From an uncultured Gammaproteobacteria bacterium (lineage in GTDB: Bacteria > Pseudomonadota > Gammaproteobacteria > SZUA-229), in NCBI GenBank assembly GCA_963721085.1, contig CAVRHW010000031.1, positions 65,782 to 129,781 of the forward strand: DNA of 64,000 nt, in the 5' to 3' direction. The notes below the pieces were generated by a model. It had not been told where the DNA came from, made no database searches, and saw only the letters and a program-made list of their open reading frames with translations. The translations under genes and the position numbers were made by a program. Below are positions 1 to 64,000 of this stretch, one piece after another (within the stretch, counting starts at the first letter, position 1; each line of letters begins with the position of its first letter).

Positions 1-537
1 AATGTAAAAACATTGCCCATCGCTTTACGCATTTCAGCAATACTGAGATAGCGACTTTCATTGATCAGGTCCCAGTGCATGCAGGTCATACGATACACAT
101 CGCGCTGGGTGTTTGATTTGAGGTACATGGAAGTCGTGAAAGTCACAATGCTCGGGCCACCATCGGAATAAATGCCTGCTGTTCGTAGACTGGCGAACAT
201 GGTGGCTCGCGACGAACTCAGGTCGGTCTGGTCCATCACGCGCACAATATCGAAAGTGTCTGGCTGCACAGTACGCGCCCGATCAGACAGGGTATACAGT
301 TCGAATTTGCAGTGAGGATAGTATTTATTGATGGCCGAGTACGGCTTGATACTGCCGTCCTGCATATACACACCCAGGCTATTGGCGGCGACAGGAATGC
401 TCTGGTTCAGTATCAGCCTGGAGCCTGCTGGAACACGGGTAAATTCCGAGTGTTCGTCATAAGGGTGGCTCACGCAGGCCAGCAGCCCAAAGCCTGCAAT
501 CAGTATTAAAATCCAGCCTCCGCGAGGTTTCAACATA
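1..537 (-). CDS. putative lipoprotein; C-terminal end runs off the window (partial)
   Basis: Absent from the ORF track because it is open to the window edge. My translation of the minus strand from ATG at 537 gives MLKPRGGWILILIAGFGLLAC-VSHPYDEH..., a signal peptide with lipobox LLAC. I saw no stop before position 1. Confidence 0.55.
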
Positions 538-630
538 AGCCTTTCTCCACAGACCGCCGCCCTTGAAACGTACGGATTGACACCCATTTAGAATATAGTA
601 AGTCTTCTATTCTATTTATGAAAGGTCGCT

Positions 631-1071
631 ATGTCCGAGTATCGCCATATTGCCTGCCCAAAATGCGCCGCCAAAAACCGCGTGCCCGTTGCCAGACTGG
701 GCGCTGGCGGTAACTGCGGAAAATGCGGCACGCCTTTATTCAACCAGCACCCGATCGAGCTGACCACCGCCAATTTTGACCGCATGATCAATAACCATGA
801 CATTCCGGTGCTGGTGGATTTCTGGGCGCCCTGGTGCGGGCCGTGCAAAATGATGGCGCCCGCTTTTGAACAGGCCGCGCAAAAACTGGAACCTCAATTG
901 CGGCTGGCAAAGCTGAATACTGAAAATGAACAGGCGATTGCAGCGCGTTTTAATATTCGCAGCATTCCTACGCTGGCAATCTTTAAGAACGGGCGCATCA
1001 TCGCCCAGCAGGCGGGAGCGATGAATCTTGATGGTCTGTTATCCTGGGCACGCGCAAACGTTTCGCGCTAA
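631..1071 (+). CDS. trxC: thioredoxin 2 (TrxC type, with N-terminal zinc-finger extension)
   Basis: 146 aa. N-terminal CPKC...CGKC cysteine pairs are followed by a thioredoxin fold with the WCGPC active site. Confidence 0.9.
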   Translation: MSEYRHIACPKCAAKNRVPVARLGAGGNCGKCGTPLFNQHPIELTTANFDRMINNHDIPVLVDFWAPWCGPCKMMAPAFEQAAQKLEPQLRLAKLNTENEQAIAARFNIRSIPTLAIFKNGRIIAQQAGAMNLDGLLSWARANVSR

Positions 1072-2396
1072 CTCGCTGACAGAGTATCACGCATCGTGCG
1101 CAGCGCATCTCTGAAACGTTTCGGATCGAAGCGGTCTTCGTTGTCCAGCGTCCGGTAAAGCTCCTTGATTTCTTTTTTAATGCTGGCCTTGCGCGGATTG
1201 CTGAATGGCGCCATTTTGTCCCATGACACGGTCAGCGCACTGATCGCCATCGCAGCCTGTTCGGCAGCGACATAATTTCTGTACTCGCCCCAGACACCTT
1301 CATTCAGCAAACTCAGTGATATTTTCTGAATATCGTTTGCGCTGAACTTGTGTGGCATTATCTTCTCCTTGATCTCTTTTACCAGCGTCTGCATTTCACT
1401 CACTTTTTCATCCAGGGCCGCGTAACCCTCAGTCGAAGCAATATGCATTTCCTTGATCATGGTTTTAAGCTTCCATGCCAGCGCCGCATCGACTGGCACC
1501 GCAACGTTTCGCAGCATCAGCAAACTCGAATCATTAATGGTCACTACCCCCGGGCCAAGGCCGGTGCCGCGTCTTGGCGCCCAGGTTTTTTTCGACATGG
1601 AATGATGACAGCTCTGGCAATCGAACAGACTCAGTTCCGGGAACAGCTTGCCTGTTTGCATGCGATCACTTTTCAGCATTTTTAGCATTGCCTCGGCAGC
1701 GACCACCTGCCCAACCGCCCAGACCTTGACGTGGCTATACGCGATCTTGCGTTCACTATAATCCTTGTCCTGGACAAAATGTGGCGGCTGCAGTGCGCTG
1801 TAGGTATCCATCTCAAAGCTGATACGCGGATGGCCTGCGCCCATAATGTCATGACTGACAAACTGGTGCTTGTTGCCATAATGACATGACAGGCACACCC
1901 GGGTGCGCAGCACGATGTTGTCATTCGGATACAGGCCCTTCGCCACGTTATCTTTATGTGTGGCTTTTTTACTGGTGTGTGTTTTTAACCATTTCTCAGA
2001 ACCGCCGTGACATGCCTCACAACCGATACCGTCTTCTATGTGAAACTTTTTACCGCGAAATTTTTCGGCCACGTAGCTGGCATGGCAGACCAGGCAGGCA
2101 GGTTCTTTATAAGCCGGTTTCATCCCCAGTTTTGTCGTGATGTCAGTAAACTGTTTACCGAACATTTTTTTATACGACTGGCTGTGCGGATCTTTTCTTT
2201 CCCAGGTAATGTATTCGTTGTGCAAAATGTTCGAGTGCTGATAAGCCAGAACAGAACCATGGCAATTACTGCCCGCGCAGGTGGACACGCCTTCGTGCAC
2301 ATATCCGTCCTGCAGCGGCAATGGCGGCTCGCCTGCTGCGTGGCTTATTGTGCTGGTGAGCAGTAAAGCAAAACTGATGCATAGCTTATTTAGCAT
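1068..2396 (-). CDS. multihaem c-type cytochrome (4 CXXCH + 1 CX4CH) with helical C-terminal domain
   Basis: 442 aa. Signal peptide MLNKLCISFALLLTSTISHA. Haem motifs CAGSNCH, CLVCH, CEACH, CLSCH, CQSCH. The C-terminal ~170 aa are K/E-rich and helical, with no haem motif. The ATG overlaps the upstream stop by 11 nt. Confidence 0.85.
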   Translation of the reverse strand: MLNKLCISFALLLTSTISHAAGEPPLPLQDGYVHEGVSTCAGSNCHGSVLAYQHSNILHNEYITWERKDPHSQSYKKMFGKQFTDITTKLGMKPAYKEPACLVCHASYVAEKFRGKKFHIEDGIGCEACHGGSEKWLKTHTSKKATHKDNVAKGLYPNDNIVLRTRVCLSCHYGNKHQFVSHDIMGAGHPRISFEMDTYSALQPPHFVQDKDYSERKIAYSHVKVWAVGQVVAAEAMLKMLKSDRMQTGKLFPELSLFDCQSCHHSMSKKTWAPRRGTGLGPGVVTINDSSLLMLRNVAVPVDAALAWKLKTMIKEMHIASTEGYAALDEKVSEMQTLVKEIKEKIMPHKFSANDIQKISLSLLNEGVWGEYRNYVAAEQAAMAISALTVSWDKMAPFSNPRKASIKKEIKELYRTLDNEDRFDPKRFRDALRTMRDTLSAS

Positions 2397-5300
2397 TTGT
2401 CACCCTGTCGTTGACGGTCCAGACTTTTCCGTTTTTATCCAGATATAATTTCTGCATTTCCTCAAGAGTGAAAGGCCGGGAACCAAGACGCCCGAACACT
2501 GCGATCTGGTTGCCAGTTTCATCCACCGCCCGGTCACGATCAAGCCCCTTGGATAAGGACAGGGCCGGCGCGCCTGTCGGATAGGTCGCAATCAGTTGCG
2601 GGTGCGGTTGCGGACTAAAACCGTAGAAATCCGGCTGGCTGTCCGGCGATGTCATTTGCAGCACTTTCAGACCATTTTTACCGTCGGCAACATAACCGAT
2701 CAAACTGGCGTTTGTGGTCGCCACGATCACATCGCGCGCATCGTTTAATTTGCCGTCCGCGGTAAATAACTGCACCAGCTTCGGTTGCTCGGCTTTTTCA
2801 ACATCGATAATTGCAAGTCCCTGTTTACCAGCAGCGACATAGGCATAGGTCCGCGCCACATAAACACGGTGCGCATCTTTCAGTCTCACCAGCGCTCTGG
2901 TGATGCGCGGTTTGTCCGGATGGGTTACATCAACCACTTTCAGGCCATCTGCATCGGTGACGAACAGATATCTGAATTGCAGGCTGGTCGCGCGCGCTGT
3001 TTTGAGATTGATCACCGACGCCACTTTGGGTGCCAGTGGATTATCCAGATTGACTACCACGATACCGGCATCGGCTGCGATGTAAGCATAATAACCGCCG
3101 ATGGTGATATGTCGTGCGCCGTTCAGGATTCCGTTCGGGTTCCAGGTGAGCGCACGCTTGAGAAAATTATTACGCGCATCGCCATCGGCCATGGTATCTA
3201 CATTGGTTAAAATCAGCCCTTCCTTGCTATCGGTGATCAATGCGTAGTTATAGATGGGATGCATTGCCTGTTCTTCATCATCCACCCGCACGATCTTACG
3301 TGCATTGCGTACCGGATCGATCATCTGGTTTGTTGGCAACGCAATGCAGGTAGCATCACTGGTTTCTATATGTGTGTCGTGTCCAGCCGAGCTGTAAGGC
3401 GCGGTGATAATACGTTGCGCAACGCCCTTGTTGGCAATACTGGCAACATCGTATACCTGCACACCGTTCTTGCCCTGTGCTACGTATACATACTCGCCGC
3501 GTAACTGCAGACAGCGGGTCTCGCCGGAATCGTGCGTGTAGGCCTGCTTCAGTACCCGATTATTATCAAGGTGTTGTTGATAGAAATCCGGATACGCATA
3601 TTTCTGCAAATAGCTGCCGATCACTGCCTGCGGTTCATCCCATTCGGTCACGCGTACCGCTTCGATGTCCTGCTCGGTACCCACCCAGGCATTCAGGCCC
3701 ACAAAGTTGACAAAGTTGGTACCCAGCAATAACAACTGCGACATGATGGCATTGTTATCATCAGCATCCGAAATATGGCAATCGGTGCAGGTTTTTGTTT
3801 CTGTTAACCGTACAGTGTGTGGAAAATGCGGCGCGAAAGCCTGCGAACTAAAACCAGCGCTGGAAATGGGCGGCTGCTGCACATATATATGTTCACGATT
3901 GGCATTGGTCGATGACAGCACCAGCGCAGAGGATGATCGTACTGGCGCGATGCGACCGTCTTTTAACGGCCCGCGTTTGCCCAGCTGGAACATCTGGTCA
4001 CGCGCCACCTGTGGGTTATAAGTTGCGTAGTTCCGCGTCTCGCCACCTTCAAAATGCAGGCGCGGTGTTTTGTTGTTGGCTTCTATCGGCAGATGACAGC
4101 CGCCGCAACTGGTGGTCCATGAAGTATGACAGGAATAACATGTCATTTTGCTGTTGCTGTGCGCACGGTCCTTCGGTTTAACGCCCAGCCCCCAGGCCTG
4201 GGTGCTGGTGTTTGTGCTCATTAGTTTGGCGCGCGCGGATCGTGCATTGTAATGTTTACTTTTTGGATTCACCGCATCCTTGACCAGACTCATTTCCCAT
4301 TGCAGTCCTGGTGTCAGCATCGAGCGCTGGTACAGTTTTCCATTGATCCATTGAAAACGTTTTCTGCCATCGGGGTTGCGCAATAAAGTCAGATCGGTGC
4401 CACCGGGAGGGGCCGCCGGGCCCGAGGTGCGCAAACTGGGATACGCATCCGCAGTGCCATGGCAGTCCTTGCATGTGATCTCGACCGCAGCCGCGACTTC
4501 ACCGTGAATATTTCCGGTGCCATGACTGTCCTGTGCAAAATGGCAGTCAACACAATGCATGCCCTTGTCCATGTGAATCGACGCCATGTGCACGGCCTTG
4601 CGGAATTTATCCGGGTCCTTGTCATCCACGATCTTGCCATTCTTGTCGAGCAGATGGCCATGACGATCACGTTTGAACACCGCGCGGAAATTCCAGCCGT
4701 GGCCGTGATAATCCGCAAACTGGGTGTCTTTCAGTTCTGGATTCAGATCACGCACATTACGCAAAAAGGTTTCATCCGCCCATTTACCACGCGGCGCGGC
4801 GCCTTCCGGGTTGCGCTTGTAAACTTCACGCAGCTCGGCGGCGGTTGGATACTTCTGTTTTTTCGGCCACATGAACGGTGCATCGGATTCATAATCCCAC
4901 ATGGTGTAACCCATGAAGGTATTCATGAACATATTCGGCTGGTGCATGTGACAGGTCATGCACTGCGATGTCGGTATCGAACGCGTGAAGCTGTGCCTGA
5001 TCGGATGCCCTTCCTGGTGCTTCGGGATAGTAGGATCGATGGTCTCGGTAGTGCCGGTATGACCATCGATACTATACGGACCCGAATGTAACGGATCGCG
5101 ATCATTAGCGTATACGCTGTGGCAGCCTGCGCAACCCGATTGACGATAATCACCCGGCTGATCGTTGGTACCCATAAACCACATATGTGGATCATTCAAA
5201 CGTGTTTTGGTGAGATTGATCAGCGGTACCGCAATACGTCCCCCGGTGCCAGGGCCGCGATTGGACTGTTTAAAATCCGGGCGACCATCTTCTTCCAGTT

Positions 5301-6129
5301 TTTGCAATTCGCCTGATACGTTTGGAATACCGACTTCGGGAAATACATTGCCGAGGTTGCGGCCGCCATTTTCAAACACGCGGAAAATATCGGCAGGGGG
5401 CGTGACTTCCCAGGCAGGCAAAGGATAGAGCGCCGGCAGCACGCCTCGCGCCAGCATTTTTGCATCGGGCTCCTGCGGATTCAGGATCTCGGCAGGCGTG
5501 CCATCGCGCATATAGCTTTCACCCAGAATGTAATGCTTCAGCGGCAGGATGCCGTTGTTATAAGACGCGCCGCCCCAGAGCATCGCCGAGGTACTCATTA
5601 AACTACGTTTTGCCGCATCGATGATTTGCTGGTGACAGGCACCACAGGCTTCATCGGCGACACGGTAATCTGATGGATTAACAAAACGAACAAACTCGGG
5701 GCTTTCGCGATTCAACAAGGTGTAGCTGCTGCGCGGATTGGCACTCGACGGCAGATGCCAGGCATCAGGATAGCGCGGCAGCACATGCGCTTTTTCCATG
5801 GCCCGCAAATAAGCGACGTCTTTCTGTTTTGTGCCAGTCGGTTTTAATATCTTACTATCGCCGCCATGACAGTCGATACAGGCCAGGTTCACGTCTCCGC
5901 TTGGGTGCATCGTGGGCGAATCGGTTTTCGTGTGGCAACTCACACAACCCGTGTTTTTGGCGTCTACCTCTGCGGGCAACTGCGAAGCCGGTGCGTTCGG
6001 CGCAGTGACATAATGTCGCTCGACAGGATGTTCACCTTCCGATGCATAAACATTCATCACAGGCATTAGCAGGCCTATGCAGGCACAAAGCGCTAACCGT
6101 TTTAATACTATGTAAGTTCTATATTTCAT
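2386..6129 (-). CDS. decahaem c-type cytochrome fused to a C-terminal LVIVD-repeat beta-propeller
   Basis: 1247 aa with an N-terminal signal/anchor (LALCACIGLLMPVMNVYA). Ten CXXCH motifs: CVSCH, CIDCH, CGACH, CAGCH, CMTCH, CVDCH, CKDCH, CYSCH, CGGCH, CTDCH. The C-terminal ~430 aa carry repeated LVIVD-type blades (YVYVAQGKNGVQVYDV, YAYIAADAGIVVVNLDNP, YLFVTDADGLKVVDVTHP, YAYVAAGKQGLAIIDVEK, GYVADGKNGLKVLQM). Confidence 0.85.
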   Translation of the reverse strand: MKYRTYIVLKRLALCACIGLLMPVMNVYASEGEHPVERHYVTAPNAPASQLPAEVDAKNTGCVSCHTKTDSPTMHPSGDVNLACIDCHGGDSKILKPTGTKQKDVAYLRAMEKAHVLPRYPDAWHLPSSANPRSSYTLLNRESPEFVRFVNPSDYRVADEACGACHQQIIDAAKRSLMSTSAMLWGGASYNNGILPLKHYILGESYMRDGTPAEILNPQEPDAKMLARGVLPALYPLPAWEVTPPADIFRVFENGGRNLGNVFPEVGIPNVSGELQKLEEDGRPDFKQSNRGPGTGGRIAVPLINLTKTRLNDPHMWFMGTNDQPGDYRQSGCAGCHSVYANDRDPLHSGPYSIDGHTGTTETIDPTIPKHQEGHPIRHSFTRSIPTSQCMTCHMHQPNMFMNTFMGYTMWDYESDAPFMWPKKQKYPTAAELREVYKRNPEGAAPRGKWADETFLRNVRDLNPELKDTQFADYHGHGWNFRAVFKRDRHGHLLDKNGKIVDDKDPDKFRKAVHMASIHMDKGMHCVDCHFAQDSHGTGNIHGEVAAAVEITCKDCHGTADAYPSLRTSGPAAPPGGTDLTLLRNPDGRKRFQWINGKLYQRSMLTPGLQWEMSLVKDAVNPKSKHYNARSARAKLMSTNTSTQAWGLGVKPKDRAHSNSKMTCYSCHTSWTTSCGGCHLPIEANNKTPRLHFEGGETRNYATYNPQVARDQMFQLGKRGPLKDGRIAPVRSSSALVLSSTNANREHIYVQQPPISSAGFSSQAFAPHFPHTVRLTETKTCTDCHISDADDNNAIMSQLLLLGTNFVNFVGLNAWVGTEQDIEAVRVTEWDEPQAVIGSYLQKYAYPDFYQQHLDNNRVLKQAYTHDSGETRCLQLRGEYVYVAQGKNGVQVYDVASIANKGVAQRIITAPYSSAGHDTHIETSDATCIALPTNQMIDPVRNARKIVRVDDEEQAMHPIYNYALITDSKEGLILTNVDTMADGDARNNFLKRALTWNPNGILNGARHITIGGYYAYIAADAGIVVVNLDNPLAPKVASVINLKTARATSLQFRYLFVTDADGLKVVDVTHPDKPRITRALVRLKDAHRVYVARTYAYVAAGKQGLAIIDVEKAEQPKLVQLFTADGKLNDARDVIVATTNASLIGYVADGKNGLKVLQMTSPDSQPDFYGFSPQPHPQLIATYPTGAPALSLSKGLDRDRAVDETGNQIAVFGRLGSRPFTLEEMQKLYLDKNGKVWTVNDRVTNAK

Positions 6130-6172
6130 TTATAAAATAAATTCCAGTTCGCAGCTGAAAGCTTAGTTTTAC

Positions 6173-6202
6173 ATCTGCGTACATCCGCGTTTATCTGCGG
6201 AC
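6173..6202. repeat. three phased 10-bp repeats (ATCTGCGTAC ATCCGCGTTT ATCTGCGGAC); single arm related to the palindromic element family at 30.9 kb and 62.7 kb
   Basis: Read directly in the 78-nt gap between the barrel gene and the decahaem/propeller gene. 22 of 30 positions are identical to 62751-62780 (ATTTGCGTGCATTTGCGTTCATTAGCGGAC). Confidence 0.6.
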
Positions 6203-6207
6203 AAGTC

Positions 6208-7950
6208 TTAATACCTGAACACAAAATTACCCAGCACGCTGTAATCCAGCGTATCGCCAAACATCTGTTTGTAGCCCTTGCCCGGTACCAGCACCGCGGC
6301 TGACAAACGCAGCACAATATTCTGGCTGTACAGGGGCCGATAAATACTGGCCAGCGAAACATCCCAGCCGATATCGTTGCTGATATTACCCTGATTCCGC
6401 GCTGCTTCGAGCACTGCGGTGTTATCAAACCAGAGATGATTAATATTGGTGGTGAGGCGCAATAATGGAGTCACGTCAAAATCCATTCCATAACCGATTA
6501 AACGTATGCCCGGGTTGGTAAAATTGGACTGCCCCTCTTCTTTTGAGGAACGCATCGAATTCAGCAGGCCGTTACGTCCCGACAGCGCAACACCACCGCC
6601 ACCAATATTGGCCACCGGCTGCCGAATCCAGAAACTGGTGTCCGCACCTGCAATCAGGGGATTTTCCAGAATCGAATCGAAACCGGTGGAGCGGTCATCG
6701 TAAGGATTTTTATCGCCACTACCGTATACCAGCGACAGGCGCGCACGAATCCAGTCGTAATCGCGGGCCAGTTCGGCCGCCGCAAAAAATGCGCTGATAC
6801 GTGATGGCTGAATACTGAAGGTACTGTGGTTTTCATTGCCGCTGACGTAATAAGTAGAAACACTAACATCAGTTCTACCAAAATGCCCGTCACCGTTATA
6901 CCCGAGATAAGTCACCTGGTATTCGCGCAACTGCTCGGTTCCGAGCGATGCCGGCCTGACCAGAAATCCGTTGTTGTCGTAATAATTATCTTTGTTCTCG
7001 CGATTGATGTTGTGTATCAACGACAGCTCAGAAGTGAAGCCAGGTGTCGGAAAATCCTGTCGATAAATATTCGCAACGAATACATCATCATCGCGCAGCG
7101 GTTTAGTCGTATCATTCAGTCCGCTGTTGGTGTCTTTTTCAATGCGGCGGAACCAGGCGATGTTGTACTGATAGATATTATTATCGCGGGTTCCAAAAAG
7201 GCGAATCCCGACCGGGTTGTCTATAAACAGGAAACCGCGAAAATCCGCGGTGAATGGTTGAACGCCTACACGCACACTGTCAAAGTCATAGCGCTCCGAA
7301 ACATTGCGCAAATGCTTGTCGATATACAGGTCCTGAATACCCACATGAGAATCCTGGCGCGTCTCACCCTGGTTGGGATCAATCGACAGAACGCGTAATT
7401 CCTCCGTGCGCACATAGTTTGAATTTACTACGGCAGTAAATCGGTATTCATAATCCGGTGGACGGAAAATGGTATCGCCCTTGTAATAATCTGCGCTGAT
7501 TATGAAGTTCTGGTTCAGCACCAGCTGGTCACCGCTGCCGATCACATCAATACTGCCGGGATTATTCGTGGTGGCAGGCCCCACCGGTGTCGGTAAACGC
7601 CGCGGCTCGATGACACTGTCAGAGATCAGTGACAGATCTAAAAACCAGTCATCATGAACTGGCTTATCGCCTTTCAGTGTGTTCTGGTGATAGGGGTCGT
7701 ACCAGTGTTCTTTGGTGACACCCAGGGTGTCGAGCAAACGCCAGCGATCGGGTACCGGTATCGACTCGCGTTTCAGATCAGGGCCCGGCGGTTCGATCGC
7801 ACCCGGATTATATACTGGTGCTGAACCCGAGGAACGTTCCGTGCTCGCACCCGGACGTTGCCGTTGCCAGTCATCATCTGCATGGCTTGCAGTCGCCGAT
7901 AATAAAATGGCGATGCTGATAGTTAATACGGATGCTCGCTTATTTACCAT
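6208..7950 (-). CDS. outer-membrane beta-barrel protein, function unknown
   Basis: This is the frame of ORF 6208..8091. My preferred start, ATG 7950, gives signal peptide MVNKRASVLTISIAILLSATASHA-DDDW. The sequence is long, rich in alternating-hydrophobic strands and in Y/F/W/G/N/D, and ends ...NFVFRY (aromatic C-terminus typical of OM barrels). The start overlaps the upstream stop by 11 nt. Confidence 0.7.
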   Translation of the reverse strand: MVNKRASVLTISIAILLSATASHADDDWQRQRPGASTERSSGSAPVYNPGAIEPPGPDLKRESIPVPDRWRLLDTLGVTKEHWYDPYHQNTLKGDKPVHDDWFLDLSLISDSVIEPRRLPTPVGPATTNNPGSIDVIGSGDQLVLNQNFIISADYYKGDTIFRPPDYEYRFTAVVNSNYVRTEELRVLSIDPNQGETRQDSHVGIQDLYIDKHLRNVSERYDFDSVRVGVQPFTADFRGFLFIDNPVGIRLFGTRDNNIYQYNIAWFRRIEKDTNSGLNDTTKPLRDDDVFVANIYRQDFPTPGFTSELSLIHNINRENKDNYYDNNGFLVRPASLGTEQLREYQVTYLGYNGDGHFGRTDVSVSTYYVSGNENHSTFSIQPSRISAFFAAAELARDYDWIRARLSLVYGSGDKNPYDDRSTGFDSILENPLIAGADTSFWIRQPVANIGGGGVALSGRNGLLNSMRSSKEEGQSNFTNPGIRLIGYGMDFDVTPLLRLTTNINHLWFDNTAVLEAARNQGNISNDIGWDVSLASIYRPLYSQNIVLRLSAAVLVPGKGYKQMFGDTLDYSVLGNFVFRY

Positions 7951-9868
7951 GGCAAACATCTGTTTCGGTTGAATCCAGGAACGGTGACTGCGGGCACTGC
8001 ACAAACCGCAGGTGTATACCCATTGGCGCAAGATTATCGGCGCGCATCGCTGCCGGTGCATTATTGATGGTGCCCAGTATTGCACTGGCATTGTTCAGGC
8101 CAAGAAATGAAACCATGTCATCCTGATCGACGCCATCGCCGGAAACACCAATGCCGCCGACCAGAATATTGCCACGATAAATCGGCACGCTACCTGGAAA
8201 CACCTGCATGCCATTGGCAAGTCGGCTCAGCGTGGTACAGTTTTGCGGCGCATCCGGGCCGCCACCTTTGACATAAACCACGTGCTGAATAACGCGGTTC
8301 ATCACCAGGTCAAGCTGCATACCGTCGGAAAACGGGCTCCATTCGCTGATCGGTTTGCTAAACGGGCCGTTGACCGAACCAACCGTGCCGTCCGGAAAAA
8401 ACGGGCGCGACAGATTGCCGCCGGAACGGTCGGCAAAGGCATATGCACCATCGGCCAGTGCGGTCGGTGCGCCGAGAAAATTTCGCACCGCAGACACATA
8501 ATCAGCAATGCTGATCTGGATGCCGCTCGGGCTCGCATCCGGATTTCTATAAATCGTGTTCGGTACCGCGCTCAGTTCAGCCGCGCCGTGGGTGCCGGAA
8601 AAAAAAGTTGCGGTGCGCGCTTTCTGCAGAGACACGTCGGTACCGAACACCGGGCCATCACGCGTGCGCGCAATACCCAGTATTTTGCCATTGGTATCAA
8701 CCACCGACACGGTGACGCGCGCCTGGCTGCCCAGCGGCCGGCGAATTTGTGAACGCGCGCGATTTGCGACTGCCAGCGCACTGCTGATCAGCTGTTTCAC
8801 TTCGCTGGCAGACAATGCATTCGCGCCATCACTGCCCGCAGTCGGCGGGAAGCGATTCACATTGCTGTTATCGACCAGCACAAAAGCATCCAGCCCGGGA
8901 TAATCAACCGGGTCTGCGCGTATCCCCGAATCGGGCTGACCAAAGGCCTTGCCATCGATCACTGCGCCTGCGGTATAACCGGTCACTGCCTGCAGACTGC
9001 CTGCACTGCCATCGATGCTGGCAAAACTGGGCGCATTGCCCGGCGTTGTCGCCAGGTCAGAAAAATCGACGTCAGAGAACCGCGCCACCTTGCCGTCCAG
9101 TGTAATCTTTTCTCTGCGATCAACCGGCGCGGCAAAACCATAACTGCCGGCGACTGCAATCAGTTCATCGATATTGCGATCGCGATCGTTGGTATTCAGA
9201 TCCAGTCCATAGACACCATCCGCAATCACACCAATACCACCGACCAGCGCGCCGTTTTTATATAAAGGCAGACCACCGGGGTCGGCGGACAAACCCAGCG
9301 GCGTGCGATGCGGTCCGGCATCTGCACCTGCGCTAAAGCGCGTATTCAGATCCGAACAGGGTAAATTACTGAACTGCACGCCGAACAAAGGGCCGCCCGG
9401 CTGGCCGGTTTCACCTGGATTAAAATGTTCCTGCACGATCTGGCTGGCGGTTCGCGTACTAAAGGCATTGCCTTCGGATGACAGATAGGCACCTGTCATC
9501 GCTTTTGAAATCGCGGCCAGGGTATCCGGGATCACATTGATGCCTTCCAGACCACCGCTGACATTGCGTCCCGAATCAATGGTGATATCGGTCGATGCCG
9601 AATTCATTCTGAATACCGCGAGCACGTTGCCCACGCGATCGACAACCGCAATGGTCCCCGCAACGCCCTGCGCCTGCGCTTCTGTCACCGCCTGAGCAAT
9701 AATGGTTTCGGTTTCGGCAACACTGAGAAAACTGCTGGCATTGGTGCAGCTACCGTTGCACTCTACTGCTCCCGCGCCGGTACCTGCTGTCGAATCACCA
9801 TTGCCACTGCTGCAGGAGAGCAGAACACTCAGCACACCAAAACAACCGGCTTTGAGAATGCTATTCAT
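7940..9868 (-). CDS. lipoprotein with two GlcG/HbpS-like (DUF336, haem-binding/degrading family) domains
   Basis: Frame of ORF 7940..9883. ATG at 9868 gives MNSILKAGCFGVLSVLLSC-SS (lipobox LLSC). There are two copies of the DUF336 signature: PLYKNGALVGGIGVIADG, and PIYRGNILVGGIGVSGDGVDQDDMVS preceded by VVDRVGNVLAVFRM / VVDTNGKILGIARTRDG. The start overlaps the upstream stop by 8 nt. Confidence 0.7.
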   Translation of the reverse strand: MNSILKAGCFGVLSVLLSCSSGNGDSTAGTGAGAVECNGSCTNASSFLSVAETETIIAQAVTEAQAQGVAGTIAVVDRVGNVLAVFRMNSASTDITIDSGRNVSGGLEGINVIPDTLAAISKAMTGAYLSSEGNAFSTRTASQIVQEHFNPGETGQPGGPLFGVQFSNLPCSDLNTRFSAGADAGPHRTPLGLSADPGGLPLYKNGALVGGIGVIADGVYGLDLNTNDRDRNIDELIAVAGSYGFAAPVDRREKITLDGKVARFSDVDFSDLATTPGNAPSFASIDGSAGSLQAVTGYTAGAVIDGKAFGQPDSGIRADPVDYPGLDAFVLVDNSNVNRFPPTAGSDGANALSASEVKQLISSALAVANRARSQIRRPLGSQARVTVSVVDTNGKILGIARTRDGPVFGTDVSLQKARTATFFSGTHGAAELSAVPNTIYRNPDASPSGIQISIADYVSAVRNFLGAPTALADGAYAFADRSGGNLSRPFFPDGTVGSVNGPFSKPISEWSPFSDGMQLDLVMNRVIQHVVYVKGGGPDAPQNCTTLSRLANGMQVFPGSVPIYRGNILVGGIGVSGDGVDQDDMVSFLGLNNASAILGTINNAPAAMRADNLAPMGIHLRFVQCPQSPFLDSTETDVCHGK

Positions 9869-11561
9869 TGTTCGTACGCACATCGCTGTTGCCCATCAGC
9901 AAAGTGTCGGGCTCATGAAATTTATGACAGGTAATACAGGTCGATGCCAGCTTGTCGCTACTATGCGCACCGCCGTGGCAGTCGCGACAGACCTTGATTC
10001 CTGGCAACAACACATCTTCACTGCTCTTTGACTCTTTCGCCTTATGGCAGTCTTCGCATTTTGAATTGCGATGCGCGCGATGATCAAATTCACCCTTGCT
10101 GAACCAGCGCTGCGAAATATGCACCTTTGGAATTCGCCAGCCATATTCTGCAGTCGGGTCACGCATCACCTTGTGGCACAGATTGCAGCTACGAAACTCG
10201 ATCACTTCTTCTTTAACATCGGCGGCCTTGTCTTTTGCCCAGGCCATCGCGGTTTTCATTTCTTTCGGTGTTAATGTTTTTCCCGGAATGCGTCTTTTCC
10301 TGACGATGTCGGGCGCCGGGAAATCGGTGTCCTGATAATTTCCCCTCAGCGCCATGAATGCGTAAAACTCATTTAACATCGAGGTCATGGTGCCCAGGTC
10401 GGCGTGAGGCAATTGTCGATCGGGAGCGTTCTGATCAAAGTCCAGGCGATGACATTCCTGACAGTGCACTTCCATCTGGATGGGCAGCATATAATTGCCA
10501 CTGGCATCGGTTTGATGACAGCTGCTGCAATTGAGCACCCGGTTTCCTGTCGGACTATCCACACCATTTACATCGAGATGCACCTTGTGTGAAAAAATCA
10601 GCCCGGTTTCCTGTTTAAGCCCGGGTGTATCCAGACTGACACGGTGCCACACCGGTTTACCGATACCCGGGTCGATATCAGTTAGCAGACGCGGCCGGAA
10701 CTCGACATGATGTTTTCCAAAATCTTCAATATCAGCCAGTTTTGTTTCTGTTAGCTTGCTCAAATGCTCATGACAGTTGCTGCATAAAGCCTGATCCTGT
10801 CTTACCAGAAATGCTGTGCCCTTGTGTTCCTGATGACAGTCGGTACAGCTGGCATGTGTTAATTGCCTGATATTGAATATCTCGGGGTCCGCATGTACCG
10901 TGACATCTTTATGGCATGCGAGACAGGCCGCGTTTTTTACTTTTTGAAATGGTTTTACATGGCAGGCATTGCAGTTACTGGCGAAATGTTTGTGCTGCGA
11001 ACTGATTTCACCACTCAGCCAGAGACCGTCATCAGGTGCAACCGGTATTTTGTGCAACAGCTTGCCTGTGTCCTGATTAAAAAATCCGGCCATAGGGACA
11101 ATAAGGCATAATAGCAATATCAGCACGAAGCCAGTCCAGGCAGCACGACGCCGACTTAACCAGGTGTCTTCCAGCTTTCTTGCCGTCTGGTGCTCACTCT
11201 GAACATCAACAATGTCGTCGTATACCTGCTCGACGGTAATGTCGATATCAATGGGTGCAGCGCCAGGTTCGACCGTAATCCTGTAAGGACCCACCTGTAT
11301 TTCGCCGCGCCCTTTGAACGAACCGCTTTGCGAAAAACGGCCGTTAACATGAAGCCCGGCCTTGCTCAGCGAAGTAACACCAACCTGGCCATTTCCCGCA
11401 ACGGTGAGCTGCGCGTGCTGGTAAGCCACACCCAGATCGGAAAGAAAAATGTCCTGGTCGGTCGCACGGCCGATACTGATGACCGCTTTATTGAGCACCT
11501 GTTCATTCTGAACAATTGTGCCTTTGCGTTTATGAACAATATGACGAATACGTGTTTGCAT
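9861..11561 (-). CDS. FHA-domain, single-pass membrane-anchored decahaem c-type cytochrome
   Basis: 566 aa. The N-terminal ~100 aa are FHA-like (ISIGRATDQDIFLSDLGVAYQHAQL...LHVNGR). A positive-inside TM follows (SRRRAAWTGFVLILLLCLIVPMAGFF). Then ten CXXCH motifs: CNACH, CLACH, CTDCH, CSNCH, CSSCH, CQECH, CNLCH, CEDCH, CRDCH, CITCH. Confidence 0.85.
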   Translation of the reverse strand: MQTRIRHIVHKRKGTIVQNEQVLNKAVISIGRATDQDIFLSDLGVAYQHAQLTVAGNGQVGVTSLSKAGLHVNGRFSQSGSFKGRGEIQVGPYRITVEPGAAPIDIDITVEQVYDDIVDVQSEHQTARKLEDTWLSRRRAAWTGFVLILLLCLIVPMAGFFNQDTGKLLHKIPVAPDDGLWLSGEISSQHKHFASNCNACHVKPFQKVKNAACLACHKDVTVHADPEIFNIRQLTHASCTDCHQEHKGTAFLVRQDQALCSNCHEHLSKLTETKLADIEDFGKHHVEFRPRLLTDIDPGIGKPVWHRVSLDTPGLKQETGLIFSHKVHLDVNGVDSPTGNRVLNCSSCHQTDASGNYMLPIQMEVHCQECHRLDFDQNAPDRQLPHADLGTMTSMLNEFYAFMALRGNYQDTDFPAPDIVRKRRIPGKTLTPKEMKTAMAWAKDKAADVKEEVIEFRSCNLCHKVMRDPTAEYGWRIPKVHISQRWFSKGEFDHRAHRNSKCEDCHKAKESKSSEDVLLPGIKVCRDCHGGAHSSDKLASTCITCHKFHEPDTLLMGNSDVRTNNE

Positions 11562-11575
11562 GCTCTATTCGCCAG

Positions 11576-12472
11576 CTACCAGTAGAAAAATACGGAAATA
11601 ATATGCGCAATCAATGCCGCAAGCAGCGCAAATGACAGGGGCACATGAATGTACAGCCAGAGATCAAGATAGGCTTTATACTGCATATCACGACGTAGCT
11701 GCTCAACCAGGCGCTCTTTCTGGCCAATCAATAAATCAGTGAGCTGCAACATCGTCGCGCCGGTGTCGTCACTTTCTTTTGCAATACGGCTCGCCATAAA
11801 CGCCATGGTGCTATCAAGATCGCGTTTCTCCATTTTTTCCTGCTGATATTTTGCTTCCTGCACCAGCCCCTGCAGATCATCCGATTTTTTGCTGCCAAAC
11901 ACGATGTCAAAAACACTGCCGCCGAGACGCGTGCGCTGAATACTTTTCAACACGCGTTCGTGGGTTTCGGGATTAATTTCGCTGGCCAGCACAAGTGCCT
12001 GTCGGTCGATGTCCTGTATCTGGCGAATTAAAGAGTCGGGTGAAGATTCGCCACGGTTGTCGGTCATCAATGTCGGAAAATGCAGGTAACAATAAACGCC
12101 GTAAATGCCACTGAAAATAACCAGCATCATCAGCACGTAGGCCAGGGTGTGAACATTCCAGCCAAACTGGAACCCGGTGTGCAAGGTCGCGAGCACGATC
12201 AGCGCCAGCCCGAGATACACATGCGCCGACAACCAGCCCGCAGCGGTGCCCATGCTGGAGCGATAGCGACGTTTGCGTATACCGAACCACATCAACCAGA
12301 CAATCAATAACGCCGATATCGTGCCCAGGGTGTAACCCAGCCAGGTGCCGCCATTCGGCGGCATGGTGGGATTATCCAGCGCATAGGCCAGAATAGCGCC
12401 TGTGCACAGCGCCACGCTCCACCAGAGATAGCGCGAGCCACGGTAACTGAGGATTGTCTGGTGCATCGCCAT
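11576..12472 (-). CDS. integral membrane protein with two His-x13-His helices (candidate dihaem b-type transmembrane electron carrier)
   Basis: Frame of ORF 11576..12589. ATG at 12472 lies 2 nt after the upstream stop. I read about five hydrophobic helices. One is SAHVYLGLALIVLATLHTGF and another is YIHVPLSFALLAALIAHIISVFFYW, each with His at i and i+14. A ~120-aa polar loop lies between helices 4 and 5. Confidence 0.7.
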   Translation of the reverse strand: MAMHQTILSYRGSRYLWWSVALCTGAILAYALDNPTMPPNGGTWLGYTLGTISALLIVWLMWFGIRKRRYRSSMGTAAGWLSAHVYLGLALIVLATLHTGFQFGWNVHTLAYVLMMLVIFSGIYGVYCYLHFPTLMTDNRGESSPDSLIRQIQDIDRQALVLASEINPETHERVLKSIQRTRLGGSVFDIVFGSKKSDDLQGLVQEAKYQQEKMEKRDLDSTMAFMASRIAKESDDTGATMLQLTDLLIGQKERLVEQLRRDMQYKAYLDLWLYIHVPLSFALLAALIAHIISVFFYW

Positions 12473-12474
12473 GT

Positions 12475-14886
12475 TTATGAGCGCCCTGCGTAGTTCGCCA
12501 GCTGATCCGGCTTGATGCGTATCGCGGCACCGGTCGGGCAGGCGCGCACACAGGCCGCACCACCGCTGAGGTCTTTGCACATATCGCACTTCACTGCTTT
12601 TTTCACCGCCTCGCTATCTTTTTTGCCATAGCCTTTGGGCGCCTGGCCGGGGCCGGGGCCAATACCGAACAACAACCATGGGATCAGGCCCGGTTTTTTC
12701 GGTGGCTTTGTCGCCATCTGGATCACACCGTAGGGACAGTTGCGCTGACAGTTACCGCATCCGATACAGTTATCGGCAACATACACTTCGCCGTCGGGCG
12801 CACGCTTGATCGCATCGGGAGGACAATCCTTCATGCAGTGCGGATGCTCGCAATGACGACATGAAGTCGGCACATGAATCGCCGCATAGGTGGGGCCGGC
12901 TTCACGATCCAGCCGCGAGGTTCCATCGTGCGTTTCCGCGCAGGCTTTTTCACAATTGTCGCAACGAATGCACAGGGACTCATCGATCAATAATACATCG
13001 GTGGCTTCGCCAACCCCCTGGCTGACCAGGAAGGAAATAATGCTGTTGCCACCCTGCTGCTGCATGCGCAGATTATTTGAAACACGCTGCTTGTATTCTT
13101 TTTCGATGTTGCGCCTGAGCGCCTCATCCTGTTCGAGCAGATAACGAAACTCATCCGCGCCCAGTTCGATGGTTTCGGTCGCCGTGGCTGCGCGCACGGT
13201 TGCCGTACGGCGGCTTTTACCCATGATGCCCATTTCACCAACATAGTTGCCCGCGGGCAGATACGACATCACCACTTCGTGTTCGCCAAGACGGCGCGAA
13301 ATTGTTACCGATCCTCGCCGGATCACATGAAAGCTTTCTGCTTCATCGCCTTCATTAAACAATACTTCACCAGCGCGATATGACTGCAGTTTTGCCTTTT
13401 TGGCAATTGTTGCCAGGCTCTGAATCGGTGTGGTATTGGCAAATCGCGTCTGCAGGGTGCGCACAATAAACGCTTCGTCAATCGTGCGCTTCACCGACTC
13501 GACAGAGCTGATCAATTTATTCATCGAGCGCCGAGGCGTTTCGATCAACACACATTTTTTGCCTGCGCGTATGGTTGCCGAGCGACGACGACCAGACAAT
13601 AAACTCATTTCACCGAAAAACTGGCCCGGGGTTAACGCAATTGTTTTGTCAGGATCGTTCTCATCGATTTCAATCAGCACTTCACCGCTGATAATGCAGA
13701 AAAATGTATTGGTGTAATCATTTTTACGAAAAATATAATCGCCCGGGGAAGCAACATATATTTCACTGTCGAGAAAAAACTCACGTAACTGCAGAACCGT
13801 GAGGCCAGAAAGCAACGGCACTATCTTTCTGATTGAGCGTAATGCCTGGTTTACTGCGGGCTTGCCGGGTATTTTTTCAAACCGCGCCTTAAGCAAAGGC
13901 TCGTCTGCGGGCTCGACCGGATTGCCCTCAATGTATTCGACAACTTCGTATCCCTGGTTCATACATTGCTTGATCAGGGGGTAGCCGCCCAGCGCACCAA
14001 TAATATAAATGCCGGGCACATTGCTTTCGTATTGATCGGACAACTCGGGCACTGCACCGATATCTGCATTCGGAAAACGAATGCCGCAGGATTCAATGAA
14101 CTTGCGCGGCGGAATCGCGCCAAGACGTGCGATGATGCGATCGAAAGGCACTTCCGCTTCGCCTTCGGGTGTTTCCAGCACCAGTACGGCTTTTTGCGCG
14201 GCACCTTCGGGGCTCTGTTCGATGCGTACCGAATTGGCCTGATAAAAACATTCGATCACGCCTTTTTCGATCTTGTCGAGTATCGCGGCATTGTTCGCTT
14301 CCTTGGCGCGGGTGAACTCGGGCTGGCGATTCACTATATATACCGTATTGTGGCCACATAGCGCGAGCGCGTTTTCGATACCGGCATCGCCGCCGCCAAT
14401 GACAACAATATGTTCATCTTCGTATTCGTCAGGATCGTCCAGGGTGTATTGCACCAGTGGCGCTGCTTCCCCGGGAATACACAGCATACGTGGATTTCCC
14501 TGCACCCCCACGGCCAGAACGATATGCTCGGCGCGGATGGTTTCACCCTGTTTCAGGCTGATTTCGAATCCACCCTTGCTGCCACTGATCGCCGAAACTT
14601 CAGCATTGCATTTGAGATTGACCCGATGCGTGTCGATTCCGTGTTGCCAGGTATCCAGGACTTCTTCTCGTTTGGCGGCGGTGAACTTGATCGGACTGCG
14701 CAGCGGCAGCACACGCGGTTCGTCCATCACGTGCTTGCCTTTCTGGTAGTGGAATATGGTGTTACAGATATGAGGTTCAGCTTCGAGCAATATATGGTTA
14801 ATGCCCAGTTCTGCGGCACGTGAAGCCGCGCTCAGGCCACCGGGGCCCGAACCGATGATGGCGATTCGATAGTTGTTACCACCCAT
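12475..14886 (-). CDS. fusion protein: FAD/NAD(P)-binding pyridine-nucleotide-disulfide-oxidoreductase-like domain + two cyclic-nucleotide-binding domains + four-cluster [4Fe-4S] ferredoxin domain
   Basis: 803 aa.
- N-terminus: IAIIGSGPGGLSAA (dinucleotide fold) and a second GGGDAGIENA.
- Two cNMP signatures: FGEMSLLSGRRRSATIRA and VGEMGIMGKSRRTATVRA.
- C-terminal cluster motifs: CIRCDNCEKAC, CRHCEHPHCMKDCP, CIGCGNCQRNCP, CDMCKD...CVRACP.
- No signal peptide or TM. Confidence 0.85.
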   Translation of the reverse strand: MGGNNYRIAIIGSGPGGLSAASRAAELGINHILLEAEPHICNTIFHYQKGKHVMDEPRVLPLRSPIKFTAAKREEVLDTWQHGIDTHRVNLKCNAEVSAISGSKGGFEISLKQGETIRAEHIVLAVGVQGNPRMLCIPGEAAPLVQYTLDDPDEYEDEHIVVIGGGDAGIENALALCGHNTVYIVNRQPEFTRAKEANNAAILDKIEKGVIECFYQANSVRIEQSPEGAAQKAVLVLETPEGEAEVPFDRIIARLGAIPPRKFIESCGIRFPNADIGAVPELSDQYESNVPGIYIIGALGGYPLIKQCMNQGYEVVEYIEGNPVEPADEPLLKARFEKIPGKPAVNQALRSIRKIVPLLSGLTVLQLREFFLDSEIYVASPGDYIFRKNDYTNTFFCIISGEVLIEIDENDPDKTIALTPGQFFGEMSLLSGRRRSATIRAGKKCVLIETPRRSMNKLISSVESVKRTIDEAFIVRTLQTRFANTTPIQSLATIAKKAKLQSYRAGEVLFNEGDEAESFHVIRRGSVTISRRLGEHEVVMSYLPAGNYVGEMGIMGKSRRTATVRAATATETIELGADEFRYLLEQDEALRRNIEKEYKQRVSNNLRMQQQGGNSIISFLVSQGVGEATDVLLIDESLCIRCDNCEKACAETHDGTSRLDREAGPTYAAIHVPTSCRHCEHPHCMKDCPPDAIKRAPDGEVYVADNCIGCGNCQRNCPYGVIQMATKPPKKPGLIPWLLFGIGPGPGQAPKGYGKKDSEAVKKAVKCDMCKDLSGGAACVRACPTGAAIRIKPDQLANYAGRS

Positions 14887-15148
14887 GAAGTACTATCCTT
14901 ACGCGCCTTGAGTTTAATCAGGGGCAACTTGTTATTATTATCGATCCAGCTTTTTGCCTGATCACAGAAGGTAAAGAATGGCATAGTTCCCTATTCGGCA
15001 CAAATATTTCATCTTTATATATGAAGCCTGTCAAATAATGGCGGCCTGGTTCTCAACCTGTCTGCACATTACCGATAATCGTACCCCACTATTGCCAAAT
15101 GCGCTGAACCGCGACAAGCTTGTTGCCGCCACAACAGAAGAGAGCGCA

Positions 15149-16378
15149 ATGCTGGTCAATATCTGGTTTGGATTTTTTGTCGCCGCTTTTATCGCCGCGC
15201 TGTATCAATGGCTGGGACTCGGTCACGCTGATATTTTCAGTCAACTCATCCAGTCCAGCTTCGATATGGCCGCACTCAGCGTTAATGTGGCCATTGGCCT
15301 GATCGGGGTACTCTGCTTCTGGCTGGGTCTGTTCAAAATCGCGGAAAATTCGGGGCTGATCAATATATTGTCACGCGCGCTCGAGCCGCTGTTTCTCAAA
15401 CTCATGCCCGATGTCCCGCGCGGTCATCCTGCGCACGGCAGCATGACCATGAACATCGCCGCCAACATGCTCGGCCTCGATAACGCGGCCACCCCGATGG
15501 GCCTGAAGGCCATGCAGGATCTGCAAACACTCAACCCCAGCAGTGATACCGCGAGCAATGCACAAATTCTGTTTCTGGTGATCAATGCCTCTTCGGTTAC
15601 GCTGTTACCTGTGACTATATTTATGTATCGCGCGCAGCAGGGCTCGAGCGATCCGACCGCAGTGTTCATTCCGATTTTACTGGCGACCACCGCATCGACC
15701 CTGACCGGTCTGCTTTCGGTGGCCTGGGTGCAGAAAATAAACCTGTTCAATCGTGTGGTGCTGAGCTATTTCACCGGTTTTGCGCTGCTCATGGCGGGAC
15801 TCACCAGCTGGCTGCTCAGCCTGCCTGCGGCAGAGATGGCGAGCCAGTCTTCATTGCTGGGTAATCTGATTTTGTTCAGCCTGATCATGCTGTTTCTGGG
15901 CTGGGGCTGGTTCAAAAAAAATAATATCTATGATGATTTCATCGACGGCGCCAAACAGGGTTTTGAAGTCGCGGTCAAACTGATCCCGTACCTGGTCGCG
16001 ATGCTGGTCGCGATCGGCCTGTTGCGCACCAGCGGCGTACTCGATGGCGCGGTCTGGTTGCTGGACAAGGGATTCTCCGCGCTCGGTATCAACACCGATT
16101 TTATCCAGGCATTACCCACCGCGCTGATGAAACCACTTAGCGGCAGCGGCGCACGCGCGATGATGCTGGAAACCATGCATCACTTCGGTGTGGATTCTTT
16201 TCCTGCCACGGTGTCGGCCATCATGCAGGGCAGCACCGAAACCACCTTCTATGTACTGGCAGTTTACTTCGGCAGCGTCGGCATCAAACACGTGCGCCAC
16301 ACTCTGGCCTGTGCCTTGCTCGCTGACCTTGCCGGTATCACGGTCGCAATACTCGCAGGCTACTGGTTTTTTCATTAA
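15149..16378 (+). CDS. nucleoside-recognition (Gate) domain membrane protein, fused SpmA/SpmB-like
   Basis: Frame of ORF 15038..16378. ATG 15149 is preceded by gaagagag. The sequence MLVNIWFGFF...NMLGLDNAATPMGLKAMQDLQ...TASNAQILFLVINASSVTLLP matches the SpmA-type pattern, and the second half is SpmB-like. Confidence 0.75.
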   Translation: MLVNIWFGFFVAAFIAALYQWLGLGHADIFSQLIQSSFDMAALSVNVAIGLIGVLCFWLGLFKIAENSGLINILSRALEPLFLKLMPDVPRGHPAHGSMTMNIAANMLGLDNAATPMGLKAMQDLQTLNPSSDTASNAQILFLVINASSVTLLPVTIFMYRAQQGSSDPTAVFIPILLATTASTLTGLLSVAWVQKINLFNRVVLSYFTGFALLMAGLTSWLLSLPAAEMASQSSLLGNLILFSLIMLFLGWGWFKKNNIYDDFIDGAKQGFEVAVKLIPYLVAMLVAIGLLRTSGVLDGAVWLLDKGFSALGINTDFIQALPTALMKPLSGSGARAMMLETMHHFGVDSFPATVSAIMQGSTETTFYVLAVYFGSVGIKHVRHTLACALLADLAGITVAILAGYWFFH

Positions 16379-16398
16379 ACGCGTCACAGGAGACTCAT

Positions 16399-17043
16399 GT
16401 GCACAGTGTTAACAGAACAATATGCCATTTATTTTTTATTCTTCTGCTAGTACCGGCCCTCAACCCGGCCTTTGCCAGCGATGCAAAAAATGAACTCCCG
16501 CCCGCCTGTCGCACCGACTGCGTTTCACCTTACGGCAGTGTTCTGGGCGCGGATTCAGATAAAGTAAAAGCCTATTCAAATTGCCAGTCGAACTGTGTGA
16601 TTTTCGAACCCAATAAATGGCACGGTACCTACACCGGTATCAAGTGGCAGTGCGTTGAATATGCGCGGCGCTGGTTACTCATTCACAAAGGCATGGTCTA
16701 TGGCGATGTTGATGTTGCTGCAGACATCTGGAACAAGATTGATCATCTCACGCGCGTGAGCACAAAAAAACAGGTGCCACTTAAATCCTATGTAAATGGC
16801 TCGATCCATGCACCCGAAGTGGGTGATTTACTGGTATATGCCAGGGCCTTTTATAATACCGGCCATGTTGCTGTGGTCACCGAAGTAGATTTAAAAAAAG
16901 GTTTGATAAAAGTCGGTGAGCAAAATTATAACAATAAGCCATGGCCTGGAAATTACGCTCGAAGTATCCAGCTCTACAAAAAAGGCGATCACTACTGGTT
17001 GCTGGATGCTTATATTCTGGGCTGGAAACACGCTGAAGGTTGA
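16399..17043 (+). CDS. secreted CHAP-domain protein (glutathionylspermidine-amidase-like cysteine amidohydrolase)
   Basis: GTG start 6 nt after AGGAG. Signal peptide ...LLLVPALNPAFA. Candidate catalytic Cys in WQCVEYARRWLL and His in TGHVAVV. Confidence 0.65.
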   Translation: MHSVNRTICHLFFILLLVPALNPAFASDAKNELPPACRTDCVSPYGSVLGADSDKVKAYSNCQSNCVIFEPNKWHGTYTGIKWQCVEYARRWLLIHKGMVYGDVDVAADIWNKIDHLTRVSTKKQVPLKSYVNGSIHAPEVGDLLVYARAFYNTGHVAVVTEVDLKKGLIKVGEQNYNNKPWPGNYARSIQLYKKGDHYWLLDAYILGWKHAEG

Positions 17044-17078
17044 GCCGCTTTCTGGTTGCTATATCCTGTACATGCTCT

Positions 17079-18959
17079 TTATTCGAGCAGACTGGCAACC
17101 TGCTGTTGTAGTCCTTCTACTGTCACCCGCTCGGGTGCTATCGGTGCAGCTATAATCAAATCAATTCGCGATCGTATGCCTCGATACAGACGCCGTAGCA
17201 CAAATTCTTTTTTGCGACTAAATGCGCTGCCCCATAAACCTTTTAACGCCATAGCAATTACTGGTACCGGTGTGGTTTCGATAATACGTTTGATGCCGGG
17301 TTTAAAAATATTCATCTCGCCATCGCTGGTGAGTTTTCCTTCGGGGAAAATACACACCACTTCACCCGCCTTTAGCGCGGCCTCAATTTTCACAAACGCC
17401 TGCTCCATGAGTTCCGGGTTTTCTTTGTATCCCGCAATTGGAATCACACCCGCAGTACGAAATACGAAATTCAATATGGGCAATTGATAAATTTTGTAAT
17501 GCATGACAAAACGTACCGGACGTCGAATGCAACCAGCAATAATCAACGCATCCACATAACTGACATGATTGCACACCAGTACCACGGGGCCTGTTTCCGG
17601 AATATTATCCAGACCACGCTTGCCGACACGGTAAATGCTGTGAATCAGCATCCACACCAGAAAGCGCATGAAAAATTCTGGCACCAGTGTGTATATATAG
17701 AGTGCGACCACGGCATTGAGAATCGCAACCGTCAACAGTAATTGTGCAATGCTAATCCCGGCTTTAAGCATAGCGATGGCATAAACAGCAGAAATCACCA
17801 TCAACAATGCATTCAGGATATTATTGCCCGCGATCACACGCGACAGATGCGCCGCTTCGCTACGCTCCTGCACCAGTGAAAACAGCGGCACGATATACAG
17901 ACCACCAAACATACCGATCAGCATTACGTCGACAATGACCCTCACATTACCTGTGTGCCGGATAAAATCAGCAGGCCCCATCAGCACACTGGACACCATA
18001 TCCGGCCGCGCAAAATACAGATCCAGGCCAAACAGGGTGAGCCCAATCGAACCCAGCGGCACCAGGCCCAGCTCGATCATATGTCCCGACAGGCGATTGC
18101 ATAATAATGAGCCCGCGCCGATACCGATGGTGAACAGGGTCAGAATCAGGGTGACCACATGCACATCACCACCCAGCGCGACCCGCGTGTAACTGGGTAG
18201 CTGCACCAGATAAATGGCGCCCAGAAACCAGAACCAGGAAATGCCCAGCACAGACAGGAACACGGTGCGGTTCTGTTTGATGAAGTGAATATTGCGCCAG
18301 GTTTCGGTCAGCGGGTTCCAGTTAATTTTTAAATCGGGCTGCAACGATGGCGTGTCCGGTATCCAGCGACTGGCGAGATAACCCAGCACGGCCAGTACCA
18401 CGACTGCGAGCGCCACCTGGTTACGGCCCGCATCACTGGCGATCAAAATCCCGCCCAGGATGGTGCCCAGCAAGATCGCGATAAACGTGCCGCCCTGCAC
18501 CAGCGCATTGCCCGCGACCAGCTCGTCGGCAGTCAGATGTTGCGGTATATAACTGTATTTCGCCGGCCCGAAAAAACTCGATTGCGCGCCCATCAGAAAC
18601 AACAGCGCGATCAGCCAGTACAGCTGGCCGGCAACAAAGGCCAGCGCTGCGCCCAGCATGATCACTACTTCGAGCAATTTGATAATACGGATCGACCAGG
18701 CCTTTTCATATTTGTCGATCCATTGGCCAGCGGTCGCCGACAACAGAAAAAACGGCAGCACAAACAGGCCCGCGCTGAGATTGGTCAGAACATTGGGGTT
18801 CACACTGCTGAATTTCGCACCCTGAAATGCGATCAGGATGATCAGCGCATTTTTGAACACGTTATCATTGAAGGCGCCGAGAAACTGGGTAATAAAAAAT
18901 GGCAAAAAACGCTTTTCTGCTAGCAGATAAAACTGGCCGCGCGGTCGTTGCTCACTCAT
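17079..18959 (-). CDS. lysophospholipid transporter (LplT-like MFS) fused to a PlsC-type acyltransferase domain
   Basis: 626 aa. The N-terminal ~400 aa are a 12-TM MFS (FLPFFITQFLGAFNDNVFKNAL). The C-terminal part has acyltransferase motifs NHVSYVDALI and IFPEGKLT. Confidence 0.8.
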   Translation of the reverse strand: MSEQRPRGQFYLLAEKRFLPFFITQFLGAFNDNVFKNALIILIAFQGAKFSSVNPNVLTNLSAGLFVLPFFLLSATAGQWIDKYEKAWSIRIIKLLEVVIMLGAALAFVAGQLYWLIALLFLMGAQSSFFGPAKYSYIPQHLTADELVAGNALVQGGTFIAILLGTILGGILIASDAGRNQVALAVVVLAVLGYLASRWIPDTPSLQPDLKINWNPLTETWRNIHFIKQNRTVFLSVLGISWFWFLGAIYLVQLPSYTRVALGGDVHVVTLILTLFTIGIGAGSLLCNRLSGHMIELGLVPLGSIGLTLFGLDLYFARPDMVSSVLMGPADFIRHTGNVRVIVDVMLIGMFGGLYIVPLFSLVQERSEAAHLSRVIAGNNILNALLMVISAVYAIAMLKAGISIAQLLLTVAILNAVVALYIYTLVPEFFMRFLVWMLIHSIYRVGKRGLDNIPETGPVVLVCNHVSYVDALIIAGCIRRPVRFVMHYKIYQLPILNFVFRTAGVIPIAGYKENPELMEQAFVKIEAALKAGEVVCIFPEGKLTSDGEMNIFKPGIKRIIETTPVPVIAMALKGLWGSAFSRKKEFVLRRLYRGIRSRIDLIIAAPIAPERVTVEGLQQQVASLLE

Positions 18960-19200
18960 CGTTTTATCTGCCCATTCCTCGTATCCAGGCTCAGAACAAT
19001 ACCAGACAGCCCGGCAGGAACAGGCTGTCTCGCCAGATATCCGAGCTTCCGCTACCGTCTTATCTTCTCGTCAACTATTCGCCCGGAGCAATCCAGACCG
19101 AATCACTGTATAGTGCTATAGTAGTTTTATCGGATCAGGGGTGCATTTTTGAAAATGCCGCCTATTATTACGTCAATATCATACTCACAGCGCCATTGTC

Positions 19201-19482
19201 ATGACCGAAATTAAACGCAGTCATCCACGCCATGATATCAGGATCAATGCCGCCCTGACATGTCTGAGTACTGATTCGCGCATCGTCAAAACCCGTGATA
19301 TCAGCGCAGGCGGCATGTTCCTGTTGCTCGATAATCCGGATGATTTCCCTATCGGCGAGATGGCACATATCCACTTTCTTGACCCACTCAATAATGAAGC
19401 CGACACTTTCAAGGACGCGGTTATCGTGCGTGTCACCAATGACGGAATTGCGCTCTCTTTCGTCGAACTGGACGAGTTTTAA
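19201..19482 (+). CDS. PilZ-domain protein (c-di-GMP receptor family)
   Basis: 93 aa. RSHPR (RxxxR) followed by DISAGG (D/NxSxxG). Confidence 0.8.
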   Translation: MTEIKRSHPRHDIRINAALTCLSTDSRIVKTRDISAGGMFLLLDNPDDFPIGEMAHIHFLDPLNNEADTFKDAVIVRVTNDGIALSFVELDEF

Positions 19483-19535
19483 AAAACTCTCTGATCAGGC
19501 TTGCCTGAACAGCCCATCTGCCGTAACTTCTTCGC

Positions 19536-21036
19536 ATGAAGAAGACGCAGCGCATTATCAATCGATTTCTGTCTTTGTCCCAGGCCGCTCGCCTCGCGGG
19601 TATCAAACGCCGCACTCTACAAAAACGCATTCAGGATGGGGACATCCTCACCTTTGAAGGCATGGTGTCGCTCGAAGAACTGCTCAAGGCCTACCCGCAG
19701 ACCGAAATCGAAGATAACACCATGATTGAGCATTCAAAACACATTAAGCATTCGGCCTACAACAAGCTGCTGCACGATGCCAGCAGCCTCCCTGATTCTG
19801 AAGTCACTCTCTACCCGCGTTACTGCGCTCAGCCAGGAACTCAGCGAAACACGTTCATTGGCTAAAAAATATGTCGAAATTGTCGATTCCCTGAAAACTC
19901 GGCTAGGCTCATTAGATGCCAGCCAGCAACAGCTGGACGCACTAAAGAACTGGCTCGAAGAAGCTACCGAAGCGCCGAGCGCCGATGTACAGGCTTCCGC
20001 ACAACTTATCGCAAATGATACTTTGTTACGACTTATGACTGCACATGTACGAATTCTACCCAGTGGCCATGACTTTTTTGTCGAGGGCACCTCCAGCCTG
20101 CTGGAAGCCGGGCTTCGCGCCGGGCTTGCGCTGAATTATGCATGCAGCAACGGCAATTGCGGCAAATGCAAGGCGCGACTGGTGTCTGGCCAAATCAAGC
20201 AGATCCAGCCGCACGATTACACGCTCAGTGAAGAACAGAAAGCCACTGGCCATTTCCTCATGTGCAGCAATGCTCCGGTCAACGATGTTGTGATCGAAGC
20301 CATCGAAGCCAGTAATGCGCGTGATATTCCGCAGCAGCAAATTACCGCCAAAGTGAAAAAAATTGAAATCAAGGATGATGTTGCTCTATTACATTTGCGC
20401 ACACCGCGGACGAATCGCCTTCGGTTTTTCGCCGGGCAGTACGTTAACCTGAGCATGGGCTCGGAATTTCCCAGCGCTGAATACTCGATCAGCAGCTGCC
20501 CATGTGATGATATGAACCTGCATTTTCAAATTCCTGAAACTGCGGATGACGCCTTTGCTGATTTTGTTTTCCACGATCTGAAAAGCGGTGACTCCATAGA
20601 TGTTGCGGGGCCTCGCGGTGATTTTGTGCTGGATGAAGACTCTGTGCGTTCACTGGTATTTATTGCCTGGCACACAGGTTTCGCGCCCATCAAAAGTCTC
20701 ATCGAGCATGCTATGGCGCTGGATGATGCTGAACACATACATTTATTCTGGATTACCGCGAAACCAGAAGACCGCTATCTCAATAATCTTTGTCGCGCCT
20801 GGCAGGATGCACTGGATAACTTTCATTACCACACTATTGATGCCGACCTGCTAAATGGTGGGGCGGGCGCACACCAGCAGGCGATGAATGCTGTCTTTGA
20901 TCAACTTGAAAATCACGCGGACCATGATTATTACATTGCCGGGCTGGACTCACTGACCACGGCCTGCAGCAATGTGGCGCAGCAGCGTGGCGTCCCTGCC
21001 ACACAAATTATGGGCGATGCCATCAAACACGAATAA
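19536..21036 (+). pseudogene. HTH + coiled-coil + plant-type [2Fe-2S] ferredoxin + FNR-like FAD/NAD(P) reductase; reads as one gene interrupted by a +1 frameshift near 19800-19865 (alternatively two genes)
   Basis: ORF 19536..19865 has an HTH-like N-terminus (LSLSQAARLAGIKRRTLQKRIQDG). ORF 19726..21036 continues it in the +1 frame: ...STRVTALSQELSETRSLAKKYVEIV, then CSNGNCGKCKARLVSG...MCSN (Cx4CxxC...C), then FNR motifs (AEYSISS, GPRGDF, AWHTGFAPI). Confidence 0.65.
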
Positions 21037-21065
21037 GCGTCTGACGGCGCTCGAGTGTCGTTTAA

Positions 21066-21785
21066 TTAAAAATGCAGGAAGGCGCCGACCATAACGCCTT
21101 TGAATGTCAAATCTGTATTAATGTTGTCGACGTCTGATATTTTTATTTTAGTTGAACGCACGCCGGCTTCGACACCGACCACACCAAACTCATAGGCGGC
21201 GCGAATTCTCATATCGTTATAAGTGCTGCCGCTATAACTCACCACCTTGTAATCTGCGCCTACTGAAAGCCCTGTTAGCGGCAGATCAAACGCTGCAGAA
21301 GCGTACAGCATCGGTACAGTCGCAGACACCGAAGAAACCTCACTGCCGATCGCGAAGCGACCATCAATTTTCCGCACATCAAGACCCAGATCAAGATTGA
21401 CCCAGTTATCCAGAAGTCGGTAATACAGGATCGCATCCGTGCTATCCAGGGTGGCTTCGAAAGCACCGGATGCACTCGAATTGCCATTGAAGTTATAAGT
21501 AGTACTGGCATTACCGGTATTTGATAATGATGACTTTTCCAGTCTGATGTTCGGTAAAAATGGGACCGGGTGCTCAAATGCCATCCAGACGTAGGATTCG
21601 GATTTTTTGCCCACATTCAGGTCGGATTTTATATCGATGGTACTACTACCCGTCTGGGTCGAACTGAAGTTACCGGAGGGATCATGATTCCAGCTGCCGC
21701 CACCCACATACAGCCCCAGCGTATCCGCCGATGCGCTGGCAAATGGAAATATCAAAATAAAACAAATAGTTAAAATCTTTTGCAT
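21066..21785 (-). CDS. small outer-membrane beta-barrel protein (resembles the TIGR04219 OMP family)
   Basis: 239 aa. Signal peptide MQKILTICFILIFPFASASA. GLYVGGGSWNHDPSG...AFEHPVPFLPNIRL. C-terminal ...VGAFLHF. Confidence 0.65.
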   Translation of the reverse strand: MQKILTICFILIFPFASASADTLGLYVGGGSWNHDPSGNFSSTQTGSSTIDIKSDLNVGKKSESYVWMAFEHPVPFLPNIRLEKSSLSNTGNASTTYNFNGNSSASGAFEATLDSTDAILYYRLLDNWVNLDLGLDVRKIDGRFAIGSEVSSVSATVPMLYASAAFDLPLTGLSVGADYKVVSYSGSTYNDMRIRAAYEFGVVGVEAGVRSTKIKISDVDNINTDLTFKGVMVGAFLHF

Positions 21786-21988
21786 GATTTTCTCCGCGGT
21801 AGTCTGTAATCTATCAATGGAGTGTAGACGACGGGATCGCTTGTGCTTGCTCTGTCAGTAAATTTATTGAGAACTGGGTAGCATAATCCGAAGTTATTCA
21901 TTAGATCGTAGCCGGGCCAGGGACTACTCAACAGCACTGCTCCATGTTCTGGCATTGGTATTATTCGAGGAATCAATCAGTAACAGGC

Positions 21989-22192
21989 TTATCCACTCTT
22001 CTCCATGGCCTGCGCACATAAGCCACATTCCAGTTCTTCACCGATCATGGTGGCACGGCTTTCCGCGGTCAGCACCCAGGGTCGATTCTGCCAGGGTGGG
22101 CGGTGACGAACATGCCGCGCATGACCACATGATAATTCCGCCACCCAGTCGCCCACTTCATCCTGCTTATATCCTGTGATTTTTCGTTTCAT
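21989..22192 (-). CDS. DUF3565-like small protein
   Basis: 67 aa. GYKQDEVGDWVAELSCGHARHVRHRPPWQNRPWV...ECGLC pattern. Confidence 0.6.
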   Translation of the reverse strand: MKRKITGYKQDEVGDWVAELSCGHARHVRHRPPWQNRPWVLTAESRATMIGEELECGLCAQAMEKSG

Positions 22193-22232
22193 GCACGAAT
22201 GTACAACTGGCTATCTATTCTGATTTTCTGGT

Positions 22233-23284
22233 TTAGTCTGCATGTCCAAGCAAGGCGCCGATCCAGCGGGTTTCGGATTTGCTATCCAGCGCCAGCTTTA
22301 CGGTTACGGTGAGCGGGACCGACAGCAGCATGCCGACCGGTCCTAGCACCCAGCCCCAGAACACCAGAGAAACAAACACCACCAGCGTCGACAGACCCAG
22401 ACCCTTACCCATGAGCTTTGGCTCGATGCACATTTCCAACCAGCTACATTGACGATTACGTATGTGCCTGCTGTCAGCATTGCTGTACCGCTGCCGGCCT
22501 GCACCAGCGCAACCAGAACCGCCGGCACCGCAGCAATGATCGAACCGATATTGGGAACATAGTTCAGTAAAAACGCCAGCACTCCCCACAGTTGCGGATA
22601 ATCCACGCCCAGCAGCCATAAAACCAGGGCAACCAGCAAACCCGTGAGCACGCTCATCCATGTTTTGATGCTCATGTACTCTCTTACTTTTTCGGTAAAG
22701 GCGGTAGCAAATTCAGCGCTATCGGTTTCTGGATCATTCGATTCGTTAATGGCTTTCAGCTTGCGAGTAAAGCTGCTCGACTCGAGCAATATAAATATGA
22801 CAGTGACAATAATCAGAAATGAATTTGCCATCACGTTACCGAGTCCGGTGAGAATCGTGCGCGTCATCTGAATCGCTGATCGCGGATCAAAATGACTTAA
22901 CAGCTCCTTTTCTGGCAGGGCAACACCCATGCTCATTCAGATGCGCAAGAATCCGGGTCCATTGCTCGGTTATCCTGCCTTCGTACATCGGTAAATTTCT
23001 TGTGAAATCATCAACCGAACTTCCTACCATCATCACCAGTCCCGCACCGATAATGATTACCAGCAGAATCACCAGAACGATTGCCAGCCCCTCAGGAATA
23101 CCTTTCTTTTTTTCAGTCCCTGCATTGCGGGCAGGCACAGAACCGCAATAAACACCGACAACAAAAAAGGCACCAGCAAACTGGCCGCTTCGCGCATGCC
23201 TGCAATCACAATCACCAGTGCTGCCGCAATGATAATGATCCGTGCCGCCTTGGAAAAACCCGGCATTCCTGATGTAGTTGTCAT
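22233..23284 (-). pseudogene. AI-2E family (PerM-like) transporter; frame interrupted at least 3 times as assembled
   Basis: Four overlapping ORF pieces (23069..23290, 22887..23312, 22343..22936, 22233..22661) join into one AI-2E-type protein: ...LLVPFLLSVFIAVL / GIPEGLAIVLVILLV / [23 protein letters not shown] / [40 protein letters not shown]. Shifts lie at the A7 run 23107-23113, near 22915-22935, and near 22437-22447. The ATG at 23284 overlaps the rmuC stop (TAATG). Confidence 0.8.
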
Positions 23285-24491
23285 TAACAATCAATCCTCT
23301 TCGGATCATCATCGAGCAGCTCTATTTTTAATTTGTCATCCAGCTCTACTTTCTCTATTTTTTCGAAACGGCTGCTGATTTTTTTGGCCGAGGTATGCAC
23401 CTGACCCACATCATCATTGGCCTGTTTAATGTGTTTTGCAAGGTCTCCCATACGTACTTTAAAGCGATCAAAATCTTTTGACAGTGCCACCAGGTGTTCC
23501 TGAATCAGGTGGACCTGTTTGCGGGTTGCAGAATCTTTCAGTACTGCCCTTGCTGTTGTTAATACCGCCATCATCGTCGTCGGCGACACCATCCAGACAC
23601 GACGACGCTGCGCTTCTTCTACCAGATCTGAATGATGCGCGTGTATTTCCGCAAATACCGCTTCTGCCGGGATAAACATCATGGCGCCGTCCGCTGTTTC
23701 ATTGGCAATAATATATTTATCCGCAATATCGCTTATATGTTTTTTAATATCCTGTTTGAACTGGCGCTCGGCACTGAGACGGTCTGTGGCATGCGACGTC
23801 CGGATCCACCATGCGCTGATACGAGTCCAGCGGAAATTTTGAATCGATCACCATATTGCCTGATGGCTCAGGCAGAAACAGCACACAGTCTGCGCGCTTT
23901 CCATTCGATAGTGCATATTGCAATGAAAATGTGTTCTCGGGCATCACGTTTCTTACCAGCGCTGCCATCTGAACTTCACCAAAGGCGCCTCGTGATCGCT
24001 TGTCGGTCAGCACTTCCTGAAGACTGACCACATTGCTGGATAGTTCGGTAATTCGTTTTTGTGCCTGATCGATCAGGGCAAGGCGCTTGACTACATCGGT
24101 GAAAGTTTCGTTGGTTTTTTCAAAACCTTTGCTCAGGCGCTTTTCGACCTGGCCGCTGATCTCTGTCAGTCGTTCGTTAAGCGTCTGCTGAATCTGTAAA
24201 TTCGATTTCGCCTGGCGCTCCACATTGGCTTCTGACATTTCACCAAGTCGTTTTTCTATGCTCTGCTGCAGGTCACCAAAACGTTTTTCCAGTTTGAGCT
24301 GAACATCAGCCAGACCTTTGATCTGGTCTTCGCGCAACTGGTTCTGCGATTGCATAAGGCCGGCGTACTGTTTGTCGAGGTCACCTTCACTGCGCTGCAT
24401 CTTTTTTAACAGCGTAACGATATATACCAGCGCAGCCACGAGCCGCCACAGCCAGCACCAGAATGACTATCCAGTTTACTTCCTGATTCAT
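23284..24491 (-). pseudogene. rmuC: DNA recombination protein RmuC; frame interrupted twice as assembled
   Basis: N-terminal TM MNQEVNWIVILVLAVAA (tail of ORF 24387..24842), then ORF 23744..24439 (coiled coil), then my own translation ...SHATDRLSAERQFKQDIKKHISDIADKYIIANETADGA joining ORF 23284..23682 (MMFIPAEAVF...). Shifts lie near 24437-24450 and 23795-23803. Confidence 0.8.
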
Positions 24492-24623
24492 TTCAACCAA
24501 CACCTTGGATGCTTTGTCCAGCAGACCGTTTTGCCGCTGTTGTTCATAGCTCATGTCAGGATTGTTATACTGCCCGACACATATAATCTGCTCCAACCTT
24601 ACCATTTTAAGTAGGTTCTTCAC

Positions 24624-24992
24624 GTGAAATATAGTCTTTGCCCTGCCAGTGAGATTGCCGATCCTGGCAGCCGTGCTTTTACGCTCAGCTTTCATGACGC
24701 ACCGCTGGACGTGTTTGTTGTGCATAGCAACGCCAGCTTCCATGCCTATGTGAACAGCTGCCCGCACACCGGCGTCAATCTGGAATGGCAGGAAGACCAG
24801 TTTCTGGATCTGGACAAGGCCTTCATCCATTGCTCCACCCATGATGCACTGTTTGAAATCGATAGCGGCCTGTGTATTGCCGGCCCTTGCGTAAACCAGT
24901 TTTTGCAGCCGCTGGCACTGAGCCAGGAAGACGGCGTGCTGGTACTGGAAGTTCCTGATAATTTCACCAATCGGAACGCGCCTTCGAGCTGA
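24624..24992 (+). CDS. small Rieske [2Fe-2S] domain protein
   Basis: 122 aa, GTG start. Rieske ligand boxes SCPHTG and CSTHDALF...CIAGPC. Confidence 0.8.
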   Translation: MKYSLCPASEIADPGSRAFTLSFHDAPLDVFVVHSNASFHAYVNSCPHTGVNLEWQEDQFLDLDKAFIHCSTHDALFEIDSGLCIAGPCVNQFLQPLALSQEDGVLVLEVPDNFTNRNAPSS

Positions 24993-25044
24993 TCTCCGGC
25001 CGGGCCAGCGTCCTGCAGGACCGCACGCTCTGGTAAAAAAATGC

Positions 25045-25108
25045 TTGACATCAGGCGACTTCAGCGACTATGTTAGTAATCGTTCACTTATGTTAGTGAA
25101 CACTAACA
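25045..25108 (+). promoter_or_regulatory. candidate sigma70 promoter with overlapping operator upstream of tusA
   Basis: TTGACA at 25045-25050, an 18-nt spacer, then TATGTT at 25069-25074. TATGTTAGT occurs twice, 20 bp apart (25069 and 25089). There is a perfect 18-bp palindrome TGTTAGTGAACACTAACA at 25091-25108. GTTCACT (25082-25088) pairs with AGTGAAC (25095-25101). Confidence 0.6.
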
Positions 25109-25134
25109 AATACTCCAACTACCGAGGTGATATT

Positions 25135-25368
25135 ATGAGCGCTTTCGACGCTGAACTAGATGCAACTGGCCTGAACTGCCCACTTCCAATCCTGCGTGCT
25201 AAAAAGGCAATTGCAGGCCTTGAAGGCGGCCAAACTCTGAAAATCATTGCAACCGATCCAGGTTCAGTGAAAGATTTCGAAGCTTTCTGCAAACAGACCG
25301 GCAACGAACTGCTTTCCAGCGGTGAAGAATCCGGCAAGTTCGTATTCATGATCAAAAAGGCAGCCTGA
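25135..25368 (+). CDS. tusA: TusA-family sulfurtransferase
   Basis: Frame of ORF 25045..25368. ATG 25135 lies after GAGGTGA. 77 aa with active-site motif LNCPLPIL. Confidence 0.85.
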   Translation: MSAFDAELDATGLNCPLPILRAKKAIAGLEGGQTLKIIATDPGSVKDFEAFCKQTGNELLSSGEESGKFVFMIKKAA

Positions 25369-25449
25369 TTGGCTGTTTGCGAAGCGCCGATTCGGAGATT
25401 CATCGAACAAGAGGTATAACGAATCGGCGCCCAGCAACCGAGACCCCAG

Positions 25450-26091
25450 ATGAACCAACGCATGCCTGCTGTTCAGCGCCGCGATTCAATCCTCAAGGTC
25501 GCGCTGAAGCTGTTTGCGGAAAAAGGCTTCCATGGTGTCTCGATCGACGAAATTGCCCGCAAGGTTAATGTCTCCCCTGCGATCCTGTATCGCCATTTTG
25601 ATTCCAAACAACAGCTCTACGATACCGTGCTCCAGACCATGTCTGCCCAGCGCGAATCCTATGTCGACACGGTGGTCAACAGCAGCACCAGTTTTGAAGA
25701 TGTGCTCATCGGCATGACCCAGGTGTATATCAAGAGCGTGGCCGATAATCCGGACATGCTGCGCATCGAACTACAGAGCCTGCTCGATGGCAGCGCAGCG
25801 ACCAATGATTTTTTTATCAACCGCTGGAAAAGCTTTACCGACTATATCGAATTCGGTCTCAACGAACGCATGACGCATGACATTCCCAATCGGGAAATCA
25901 CCATTATGGCAGCGGGCCTGATGTTTCAGGGCATGGTGCGCGAAGCACTGGTGCAAAAATTCCTGCAGCCGCACGACCGTCTGGTCGATCTGAGCATGGA
26001 AGAACTCAGCCAGGAACTGGTAGCATTGTTTCTACGCGCTGTCGGTATCAGTAAGTCGCATTTGTCGCGACGCGCGGTTATCAAAACATAA
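25450..26091 (+). CDS. TetR/AcrR family transcriptional regulator
   Basis: 213 aa. N-terminal HTH: RRDSILKVALKLFAEKGFHGVSIDEIARKVNVSPAILYRHF. Confidence 0.9.
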   Translation: MNQRMPAVQRRDSILKVALKLFAEKGFHGVSIDEIARKVNVSPAILYRHFDSKQQLYDTVLQTMSAQRESYVDTVVNSSTSFEDVLIGMTQVYIKSVADNPDMLRIELQSLLDGSAATNDFFINRWKSFTDYIEFGLNERMTHDIPNREITIMAAGLMFQGMVREALVQKFLQPHDRLVDLSMEELSQELVALFLRAVGISKSHLSRRAVIKT

Positions 26092-26170
26092 GGTACGACT
26101 CAATAACCAGCTGTTGAACTTCTCGGACTGTACACAGACCAAACGCCAATCAATCTGGAGCACCAAACAC

Positions 26171-26764
26171 ATGCTACGCACAATGACACGCCTGCTTTCA
26201 GCATCCTTTCTGCTTGCCCTGACCAGCATTGCCTGGGCCGGTAATCCTGAAGTCAGGATGGACACCAGTGCAGGCTCGGTAATTATCGAACTCTATCCGG
26301 ACAAAGCACCGGAAACCGTGAAAAATTTTCTGCGCTATGTTGCAGACGGCAAATACAATGGCACCATCTTCCATCGCGTTATTCCAGGCTTCATGAATCA
26401 GGGTGGCGGTTACACTCAGGACTATACCAAAGTGGCGACCTATTCTCCGATCAAAAACGAGGCGGACAATGGTCTGAAAAATATTCGCGGCAGCATTGCC
26501 ATGGCGCGTACCGGCGACCCGAACTCTGCCACCAATCAGTTTTTTATAAACACGGTCAACAATCGCGGTCTTAATTTTCGTGACAAAACGATTAGCGGCT
26601 GGGGCTATTGTGTCTTCGGTCAGGTCAAACAGGGCATGGATGTGATGGATAAAATTGCTGCGATGAAAACAGGACCCGCCGGCCCGTTCCCTTCAGACGT
26701 ACCTGCGACACCAGTAATCATCAAACAGGTGACTTTGCTTAAGAAAGATAAAGTGAAGAAATAG
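26171..26764 (+). CDS. ppiA: periplasmic cyclophilin-type peptidyl-prolyl isomerase
   Basis: Frame of ORF 26114..26764. ATG 26171 gives signal peptide MLRTMTRLLSASFLLALTSIAWA. Contains FHRVIPGFMNQGGG. Confidence 0.85.
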   Translation: MLRTMTRLLSASFLLALTSIAWAGNPEVRMDTSAGSVIIELYPDKAPETVKNFLRYVADGKYNGTIFHRVIPGFMNQGGGYTQDYTKVATYSPIKNEADNGLKNIRGSIAMARTGDPNSATNQFFINTVNNRGLNFRDKTISGWGYCVFGQVKQGMDVMDKIAAMKTGPAGPFPSDVPATPVIIKQVTLLKKDKVKK

Positions 26765-26766
26765 TT

Positions 26767-28656
26767 TTACGCTGGTTCAAGCCAGCGGCGCAGGACTGAC
26801 TCCAGCTCATCCAGCTTCACCGGCTTGCCGATGTAATCGTCCATGCCCGCTTCCAGGCAGCGCTCGCGATCACCTTCCATCACATTCGCGGTCATGGCGA
26901 TCACTGTGGTGCGCTCTTTTGATAACTGCTTTTCATAATCGCGCAATATCCGCGTTGCTGCAAAACCGTCCAGCTCAGGCATCTGGCAGTCCATAAACAC
27001 CACATCAAAATCTTCGTGCTCGAGTTTTTTCAGCGCCTGATTACCATTCGCAGCCACTACCACTTCAAGGCCCAGCTGTTCCAGCATACGATTGGCCACC
27101 ATCTGATTCACTGGATTGTCTTCTGCCAGCAATATCCGCGAACTCGGTAAAGGACTATGGTCCACCTGTGCAACAGCCGTTTTCTTTTTCGGCCCCTGCG
27201 TTGCCACGCCCACCGGTATTTGAAACCAGAAAGTAGAGCCTTTTCGCGGCACACTTTCCACACCCAGCTCACCACCCATCAGGTGCACCAGTTGTTTGAC
27301 AATCGCCAGCCCCAGTCCGGTGCCGCCATATTTTCGTGTGGTTGTGCCATCCGCCTGGGTAAAGGCGGTGAACAGTTTTTCCAGCGTAATTTCATCTATA
27401 CCCACGCCTGTGTCACTGACTTCAACACGTAGCCGGGCTTTGTTGTCTGCATGGCTCAGCACTTTCAGGCGAACACTTATCTCACCCTGTTCGGTAAACT
27501 TCATCGAATTCGATACAAGGTTTAACAGCAATTGCCTGATGCGTACCGGGTCGCCCACCACGAATTCCGGCAGCGCCTCGTCTACTTCGGACAGCAGCTT
27601 CAGATTTTTTTGTTCGGCAATAGGTGCATTTAAATTCACGATATCAGCGAGCACTTCACGCATATCAAATGTGATGTTCTCAATACTGAGTTTGCCCGCT
27701 TCGATTTTTGACAGATCTAAAATATCATTCAAAATTGCCAGCAAGGCCTCGGCAGACTTGTGCGCAGTGGCAACATATTCCGCCTGAGTGTCTGATAGCT
27801 CCGAAGTTTCCAGCAACTGCAGTGTGCCAATCACTCCGTTCATCGGAGTACGGATTTCATGGCTCATATTGGCCAGGAACTGGCCTTTGGCCTGCGACAT
27901 TTTTTCAGCATGATCGCGTGCTTCAACCAGGTCGGACTCAACCTGTTTTACATATTCGATTTCATCACTGAGATTCTGGTTCAGGCGCTCCAGGTCCTGA
28001 CCTGCACGCGTCAGATCCGAAATCAGTTTTTCGTTTGCGTATGACAGTTCCAGCGCGGCGGTAGATGACTGATACATTTTATGTACAGCCAGGATCATCA
28101 CACCAAAAAAGAAACCAGTCATCGCGGACAGCGAATAATACACCTCGCCACCAATACTGAATAAACGCAACATCAGGGGCAGCAGCACGAAACCCACATA
28201 AGCGTAGTACACCCAGGCGACGTGCGAATACATAATACCGCTGGCGGAGACGCCAACCAGAATAAAAGCCAGCACGATCTGTTCGATCTGGTTGTAAGGA
28301 AACATCAGCACTGAAGTGATGCCCCAGCCGGCGCCGGTGACCATCACCGCGATTAAATACCAGCGGCAGACAATATCCCGCGGTATCCCCGCGAACGATG
28401 TTTTATACAGGCCAAAATAATGTATCCCGGCTCTGAATAAAAACAGCAGGCTCATGCCACCCAGCCAGACCAGCAATACCTGAGAAGGCAATTCACGCCA
28501 GACCAGTGCCGTCCAGATCACGGCCATCACATAGGCGATCGCATTGCCAAAGCCCGAACTTTCGATCAGCCTGGATATCTGGGTCTGACGCACGCGATCG
28601 CGATATTCTCTGGTTTCGACACTGATCGAGCTGATCGCTACGGGATTTATTTCCAT
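26767..28656 (-). CDS. hybrid sensor histidine kinase/response regulator with multi-TM N-terminal sensor
   Basis: 629 aa. About 6-7 N-terminal TMs, coiled coil, H-box MSHEIRTPMNGVIG, HATPase (GTGLGLAIV), and a C-terminal receiver (ILLAEDNPVN...DVVFMDCQMPELDG). Confidence 0.9.
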   Translation of the reverse strand: MEINPVAISSISVETREYRDRVRQTQISRLIESSGFGNAIAYVMAVIWTALVWRELPSQVLLVWLGGMSLLFLFRAGIHYFGLYKTSFAGIPRDIVCRWYLIAVMVTGAGWGITSVLMFPYNQIEQIVLAFILVGVSASGIMYSHVAWVYYAYVGFVLLPLMLRLFSIGGEVYYSLSAMTGFFFGVMILAVHKMYQSSTAALELSYANEKLISDLTRAGQDLERLNQNLSDEIEYVKQVESDLVEARDHAEKMSQAKGQFLANMSHEIRTPMNGVIGTLQLLETSELSDTQAEYVATAHKSAEALLAILNDILDLSKIEAGKLSIENITFDMREVLADIVNLNAPIAEQKNLKLLSEVDEALPEFVVGDPVRIRQLLLNLVSNSMKFTEQGEISVRLKVLSHADNKARLRVEVSDTGVGIDEITLEKLFTAFTQADGTTTRKYGGTGLGLAIVKQLVHLMGGELGVESVPRKGSTFWFQIPVGVATQGPKKKTAVAQVDHSPLPSSRILLAEDNPVNQMVANRMLEQLGLEVVVAANGNQALKKLEHEDFDVVFMDCQMPELDGFAATRILRDYEKQLSKERTTVIAMTANVMEGDRERCLEAGMDDYIGKPVKLDELESVLRRWLEPA

Positions 28657-28727
28657 GGATAAGTCACAGGTATCATTTGGCTACCAGATAAATAGTTGAG
28701 AACATACTAAAACACCAGCGCATGCGC

Positions 28728-30842
28728 TTATACCGAGCCATATCTTTCAGCGCTGCCCAGCCAGCGCCGAATCAGCGGCTGCACACATTCTGGATGCTGC
28801 TGCATAATATTAGCGGCCGCCTGCCTGATTTCCGGTAGCATTGCCTGCTCACGCACGATGTCCGCAATGCGCAATTGCAATAAGCCGGTCTGGCGCGTAC
28901 CCAGCACTTCGCCAGGACCGCGCATTTCGAGATCTTTTTCTGCGACGACAAAACCGCTGCCGGTTTCGCGCAACACTGATAAGCGCTGTTTCCCCTGCAC
29001 GGACAAGGGTGCGTGGTACATCAAAACACAGGCGCTTTTTCTGCTGCCGCGACCGACGCGACCGCGCAGCTGGTGCAGCTGCGCCAGCCCGAGGCGCTCG
29101 GCGTTTTCGATCACCATCAGGGAAGCATTGGGTACATCAACCCCGACTTCGATCACCGTGGTCGCAACCAGTAGATCGATTTCTCGTTGCCTGAATTTTT
29201 CCACGACCTGGCTTTTTTCTGCCTGTTTCATGCGCCCGTGCACCAGGCCAATATTGAGCTCGTGCAATTCTTCACCCAGCTGCGCTGCCGCTTCTTCCGC
29301 CGCCTGGCATTGCAGAACTTCAGACTCTTCGATCAGCGTGCACACCCAGTAGGCCTGCTCGCCATGTTTACAGGCATTGGCGACGCGATCAATCACTTCC
29401 TGTCGTCGCGTGTCAGACACCACCACGGTGGACACCGGTTTGCGGCCTTCGGGCAATTCGTCGATTGCAGAATAATCCAGGTCGGCATAGGCGGTCATCG
29501 CCAGACTGCGCGGAATCGGTGTCGCGGTCATGATCAACTGGTGTGGCACCGTATTTTTATGTTTACCTTTCTGCTGGAGAGCCAGTCGTTGATGCACACC
29601 AAATCGGTGCTGTTCGTCGATGATCGCCAGAGCAAGATTGTTAAATTCGACTTCATCCTGAAACAGGGCATGCGTGCCAATGACAATCCGCGCTTCGCCA
29701 CTGGCGATCGCTTCCAGTCTTTGTGCACGCGCCTTGCCTTTGTGTTTTCCGGTGAGCAGAATACATTGATGCTCATCCTGATCAAACCAGCGGGAGAAAT
29801 TTTCAAAATGTTGCTGCGCAAGAATTTCGGTCGGCGCCATCACTGCCGCCTGCTTGCCATTGACCACAGCCGCCAGTACAGCACTGGCAGCGACCACGGT
29901 TTTACCCGAACCCACATCACCCTGCAACAAGCGCAACATCGGTGTTGTCTGCGAAAGATCGCGCAGAATCTCGGCGATTACTTTTTGTTGTGACCGGGTC
30001 AGCTCAAACCCTAGTTTTGCAACAAATGCGTTATAAGGCTCTCGTTCCAGCAATAAACGCTGCGCCTTGCGCGATTGAATACGTTTGCGTAACTGCGCCA
30101 GACTCAGCTGATGCGCGAGCAGTTCTTCGAACACCAGCCTGCGTTGCGCCGGATGTTGACAGGCTTCGATATCACTTAATGAAACATCCGGTTCAGGCTG
30201 GTGCACGGTGCGGATAGCAGTCTGCAAATCAGGAAAAGCATGTTGTTTGCGTATCGCTTCGGGCAACCAGTCCTTCACATTGCCGGCTTCGAGCTGTTTG
30301 ATCACTTCAGCCGCCATGCTGCGCATCAGGGTCTGGTGCACGCCTTCGGTTTTTGGATACACTGGCGTCAGGCGGTCATCCACTGCGGTGACACTGTTGT
30401 CGAACATGCGACGATATTCCGGATGCGATATTTCCAGCTGCCGCGCGCCGGCACGCACTTCACCAAAACAGCGCAGACGCACACCTTTAGCCAGGTTCGC
30501 CTGCTGGCTGGCGTTGAAATGAAAAAAACGCAGCACGATACCGCCGCTGCCATCGGCAAGATAACACAGCAGGCTACGGCCACTACGACCACGCGTGCGA
30601 CGACCGTTGTATTTCACTTCGCTGTGTTCGATCACACCTTCGATCACCGCCTGCTGGCCCGGCTGCAATGAGCCGATAGGAATGATTCGGGTACGATCTT
30701 CATAACGAAGCGGAAGGTGGAACAAGACGTCCTGTATATTATGTATATCGAGTTTCGCGAGCTTCTCGGCAACAGCCGGGCCCACGCCTTTTAACGTGGT
30801 GACACTGCGATACTCAAAAGAATCGTCCTGATCTTTATTCAT
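28728..30842 (-). CDS. recG: ATP-dependent DNA helicase RecG
   Basis: 704 aa. Wedge domain, Walker A GDVGSGKT, DEQH box (IIDEQHRFGV), QLHQLRGRVGRG. Confidence 0.95.
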   Translation of the reverse strand: MNKDQDDSFEYRSVTTLKGVGPAVAEKLAKLDIHNIQDVLFHLPLRYEDRTRIIPIGSLQPGQQAVIEGVIEHSEVKYNGRRTRGRSGRSLLCYLADGSGGIVLRFFHFNASQQANLAKGVRLRCFGEVRAGARQLEISHPEYRRMFDNSVTAVDDRLTPVYPKTEGVHQTLMRSMAAEVIKQLEAGNVKDWLPEAIRKQHAFPDLQTAIRTVHQPEPDVSLSDIEACQHPAQRRLVFEELLAHQLSLAQLRKRIQSRKAQRLLLEREPYNAFVAKLGFELTRSQQKVIAEILRDLSQTTPMLRLLQGDVGSGKTVVAASAVLAAVVNGKQAAVMAPTEILAQQHFENFSRWFDQDEHQCILLTGKHKGKARAQRLEAIASGEARIVIGTHALFQDEVEFNNLALAIIDEQHRFGVHQRLALQQKGKHKNTVPHQLIMTATPIPRSLAMTAYADLDYSAIDELPEGRKPVSTVVVSDTRRQEVIDRVANACKHGEQAYWVCTLIEESEVLQCQAAEEAAAQLGEELHELNIGLVHGRMKQAEKSQVVEKFRQREIDLLVATTVIEVGVDVPNASLMVIENAERLGLAQLHQLRGRVGRGSRKSACVLMYHAPLSVQGKQRLSVLRETGSGFVVAEKDLEMRGPGEVLGTRQTGLLQLRIADIVREQAMLPEIRQAAANIMQQHPECVQPLIRRWLGSAERYGSV

Positions 30843-30897
30843 AGTTAGTTAATACCTTGCTGCCGCAGAACACGACAAAAGATTTAACAATAAAATT

Positions 30898-31040
30898 GTC
30901 CGCAAATGACGCAAAAAACGCGAAGGAAAAACTGGATCGCTTAACACAGCCGGGAAATACTGCATCATGCTTGCGATAGTTGTAACGAACAACCACGATG
31001 ATGCATTTTCATTTGCGTGCATTTGCGTTCTTTGCGGTGA
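30898..31040. repeat. imperfect palindromic intergenic element, family B copy 1
   Basis: The left arm GTCCGCAAATGACGCAAAAAACGCGAAGG (from 30898) faces the right arm CATTTGCGTGCATTTGCGTTCTTTGCGG (31010-31037). The 20-mer ATTTGCGTGCATTTGCGTTC (31011-31030) is identical to 62751-62770. Confidence 0.6.
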
Positions 31041-31074
31041 TCGTTTTTTGCCTTCTGACGTTGCAAAATGAATC

Positions 31075-31458
31075 TCAGCTCAGCACCAGAATCGCATCCA
31101 TTTCGACCTGCGCACCTTTTGGCAGTGCGGCAACACCCACCGCTGCGCGCGCTGGATAGGGTTGCGTGAAATATTCTGCCATCACTTCATTCACCACCGG
31201 GAAGTGCACCAGGTCGACAAGAAACACATTAAGTTTGGCAATGTCCTGCAAACTGCCGCCGGCGGCTTCAGCGACCGCCTGCAGATTATCGAACACGCGC
31301 CTGATCTGCGCCGCGATGTCACCCGCCACCAGCTCCATGGTTTCGGGTACCAGTGGAATCTGTCCTGAAAGATACACGGTGTTGCCGCTCTTCACTGCCT
31401 GCGAATAAGAGCCAATAGCCTGCGGCGCTTTTGTTGTTGCAATAATTTCTTTACTCAT
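31075..31458 (-). CDS. ridA: RidA/YjgF family reactive-intermediate deaminase
   Basis: 127 aa. [12 protein letters not shown]...VYLSGQIPL...[21 protein letters not shown]. Confidence 0.9.
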
Positions 31459-31593
31459 GCGTGATCCTTAATTTATTAACTGTTTACTCGCATACATGGA
31501 TGTGCTGCCATTTAAAATGAGAAAAAGGTAAAATCGATTTTATCTTTTTCGTGCTCAATTCATGGATGAATTATTCAGGGCTTCCTTAACATA

Positions 31594-33771
31594 TCAAACG
31601 CGTGCGATACGCAGCACGTTCGGCACCTTGCGCAAACGCCGCATGATACTGGCGAGATGTATACGATCCTTTACTTCGATCAAATATACGATACTCATAT
31701 TGATGCCATCGCGATCTTCGATTTCAACATTCTGAATATTGGCACCTTCCTCCGAAAGCACTGTCGCTGTGCGCGCAAGCACGCCCGGCTTGTTGCTCAC
31801 ATCCAGCCTCACTTCGCAGACAAACACGCCGACGGCATCACTGGACCACTGCACATCGATATATTTATCCGTTTGTGTGCGCGTCTGATCAAGATTACGA
31901 CAGCCTTCACGATGCACCACGATTCCGCGCCCCTTGCTGAGCACACCGATCACCTGATCGCCCGGAATCGGGTGACAGCATTTACCGTAAGACACGACCA
32001 TACCTTCGGTACCGTGTATGGCTAACGGGGCCTGGGTTTTCATTTCACGGGTTTCTTCGGAATCACCGTACGGGATTCGTTCCGGCACCAGTTTTCGCAC
32101 CACCAGGCTCGGGGGCCGATTACCCATGCCAACATCTTCCAGCAATTCATTCATGGTACTGAAGCCATACTCATTCAGTGCTTCGTCAATCGAGCTTTGC
32201 GGCACATCATCAAGCCGCAAACCCAGTCCTTTCAGGCAACGTTCCAGCAATCGCCGCCCCTGCGACACCGCTTCATCCGCCTGCATATTTTTCAGGTAAG
32301 AGCGTATATTGCTACGCGCTTTTGCGGTTACCACATAGTTCAGCCATGCCGGGTTCGGTCGCGCTGTCGGCGAGGTTATGATTTCGACTGTCTGGCCGCT
32401 ATATAAAGGCGTATTCAGTGGCGCGAAACTATGATCGAGTTTTGCTGCGACGCAAGTGTTACCAATATCGGTGTGCACATAGTAAGCAAAATCAACCGGC
32501 GTTGCATTACGTGGTAATTTGACGATATCGCCTTCTGGTGTGTACACATACACTTCATCGTGAAACAGATCGACTTTGACGTTTTCCAGAAACTCCAGCG
32601 AGTTACCCGCAGTCTGTTGCATTTCTAAAATTCCGGTCAACCAGTCACGCGCACGCGCATGTGCGCCTGTTAAACCGGTTTCGTCGGGTGACTTGTACAG
32701 CCAGTGCGCCGCAATACCACTTTCGGCAAACTTGTCCATATCGGCGGTTCTAATCTGCAGCTCCATCGGAATACCGTGCGGGCCGTACATGGCCGTGTGC
32801 AAAGCCTGGTAACCGTTGCTCTTTGGAATAGCGATATAGTCTTTAAATCTGCCCGGAATGGGTTTGAATAAGTTATGCGCAATACCGAGAACACGATAAC
32901 ACTCATCGACGGTATCAACGATCACGCGTAGCGCATACACATCAAATACTTTATCAAACGATAAATGTTTGATCCGCATCTTGTTATACAGACTATATAA
33001 ATTCTTTTTACGAGAACGCACTTCGGCCTTGATGCCCAGCTCTTCCAGCCTTGCTACCAGTCCGGCATCAATCTTATTGATAACTTCCTTGCGATGACCG
33101 CTGGCCTTGTTGACCGCGTGTTCAAGTATGCGATAACGCAATGGATACATGGCACGAAACGAAAGATCTTCGAGTTCATGACGCATGGTGTAAATGCCAA
33201 GGCGGTTGGCAATCGGAATATATATATCGAAGGTTTCCTGCGCGATACGCCGACGCTTTTCTGGTGACAAACTGTCGAGCGTGCGCATATTGTGCAGACG
33301 GTCCGCCAGCTTGATCAGCATGACACGTATATCCTGTGCCATCGCCAGCAATACCTTTTGAATGTTCTCGGCCTGCTGTTCGTACTTGTTCTTGAACTTG
33401 ATATGGGTGAGCTTGCTGACACCGTCAACAAGATGCGCAACATCTTCGCCAAATTCGCGTGAGATCAGTTTGCGGGTTGCAGGGGTATCTTCGAGTACGT
33501 CGTGCAAAATAGAAGCGACGATACTTTTAACATCCATGTGCATCTGCGCAAGGATGCGCGCCACCGCGACTGGATGATAGATATATGGTTCACCAGAAGC
33601 ACGGTGCTGACCTTCGTGTGCCTGCGCTCCGAATAAATAAGCGCGGTACACATCCTTGACCTGATCGCGCTCCATATAGGTGCCCACCAGATCACACAAA
33701 TCCGAAATTAAAAAGCGCTCGTCTGCCTTGCCTGTGGCGCCGGATGAATCACTGCGGACAGAATTGCTCAT
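31594..33771 (-). CDS. spoT: bifunctional (p)ppGpp synthetase/hydrolase SpoT/RelA family
   Basis: 725 aa. HD domain (HRASGEPYIYHPVAVA, HDVLEDT), synthetase domain, TGS and ACT-like C-terminus. It sits in the gmk-rpoZ-spoT context. Confidence 0.9.
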   Translation of the reverse strand: MSNSVRSDSSGATGKADERFLISDLCDLVGTYMERDQVKDVYRAYLFGAQAHEGQHRASGEPYIYHPVAVARILAQMHMDVKSIVASILHDVLEDTPATRKLISREFGEDVAHLVDGVSKLTHIKFKNKYEQQAENIQKVLLAMAQDIRVMLIKLADRLHNMRTLDSLSPEKRRRIAQETFDIYIPIANRLGIYTMRHELEDLSFRAMYPLRYRILEHAVNKASGHRKEVINKIDAGLVARLEELGIKAEVRSRKKNLYSLYNKMRIKHLSFDKVFDVYALRVIVDTVDECYRVLGIAHNLFKPIPGRFKDYIAIPKSNGYQALHTAMYGPHGIPMELQIRTADMDKFAESGIAAHWLYKSPDETGLTGAHARARDWLTGILEMQQTAGNSLEFLENVKVDLFHDEVYVYTPEGDIVKLPRNATPVDFAYYVHTDIGNTCVAAKLDHSFAPLNTPLYSGQTVEIITSPTARPNPAWLNYVVTAKARSNIRSYLKNMQADEAVSQGRRLLERCLKGLGLRLDDVPQSSIDEALNEYGFSTMNELLEDVGMGNRPPSLVVRKLVPERIPYGDSEETREMKTQAPLAIHGTEGMVVSYGKCCHPIPGDQVIGVLSKGRGIVVHREGCRNLDQTRTQTDKYIDVQWSSDAVGVFVCEVRLDVSNKPGVLARTATVLSEEGANIQNVEIEDRDGINMSIVYLIEVKDRIHLASIMRRLRKVPNVLRIARV

Positions 33772-33883
33772 GACGCAGCTTGAAACACAGTTCTGTATGA
33801 ATCTCGATACACACGGTCAGGCCCTGATCGATGCTGGCGCACCGAACATTCGCCGGTCGTGTGTGCATGAGAGTCATCTATGA

Positions 33884-34147
33884 TCAGAAACCTGCCTGAA
33901 GATCCCCTTCGATAAACATTTCCATGTCGTCCTGTGGCACAACCACTTCTTCAGCATCCATGGTTTCCTTGGTGATAATGCCTTCAGCGATTTCACGCAA
34001 GGCCAGCACGGTGGGCTTGTCATTATCCAGCGCTACCTGTGCATCAGCGCCCATGGCCAGCTGGCGAGCGCGGCGCGCAGCCAGCAACACCAGCTCAAAA
34101 CGGTTTTCTACATTCTGCAGACAATCTTCTACGGTTAAACGTGCCAT
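33884..34147 (-). CDS. rpoZ: DNA-directed RNA polymerase subunit omega
   Basis: 87 aa. [30 protein letters not shown]. Confidence 0.95.
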
Positions 34148-34151
34148 GCGG

Positions 34152-34781
34152 TCACTCCACTTGTTTGTTCATTAACAGTGCGGCCAGCAAGTCCGCATTT
34201 TTTTCCTGCTGATATTCTTTCAGCGTTCGATTGCTGATAAATATGGCGGCCAGCTCTTCGCGTGCGCGCTCAAAATCGTCATTGATTACTATATAGTCGA
34301 ATTCATTATAATGCGACATTTCTCTCACCGCTTCCTGCATGCGGCGCTCGATCACAGTGGCATCATCCTGGGCGCGACTGTTCAAACGTTCGCGCAATGC
34401 CGATATACACGGCGGCAGCACATATATTGACCTGCAGCCAGCCATCAGCTCGCGTATCTGGCGCGCCCCCTGCCAGTCGATTTCCAGAATCACATCCTTG
34501 CCCAGTTCCAGCTGTTCCTGGATGTGCTGGCGCGAAGTGCCATAGTGATTACCGAACACTTCGGCGTGTTCCAGAAACTCACCCTGTTTGACCATCGATT
34601 CAAATGTATCCTGAGACACAAAATAATAGTCTACGCCTTCGACTTCCCCCGCGCGCATAGCACGCGTGGTATGCGATACCGATACGACTACATCATCCAG
34701 TTTGGTCAGCAGGGCCTGTACCAGCGTGGTTTTACCGGCACCCGAAGGCGCGGAAATAATATACAGACTGCCTTTAGCCAC
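34152..34781 (-). CDS. gmk: guanylate kinase
   Basis: 209 aa. P-loop [11 protein letters not shown] and the guanylate kinase pattern. Confidence 0.95.
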
Positions 34782-34813
34782 AGACTTTACTCATACTCGA
34801 TTGAATGACCAAC

Positions 34814-34890
34814 TGGTCGGAGTGAGAGGATTTGAACCTCCGACCCCTACGTCCCGAACGTAGTGCTCTACCAAGCTGAGCTACACTCCG
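34814..34890 (-). tRNA. tRNA-Pro (anticodon CGG)
   Basis: The reverse complement CGGAGTGTAGCTCAGCTTGGTAGAGCACTACGTTCGGGACGTAGGGGTCGGAGGTTCAAATCCTCTCACTCCGACCA folds as a 77-nt cloverleaf. The anticodon loop is TTCGGGA, and the CCA end is encoded. Confidence 0.9.
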
Positions 34891-34965
34891 AAGCGGCGTA
34901 TTCTAGCAGTTTGTTTGCTCTGTGGGGCTTTGCGCGTGCGGATTGTGTGAATCTGTTCGGATTTT

Positions 34966-35949
34966 TCAGCTACACCGCTCGACCGAAAAATCGGCCAGCG
35001 CGATCAGCGCTTCGCGATACTCGGATGCGGGCAAATGCGCGAGCTGGGTGCGTGCGAGTTCCGCTTCCTGCCTGGCCACCGATTCGGTGTAGGCCAGCGC
35101 GCCAGTGGACTGAATAATGTCCTGCACCTGATCGAGCAGGTCATAGCCGCCGTTCTCGATCGCGCGCCGCACCAGCGCAGACTGTTCGGCGGTGCCCTGC
35201 GCCATGGCATAAATCAACGGCAGGGTGGGCTTGCCTTCGGCCAGATCATCGCCGACGTTTTTGCCCATGGCATCGCTGTCCGAGCTGTAATCCAGCACAT
35301 CATCGATCAGCTGAAACGCGGTACCCAGATGCATGCCATAGGCTGCCATGGCGTTTTCGTCCTCGGCGCTGCGATCGCACAGCACCGCGCCCAGCCGGGT
35401 CGCCGCCTCGAACAGCTTGGCGGTCTTGCAGTGAATCACGTCCATGTAGCTCGCCTCGCTGGTGTCCGCATCGTGCACATTCATCAGCTGCATCACCTCA
35501 CCTTCGGCGATCACATTGGTGGTATTGGCCAGAATCGCCATCACCCGCATATCGTTCGCATCCACCATCATCTCGAACGCGCGCGAATACAGGAAATCAC
35601 CGACCAGCACACTGGCGGCATTGCCGAACAGCGCGTTCGCGGTTTCGTGGCCGCGGCGCAAATCGGACTCATCGACCACATCGTCGTGCAGCAGGGTGGC
35701 AGTGTGAATAAATTCGATAATCGCCGCCAGCAAATGGTGCCGATCACCCTCGTAACCATAGGCGCGGGCCGCGAGCAGGGCCAGCAGCGGGCGCAGGCGC
35801 TTGCCGCCGGATTCCACGATATAATTGCCCAGCTGGTTGATCAGCACCACATCCGAGGCCAGGCGCTGGTGAATCACCGCGTCCACCGCCCGCATATCGG
35901 CTGCGGTCAGCTGCTTGATGTCATCCAGGGTGTATTTGTTCGCGGGCAC
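34966..35949 (-). CDS. ispB: octaprenyl-diphosphate synthase (polyprenyl synthetase)
   Basis: 327 aa, GTG start. First DDxxD in LLHDDVVDESDLRRG and second in FQLIDDVLDY. Divergent from rplU, as in other gammaproteobacteria. Confidence 0.9.
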   Translation of the reverse strand: MPANKYTLDDIKQLTAADMRAVDAVIHQRLASDVVLINQLGNYIVESGGKRLRPLLALLAARAYGYEGDRHHLLAAIIEFIHTATLLHDDVVDESDLRRGHETANALFGNAASVLVGDFLYSRAFEMMVDANDMRVMAILANTTNVIAEGEVMQLMNVHDADTSEASYMDVIHCKTAKLFEAATRLGAVLCDRSAEDENAMAAYGMHLGTAFQLIDDVLDYSSDSDAMGKNVGDDLAEGKPTLPLIYAMAQGTAEQSALVRRAIENGGYDLLDQVQDIIQSTGALAYTESVARQEAELARTQLAHLPASEYREALIALADFSVERCS

Positions 35950-36119
35950 AGGTGTTCCATTAGATTAAAGATTGCGCATCCTATTTACCACCGGTCGGCA
36001 GGTCAAGCCAGATCGGAAAAAACCGCTCCAAAACCGGTAATTATGGTAAATCCCGCTTGCCAGCAGGGCGCGCAAACAGTAGAATTTGCGCCCTTTCATT
36101 ACACGATTTGGAGAACGCC

Positions 36120-36431
36120 ATGTACGCGGTTATGAGTACAGGTGGTAAACAGTACAAAGTAGCGCAGGGCGATGTCTGCCGTGTCGAAAAACTGGATGCC
36201 GAAGAAGGGGCTTCAGTAGAGCTCGACAAAATATTGATGATCGCTGATGGCGACAAGATCACCATTGGCACCCCGCTGGTTGCGGGTGGCAAGGTCACGG
36301 CCACGGTCAAGTCACACGGCCGCGCCGACAAGGTCGAAATCATGAAATTTCGCCGTCGCAAACATCACCAGAAACGTACCGGCCACCGCCAGTACTATAC
36401 TGAAATTGAAATCACCGCTATTGCTGGTTAA
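36120..36431 (+). CDS. rplU: 50S ribosomal protein L21
   Basis: Frame of ORF 36057..36431. ATG 36120 lies after [24 protein letters not shown]... Confidence 0.95.
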
Positions 36432-36464
36432 GTCAGCTGGTTAAGCGTTCAGGAGCACTTTACA

Positions 36465-36722
36465 ATGGCACATAAGAAAGCCGCGGGCAGTACCCGCAAC
36501 GGTCGCGAGTCACAATCCAAGCGACTGGGTGTAAAAAAATTCGGTGGCGAGTCCGTACTTGCCGGCAATATTCTGGTGCGCCAGCGCGGCACCCAGTTCC
36601 ACGCCGGTAACAATGTAGGCATGGGACGCGACCACACGCTGTTCGCCAAGGCGGAAGGCAATGTGGTATTTGAAGTTCGCGGCCCGAAGAATCGCCGAAC
36701 GATCAGCGTTCAGCCGGCCTGA
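36465..36722 (+). CDS. rpmA: 50S ribosomal protein L27
   Basis: 85 aa. [28 protein letters not shown]. Confidence 0.95.
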
Positions 36723-36741
36723 GGCACAGCGCACTCTGCTG

Positions 36742-36770
36742 AAAAAAGCCCCAGATCTGGGGCTTTTTTT
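36742..36770 (+). terminator. rho-independent terminator after rpmA
   Basis: AGCCCCA-GATC-TGGGGCT stem-loop (36747-36764) running into a T run that ends at 36770. Confidence 0.75.
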
Positions 36771-36822
36771 ATGTATATTTACAACACAGGACAAAGAAAA
36801 AACATCTGAAGACAAAAAGCTG

Positions 36823-36952
36823 AACCACAGAGGCACAGAGAACACGGAGGAAAGCTATATCTTTGTTCGTAAAATACGCGGTCATCTGAGACCAGACTTT
36901 TACGCTTTTAATACCAGATTTTTTACTCTGTGTTCTCTGTGCCTCTGTGGTT
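36823..36952. repeat. MITE/REP-like palindromic element, family A copy 1 (23-bp perfect terminal inverted repeats)
   Basis: AACCACAGAGGCACAGAGAACAC (36823-36845) is the exact reverse complement of 36930-36952. The 84-nt interior begins GGAGGAAAGC..ATCTTTGTT, as in copy 2. Confidence 0.75.
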
Positions 36953-36984
36953 TCGCCTGTAGTTTTTAGATTAATTTTTTATAA

Positions 36985-39128
<2,144 letters not shown>

Positions 39129-39148
39129 ACATAAAAACCATAAGCTGA

Positions 39149-39240
39149 AACCACAGAGACACAGAGAACACGGAGGAAAAGCAAAATCTTTGTTTTAAAA
39201 CACAATAAGTTTTCTCTGTGTTCTCTGTGCCTCTGTGGTT
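39149..39240. repeat. MITE/REP-like palindromic element, family A copy 2
   Basis: AACCACAGAGACACAGAGAACAC (39149-39171) faces GTGTTCTCTGTGCCTCTGTGGTT (39218-39240) with one mismatch. The 46-nt interior GGAGGAAAAGCAAAATCTTTGTT... is related to copy 1. Confidence 0.75.
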
Positions 39241-39292
39241 CAGCCTTTGTATTTAGATGTTTTTTTCTGGTTTTGTGCTTTTCAGCCAGACA

Positions 39293-39322
39293 CAAAAAAG
39301 CCGGTCAGTGACCGGCTTTTTC
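39293..39322. terminator. bidirectional rho-independent terminator (serves rpsT on the minus strand)
   Basis: AAAAAAGCCGGTC-AGT-GACCGGCTTTTT: a GC-rich stem flanked by an A run and a T run. Confidence 0.75.
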
Positions 39323-39339
39323 GCTAATCTGAAACAATC

Positions 39340-39600
39340 TTACATCGCGCGGATGTTGTTGTTCATGCGGCTCTTGTGGCGTGCGGCCTTGTTGGCATGA
39401 ATCAGGCCTTTGCCTGCAATGCTGTCGATGATCGGGCAGGCGACCTTATAGGCAGCTTCAGCAGCGGCTTTGTCGCCAGCGCCGATTGCGCTATAAACAC
39501 GCTTGATATAAGTACGCATGGTCGAGCGCGCGCTGGCGTTCTGAACACGGTGCGTTTCGGCCTGTCTGGCGCGTTTCTTTGCTTGAGCTGAGTTAGCCAA
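39340..39600 (-). CDS. rpsT: 30S ribosomal protein S20 (TTG start)
   Basis: Frame of ORF 39340..39663. The conserved N-terminus (L/M)[12 protein letters not shown] begins at TTG 39600. E. coli rpsT is also known to use UUG. Confidence 0.85.
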
Positions 39601-39728
39601 TGGAGTAAACCTGTACTGGAAAAAAAGAGCGCGTAAAATGCCAGTTTTAGAGGGCTTTGTCAATCCGTTTTCGCTACAATTGGCCCTCGTTTCACCAGTT
39701 CAGCAGCATAAACAGAAGGAGTACCCCA

Positions 39729-41291
39729 CTGAGTAAAAGGCTTTTGCACTCTACCCTGACGGTTGGAGGCATGACACTGGTGTCGCGGGTTTTCGGGCTG
39801 TTGCGCGATGTTACCCTGGCCACTATTTTCGGCGCCAGTGGCGGCACCGATGCTTTTCTGGTCGCTTTCAAAATACCGAATTTTATGCGCAGACTATTCG
39901 GAGAAGGCGCATTTTCGCAGGCGTTCGTACCCGTTTTCTCGGAATACCGCGAAAAACGCAGCAGAGAAGAACTGCAGGATTTGCTCGACCACGTTGCTGG
40001 AAAACTCGGTGGCATATTGTTACTCATAGCCATCACCGGCTCTCTGGCCGCACCATGGCTGGTCTATTTGTTCGGCCCGGGATTCAAATTCGGTGACTCA
40101 CCTGGGCGGTTCGAGCTCACTGCCGAAATGCTGCGAATTACCTTCCCTTATATGTTCTTTATATCACTGGTGGCCTTTGCCGGCGGTATTCTGAATAGTT
40201 GTGGACGTTTTGGCATTCCCGCGTTCACACCGGTATTACTCAATGTATGCCTGATCGCGGCGGCTTACTGGTTTGCGCCTTATTTCGACCAGCCACTAAT
40301 GGCGCTGGCCTGGGGCGTGTTCGTCGCCGGTGTCATACAGCTATTATTTCAGATCCCTTCATTATTAAAGCTCGGACTGCTGCCTCGACCGCGGCTTGTA
40401 CACCGCCACGAGGGCGTGAGCAAAATTCTGCGCCTGATGCTGCCAGCGGTGATCGGTTCCTCGGTGATGCAGATCAATCTGCTGCTCGACACCGTAATCG
40501 CTTCGTTTCTGGCCGTGGGCAGCGTGACCTGGCTGTATTACTCTGACCGTCTGCTGGAATTTCCGCTGGGCGTGCTCGGTATCGCGGTCGCTACCGTGAT
40601 TCTGCCCGCTCTGTCCGACCAGCATGCGCGCGAGTCCAGTACTGAATTTAACACCACCCTGAACTGGGCCAGCCGCCTGGTGCTGGTGATTGCGATGCCC
40701 GCCTGTGTCGGCATGGTCGTGCTTGCCGCGCCGGTGCTGACCACCTTGTTTGGTTATGGCGAGTTCGGCGCCCGCGATGTTCATCTGGCCAGCCTCAGTC
40801 TGATGGCTTTTATGCTTGGCCTGCCTGCATTCATACTGGTCAAGGTACTGGCGCCGGGCTATTACGCGCGCCAGGACACCAGAACCCCGGTGCGGATCGC
40901 GATCATCGCCATGGTCAGCAATATGGTCCTGAACCTCGCCTTTGTTCTGCCACTGGTTCTGTCTGATTATGAAGCGCCGCACGTCGGGCTCGCGCTGGCC
41001 ACTTCCAGCTCGGCCTATCTCAATGCTTTCCTGCTTTACCGCGGGCTGCGTAAAAACGGGATTTTCACGCCGACTCCCGGCTGGGGCCGGCTTTTCATGC
41101 AGATCGCCCTCGCATCTGCAGCGATGGCACTGCTACTCTGGCAAATCACTCCAGCGCTGTCCGCCTGGAGCAGCTGGCACGCGGTTGAGCGCCTGGCACA
41201 CCTGGGTCTGGTTATCATACTCGCGGCCTGCTGTTATTTTGCTGTGCTCTGGATTGCAGGCATGCGTCCTGCTGTGCTGAGGCGACACTGA
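39729..41291 (+). CDS. murJ: lipid II flippase MurJ (MviN); start codon uncertain
   Basis: Frame of ORF 39657..41291. Conserved N-terminus ...LLHSTLTVGGMTLVSRVFGLLRDVTLATIFGAS. AGGAG at 39717-39721 sits 7 nt before CTG 39729. TTG 39744 and ATG 39771 are alternative starts. Confidence 0.85.
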   Translation: MSKRLLHSTLTVGGMTLVSRVFGLLRDVTLATIFGASGGTDAFLVAFKIPNFMRRLFGEGAFSQAFVPVFSEYREKRSREELQDLLDHVAGKLGGILLLIAITGSLAAPWLVYLFGPGFKFGDSPGRFELTAEMLRITFPYMFFISLVAFAGGILNSCGRFGIPAFTPVLLNVCLIAAAYWFAPYFDQPLMALAWGVFVAGVIQLLFQIPSLLKLGLLPRPRLVHRHEGVSKILRLMLPAVIGSSVMQINLLLDTVIASFLAVGSVTWLYYSDRLLEFPLGVLGIAVATVILPALSDQHARESSTEFNTTLNWASRLVLVIAMPACVGMVVLAAPVLTTLFGYGEFGARDVHLASLSLMAFMLGLPAFILVKVLAPGYYARQDTRTPVRIAIIAMVSNMVLNLAFVLPLVLSDYEAPHVGLALATSSSAYLNAFLLYRGLRKNGIFTPTPGWGRLFMQIALASAAMALLLWQITPALSAWSSWHAVERLAHLGLVIILAACCYFAVLWIAGMRPAVLRRH

Positions 41292-42246
41292 TGCAACTGA
41301 TCCGCGGGCTTTACAATCTACGTCCGGAAAACAGGGGCTGCGTGCTCAGCATCGGCAATTTCGACGGCCTGCATCTCGGCCATCAGGCCCTGCTCAAACT
41401 GCTATGCCAGCAGGCCGGGAGTTACAGACTCGCTCCTGTCTGCTCAGTTTCGAACCACTGCCGCACGAATATTTCAATCAGAAGCACGGCAAGCCGGGCA
41501 GCAGCCGACTGATGAACACGCGGGAAAAACTCATCACCCTGCAACAACTGGACTCCGACCTGTGTCCGGACGCACTGATGCTGATGCGTTTTTCAGACCG
41601 GCTGGCCGAGATGCGCGCGACCGATTTTATCCAGCAGGTCCTGGTCGAATCGCTGGCCATACGCGCGCTGGTGATCGGTGATGATTTTCGTTTCGGTCGC
41701 GGTCGTGAAGGCAGTATCGAAACCCTGGAACAGGCCGCCCGAGAGCACGGCTTTACCATCACTTCGCTCTCGACCCACGTGCTCGATGATTTGCGGGTGA
41801 GCAGCACCCGGGTTCGTGAAGCACTGCAACAGGATCGACTGGCCGATGCTACGCGCATGCTGGATCGCGAATACAAAATTTGCGGCCGAGTGGTGCACGG
41901 TGAAAAACGCGGTCGCACGATCGGCTTCCCGACCGCAAATATTCGCCTGAAACGCACAGCCAGCCCGCTCCACGGCGTGTATTCTGTTACCATGCACACT
42001 ATAGAGCACGGTGCGCTGCCCGCGATCGCAAATCTCGGCACACGACCAACCGTATCGGGAACGGAGATCCGCCTCGAAGTCCACGCATTCGATTTTTCCG
42101 GTGACCTCTACGGGCAAAACGTATGCGTTGCCTTCCATGAAAAAATACGTGACGAGCTAAAATTTGATGGCCTGGATGCGCTCAAACAACAGATCGCGAT
42201 GGATTGCGAAACCGCAAAACAGCAATTAAGAATGAATAATGAATAA
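41291..42246 (+). pseudogene. ribF: bifunctional riboflavin kinase/FMN adenylyltransferase RibF; frame interrupted once as assembled
   Basis: ORF 41291..41512 (MQLIRGLYNL...SIGNFDGLHLGHQALL) continues in ORF 41404..42246 (...LLSFEPLPHEYF...GEKRGRTIGFPTAN). The shift is at the GGCCGGGA stretch, about 41414-41420. Confidence 0.9.
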
Positions 42247-42327
42247 TGAAAATTTAATCAACAATTGCTGATTTTTTGAAAACATTATTCATTATTAATT
42301 ATCCATTATTCATTAGTTTCTAAAACC

Positions 42328-45158
42328 ATGGCTGACTACAAACACACTCTCAACCTGCCGCACACTGAATTCCCGATGCGCGGCAATCTTGCGCAACGCG
42401 AACCGGAAATGCTCAAGGCATGGGAAGAGAGCAATCTCTACCAGAAAATCCGCAAGGTCTGTGACGGACGGCCGACCTTTGTGCTGCACGATGGCCCGCC
42501 TTATGCCAATGGCGACATTCATATCGGTCACGCAGTCAACAAGATTCTGAAAGATATTATTATCAAGAGCCGCACGCTCGACGGTTTTGATGCGCGTTAT
42601 ATTCCCGGCTGGGACTGCCACGGCCTGCCGATCGAATTGATGGTTGAGAAAAAAGTCGGTAAAGCCGGCGTCAAGGTCGACGCCAAAACCTTTCGCCAGA
42701 AATGTCGCGAATACGCAGCGAAACAGGTCGACGGCCAGCGCCGTGATTTTAAACGCCTGGGCGTGCTCGGTGACTGGGACGAGCCCTATCTCACCATGGA
42801 TTTTAAATTCGAAGCCAACATCGTGCGCTCGCTCGGCAAGGTGATCGAAAACGGACACATACACAAGGGCAGCAAGCCGGTGCACTGGTGCCTGGACTGC
42901 GGTTCCGCGCTGGCCGAAGCCGAAGTCGAATACAAAGATAAAGAATCACCCGCGATCGACGTTATTTTCCGCGCTGTCGATAACGCAGCGTTTCTCAAAG
43001 CTTTCGATTGCGATCAGGGTGAAGGCGATGTCGCGCTTGTGATCTGGACCACCACACCCTGGACCCTGCCCGCGAATCAGGCGGTGGCGCTGAACCCGGA
43101 ATTCGATTATCAATTGATCCAGGTGCAAACCGAGAACGGCCCGCTGCGCCTGGTGCTGGAAACCACTCTGGCCGATGCCGCGCTGCAACGCTACGGCCTG
43201 ACTGACAACAAAAACGCTGGCAACCACCAAAGGCAGCGCACTGGAAAATCTTTTACTGAAGCATCCGTTTTATAACAAACAGGTGCCGGTGATTCTGGGC
43301 GATCATGTCACCACCGAAGCCGGTACCGGCGCGGTGCACACCGCACCCGGTCACGGCCAGGACGACTTTGTTGTCGGTCAGCGTTACGGGCTTGAAGTTT
43401 ACAATCCGGTCGGCGGTGACGGTGTGTTTTTACCCGACACCGAATTGTTCGCAGGCATTCATGTCAACAAGGCCAACGATGTCATTCTCGAAACACTGCG
43501 CAACAATCATGCACTGCTGAAACTGGCAAAACTGCAACACAGTTATCCCTGTTGCTGGCGACATAAAACGCCGATCATTTTCCGCGCCACGCCGCAATGG
43601 TTTATCAGCATGGAGCAAAATGATTTGCGCAAACATGCGATGCAGGAAATTGCCAGAACACGAATGGTTGCCCGACTGGGGCCGCGCACGCATCGAAGGC
43701 ATGGTAAAAAACCGGCCCGACTGGTGTATTTCCAGACAGCGCACCTGGGGCGTACCGATCACTTTATTCGTACACAAAGAAAGCGGTGAGCTGCATCCCG
43801 ATACTGCCGGCCTGATCGAACAGGTGGCACAACGTATCGAACAAAAAGGCATTGATGCCTGGTTCGATCTAGATGCGTCAGAACTACTCGGCGAAGATGC
43901 AACACATTACGACAAAACCAGCGACACACTCGATGTCTGGTTCGACTCTGGCGTGACCCACGCCTGCGTGCTCGGTCAACGCGATAAAGTCACGTTTCCT
44001 GCCGATCTGTATCTTGAAGGTTCTGATCAGCACCGCGGCTGGTTTCAGTCTTCCTTGTTGACCTCGGTGGCGATGAATAATGTAGCGCCTTACAAATCGG
44101 TATTGACCCATGGCTTCACTGTCGATGCCAACGGTCACAAAATGTCGAAGTCACTCGGCAATGTGCTGGCACCGCAAAAAGTGGTTAATTCGCTGGGCGC
44201 GGATATTCTTCGTCTCTGGGTCGCGAGCAGCGATTACAGCGCGGAAATGACCGTGTCAGATGAAATCCTGAAACGCGCTGCCGACTCCTATCGCCGCATC
44301 CGTAACACTGCGCGTTTTCTGCTCGCCAACCTCAACGGTTTTGATCCTGCACAGGACAAGCTCAAAGCCGAAGACATGCTCTCGCTGGATCGCTGGGCAG
44401 TGGCACGCAGCGCACAGCTGCAAAATGAAATTATCGAAGCGTATCGCAGTTATAATTTCCACACCATATACCAGCAGCTGCACAACTTCTGCTCGGTCGA
44501 CATGGGAAGTTTTTATCTCGATATTATCAAAGACCGGCAGTACACCACGCAGACCAACAGCATCGCACGTCGCTCTGCGCAAACTGCGCTGTATCACATT
44601 GTCGAAGCGATGTGCCGCTGGATGGCGCCGATTCTGAGTTTTACTGCAGAAGAACTCTGGCAACAGATTCCTGGCAAGCATAGTGACTCGGTTCTGCTCG
44701 AAACCTGGTACGGTGATTTGTTCGAACTCGATAACAACGACACACTTAACATGGAGTCCTGGCTGCGCATCCTGGAAACACGCAGCGCAGTGAGCAAACA
44801 GCTGGAAACATTGCGCGGCAGCAATCAGATTGGCTCTTCGCTCGATGCCGAAGTGACTCTGTTCTGTAACGGTAGCTTGCAAACCGACCTGAACAAACTG
44901 GATGATGAACTACGTTTTGTACTGATTACATCGGAGGCCGATACCCAGGCGCCCGATGCGTCCAATCCTGATGCAGTGATGACCAGGCTGGATAGCGGTG
45001 AAACTCTGGGAATCTACGCCCGTGCCTCGACACACAGCAAATGTATTCGTTGCTGGCACCATCGTGCAGATGTGGGCAAGAACAGCGAGCATCCTGAATT
45101 GTGCGGGCGCTGTGTCGAAAATGTTGCAGGGAGCGGCGAGCAACGCCGCTTTGCATAA
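42328..45158 (+). pseudogene. ileS: isoleucine--tRNA ligase IleS; frame interrupted twice as assembled
   Basis: Three ORF pieces (42328..43275, 43283..43789, 43620..45158) join into a colinear IleRS: [12 protein letters not shown] ... [24 protein letters not shown] ... [30 protein letters not shown] ... KMSKSLGN ... C-terminal CIRCWHH..CGRC. Shifts lie near the A5 run 43210-43214 and near 43650-43665. Confidence 0.95.
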
Positions 45159-45160
45159 AC

Positions 45161-45628
45161 ATGATGAAGTGGCTCTGGCTCAGTGTGTTGGCGGTGGTAC
45201 TCGATCAGATCAGCAAGCAGATAGCGAATGCGCAACTGGTGATTCATCATTCGCTTGCAATTTTTCCGGGTTTCAACTTCACTCTTATTTACAATGAAGG
45301 TGCGGCGTTCAGTTTTCTCAGTAATGCCGGCGGCTGGCAGCGCTGGTTTTTTACTATGCTATCGATTGTCATCAGTGCTGTGCTGTTTGTCTGGTTGAAA
45401 AAACTTGATCACAGTAAACGCATGCTTGCGGCCGGGCTTGCCTTCATACTGGGTGGCGCTATTGGTAACCTGATCGACCGCGTTGTTTATGGTCATGTTA
45501 TTGATTTTATCGACGTGTATTATAAAAACTATCACTGGCCTGCTTTTAATCTTGCGGACTCTGCAATCACACTGGGTGCCACCCTGCTGATTTTAGATAT
45601 GCTTCTGGAACGAAAAACACATGGCTGA
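45161..45628 (+). CDS. lspA: lipoprotein signal peptidase II
   Basis: Frame of ORF 45101..45628. ATG 45161 lies 2 nt after the ileS stop. MMKWLWLSVLAVVLDQISK...NEGAAFSFL...GGAIGNLIDR...FNLADS. Confidence 0.9.
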   Translation: MMKWLWLSVLAVVLDQISKQIANAQLVIHHSLAIFPGFNFTLIYNEGAAFSFLSNAGGWQRWFFTMLSIVISAVLFVWLKKLDHSKRMLAAGLAFILGGAIGNLIDRVVYGHVIDFIDVYYKNYHWPAFNLADSAITLGATLLILDMLLERKTHG

Positions 45629-46082
45629 TGAAATCAACATGCACAGTCTGGTACTGATGCATTACAGCATCACGCTGACCAATGGAACCGAGATCGAAAG
45701 CAGTTTCGATGAAGAGCCGATGGAAGTCAGAATGGGTCATGGCGATCTTACTGAAGGTATGGAGCTGGCGATCTTCGGTTTAAAAGAAGGTGATACCCAG
45801 ACTTTAACTTTGACACCGGAACAGGGCTTTGGTGTTCGCGATGAAGACAATATTCATCCCATGCCCCTGTCTGATTTCCCAGAAGAAATCAGGGCCGAGG
45901 AGGGCATGACTTATTTGTTTGGCACTCCGGAAGGTGACGATATTCCCGGCACCGTGCTGGCCATACACGACGAGGTTGCCGATGTTGATTTCAATCATCC
46001 GCTCGCCGGTTACGAACTGGTGTTCAGCGTACAGATTCTTGGCGTGGACAACGCACACGTACAGGCCTATGAGGGTTCATGA
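45621..46082 (+). CDS. fkpB: FKBP-type peptidyl-prolyl isomerase (FkpB/SlpA-like)
   Basis: 153 aa. [18 protein letters not shown]...[20 protein letters not shown]. Lies in the conserved ileS-lspA-fkpB-ispH position. Confidence 0.85.
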
Positions 46083-47020
46083 GCATGGACGTATATCTGG
46101 CTAATCCGCGTGGATTTTGTGCAGGGGTTGACCGCGCTATTGAGATCGTCGAACGTGCTCTGGAGATTTTTGGCGCACCTGTTTATGTACGCCACGAAGT
46201 CGTACACAACCGCTATGTGGTCAATGACCTGATCAACAAGGGTGCGGTATTTGTCGAAGAGCTGAACGAAGTTCCGGACAATGCCACAGTGATATTCAGC
46301 GCGCACGGCGTTTCACAAAGCGTACGCGCAGAAGCCGAAAACCGTACGCTACAGGTTTTCGACGCCACCTGCCCGTTGGTCACCAAGGTGCATCTTGAAG
46401 TGGCGCGCCATGCCAAAGACGGTGACGATGTCATCCTGATTGGCCACGCCGGCCACCCCGAAGTGGAAGGCACGCTTGGCCAGTACGACGCTGGATCGAC
46501 AGGCGATATTTTTCTGATCGAAACACTGCAGGACGCCAATAACATTCAGATACACGACGCCAGCAAACTCGCCTATGTCACCCAGACCACTTTATCGGTG
46601 GACGATACACTGGAAATTATTGACACCCTGAAAGCACGTTTTCCGGATATCAAAGGCCCACGCAAAGATGATATTTGCTACGCCACGCAAAATCGCCAGG
46701 ACGCAGTACGCGAACTGGCAAAAAAAGTAGACGTGGTCCTGGTGATCGGTTCTGCCAACAGCTCAAACTCCAACCGCTTGCGTGAACTCGCCGAAAAACA
46801 GGGTGTACGCGCCTATTTAATAGATCAGGCAGAAGACATTAAAGATGAATGGATGCAGGACGTAAAAGCAGTCGGCGTCACTGCGGGCGCCTCGGCACCG
46901 GAATTACTGGTAGGCGCTGTTATGGATGCGTTAGAACAAAAATATAACGCTATTAGTCATGTCGATAGCGGTAATACCGAATCGGTGCATTTTCAGCTGC
47001 CCAGAGCACTCAGAAGCTGA
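46079..47020 (+). CDS. ispH: 4-hydroxy-3-methylbut-2-enyl diphosphate reductase
   Basis: 313 aa. [18 protein letters not shown]...VRHEVVHN...[11 protein letters not shown]...ICYATQNRQ. Confidence 0.95.
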
Positions 47021-47027
47021 ACACATA

Positions 47028-47062
47028 AAAAAACAGAGGCCCGGTGCGGGCCTCTGTTTTTT
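47028..47062. terminator. bidirectional rho-independent terminator between convergent ispH and pilE
   Basis: AAAAAAA-CAGAGGCCCG-GTG-CGGGCCTCTG-TTTTTT (stem 47034-47056). Confidence 0.85.
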
Positions 47063-47081
47063 GTTTCCACCTTGAATAATT

Positions 47082-47500
47082 CTACCAGCAGGCGGCAGGT
47101 GTTTTTACGCCGGTTGAATCCAGCGTCATTGTTGTACAGTCACCAGCACTCGTGGTTGTATCATTCGCCTGTGGCTTGCCCGCCACTGCAACTGCCGTTG
47201 CTGTGTATCCTGTCGTTGGCGTCTGCGCGCAGTCAACTGAAAGCGTATAATACCCCTCATCCGAAGTTGTACGATCATGTTCAAACCTGAGCTGTGGTAG
47301 AAGTCGTATAGGTATTGTTCTGCAGATAAAACCTTTCCTCTCTGTCGACAATTTTGGTCAACGCCACCTTGGCATCCGAGCGACGGGACTTTTTCATGTA
47401 CTTGTCATAACTGGGGTAAGCGATTGCACTGATAATACCAATGATCGCCACCACCACCATGAGCTCTATCAGCGTAAAGCCTTTGCTTGTCGTTAATCAT
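47082..47500 (-). pseudogene. pilE: type IV pilin PilE-like (prepilin N-terminal methylation motif); frame interrupted twice as assembled
   Basis: ATG 47500 lies after AGAGGA. My translation gives MINDKQ, then a shift at AAA 47482-47484, then [41 protein letters not shown]...[11 protein letters not shown] second shift leads into ORF 47082..47351 (C-terminal disulfide-loop region ...DCTTMTLDSTGVKTPAACW). Confidence 0.8.
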
Positions 47501-47531
47501 ATAATGTCCTCTTTAAATTCCTGTCGTCAGC

Positions 47532-50500
47532 TTACTGCTCTTGTTCGTACCAGTAAGATTTCTGTACTGTATTAGATACACTCGCTTTCGTGCATTCCGC
47601 ACCCACACACAATGTGGCCACACCTGTATCTGTAACAATAACGTTAGGTGAAGGCGGAATACCGGTACGTGTCAATTTCGTATTAGCGTTCCGGCGCTGT
47701 ACCCACCGTACCCGTATGATAGGTAGGCGTGCCATCGACCACCTGAACATAATACACCTTACCCAAACCGGCATTCGGCGTACAACCTGCGGTTCCAGTC
47801 GAGGTAGATGCAATGGGTGTATAGGTGGTGAAAATCGCGCTGCCATTCAAAATCAGCGGTTCAGAGAGACCTTTTTCACCAATAAATGCACCACCGTCAG
47901 CTTGTCTGCTTCAGATCGATATACCAGCCTTGGTCGTACTGCTTGAGACGCCGCTGCAGTTGCTGCTGGGTCGTTGTTGGCGTGGCATGTACCATCGCCA
48001 CCGCAATGAGATTAGCCGTGGTATCGAACAGATCGGATTCGGTCACCATCTTGGACGCATAATCAGAATTGGCTGGCTTGTTATATACATCGGTGTCACG
48101 AATCATATAAGCGCGATCATGTACCGTGGTATTCAACGGATGCGCACGATAGCCTGATACCGCAACCACTGATAAATAAGGCGGTTTGCCAGGTTCTGCT
48201 ATCAAAGCCACATCGGGTGGATAGTAGAAGCGACGCGTAGCCGTGGTATCAGAATCCACTGCCAGGTCGGCAATACGACCGCCTGTGATCAGAGTCGACA
48301 GATTAGTGCTGGTATCGCTGGCCTTGATATCAAAGCGCCATATCTGGCCACCCATATCACCTGCATAGAGACGATCGATATAACCATCACCATCCATATC
48401 CAGCGCCTTGATTCGACCGGGGATACTGTACTTCATATCAGTCATCTGCGTGCTGGCGCCACTGTCCGGGCCGGCGCGCCAGAGCATCTGGCCGGTAATC
48501 GCATCGACTATATAGATGCCTCGACCAACGGTATCAGGCGTTCTTACTGTATCGCTGTCCTGCGCAGTGTCATAACCTGCGCCAAAGATCAGCACTTCGC
48601 GATCCGCTACCCCCCAGTTTGAGTTTGGCAAGATCAGGTGCTGACCAGGTCTGGCCAAGCTCAGCAAAATCACCGACTCCACCTTCGATCATCCAGCGCA
48701 GTTTCGGGTGCGTTCTGTCACTGACGTCCAGTAGAATAAATATTGCGACCACCGCGGCGCTGACCAAAGTACAGATAAACAAAATCACCTGCGCCAGTAT
48801 CGATGGTGCCATCGTGGCTCACGTCATTGATCCAGGGAATCACATCGCCATCGAGTCCGTAAGACTTGCCGCTCGCGGAGTCATCAAATATTGTGCTCAG
48901 GTTGGGCAGCAGCTCCTGCGGCACAAAACTGAAGTATTCCTGCCCCGTCAGCGAATTGAACGCGTGCAGATAGCCATCATTGGTAGCGACATAAGCCACC
49001 AGGTCCGTGGATCGCCGGTGCCTGTCAAGGCCATACTGCACCAGCCCTGGCTGAGCATGCAATGGATCGCCCATAATGCGTCTGGCCTGGATCGCTTCTG
49101 TAGTATTGTCGATATCATAGCCCTGAGCCCACATCAGCAAAGCGGTTTGATAAGACACGGTGACGTCGGCTACTGTTATGTCTGTAAGTCACATCCGAGT
49201 TCGATGCCACACCGCCGAGCATAGTGTCGGTGATATTGGTGTTGCTCTGACTCAGCAAATTCGTTGAGGAAGTCAGATCGCCGGTAACTCCGGATGGACT
49301 CATCACACCATTGTTGTTGGAATAGGTACCCGTAAAGGTATAAACATTCCTGGGCGGCGTGCCATCTGGAGACGGAAGCGTCAACCTGCTGGCAGCACCA
49401 CCTATGGCCGGATCGGCACCATCAGGCGCATCAGCCGCTGCCGTCCAGTAGCTGACACTGGTGTCTTTAAAGAAGCCCGTTGTCGGGTCAACAGCATCCA
49501 CGCCGTTTTTATCAGCAATAAACGGATCGCCGGTTGTTGTATCGAACGCCAGCTTGAATTTCTTCAGATTACCATTCCAGTGCGGGCCATTGGCTGGTTT
49601 GAACAAAGTGAAATACAGATCGTCCAGATTCGTGGCACGGTTATAGGCATTCACCGACACCGCAGGCGATGAAAACGTCGAACTAACTGCGAGGATCTCT
49701 CCAAGAATTTTGTCAAACACATCCTGCAAACTAGGCGCATCCGTAGCCGGATAAAATTTGCCGCCACCTGCGCTCGCGGTATCTTTCAATAGCGCAATAG
49801 CATCCGTGTCACTTTGAACGTCACCACCAAAACCGATGGTATAAGTAGTAATGGTCTGCTTGCCTACATGAGACGCATAGTCAGTATCACGTTCGGCCAC
49901 ATCATTGTTCTTGGCCCAGCCTGCCAGTTCATCCAGGCAATTATCATCGGTTGCAGTTGCCGAATTAGTAGCATCCAGGTTCGAATTTCCCCAGGGCGAG
50001 GCCGGAGAAGCATCACATGGACCCCGCCGGGAAAGTACTGGCCAGCGATTTCTGTCGAGTAATACTTAGAAAATCTGAAGTCGGCGCACCATCTGTGAGA
50101 TACACAATAAAGTTTTTCTGGCAAACATCGCTTAACGGTGTTTGATAATATTTATTTCCGGTACCGTTTTCCGTACTCCCGGTCTGATTGCTCGGGTTCG
50201 CTGCATTCCCATAATCAACCGCCTTTCCGCCAAAATACCGCAAGGCCTCATAATAGGTTTCTGACAGGGGCGTGCTGCCATTCGCTTGCAGGGTTTTAAC
50301 TCGTGAATTAAAATCGTTACGGCTGGATTTTACATCTGCGCACGGGTACACAACCGAACCACCTTCACCGCCGCTATCGTAGACCATCAGACAAATATTA
50401 ATATTGTTGTTGGTGTCTACAATGCCTTCAACTGCATCCTTAACGACATCAAGTCGTGACGGTGCCGGGCTTTGCAGCAGGGCACTCGGATCATTCAGAT

Positions 50501-51161
50501 AGTTGAGATAATTGCCATCGTACAGATATAACATGCCATTGGTGCTACTCCATATTGAGGGTGATGTTGCAGTATTGGTCCAGCCACCACTATTGTTAAT
50601 CCACATATTTGGGGTTGGAGCGGCGTTGCTGCCGTGAAGGCCCGCATCTGCTTTACATTCAACCGGATAATTCCGTCGCGTGCTGTTTCGGTTTCTGGTA
50701 AAGTCCTGCCATCTAGACCCGGTGGATTGCGCCATCTGATCGCTGTAAAAACCATTTTTTTGCAGCGGTCCGGCAGTAGCGTCGGTCACCACGCCATTAT
50801 CATATGTCTTGACCGAGTTATCACAGTTGTTAGCCGTTTTAAGAAAAGCGTAGTTGAGACTGTTCGATGGTTTATTTTTGTTGCTCTGGGTAAAATAAAT
50901 ATAGTCTTTGTCATAAGTATTCCACGATTTCCCGCCTCCGGCATAAGTCTGGGTGTAATCATAAGGAACTCTGGCATTTACGTCTGAGCTCATACTGCCT
51001 GAGGTATCAACGATGAACATGACATTCGGCTGAATGGTTGCAGAGGCCAGGGAACCCTGGGTGTAGATCTCGATATCATCCGCATGCAATGGAGCCGCCA
51101 CACACATAGCCAGCATGAATCCTGTGAGTAGAGCACTGAATTTATGTTTAATGTTCATCAC
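47532..51161 (-). pseudogene. pilY1: type IV pilus tip adhesin/biogenesis factor PilY1 (vWA N-domain, C-terminal beta-propeller); at least 6 frame interruptions as assembled
   Basis: The pieces are colinear:
- 50013..51161: signal peptide, NVMFIVDTSGSMS vWA MIDAS motif
- 49115..50025
- 48718..49190
- 47897..48682: calcium-site motif DMDGDGYIDRLYAGDMGGQIWRFD
- my own translation DGGAFIGEKGLSEPLILNGSAIFTTYTP
- the tail of 47532..47846: LTRTGIPPSPNVIVTDTG... Confidence 0.85.
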
Positions 51162-51214
51162 ATCAACCTCTTGTTGTATTACTCGCCACCGTAACTGTCA
51201 TATACAGATGGAGC

Positions 51215-51546
51215 TTATTCAGACCAGCGAATCGCCGTCACCTCAGCCGTTTTAGCATTAAACTGGATAAACGCTGCTTTGCCGAACCTGCTTGCGGCAC
51301 GTGATATATCGACTTTTTTTCCATTGACAAACACCTGTGTCTTCGGCGTTATCTTTACGAATTTAAAATCGCAATACGGGCAGGTGATATCCTTAATAAT
51401 GCCCGGTACCATCCTTGCCCAGAAGGATATTCAAGTTTATAGTTTCACTTTCTGCATACGTTTTTTCAGACGGCGTGTGCCTGCGCCTGCGCAGCAACAG
51501 CAAACAGCATAGTCATAACCAGAAACAAACTCGATAAAATTTTCAT
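51215..51546 (-). pseudogene. small secreted protein of unknown function between pilX and pilY1; 2 frame interruptions as assembled
   Basis: ATG 51546 lies after GGAG. My translation gives MKILSSLFLVMTMLFAVAAQAQA, a shift, TPSEKTYAESETINLNILLGKDG, a shift, then ORF 51215..51412 (VPGIIKDITCPYCDFKFVKI...). Confidence 0.5.
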
Positions 51547-51576
51547 GTTATATCTCCGCATGTCTTTCACGCATCA

Positions 51577-52110
51577 TTACTCTGGACAGTCTTTCACCGT
51601 GCCACGTACACCCTGACTCTGAATCGAGCGAGCTATACCACCAGCTGCTGTTGCTGTAACATCTATTTCAAATGTTCTAATCCCAACACCCTTACCTTCC
51701 TGCTGGCTATTGCCAAAGCCCTGTGGTACAGCCTTCGTAGTAACATTGCGTCTGCTGTCGCAGCGCCAGCCTGTACCATCTGGGCAGCCGTCTGACAGGT
51801 CACAGGTCTGCGTTTGTACGGCAGCGGCGGGACATTGCCAGACGGTCAGGCATGTGAGATCTTGACATCAACCGCATTCGCTGAGCTTTCAGGCTGAGAC
51901 AACATATACTGAACACGCGACTGCGCAGCCCTGAAAAGCAATATTGTGCTGCTGCATATTACTCGCAACACGCATCTGCATACTCGAACCGGTCATAGAT
52001 GCAACACCAATCAGCGTCATCACAGTCAGCAGCACCAGCGCCATCACCAGCACCGCACCTGTTCTGCCGGTGTTTATGCTGCATGTATATGTGTGTATGA
52101 GATATGTCAT
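51577..52110 (-). pseudogene. pilX: type IV pilus minor pilin PilX-like; frame interrupted as assembled
   Basis: ORF 51889..52110 carries a PilX_N-type segment (GAVLVMALVLLTVMTLIGVASMTGSSMQMRVASNMQ). The reading continues in other frames to ...RGTVKDCPE-stop at 51577. Confidence 0.65.
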
Positions 52111-52137
52111 TACGCGCTCCGCCTTGTCGGCCAGATA

Positions 52138-53225
52138 TTAATACTTGGGGTTTCTTAAATTCACGACACTGCTGACCATATAATAACGATGACCATCGTT
52201 ATATGTGATTGGGCCATGATTCGCCAGAGTAAACGTTTGCGCACCCAGCAGGAAGATCTCATGTCTTTTCTTCCCGAACGCATCAGCACCCAGATTTTGA
52301 CGCTGTGCAAACGGCTCCAGTCTGTTTGCATTCTTGGAGTTCGTAGCGCTGCTTGCAATAGAGCTGTCCCGCATCTACATATGTATTGACAGAACCATCC
52401 TGTAGGCGTCGGTGTCAATACCATACTGAAACTGCAGATCGGCGACACCGGAAAGTAGCATTTTGTCTTTCATCACCGGGCCCGGTGTCAGTTCGACTCG
52501 GTGCAATGATGGAACACCGGCAACGCCATCGGAATCATTGCTGACATAATACACGTTCGCATACCAGTCTGCGATTTTTGTTATCTTCTTTGTTTGCCAT
52601 CTGTATTTTTCCAGTAATTCAAACCGTCATAAGGCCCCGATCGTCGGGATCACGTTGCCTATAAACAGACCACCGACATCATAATTGCTTCTTATGTAAG
52701 TTACGTCTGCCGCTAACTAGATTGGTTGGGTACGACTCTATCGTGACGGATCGGCATAATGCACACCCAGAACATCAGTGTTAGCTCTGTAGTTATCGGT
52801 AGTGCAGGTGGTGGTCATAATGACTCAAATTATCAGATGCGCTTATCGGGTTTCGTCAAGATCGATATACCACGAAGTCGCGCAGTCCCCGGTGGCCAGG
52901 CTCAGCGCATCTGCGCCCGTACAATGTGCGCCTGTGTTGCCTGGATTGCTGTCTTTATGGTGCAGTCAATAGACGTGGTGACACTCGCCGCACCCCAGTA
53001 ACCGGCCTGGCGCAAATCATCACTAATAGTATTTATCACAAACCGCGCATCCGAAATCAGCTGCAACTGGTCTTCCGAGACGCGCTGGGTGTTACGCGTC
53101 GAAATATACAGACTCATCACACCACCGATGATAATCAGTCCGATCACCATGGCGAGCATCAGCTCAATCAGTGAAAAACCACGGCTGGACATATTGTATT
53201 TTGGTGTGCGCACAGAGTTCAGCAT
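52138..53225 (-). pseudogene. pilW: type IV pilus minor pilin PilW-like; multiple frame interruptions as assembled
   Basis: ORF 52902..53225 starts ...SSRGFSLIELMLAMVIGLIIIGGVMSLY (prepilin cleavage/methylation motif). ORF 52138..52374 supplies a plausible C-terminus. The 52375-52900 interior is only readable in shifting frames. Confidence 0.7.
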
Positions 53226-53235
53226 GACATACTCC

Positions 53236-53766
53236 TCACATATCCTGGGTGGTGGAATAAGTCATATTGATCGTCGCGTTCGGATCAGACGGATCACGCT
53301 CCTGCCAGTTAATGGTCACGGTCACCTGTTGCGGCCGCAACCGATGGTGATGCAGCGCCGGGAACCATCGTAATGGTTGCTGTAGTGGTGGACGGAAACA
53401 CGCTGAGGATGTCCTGCTTCCACAGGTACACATCTGACAGCGCCATCTTTGTGCCTGAAGGCAGGAACAGTGGCGCATGTGGACGGCACCCACCACATAT
53501 GTCCGCCGGCGCAGTAAGGCCGCCACCTGTGCCAGCACTATATAGCCCAGCAAGCCCGAGTGATTGGCACGCATACGCTCGAGGATTGCTTCGGCTTTTC
53601 ATCGTGGCCGCGGAGCGCAAAGTAGCAGTAGTAGCCTGCACGCAAGGAAATCGTCTGCAATGAAGCAATACCCAGCATGCCGACCGATAAAATCAAAAAG
53701 GCTACCAGCGCTTCAATCAGACTGAAGCCATGTTGCCTGATAAATGTTGGGGTAGGATGTTGTCAT
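53236..53766 (-). pseudogene. pilV: type IV pilus minor pilin PilV-like; at least 3 frame interruptions as assembled
   Basis: ATG 53766 (MTTSYP...), then a shift within the first 17 codons (C4 run), then QHGFSLIEALVAFLILSVGMLGIASLQTISLRAG. Further shifts lead into the frames of ORFs 53309..53668 and 53236..53574 (ending ...VTVTINWQERDPSD...). Confidence 0.7.
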
Positions 53767-53785
53767 ATCAGTACTCGGCTCGCTG

Positions 53786-54363
53786 TCATGGGCAGGAAAC
53801 AATCTTGGCTGCATCATGGGTTGATCGAACACTGCCGGCCGCATTTAGCTCGACACCACTGGCTACCGACAATACCACGCGCATCGCAAACACTGAATAC
53901 CCCTGCCTGAGAGTTACCGCCAGAATCCTTGGGAACACCGCGCGAAGTAAACGAAACACAACTAGTCAAACTTGCATCCTGCGGTGTAATCGAAACACCG
54001 TTGCCGTCAACCGCAGGATGGACTCTTACCAGAACATCGCGTCGGTGCCAAATGTGCATGCCGTCGGCAGGAAGCGCAGCGGGGTCTTTTGCAAATACAA
54101 TCCAGCCATCTGCCCAGGTGCACCCCGCATCGACACGCAGTACCGGTACTGCTCTTGCACACTGTGGCCCGCGAACCACGCCTGATAGCCTCAGCGCGCG
54201 CCAGATTCAGGGCCGTGACCAGATCATTGGTATTGCTCACCATCTGATTACTCTGAAAAAAGACCTTCAGCTGGGGCACACCCACCGTCAGCAGGATAGC
54301 CACCACGGCCAGCATGGTCATCAGTTCAATCAGGGTATAGCCAGTATTCTTTTTCATGCTCAT
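53786..54363 (-). pseudogene. GspH/FimT/FimU-family minor pilin; frame interrupted as assembled
   Basis: ORF 54007..54363 begins MSMKKNTGYTLIELMTMLAVVAILLTVGVPQL...LARAEAIRRG. It continues in ORF 53814..54179 (DAGCTWADGWIVFAKD...). The 3' end is either 53814 or 53786, depending on a further shift. Confidence 0.65.
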
Positions 54364-54617
54364 AATTTAAGTCCAGTAAATATATAGAGCCAGCGGCACT
54401 GGGATGGATAGAGCGATATAACAGACAGGCGGTCAATATTTACACATTAAAATGCCTTGCCTGCTTTTTTCTGATGAAAAACTGACACATATCCAGAATT
54501 TCAACACCCCCGCCCAGACGCAAATGTATCAAATTCAGGCAGCTGTACAATTCATTCAGGATTACTGGTAGCATTGCGCCGATCAGGTATTTTAATGAAC
54601 CCTAATATAGGAACCCC

Positions 54618-55166
54618 ATGAATCTCGACAAAGTACAGCCCGGAGACAAAGCGCCGGACGAGATCAACGTCATCATCGAAATCCCGGCGCACAGCGACCC
54701 GGTCAAATACGAGGTTGATAAAGCCACCGGCGCCATGTTTGTCGATCGCTTTATGAGCACCGCGATGCACTATCCCTGTAATTACGGCTATGTGCCCCAT
54801 ACCTTGTCGATGGATGGCGACCCGGTCGATGTACTCGTGGTCACGCCGGTGCCTCTGATTACTGGCTCGGTGATCGTCTGCCGACCCGCAGGCGTGCTAA
54901 AAATGACCGACGAATCCGGTGATGACGCCAAGGTCCTTGCCGTACCCATCGATAAATTGTGCAAATCCTACCGCCATGCCAAAGATATCGGTGATATGCC
55001 GCCGATGCTGCTGGAGCAGATCGCTCACTTTTTCGAGCATTACAAAGATCTGGACGAAGGCAAATGGGTGCGGGTCGAAGGCTGGGGCGGTGTCGAGGAC
55101 GCCAGGGCCGAGATCCTGGCCAGCATCGAGCTCTACAAACAGGCGCCGGTGAAGCCGCTGTTCTAA
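54618..55166 (+). CDS. ppa: inorganic pyrophosphatase
   Basis: 182 aa. [20 protein letters not shown]...[19 protein letters not shown]. Confidence 0.95.
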
Positions 55167-55176
55167 ACCGAAAGAA

Positions 55177-55252
55177 TGGTGCCGGAAATAGGAATCGAAC
55201 CTACGACCTTCTCATTACGAATGAGCTGCTCTACCAACTGAGCTATTCCGGC
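55177..55252 (-). tRNA. tRNA-Thr (anticodon CGT)
   Basis: The reverse complement GCCGGAATAGCTCAGTTGGTAGAGCAGCTCATTCGTAATGAGAAGGTCGTAGGTTCGATTCCTATTTCCGGCACCA is a 76-nt cloverleaf with anticodon loop TCGTAAT. Confidence 0.9.
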
Positions 55253-55319
55253 AGTTGTGCAAATAATTGAACGGATTTAACACTCGCTTACTGCGCGGCG
55301 CAGTATATCAAACCTGCGC

Positions 55320-56408
55320 TCAGTGGGCTGCGCTCATACTGTAGTCACTGGCATCACAAAATGTTTTTTTCCCGAGCACGATTTCTGTGAGCAGCTGCGC
55401 CGAGGCCGGGCCGAGCACGATGCCGTTGCGATAATGCCCGGCATGGACGTACAGGCCTTCAATTTCATCGTGCGTACAGATATAAGGTATCCCGTTTAAA
55501 GTGCCCGGCCTGAGTCCGGCCCATTGACGCTCGATCGGCAGTTCTGCAAGCAGCGGCACCAGTGCGGCAGCATCTGCGCTGAGGGTCTCCGTCGCTTCAT
55601 CCGTAATCTGTTTTTCAAAGCCGGTTTTCTCGAGGGTGCTGCCCGCCAGCACCCGGCCGTCACGGCGCGGAATAATATAGTGTCCCTGTGATAACACCAT
55701 GGTCCGTACTCGATCAGGTTCGCCACGAAACATGAGCATCTGACCCTTCACTGGCTCAATATTTATATCACCGAGACCCTGCATCACGCGTGCGCTCCAG
55801 GCACCGCTGGCCACGATCACCCTGCCGGCCAGCAGGTCCCGCTCAGCGGTGCGCACCCCGGTAACTTTTCCGCCCGAACACAAGATATCCTGGACTTCGG
55901 TATGCTCGATACAGCGCAGACCTCGGGTCTGTAAACTGCCGCGTAGCGCCTGTACCAGTTTTGGGTTTCGAATCTGGCGGATATCGGGCATCCAGATCGC
56001 GCGTTCGATATCCGGATGCAGGGCGGGTTCTATGTCCTGCAGTGTCTGCCGGTCGGTAACCAGCTCCAGCCTTTGGTCCCATTTCTGTGCCCAGGCACGC
56101 GCCACTTCGAGTTCTTCGATATCGGTATAGAGCATACCGCTACTAAGCAGCTCACAATCGATTCCACTTTCGGCCTGAAGCTCTGCCGCAAGCCCTGGAT
56201 AAAGCGTTTTGCTTTGTTCCGCGAGTTGGTTGACTGCGTCGCTATAACGCCAGGGATACAGGGGTGAAATAATACCGCCACCTGCCCAGGAAGATTCGCC
56301 ACCAAGACTGCCGCGCTCGACCAGCAGCACATCCAGGCCGGCATGGTGTAAGGAACGGGCTGTGAGCAGACCGATAACGCCACCGCCAATCACTATGCAA
56401 TCGGCCAC
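55320..56408 (-). CDS. thiO: FAD-dependent glycine oxidase ThiO
   Basis: 362 aa, GTG start. CIVIGGGVIGLLTA dinucleotide fold, DAO-family pattern, and a thiamine-gene neighbourhood (thiS-thiG nearby). Confidence 0.75.
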   Translation of the reverse strand: MADCIVIGGGVIGLLTARSLHHAGLDVLLVERGSLGGESSWAGGGIISPLYPWRYSDAVNQLAEQSKTLYPGLAAELQAESGIDCELLSSGMLYTDIEELEVARAWAQKWDQRLELVTDRQTLQDIEPALHPDIERAIWMPDIRQIRNPKLVQALRGSLQTRGLRCIEHTEVQDILCSGGKVTGVRTAERDLLAGRVIVASGAWSARVMQGLGDINIEPVKGQMLMFRGEPDRVRTMVLSQGHYIIPRRDGRVLAGSTLEKTGFEKQITDEATETLSADAAALVPLLAELPIERQWAGLRPGTLNGIPYICTHDEIEGLYVHAGHYRNGIVLGPASAQLLTEIVLGKKTFCDASDYSMSAAH

Positions 56409-56461
56409 GTTATCGCTTTAAAAAAAGAGAACAGAGATATGCTGACAGAACCGTCAGCCTG

Positions 56462-56493
56462 AAAAAAACTTGCCCACACATAGTGCAGGCAAG
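56462..56493 (-). terminator. candidate rho-independent terminator after the 56531..57556 gene
   Basis: The minus strand reads CTTGCC-(13 nt loop)-GGCAAG followed by TTTTTTT. Confidence 0.5.
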
Positions 56494-56530
56494 TTTACGT
56501 TAGCAGCAAAGTCCGGGGCAAGTTATCTAG

Positions 56531-57556
56531 TCATTTGCATGCACTGGGCATGGCTTTGATATTAGCTGGCGCCTGATCGATATATTTCTCGCAATAACAG
56601 CGGTTCTCGCCTCTGCCCCACGCACTTTTGCACATGGCCAGCATTTTGCTTTCGATCTCCTTTTTCAACTCCTGTTGCTTGAGCTTGCTGGCAGCGATGG
56701 CAGCAGCTTCCCGTTGTTGCTGTAATTCAAGTTTGTGACGCGCTTCTTCTTCTTTTTTCTTTTTCTCTATTTCTGCTTTTCGTTTTTTTTCTTTTTCAGC
56801 TTCGCGTGTTTTTCGAACCTGACTAACCTGCTCTTCCATGGCTGTATGTGCGCGGCCCTCGTCAACTACCGAATTGCATGGGTATTGAACTGGTTTTATA
56901 GTTTCAAAGCCTGGTGGCGGTTTCACAGTACAAATACTGGTTGCCGCCGTTGATTTAGATGGCTTTGCCTCAGCTTTTGCTGGTGTCCGTTCAGGCATGA
57001 CTCGGGCAACCATGCTCGAAAAATCAGCGAGCGAAAGATTGACAATGTTAGTGGTTCTGAATGGCTTAAGAACAAAAGACAGTGTTTTTCCTTTTTTCAA
57101 CGCATCTAATGTGTTCCGATTCAAGGTCATGGTAAACAGACCATTTTCACCTCGATTTTCACATATATTCTTTTCAACGGTCAGGCCCTGCTGAAGAAAA
57201 CGACTCTGCTTTTCCTGGTGGTCCAGACACCACTGGAACAGCGGTATGCGCTGGCCATCAATCTTTACATCGTTGACTGCGAACTGTTCAAAATGCCTGG
57301 CGCTTTCGGGAGTATTGGCTTTGTCACCACTGAGCTTCAAACTCAGTAACTTGCCGTCAAACATCAAATGATAATAAGTATCAGAATCAAGCGAATCCCG
57401 TGCTGTCTTGACCGCAGTATCATTTTTATATTGCCACGAGACATTTGCACCAATAGTGGTTTCCACTGATCTGTTGAACGGATTTGCGCCGCCTGCCGCG
57501 AGCGCTTGTGTTGAAATCAGCAACAGGCTGAATAATAAAATTTTGGTCTTATGCAT
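56531..57556 (-). CDS. secreted hypothetical protein with K/E-rich coiled-coil and Cys-rich C-terminus
   Basis: 341 aa. Signal peptide MHKTKILLFSLLLISTQALA. C-terminal REAEKEKKRKAEIEKKKKEEEARHKLELQQQRE...CKSAWGRGENRCYCEKY...SACK. I recognise no family. Confidence 0.6.
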   Translation of the reverse strand: MHKTKILLFSLLLISTQALAAGGANPFNRSVETTIGANVSWQYKNDTAVKTARDSLDSDTYYHLMFDGKLLSLKLSGDKANTPESARHFEQFAVNDVKIDGQRIPLFQWCLDHQEKQSRFLQQGLTVEKNICENRGENGLFTMTLNRNTLDALKKGKTLSFVLKPFRTTNIVNLSLADFSSMVARVMPERTPAKAEAKPSKSTAATSICTVKPPPGFETIKPVQYPCNSVVDEGRAHTAMEEQVSQVRKTREAEKEKKRKAEIEKKKKEEEARHKLELQQQREAAAIAASKLKQQELKKEIESKMLAMCKSAWGRGENRCYCEKYIDQAPANIKAMPSACK

Positions 57557-57734
57557 AATCCAGAATGTGTCTGTAGAGTGTTTATATAAAAATCGCGCAC
57601 CGAAGCACTGCTGTTCGCCGCGCGATTACATAATTTAAGGTATAGCACAAGATTTGTGCTTTACCCTGTGCAAAGCGCCGAGATAACCTGCACAAACCAA
57701 ACTTGTGTTCGTGATTGCGGTAAAATCTGCCCCC

Positions 57735-57935
57735 ATGAAGATCATTATCAACGGCGAACCACGCGAACTCGAGTCCAGCACCAGCCTTGAACAGCTGGTA
57801 CAACTTCTTGATTTACAAGAAAAACGCCTGGCGATCGAGGTTAACCAGGCAATCGTGCCACGCAGCCAGTTCGCCAGCTTTCAGCTGTCTGAGCACGATC
57901 GGGTGGAAATCGTCCACGCTATCGGCGGCGGCTGA
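57735..57935 (+). CDS. thiS: sulfur carrier protein ThiS
   Basis: Frame of ORF 57705..57935. ATG 57735. 66 aa: MKIIINGEPREL...VEIVHAIGGG (C-terminal GG). Confidence 0.9.
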   Translation: MKIIINGEPRELESSTSLEQLVQLLDLQEKRLAIEVNQAIVPRSQFASFQLSEHDRVEIVHAIGGG

Positions 57936-57969
57936 TGCTTTCTCTCACACTTTTAAATGAGTAAAAACG

Positions 57970-58791
57970 ATGGCGAATCTAGCAGAGCCCATAAATGACA
58001 TCACCACAAACACCGACGATACCCTGATTATCGCCGACAAAGCGTATCGTTCGCGCCTGCTGGTGGGCAGTGGCAAGTATAAAGACCTGGAAGAAACCCG
58101 GCTCGCCACTGAAGCCAGTGGTGCTGAAATCATCACCGTCGCTATCCGTCGTACCAATATCGGACAGGATCCAAATGAACCCAGCCTGCTGGACGTGATA
58201 TCCACCGATAAATATACCCTGCTGCCCAACACCGCCGGCTGCTACACCGCAGAGGACGCGGTGCGTACCTGCCGACTGGCGCGCGAGCTGCTCGACGGCC
58301 ACGACCTGGTCAAACTCGAAGTACTGGGGGATGAAAAAACCCTGTTCCCGGATGTCACCGCGACACTGGACGCCGCCAGAACCCTGGTCAAGGATGGTTT
58401 CAAGGTCATGGTTTACACCAATGATGACCCGCTGATCGCAAAGCGCCTGGAAGAACTGGGCTGTGTTGCGGTAATGCCGCTGGCGGCGCCCATCGGCTCG
58501 GGCCTGGGGATTCGTAATCCCTACAATATTCTCACCATAGTGGAAAATGCCAGGGTGCCTATTCTGGTCGATGCCGGTGTCGGCACCGCCTCGGATGCGG
58601 CGATCGCGATGGAGCTCGGCTGCGACGGCATATTGATGAACACCGCCATCGCTGCTGCGCGCAACCCGGTGCTGATGGCCTCGGCGATGAAAAAAGCCGT
58701 GCAGGCCGGGCGCGAAGCGTTTCTGGCCGGGCGCATGCCGCGCAAGCGCTTTGCTTCGGCATCCTCACCCATCGACGGCACATTCTTTTAA
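57970..58791 (+). CDS. thiG: thiazole synthase ThiG
   Basis: 273 aa. [14 protein letters not shown]...KLEVLGD...[13 protein letters not shown]...[12 protein letters not shown]. Confidence 0.95.
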
Positions 58792-58933
58792 CAGGCCGCT
58801 GAGCTAGCACAATACGGCGTTAACCATGGCCTCAAAATACTCATTGACTGCGTGTAGACTCCGTTTTTTCGGCCACGGTTGCCTTGTCTTGCACTCATCT
58901 GAATTAGCTCAGCGACCTGTTAGATAAGCGAGT

Positions 58934-59611
58934 ATGGAAATCCGCCGCACCATCCGCAGCTATGTGCTGCGCCAGGGCCGTCTCACGCCCGGCCAGAAAC
59001 TGGCGCTGGAACAGCGCTGGGCCGACTATGGAATCGATTACGCTAATGCACCGCTCGATCTGGCGGCGATATTCGGCCGTAGCGCGCCGCTGACCCTGGA
59101 AATCGGTTTCGGTGATGGCGACTCTTTGCTGCAACAGGCCATACAGCATCCCGAGCGCAACTTTCTGGGTATCGAAGTTCACCGGCCCGGCGTTGGCCGC
59201 CTGCTCAGCCGTTGCCACGAAGCCGGATTACGCAATCTACGCGTGTTCAATCACGATGCAGTCGAGGTGCTCAAAAATCAGATACCGGACCAGAGCCTGG
59301 ACTGTATGCAGCTGTTTTTTCCTGATCCCTGGCACAAAAAACGGCACCATAAACGGCGCATTGTGCAACCCGAGTTCGCCGCTCTGGTCCTGCGCAAACT
59401 CAGGCCGGGCGGCGTCTTCCACCTGGCCACCGACTGGCAGGCGTATGCCGAACACATGCTCACAGTTATGGAGTCCAGTCCGGGTTTTGTCAACGAGGCC
59501 GGCGCCGGCCAGTACAGCCGTAATGAAGGACTGCGCCCACTGACCAAATTCGAGCAGCGCGGTCTGCGCCTCGGCCATGGTGTGTACGATTTACGTTATA
59601 TCAGGAGCTGA
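58934..59611 (+). CDS. trmB: tRNA (guanine-N7)-methyltransferase
   Basis: 225 aa. [15 protein letters not shown]...[11 protein letters not shown]...[15 protein letters not shown]. Confidence 0.9.
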
Positions 59612-59793
59612 ACACCTCAAAGTGCGCCCCATCAAGCCTATGAGCAGCGACAGGCAGCTGAAGATGACTGCATCGAGGCAAAAAAACCGTTAGAATGGCG
59701 CACTTTTTCGGGCGAGCACGCGCCCCGGGCTAGCACTGGCTCCTCGCCATCGCCGCCAAAACCAGATTTTTTACAAGTTTCAGGAGAACACTT

Positions 59794-60679
59794 ATGTCTA
59801 ACAAACACCCAGTGGTAGCGGTTACCGGCTCATCCGGCGCAGGCACATCTACCGTCAAGCACGCCTTCGAGATGATTTTTGAGCGTGAAAAAATCAATCC
59901 GGTCATTATTGAGGGCGACAGCTTCCACCGCTATGATCGCGCAGCCATGAAAACTGCCATGGCCGATGCCGAGAAGAACGGCAACCGCCATTTCAGTCAT
60001 TTTGGCCCTGAAGCCAACCTGTTCGACAAGCTCGCCGAGCTGTTCAAAAGCTATGGCGAATCCGGTACCGGTAAAAGACGTCTCTACCTGCACAGCGATG
60101 AAGAAGCCAAACCCTATGCACCGCTGACTGCAGGCCAGTTCACGCCGTGGGAAGATATTCCGACCAACACCGACCTGATGTTTTACGAAGGTCTGCACGG
60201 CGGCGTGGTCACCGATGATGCTGACGTTGCCGGTCAGGTTGATTTGCTGGTGGGCGTTGTACCCAGCGTCAACCTCGAGTGGATCCAGAAAATTCATCGT
60301 GATAATGCACAGCGCGGTTACTCTGCTGAAGTCATCGTCGACACCATCTTGCGCCGCATGGATGACTATGTACACTACATTACACCGCAGTTCTCGCGTA
60401 CCGATATCAACTTCCAGCGCATTGCCACAGTCGATACATCGAATCCATTCATCGCACGCGATATCCCGACACCGGATGAAAGCCTGGTTGTGATTCGCTT
60501 CAGCGATCCCAAAAAATTCAATACCGACTTCCCGAATTTGCTCAACATGATTCCACATTCATTCATGTCTCAGACGTAATACCATTGTTGTTCCCGGTGG
60601 CAAAATGGGCATGGCGATGGAAATTATTCTGACCCCCATCATTCATGACATGATTGAAAAAGCAAAAAAAGCGCGTTAA
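59794..60679 (+). pseudogene. prk: phosphoribulokinase; C-terminal ~35 aa in another frame as assembled
   Basis: ORF 59794..60579 (P-loop VTGSSGAGTST...IEGDSFHRYDR) stops at ...SFMSQT. My translation of the next frame gives RRNTIVVPGGKMGMAMEIILTPIIHDMIEKAKKAR-stop (60677-60679), the expected PRK C-terminus. The shift lies at about 60565-60575. Confidence 0.9.
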
Positions 60680-60693
60680 TCAGTCCTGATTTC

Positions 60694-60727
60694 ACAAAAA
60701 AAGCCGGTCTATACCGGCTTTTTTTGT
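60694..60727 (+). terminator. rho-independent terminator after prk
   Basis: AAAAAAAGCCGGT-CTAT-ACCGGCTTTTTTTG. Confidence 0.8.
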
Positions 60728-60783
60728 GTCTGTAATTTCAATGTCGGGTCGTAGTACACTGTGTCTCCGACACGGGGGACATT

Positions 60784-61900
60784 ATGAAAAGTTTCTTCAG
60801 CATAAGTTGCCAGCATTCGACAGCGCAGGCTGTTATCGACGACTGCGTACAACAACTTAAAGACATGCCCGAGGACGCTAATTTCGGATTTATCTACGCC
60901 ACGGATACGATGTCACCGGATTACAAAAACCTGCTTGAAGCTTGCAAAGATCACACTGGCATAAAACACTGGGTCGGCACACTGGGTGCCGGCATCATTT
61001 CCAGACGGCAGGGAATACTACGACACGCCCGCAGTCAGTATTATGCTGGCGAACTTTGATCAACGGGATTTCGCCATGTTGCCATTGATCAGCCAGCCTG
61101 ATGAGATTGCAGTCAACATTGCTACTCCGCGCGAGTTCGCTACCAGCCTGGGCATTGTGCACGGCGATCCGTATAATCCGGAAACACAGAACATGGTTCA
61201 AACTCTGCAGCAAGAAATCAAAAACAGCTTTCTTGTAGGCGGATTGACCTCATCGCGCAATGAGCAACTTCAAATAGCAGACAATGTATACAGCGGGGGA
61301 ATTTCCGGCGTTCTATTTTCAGAAAACGTCAGCGTACTGTCTAATCTAACTCAGGGCTGCAGCCCTGTTTCTGACAAACGAAAAATCACCCGCGCCCAGG
61401 ACAATGTAATATTTGGCCTCGACCACAAACCCGCGCTCGACGTACTGATGAATAACATGAAACTAAAAACACATGAAGACCTGCAAAATGATGCTCACAA
61501 TGTGCTCACCGGCCTGTGTATACCCGGTAGTGATAAAAGTGACTACACGGTGCGCAATCTGATTGGTGTTGACTTTGAACACAAAGCATTTGCGATTAAC
61601 GACTACATAAAGGAAGGCGATGACATTTTATTTTGCCGCCGCGATAGCCAGACAGCCGTTGACGACATGAAGCAAATGTTAGACAACATGGCCAAACGTT
61701 TGCACAACACACCTAAAGGTGGAATCTATATTTCATGCGTTGGTCGCGGTCGCGAGCAGTTCGGCAACAATTCTGAAGAGGTCAAATTAATTCATGAGAA
61801 GCTGGGGGATTTCCCCCTGACCGGCTTTTTTGCAAACGGAGAAATACACCATGATCGGCTGTACGGCTACACCGGCGTGCTAACCGTGTTCACTCAATAA
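60784..61900 (+). pseudogene. FIST N/C-domain sensory protein; frame interrupted once as assembled
   Basis: ORF 60784..61059 (…FGFIYATDTMSPDY…HWVGTLGAGII) continues in ORF 60986..61900 (…GREYYDTPAVSIMLANF … ISCVGRGREQFG…LTGFFANGEI). The shift lies at about 60990-61010. Confidence 0.7.
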
Positions 61901-61910
61901 ACCAGAACAC

Positions 61911-62663
61911 ATGATAGACGCGCACTGCCATCTCGATTTTGAAGCGTTTGATGACGACCGCGAAGCCGTAATCAAACGCGCCGAAGCAGCCGGTATAGAA
62001 CATATCATTATTCCTGGCGTAAAGTCCGAACACTGGGGCCGCATCACAAAACTGTGCGAGCGATCTAATCTCCACGCATGCTATGGCCTGCATCCTTATT
62101 ATGTAGATCTGCACAGCAATGCGGACTTGTCAAAACTTGAACAGCAGCTTTCGGCACAGGATTGCGTGGCACTGGGCGAATGCGGACTTGATTATCGTGA
62201 TGGCCAGCCAGAAAAACAGTTGCAACTTAAATTCTTCAAAGCACAGCTGGATATCGCAAACAATCACAACAAGCCTGTAGTGATTCATTCTGTTCGCGCA
62301 ACAGAAGATGTGATTCGTTTATTAAAAGAATATCCAGAACTCACCGGCATGATACACAGCTATTCGGGCAGTGCAGAGCAGGCAAAACAGCTGATCAACA
62401 TGGGTTTTTATATTAGCCTGGGCGGCAGTATCACCTATCCGCAGGCAACTAAAACACGCAAAGCGGCCGCGCAGATCGATCTCAGCCACCTGTTGATAGA
62501 AACAGACTCGCCTGACCAGCCAGATGCATTGCACAAAAACGAACGAAACGAACCGGCTTTTCTCAGTAACGTGCTGCACTGCCTCACAGAACTGCGTACC
62601 GAATCTGCTGATGAAATCGCAGCGCAGACTACTAAAAATGCCCGACGCTTATTTAATATCTGA
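61911..62663 (+). CDS. TatD-family metal-dependent hydrolase
   Basis: 250 aa. MIDAHCHLDF...GECGLDY...PVVIHSVRA...ETDSPD. Confidence 0.9.
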   Translation: MIDAHCHLDFEAFDDDREAVIKRAEAAGIEHIIIPGVKSEHWGRITKLCERSNLHACYGLHPYYVDLHSNADLSKLEQQLSAQDCVALGECGLDYRDGQPEKQLQLKFFKAQLDIANNHNKPVVIHSVRATEDVIRLLKEYPELTGMIHSYSGSAEQAKQLINMGFYISLGGSITYPQATKTRKAAAQIDLSHLLIETDSPDQPDALHKNERNEPAFLSNVLHCLTELRTESADEIAAQTTKNARRLFNI

Positions 62664-62676
62664 TGAACGTGTAAAG

Positions 62677-62785
62677 CATCAGTCCGCTAATGAACGCGAA
62701 TGTTTTCCTGTGCGCCTGCGGCGCACAGGTGTGTAGAATATTTTGTTTATATTTGCGTGCATTTGCGTTCATTAGCGGACTGATG
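62677..62785. repeat. palindromic intergenic element, family B copy 2 (26-bp inverted arms with an inner 10-bp-stem hairpin)
   Basis: CATCAGTCCGCTAATGAACGCGAATG (62677-62702) faces CATTTGCGTTCATTAGCGGACTGATG (62760-62785) with one mismatch. An inner hairpin CCTGTGCGCC-TGC-GGCGCACAGG lies at 62707-62729. The element sits between convergent tatD and plsC. Confidence 0.75.
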
Positions 62786-62800
62786 TAGTGCTTTGCTTTT

Positions 62801-63557
62801 TTACCTGTCCCAGCGTGCTGGATCAGATATTTCCTGCATGGCATTTTCGATCCATGTTCTGGCCTCATCCATGATGTCCTCGGGCTTACGCCCGGTGGTT
62901 TCGATATAAGGCCCTATACGTACCTCAATCACCCCCGGCCATTTTATAAAACTATGCCGCGGCCAGTATTCACCGGCATTGTGCGCAATCGGCAATACCG
63001 GATAACCACTGCTTGCCGCCAGCACTGCCGCACCCATTTTATACCGGGTTTTTTCACTCGGACTGGTGCGAGTCCCTTCTGGAAAAACATTGATCCACTT
63101 ACCCTGTTTTAATTTCTCGGTGCCGCGCGTGACCAGCTGGTTTACCGCGGTACGCCCGGCGCCACGATCGATCGCGATCGGATCTGTACAGGCAAGCGCC
63201 CAGCCAAAAAGCGGGATGCGCATCAACTCGCGCTTGAACACCCAGCGCCCAAGTGGAATGATTGCGTGCAGCGCAATGGTTTCCCATGTGGACTGGTGCT
63301 TTGCGAATACGATGGCATTGCGCGTTGTAATATTTTCTTTTCCGGTAACATGATAATCCAGCTTGCAAATCACTTTCAAAAGCCAGAGATTTGTCGTGCC
63401 CCAGTATCTGGCTATGCGCAAACGCGTATCAGGATTGAGCGGGTAGGCCATGATCACGGCTATACCAACAATAATGGTGGTAACTAAAAAACCCTATCCA
63501 GAATACAACTGAGCGCAAATACAGAACCGCTTTTGCAGGAGCAGATATCGCGCTCAA
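62801..63557 (-). pseudogene. plsC: 1-acyl-sn-glycerol-3-phosphate acyltransferase PlsC; N-terminal TM segment in another frame as assembled
   Basis: ORF 62801..63457 has the KHQSTWET and FPEGTR acyltransferase blocks. My translation upstream (TTG 63557 overlapping the gmhB stop) gives MSAISAPAKAVLYLRSVVFWIGF, which joins ...LVTTIIVGIAVIMAYPL across the A6/T6 run at 63486-63491. Confidence 0.8.
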
Positions 63558-64000
63558 GATCCCATCTCCTTATCGAGCAAGGCATCGACTGCTTCCGCCA
63601 GATCCGAGTACACAGGCACATCATCAAAACCGTTCGCATCTTTTTCCAGCAAAGTACGTTCACCCTTGCCGGTTTTTACCAGCACCGGTTTGGCACCCGC
63701 CTGTTGCGCACAGCGCAGGTCGCTCAAAGTATCGCCAATATAAAAAACATCATTCAGCGGCGCGGAAAACCGCCGACTGATATCCAGTAACAATCCAGGC
63801 TGTGGTTTTCTACAGGCGCACTTGTCACGTGGTGCATGCGGACAGAAAAAAACACCTTCGACACGACCACCGAGCTGCGACAGCATGTCATCCATTTTGT
63901 GATGCATTGCCGAAAGCGTCTGCAGGTCAAAATAACCGCGCGACAAACCAGACTGATTGCTGGCCACAGTCACGGTATAACCCGCACGATTCAGTTTTGC
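63554..64000 (-). CDS. gmhB: D-glycero-D-manno-heptose 1,7-bisphosphate phosphatase GmhB; N-terminus off window (partial)
   Basis: The frame of ORF 63554..63973 stays open to the window end (…AKLNRAGYTVTVASNQSG…). Zinc motif FCPHAPRDKCACRKPQPG and GDTLSD. Confidence 0.85.
   Translation of the reverse strand, partial: AKLNRAGYTVTVASNQSGLSRGYFDLQTLSAMHHKMDDMLSQLGGRVEGVFFCPHAPRDKCACRKPQPGLLLDISRRFSAPLNDVFYIGDTLSDLRCAQQAGAKPVLVKTGKGERTLLEKDANGFDDVPVYSDLAEAVDALLDKEMGS

Follow-up and report, generated by a model that had tools for sequence, protein, structure and literature searches.

A fusion of flavin, cNMP-binding and ferredoxin domains at the head of a cytochrome operon related to PCC4/ptd clusters: a possible cyclic-nucleotide-controlled electron input

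The cytochrome operon and the PCC4/ptd clusters

The closest described systems are the PCC4 and ptd gene clusters. PCC4, initially described from iron-oxidising Zetaproteobacteria and from genomes of drinking-water filters, was drawn as a donor-to-quinone conduit, with quinone reactivity proposed for its conserved IMP, whose Wx3Hx13H/SGxxG signature was tied to di-haem proteins of the ferric-reductase/cytochrome-b type (He et al. 2017, PMC5566968). In subgroup II an unnamed Fe-S cluster gene (pfam13247) lies upstream of the IMP; subgroup I has no Fe-S gene at all, which implies that the di-haem protein can function with a different partner, perhaps quinones. The ptdABCDEFG operon encodes PtdE (Elbon et al. 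2024, bioRxiv 10.1101/2023.11.21.568154). The passages of the two papers that deal with the Fe-S gene and PtdE give them no function and mention neither an N-terminal FAD/NAD(P)H domain nor four clusters.

The window, that is, the whole 64-kb stretch of DNA analysed here, contains an operon on the minus strand in which gene A (12475-14886) is followed by gene B (11576-12472), gene C (9861-11561) and further cytochrome genes, the gaps between A, B and C being 2 nt and 14 nt. The first-pass annotation had placed A first in the cytochrome operon, 2 nt upstream of a His-pair membrane protein gene; the position is correct, and the spacing was reproduced from the A stop codon (TAA, 12477-12475) and the B start codon (ATG, 12472-12470).

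The 566-aa product of gene C has an FHA domain at its N-terminal, cytoplasmic end, crosses the membrane once (TM segment 138-156) and continues in the periplasm as a decahaem cytochrome c with 10 CxxCH (Pfam FHA and cytochrome c3/c7 matches); the gene is kept downstream of B in relatives. Its FHA domain, the only part of C that matched PDB sequences, is similar to GarA/OdhI. Gene D (7940-9883), syntenic in most long loci, has a product of 647 aa, probably a lipoprotein, in which three stretches resemble the haem-binding/degrading HbpS (PF03928, E=1.2e-20). Gene E (6208-7956; about 582 aa, start codon uncertain) is also syntenic in relatives; its translation has a signal peptide and ends in FVFRY, it gave no Pfam, NCBIfam or PDB match, and its position and C-terminal aromatic residue make it a putative outer-membrane barrel. 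The 1247-aa product of gene F (2386-6129) is a secreted decahaem cytochrome c (10 CxxCH) that has LVIVD beta-propeller repeats in its C-terminal part (Pfam LVIVD and cytochrome families) and in part resembles ExtM of NCBIfam (E=2.3e-21), with a score well short of the cutoff; its homologues are 59-75% identical in full-length syntenic loci, one short contig-edge match reaching 44%. Gene G (1068-2396) encodes a 442-aa periplasmic c554-like cytochrome (4 CxxCH and 1 CxxxxCH; Pfam Cytochrome_C554). No matches were obtained when PDB sequences were searched with E, F and G. Promoter-like sites in the operon were fewer than expected by chance, and the number of terminator-like sites differed from expectation by no more than about one standard deviation.

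The operon shares with PCC4 subgroup II and ptd a Fe-S gene directly 5' of the IMP gene and periplasmic decahaem and tetrahaem cytochromes. In a cluster of this type, locus L038, the gene order is tetrahaem cytochrome, CNB/FeS protein, 5-TM IMP (two Wx3Hx13H and SGxxG) and decahaem cytochrome. The L038 homologue of A is 59% identical over its full length, and B, C and G also have homologues there, G being 41% and 34% identical to two c554-like paralogues, each with 4 CxxCH and 1 CxxxxCH. The 595-aa pentahaem cytochrome and the 553-aa putative porin of L038 had no tblastn match in the window; their place is taken by D (HbpS-like lipoprotein), E (a putative barrel of another kind) and F (LVIVD decahaem cytochrome). 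Judged by gene order and by the published descriptions of the genes, the A family matches the Fe-S gene of PCC4 subgroup II and PtdE, and has thus already been noted twice in genome surveys as part of PCC4/ptd clusters. No biochemical or genetic work on any of its members was found in the literature.

Two other candidates were rejected: an ORF with Fer2 and NAD-binding domains (19726-21036), considered as the equivalent of PtdC, is without a homologue in the neighbourhood of A at the other loci, and the Uet cluster of Tenderiales, suggested by the LVIVD and multihaem features, is a different system.

Domain composition of A and its membrane partner

Gene A is an open reading frame of 803 codons on the minus strand, from an ATG start to a TAA stop. 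The three-part fusion described in the first-pass annotation, which gave no strand, is real: all the motifs quoted, from IGSGPGG to the fourth Cys cluster, were located in the translation; Pfam, NCBIfam and PDB matches agree with them, all three parts scoring far above the Pfam gathering scores; and chance is not a concern. Along the sequence a flavin domain is followed by a tandem cNMP-binding pair and then by an FeS domain. No signal peptide, TM-like segment or CxxCH motif was found in the protein, which places it in the cytoplasm since the first two are missing. An AlphaFold model of A (pTM 0.57), the check suggested for the placement of the cNMP domains, gave confident FAD and CNB domains and left the ferredoxin domain (pLDDT <50) unplaced, so that the relative placement of the flavin, CNB and FeS parts cannot be read from it.

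Residues 1-345 (13852-14886; pLDDT mostly 65-95) form a domain of the thioredoxin reductase (TrxR) fold with two dinucleotide motifs, IGSGPGG for FAD (residues 11-17) and IGGGDAG (163-169), the latter accompanied by N186-R187...R193 in the NAD(P)H site; this Arg signature suggests that NADPH is the likelier substrate. The domain was matched by Pyr_redox_3 (E=5.2e-33, residues 10-297) and Pyr_redox_2 (E=1.6e-27) in Pfam. The top Foldseek match was Bdr (7a7b, E=3e-25), followed by the TrxR-like ferredoxin-NADP+ reductases (FNRs) 2zbw, 3ab1, 3lzw, 6gas and 5ygq, with E values from 1e-21 to 1e-24; TM-scores to the Bdr and FNR structures were 0.6-0.7, relative to the target. G12, G14, G17, G166 and D167 are invariant in homologues down to 31% identity.

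A conserved Cys capable of disulfide chemistry was absent from the flavin domain in alignments of close and distant homologues: Cys136 is replaced by G in 36 of the 42 close homologues and is variable in the distant ones. A low-Mr thioredoxin reductase (TIGR01292) was rejected, there being no CxxC in residues 120-160 and the score reaching 55 bits where the cutoff is 343, as was a YpdA/Bdr bacillithiol disulfide reductase (TIGR04018), which scored 122.8 against 339.9 bits and whose GxGPCG Cys is missing (GSGPGG or GxGPAG is found instead). The lack of redox cysteines excludes both disulfide-reductase roles. With its TrxR fold, FAD and NAD(P)H motifs and no redox disulfide, the domain has the features of a TrxR-type FNR. 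It resembles the FNRs of B. subtilis (YumC, 3lzw), C. tepidum (3ab1) and T. thermophilus (2zbw), as well as Bdr/YpdA (7a7b), in having a two-Rossmann FAD/NADPH fold without a CxxC pair, but its sequence scores lie far under the family cutoffs. The natural redox partner of TrxR-type FNRs is ferredoxin; in A a ferredoxin is fused on the same chain by way of the two CNB domains. The first-pass suggestion of a pyridine-nucleotide-to-FeS electron input fits this fold and is in agreement with the head exchange found in Acidobacteriota (see below).

The first cNMP-binding domain comprises residues of about 355-475 (13462-13824) and the second about 485-606 (13069-13434; best stretch 501-587). PF00027 matched A in two stretches (E=4.8e-39, 132.7 bits, gathering score 27.5), and both domains carry the G-E-x-x-x-...-R-[ST]-A cassette: FGEMSLLSGRRRSAT with E426, R435 and A437, and VGEMGIMGKSRRTAT with E551, R560 and A562, lying in the quoted signatures FGEMSLLSGRRRSATIRA (424-441) and VGEMGIMGKSRRTATVRA (549-566). 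Regulatory subunits of PKA align with the tandem region in a single stretch (5kbf, residues 381-606, E=2.7e-19). Canonical cassettes of this kind are found in cAMP-gated enzymes with fused CNB domains, the mycobacterial acetyltransferase Pat and the PKA regulatory subunits, the latter also sharing the tandem arrangement.

The ferredoxin domain, of the HycB/HydN/DmsB type, occupies residues 630-797 (12496-12999). It contains four Cys motifs with 16 ligands in the pattern CxxCxxCxxxC, CxxCx4CxxxCP, CxxCxxCxxxCP, CxxCxnCxxxCP: CIRCDNCEKAC (639-649), CRHCEHPHCMKDCP (676-689), CIGCGNCQRNCP (707-718) and CDMCKDLSGGAACVRACP (767-784). Fer4_7, Fer4_9, Fer4_11 and Fer4_10 matches span residues 670-787 (Pfam), and HycB (7z0s_B, residues 5-172) aligned end to end with residues 632-796 (E=1.4e-15). 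All 16 Cys are invariant across 32 distant and 42 close homologues, down to 31% identity. Similarities extend to HydN, AegA, DmsB, NrfC and DsrO; as no equivalog cutoff was reached, the domain is related to the named subunits without being orthologous to any of them. The four Cys motifs and their spacing are those of the HycB, HydN, AegA N-terminal, DmsB and NrfC ferredoxins. Unlike the HycB/HydN/DmsB/NrfC type, the domain is part of a cytoplasmic chain with flavoprotein and CNB domains and has, separating motifs 3 and 4, an insert (about 727-760, KPGLIPWLLFGIGPGPG) that is conserved, hydrophobic and rich in Gly and Pro; its putative partner is a 5-TM di-haem protein, whereas HycB/DmsB/NrfC-type ferredoxins have NrfD-type or hydrogenase partners.

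This partner, the product of gene B, is a 298-aa 5-TM inner-membrane protein and a putative di-haem b cytochrome, as suggested by motif search, helix map and invariant His residues. It has the features by which the conserved IMP of PCC3/PCC4 was defined (~300 aa, five TM segments, SGxxG on TM4, Wx3Hx13H on TM3 and TM5), namely W80x3H84x13H98 on TM3, S121GxxG125 on TM4 and W272x3H276x13H290 on TM5. His84/His98 and His276/His290 are invariant. A helical insert of about 130 aa between TM4 and TM5 is predicted by the positive-inside rule to be cytoplasmic. The structure model was poor (pLDDT 64), with five long helices that fit the TM segments; compared with the PDB by Foldseek it gave nothing at E <=0.001, and a profile search of PDB sequences was also empty. 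Weak Ni_hydr_CYTB matches were obtained for 18 of 18 B members (best 6e-08) and DUF4405 matches for five of them. No match to PF01794, the ferric reductase/NOX transmembrane domain, appeared at E up to 1, and the geometry of the His pairs is alike. In outline, A and B resemble NOX/FRE and the bacterial di-haem reductases MsrQ-Fre and FoxB, in which NAD(P)H, flavin and two b haems held by His pairs of TM3 and TM5 lead to a far-side acceptor. In contrast to these systems, the dehydrogenase would here be a subunit of its own, with a TrxR fold and four FeS clusters, and the acceptor a decahaem cytochrome; nor did B come out as a member of their family.

Relatives with exchanged heads

The domain combination proved to be common and widespread, relatives of A being encoded in at least 537 species genomes. 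The order A-B-C is common to Alpha-, Beta- and Gammaproteobacteria. Of 70 assessable loci, 58 have B immediately after A, eight have a permuted order and four an orphan A. Many carriers bear the names of genera with cultured isolates, such as Tahibacter, Pseudomarimonas, Zavarzinia and Oceanibacterium, which are aerobic heterotrophs; several carriers are in culture, so that the proposal made below is testable.

Relatives without the FAD domain also exist, in which two CNB domains are followed by the ferredoxin domain; Nitrospinota and Nitrospirota have short forms of this kind. The CNB-ferredoxin core is joined to a NuoG-like head in Acidobacteriota, where a NuoE-NuoF (FMN/NADH) gene precedes it. 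In all six loci of FAD-less or NuoG-head relatives looked up, the next gene codes for 268-294 aa without Pfam match and is followed by a multihaem cytochrome gene; the three of these membrane proteins that were checked all have B-type motifs. New in this analysis is that several phyla share a unit of a two-CNB polyferredoxin, a di-haem membrane protein and a multihaem cytochrome, and that the head of this unit varies: none, an FAD domain or a NuoEFG-like NADH-dehydrogenase module.

Proposed electron path, its control and alternative readings

We consider it somewhat probable that A is the cytoplasmic electron-input subunit of an inner-membrane conduit A-B-C, controlled by cNMP and extended by further cytochromes. 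NAD(P)H, and NADPH if the Arg signature is followed, would reduce the FAD of the TrxR-type, FNR-like domain, and electrons would move through the C-terminal ferredoxin domain, by way of its four [4Fe-4S] clusters, to the cytoplasmic-side haem b of B (His84/His276) and then to its outer haem b (His98/His290). The membrane-anchored periplasmic decahaem cytochrome C would take them from B and pass them on to G, D, E and F and to a periplasmic or extracellular acceptor. Such a conduit, its cofactors being those suggested by the conserved ligands, would be a regulated path, possibly independent of quinones, by which electrons from NAD(P)H leave the cell. Tight control would be expected, since export of NAD(P)H electrons bypasses energy conservation and dissipates the membrane potential; the PKA-R-like tandem pair may switch the conduit on or off upon binding of cAMP or cGMP.

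The first-pass interpretation stood as to architecture, operon position, spacing and pyridine-nucleotide input; its gating by cAMP or cGMP is plausible, and rests on the cassettes and on the genes beside relatives of A. All 42 close homologues (>=60% identity) keep the Glu, Arg and Ala of each cassette unchanged, and the cassettes are retained in the far-removed sequences inspected, a short form (P0243) and a NuoG-head form (P0495). Cyclase genes adjoin relatives of A in loci L084, L008, L004 and L042; those flanking two unrelated versions, in L008 and L084, are CHASE2-cyclase genes, and another version (L082) is flanked by a gene for a GAF, HD-GYP and cNMP-binding protein. These findings argue against the alternative that the CNB pair is a spacer, a dimerisation module or a sensor of another ligand, the input role of A being unchanged and the conduit constitutive or controlled elsewhere, for instance by the FHA domain of C. 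This alternative, which we judge fairly unlikely, is favoured by the distant full-length members: the cassette Arg is missing from 11-13 of 32, from which it follows that cNMP binding is not family-wide, and Arg and Glu are degenerate in about 35-40%. It is also in line with the signalling domain that C bears of its own, with the ability of CRP/FNR-type CNB folds to bind haem, 2-oxoglutarate and other ligands, and with the lack of a cyclase gene in the window by single-sequence phmmer search. Cyclase adjacency in proteobacterial loci (3 of 80, phmmer) is about at chance level by rough expectation.

Flow in the opposite direction has also to be considered: as in the PCC4 model of He et al. (2017), the cluster could serve as a conduit for Fe(II)/Mn(II) oxidation or for the uptake of electrons, with A reducing NAD(P)+ or another cytoplasmic acceptor. 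The iron-oxidiser and water-filter origin of PCC4 and its donor-to-quinone drawing (PMC5566968) point this way. So do the short forms in Nitrospinota and Nitrospirota and the reversibility of TrxR-type FNRs. We regard inward flow as quite unlikely, however: reducing NAD(P)+ with electrons at haem c potentials is strongly uphill and carries negative charge into a negative-inside cytoplasm, no proton-pumping or bifurcating module was matched among A-G (Pfam, NCBIfam), and many carriers belong to genera of cultured isolates, which are aerobic heterotrophs. That B is instead a quinol/quinone-reactive cytochrome b carrying the main electron traffic, with A an accessory redox or nucleotide sensor modulating it, is very unlikely: the proposed quinone reactivity of the IMP and the subgroup I clusters without a Fe-S gene (He et al. 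2017, PMC5566968) agree with it, as do the four loci with A but no adjacent B, but a mere sensor would pay a high price for 16 unvarying Cys ligands and an entire NAD(P)H/FAD site, and the head is swapped for a bona fide NADH-dehydrogenase module in Acidobacteriota.

The wider proposal is tentative, and we think it possible rather than probable: the CNB-polyferredoxin, di-haem 5-TM and multihaem unit may be a widespread valve, under second-messenger control, that exports reducing power from the cytoplasm straight through the inner membrane, independently of quinones and with interchangeable heads, in Proteobacteria, Acidobacteriota, Nitrospirota and Nitrospinota.

In the published PCC4/ptd cluster models the link to metabolism runs via the quinone pool or is left open. 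The domain content of A and the NuoEFG-like swap in other phyla suggest instead that NAD(P)H is wired directly, and under regulation, to periplasmic and outer cytochromes. If this is true, the unit would be a bacterial counterpart of the NOX/ferric-reductase logic made from different parts. It would also be the first CNB-gated electron-transfer chain as far as the literature searched shows, a search for a redox enzyme or electron-transfer chain under CNB-domain gating having turned up none. Cyclic nucleotides would then directly control extracellular or periplasmic electron transfer, and a role would be suggested for abundant, unexplained clusters in soil, freshwater and marine bacteria.

Architecture of A and its operon

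The 803-residue reading frame of A, at the coordinates given in the first-pass annotation (window 12475-14886), is on the minus strand and begins with ATG; all the motifs quoted in that annotation were found in the translation. The proposed fusion of an FAD/NAD(P)H domain, two cyclic-nucleotide-binding (CNB) domains and a four-cluster ferredoxin was upheld by Pfam with scores far above the curated cutoffs: Pyr_redox_3 and Pyr_redox_2 cover residues 6-312, cNMP_binding matches two stretches (E=4.8e-39) and several Fer4 dicluster families match residues 670-787. In comparisons with solved structures, residues 381-606, the tandem cNMP region, formed a single aligned block with PKA regulatory subunits (5kbf), and HycB, the four-cluster subunit of formate hydrogenlyase, aligned whole to residues 632-796. 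A sequence scan found no signal peptide, transmembrane (TM) segment or CxxCH motif in A, and the protein is therefore taken to be cytoplasmic.

The structures nearest to the flavin domain are Bdr/YpdA and the thioredoxin-reductase-type ferredoxin-NADP+ reductases. A role as disulfide reductase was rejected, because neither the CxxC of thioredoxin reductase (TrxR) nor the Bdr cysteine is present in the domain and no family cutoff was reached. The domain most resembles enzymes having ferredoxin as partner. Residues N186-R187...R193, all three invariant among the close homologues (42 sequences, at least 60% identity), probably correspond to the Arg cluster of TrxR for the NADPH 2'-phosphate.

In the ferredoxin domain 16 of 16 cysteines are invariant in both alignments. 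Between cluster motifs 3 and 4 lies a conserved hydrophobic, Gly/Pro-rich insert, KPGLIPWLLFGIGPGPG (residues about 727-760; window 12607-12708, minus strand), of which W737, L738, G741, G743, P746 and G747 are invariant in the close homologues. HycB-type ferredoxins differ in having a gap opposite this insert, which may be an element for docking to the membrane or to B.

A to G are seven consecutive, tightly packed genes of the minus strand. The stop codon of A (12477-12475) and the ATG of B (12472-12470) are separated by 2 nt, the gap reported earlier. B (11576-12472) is a 298-aa membrane protein with five helices, and C (9861-11561) joins an N-terminal FHA domain and one TM segment to a periplasmic decahaem part. 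D (7940-9883), probably a lipoprotein, has 647 aa and contains three stretches resembling HbpS (haem-binding/degrading, GlcG-type), E (about 6208-7956), with a signal peptide and no family match, is a putative outer-membrane barrel, and F (2386-6129) is a 1247-aa decahaem protein with LVIVD repeats and partial similarity to ExtM. G (1068-2396) is a c554-like cytochrome with four CxxCH motifs and one CxxxxCH. The presence of an HbpS-like protein, D, inside a cytochrome operon has a parallel in Candidatus Acidiferrales, whose clusters have c554-like and HbpS-like genes nearby, the latter adjoining the clusters of loci L084 and L087 (L-numbers denote loci of homologues fetched from public contigs).

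Four histidines are invariant in B, as W80x3H84x13H98 and W272x3H276x13H290, and the protein also carries S121GxxG125. The positive-inside rule puts the RKRRYR loop that follows helix 2 in the cytoplasm, and with it His84 and His276 near the cytoplasmic face and His98 and His290 near the periplasmic face. A di-haem wire across the membrane would have this geometry. Helices 4 and 5 are separated by a helical insert of ~130 residues (about 135-265), predicted to be cytoplasmic, which might serve the ferredoxin domain of A as a platform; its length varies, being far shorter in L065, and B-like proteins of other phyla also have one.

Two other reading frames of the window may be mentioned. The first (19726-21036, plus strand) encodes a 436-aa protein in which ~100 N-terminal residues that matched nothing are joined to a 2Fe-2S ferredoxin domain and an NAD-binding domain of the FNR type; as no homologue of it was found near A in any other locus, a connection with the operon is improbable. 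The second (22343-22936, minus strand), an AI-2E family transporter of 197 aa, covers profile positions 128-271 of 327 and may be truncated or frameshifted.

Distribution and exchange of the flavoprotein head

The architecture of A is not rare. Nearly all of the best 120 database matches are about 800 aa long with the same Pfam set, and those with names are called 'cyclic nucleotide-binding domain-containing protein' or 'CRP-like cAMP-binding protein/thioredoxin reductase/Fe-S-cluster-containing hydrogenase component'. Altogether 912 clusters (50% identity) match A with E below 1e-30, full-length members being as low as 31% in identity, and relatives occur in at least 537 species-representative genomes. 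Among the carriers are cultured isolates, such as Tahibacter aquaticus DSM 21667, T. soli, Pseudomarimonas arenosa CAU 1598, Oceanibacterium hippocampi CECT 7691 and Zavarzinia sp. CC-PAN008, together with MAGs from Alpha-, Beta- and Gammaproteobacteria and from one Acidobacteriota; the nearest relatives bearing a name are uncultured Gammaproteobacteria. Among the loci with enough downstream DNA, B directly follows A in 58 of 70, the permuted order C-D-E-F-G-A is found in eight and A stands alone in four. The D/E/F module was present in 33 of 43 long loci.

The CNB-ferredoxin part also occurs with other N-termini. A genuine headless form in Nitrospinota, Nitrospirota and Thermodesulfovibrionia (446-520 aa) begins right at the first CNB domain and consists of the two CNB domains and the four-cluster ferredoxin. 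In Candidatus Acidiferrales the protein (723-742 aa) has a head like the N-terminus of NuoG (Fer2_4, Fer4_Nqo3), and upstream of its gene stands a NuoE-NuoF fusion gene that has the FMN and NADH sites. In all six loci examined from this wider family (L082-L087) the CNB-ferredoxin gene is followed by a gene for a 268-294-aa protein without Pfam match and then by a cytochrome c gene. Three of the six (L082-L084) were checked for motifs and haems: five TM segments, SGxxG and a pair of Wx3Hx13H motifs were present in every one of the membrane proteins, and the cytochromes carry 8, 3 and 10 CxxCH motifs. The recurring gene order and motifs thus identify a conserved unit of CNB-polyferredoxin, di-haem membrane protein and multihaem cytochrome.

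To this unit two unrelated flavoprotein heads have been joined in evolution: the one with FMN belongs to a recognised type of NADH-dehydrogenase module, and the one with FAD has the NAD(P)H-binding fold. We regard this exchange as the strongest indirect evidence that A would feed electrons of NAD(P)H into the wire.

Relation to the PCC4 and ptd clusters

He et al. 2017 (PMC5566968) defined PCC4, a porin-cytochrome cluster that they modelled as a conduit ending in the quinone pool. It comprises a porin, periplasmic cytochromes with 4, 5 and 10 haems, and a conserved five-helix inner-membrane protein (IMP) that bears SGxxG and two copies of Wx3Hx13H; upstream of the IMP, subgroup II has an 'Fe-S cluster (pfam13247) gene'. 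The same layout was named ptdABCDEFG by Elbon et al. (bioRxiv 10.1101/2023.11.21.568154), who call its function 'completely unknown'. The A gene family had thus been seen in two genome surveys, and A is matched to PtdE by gene order and description. The FAD/NAD(P)H domain is not mentioned in the available text of either survey.

Locus L038, whose A homologue is 59% identical to A over its full length, has a gene order very similar to that of PCC4/ptd. Homologues of B, C and G are also present there; the pentahaem cytochrome and the porin of PCC4 were not found in the 64-kb window with the L038 proteins as queries. In the window, therefore, the inner core of PCC4/ptd is combined with another outer module. 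A belongs to a widespread, already noticed and uncharacterised family, and this variant of the operon is not described in the literature found.

The 'tetrahaem' cytochrome of PCC4/ptd-type clusters has one further conserved motif, CxxxxCH (C40AGSNCH in G), which is also present in both L038 paralogues of G (7167-8504 and 8542-9996). Because of this conservation, the cytochrome may bind five haems.

Proposed direction and control of the electron path

The best-supported reading is a path in which electrons of NAD(P)H would pass to the FAD of A, through its four [4Fe-4S] clusters to the inner and then the outer haem b of B, and from there to the decahaem C, G/D/E/F and an acceptor. The first-pass annotation had proposed a pyridine-nucleotide-to-FeS electron input gated by cyclic nucleotides. 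As a whole this interpretation is partly supported; the electron input is its well supported part, on comparative evidence. Outward flow is favoured, since it would be downhill in redox potential and would move negative charge out of a negative-inside cytoplasm. The reverse, inward flow delivering electrons to NAD(P)+, would run uphill in redox potential and against the charge, and no coupling module for it was found among A to G. Outward flow would waste energy, so that strict regulation through the CNB pair, and possibly through the FHA domain of C, would make sense.

Gating of A by a cyclic nucleotide is plausible. Both CNB domains have the canonical Glu and Arg-[ST]-Ala of the phosphate-binding cassette, invariant in 42 of 42 homologues with at least 60% identity. 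Among the 32 distant full-length members, the first cassette keeps Glu in 31 and Arg in 19, and the second keeps Arg in 21 and Glu in 19. The sequence of A does not distinguish cAMP from cGMP as ligand.

Class III cyclase genes were seen beside several homologues. A CHASE2-adenylate/guanylate cyclase gene adjoins an Acidiferrales CNB-ferredoxin cluster (L084 11512-13863, minus strand), and in L008, a gammaproteobacterial locus, another CHASE2-cyclase gene (145-2325) is situated upstream of the A homologue. In L004 a cyclase-AAA-TPR gene (1-3246) ends 135 nt upstream of an A homologue with 75% identity to A, and L042 has a small cyclase gene (6697-7782) near its homologue. In L082 a neighbouring gene encodes a protein with GAF, HD-GYP and cNMP-binding domains. 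No cyclase was detected within the 64-kb window, and cyclase genes occur near A in 3 of 80 proteobacterial loci, about the level that chance could give. As a link to cNMP this adjacency, recurrent across phyla, is suggestive only, being too sparse in the proteobacterial loci for statistical conviction.

In C a cytoplasmic FHA (phosphothreonine-binding) domain, residues 1-137, precedes the single TM anchor and is conserved in homologues (L001, L038). It points to a possible second signalling input into the conduit, via Ser/Thr phosphorylation. In B, Thr137 does not vary in either alignment of homologues, nor does Thr222 in that of the closer ones; the two lie in predicted cytoplasmic parts of B and could be targets.

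Published models, as set out in the available texts, have neither a direct NAD(P)H head nor second-messenger control, which gives the proposed path relevance for extracellular electron transfer; since cultured carriers exist, the idea is testable.
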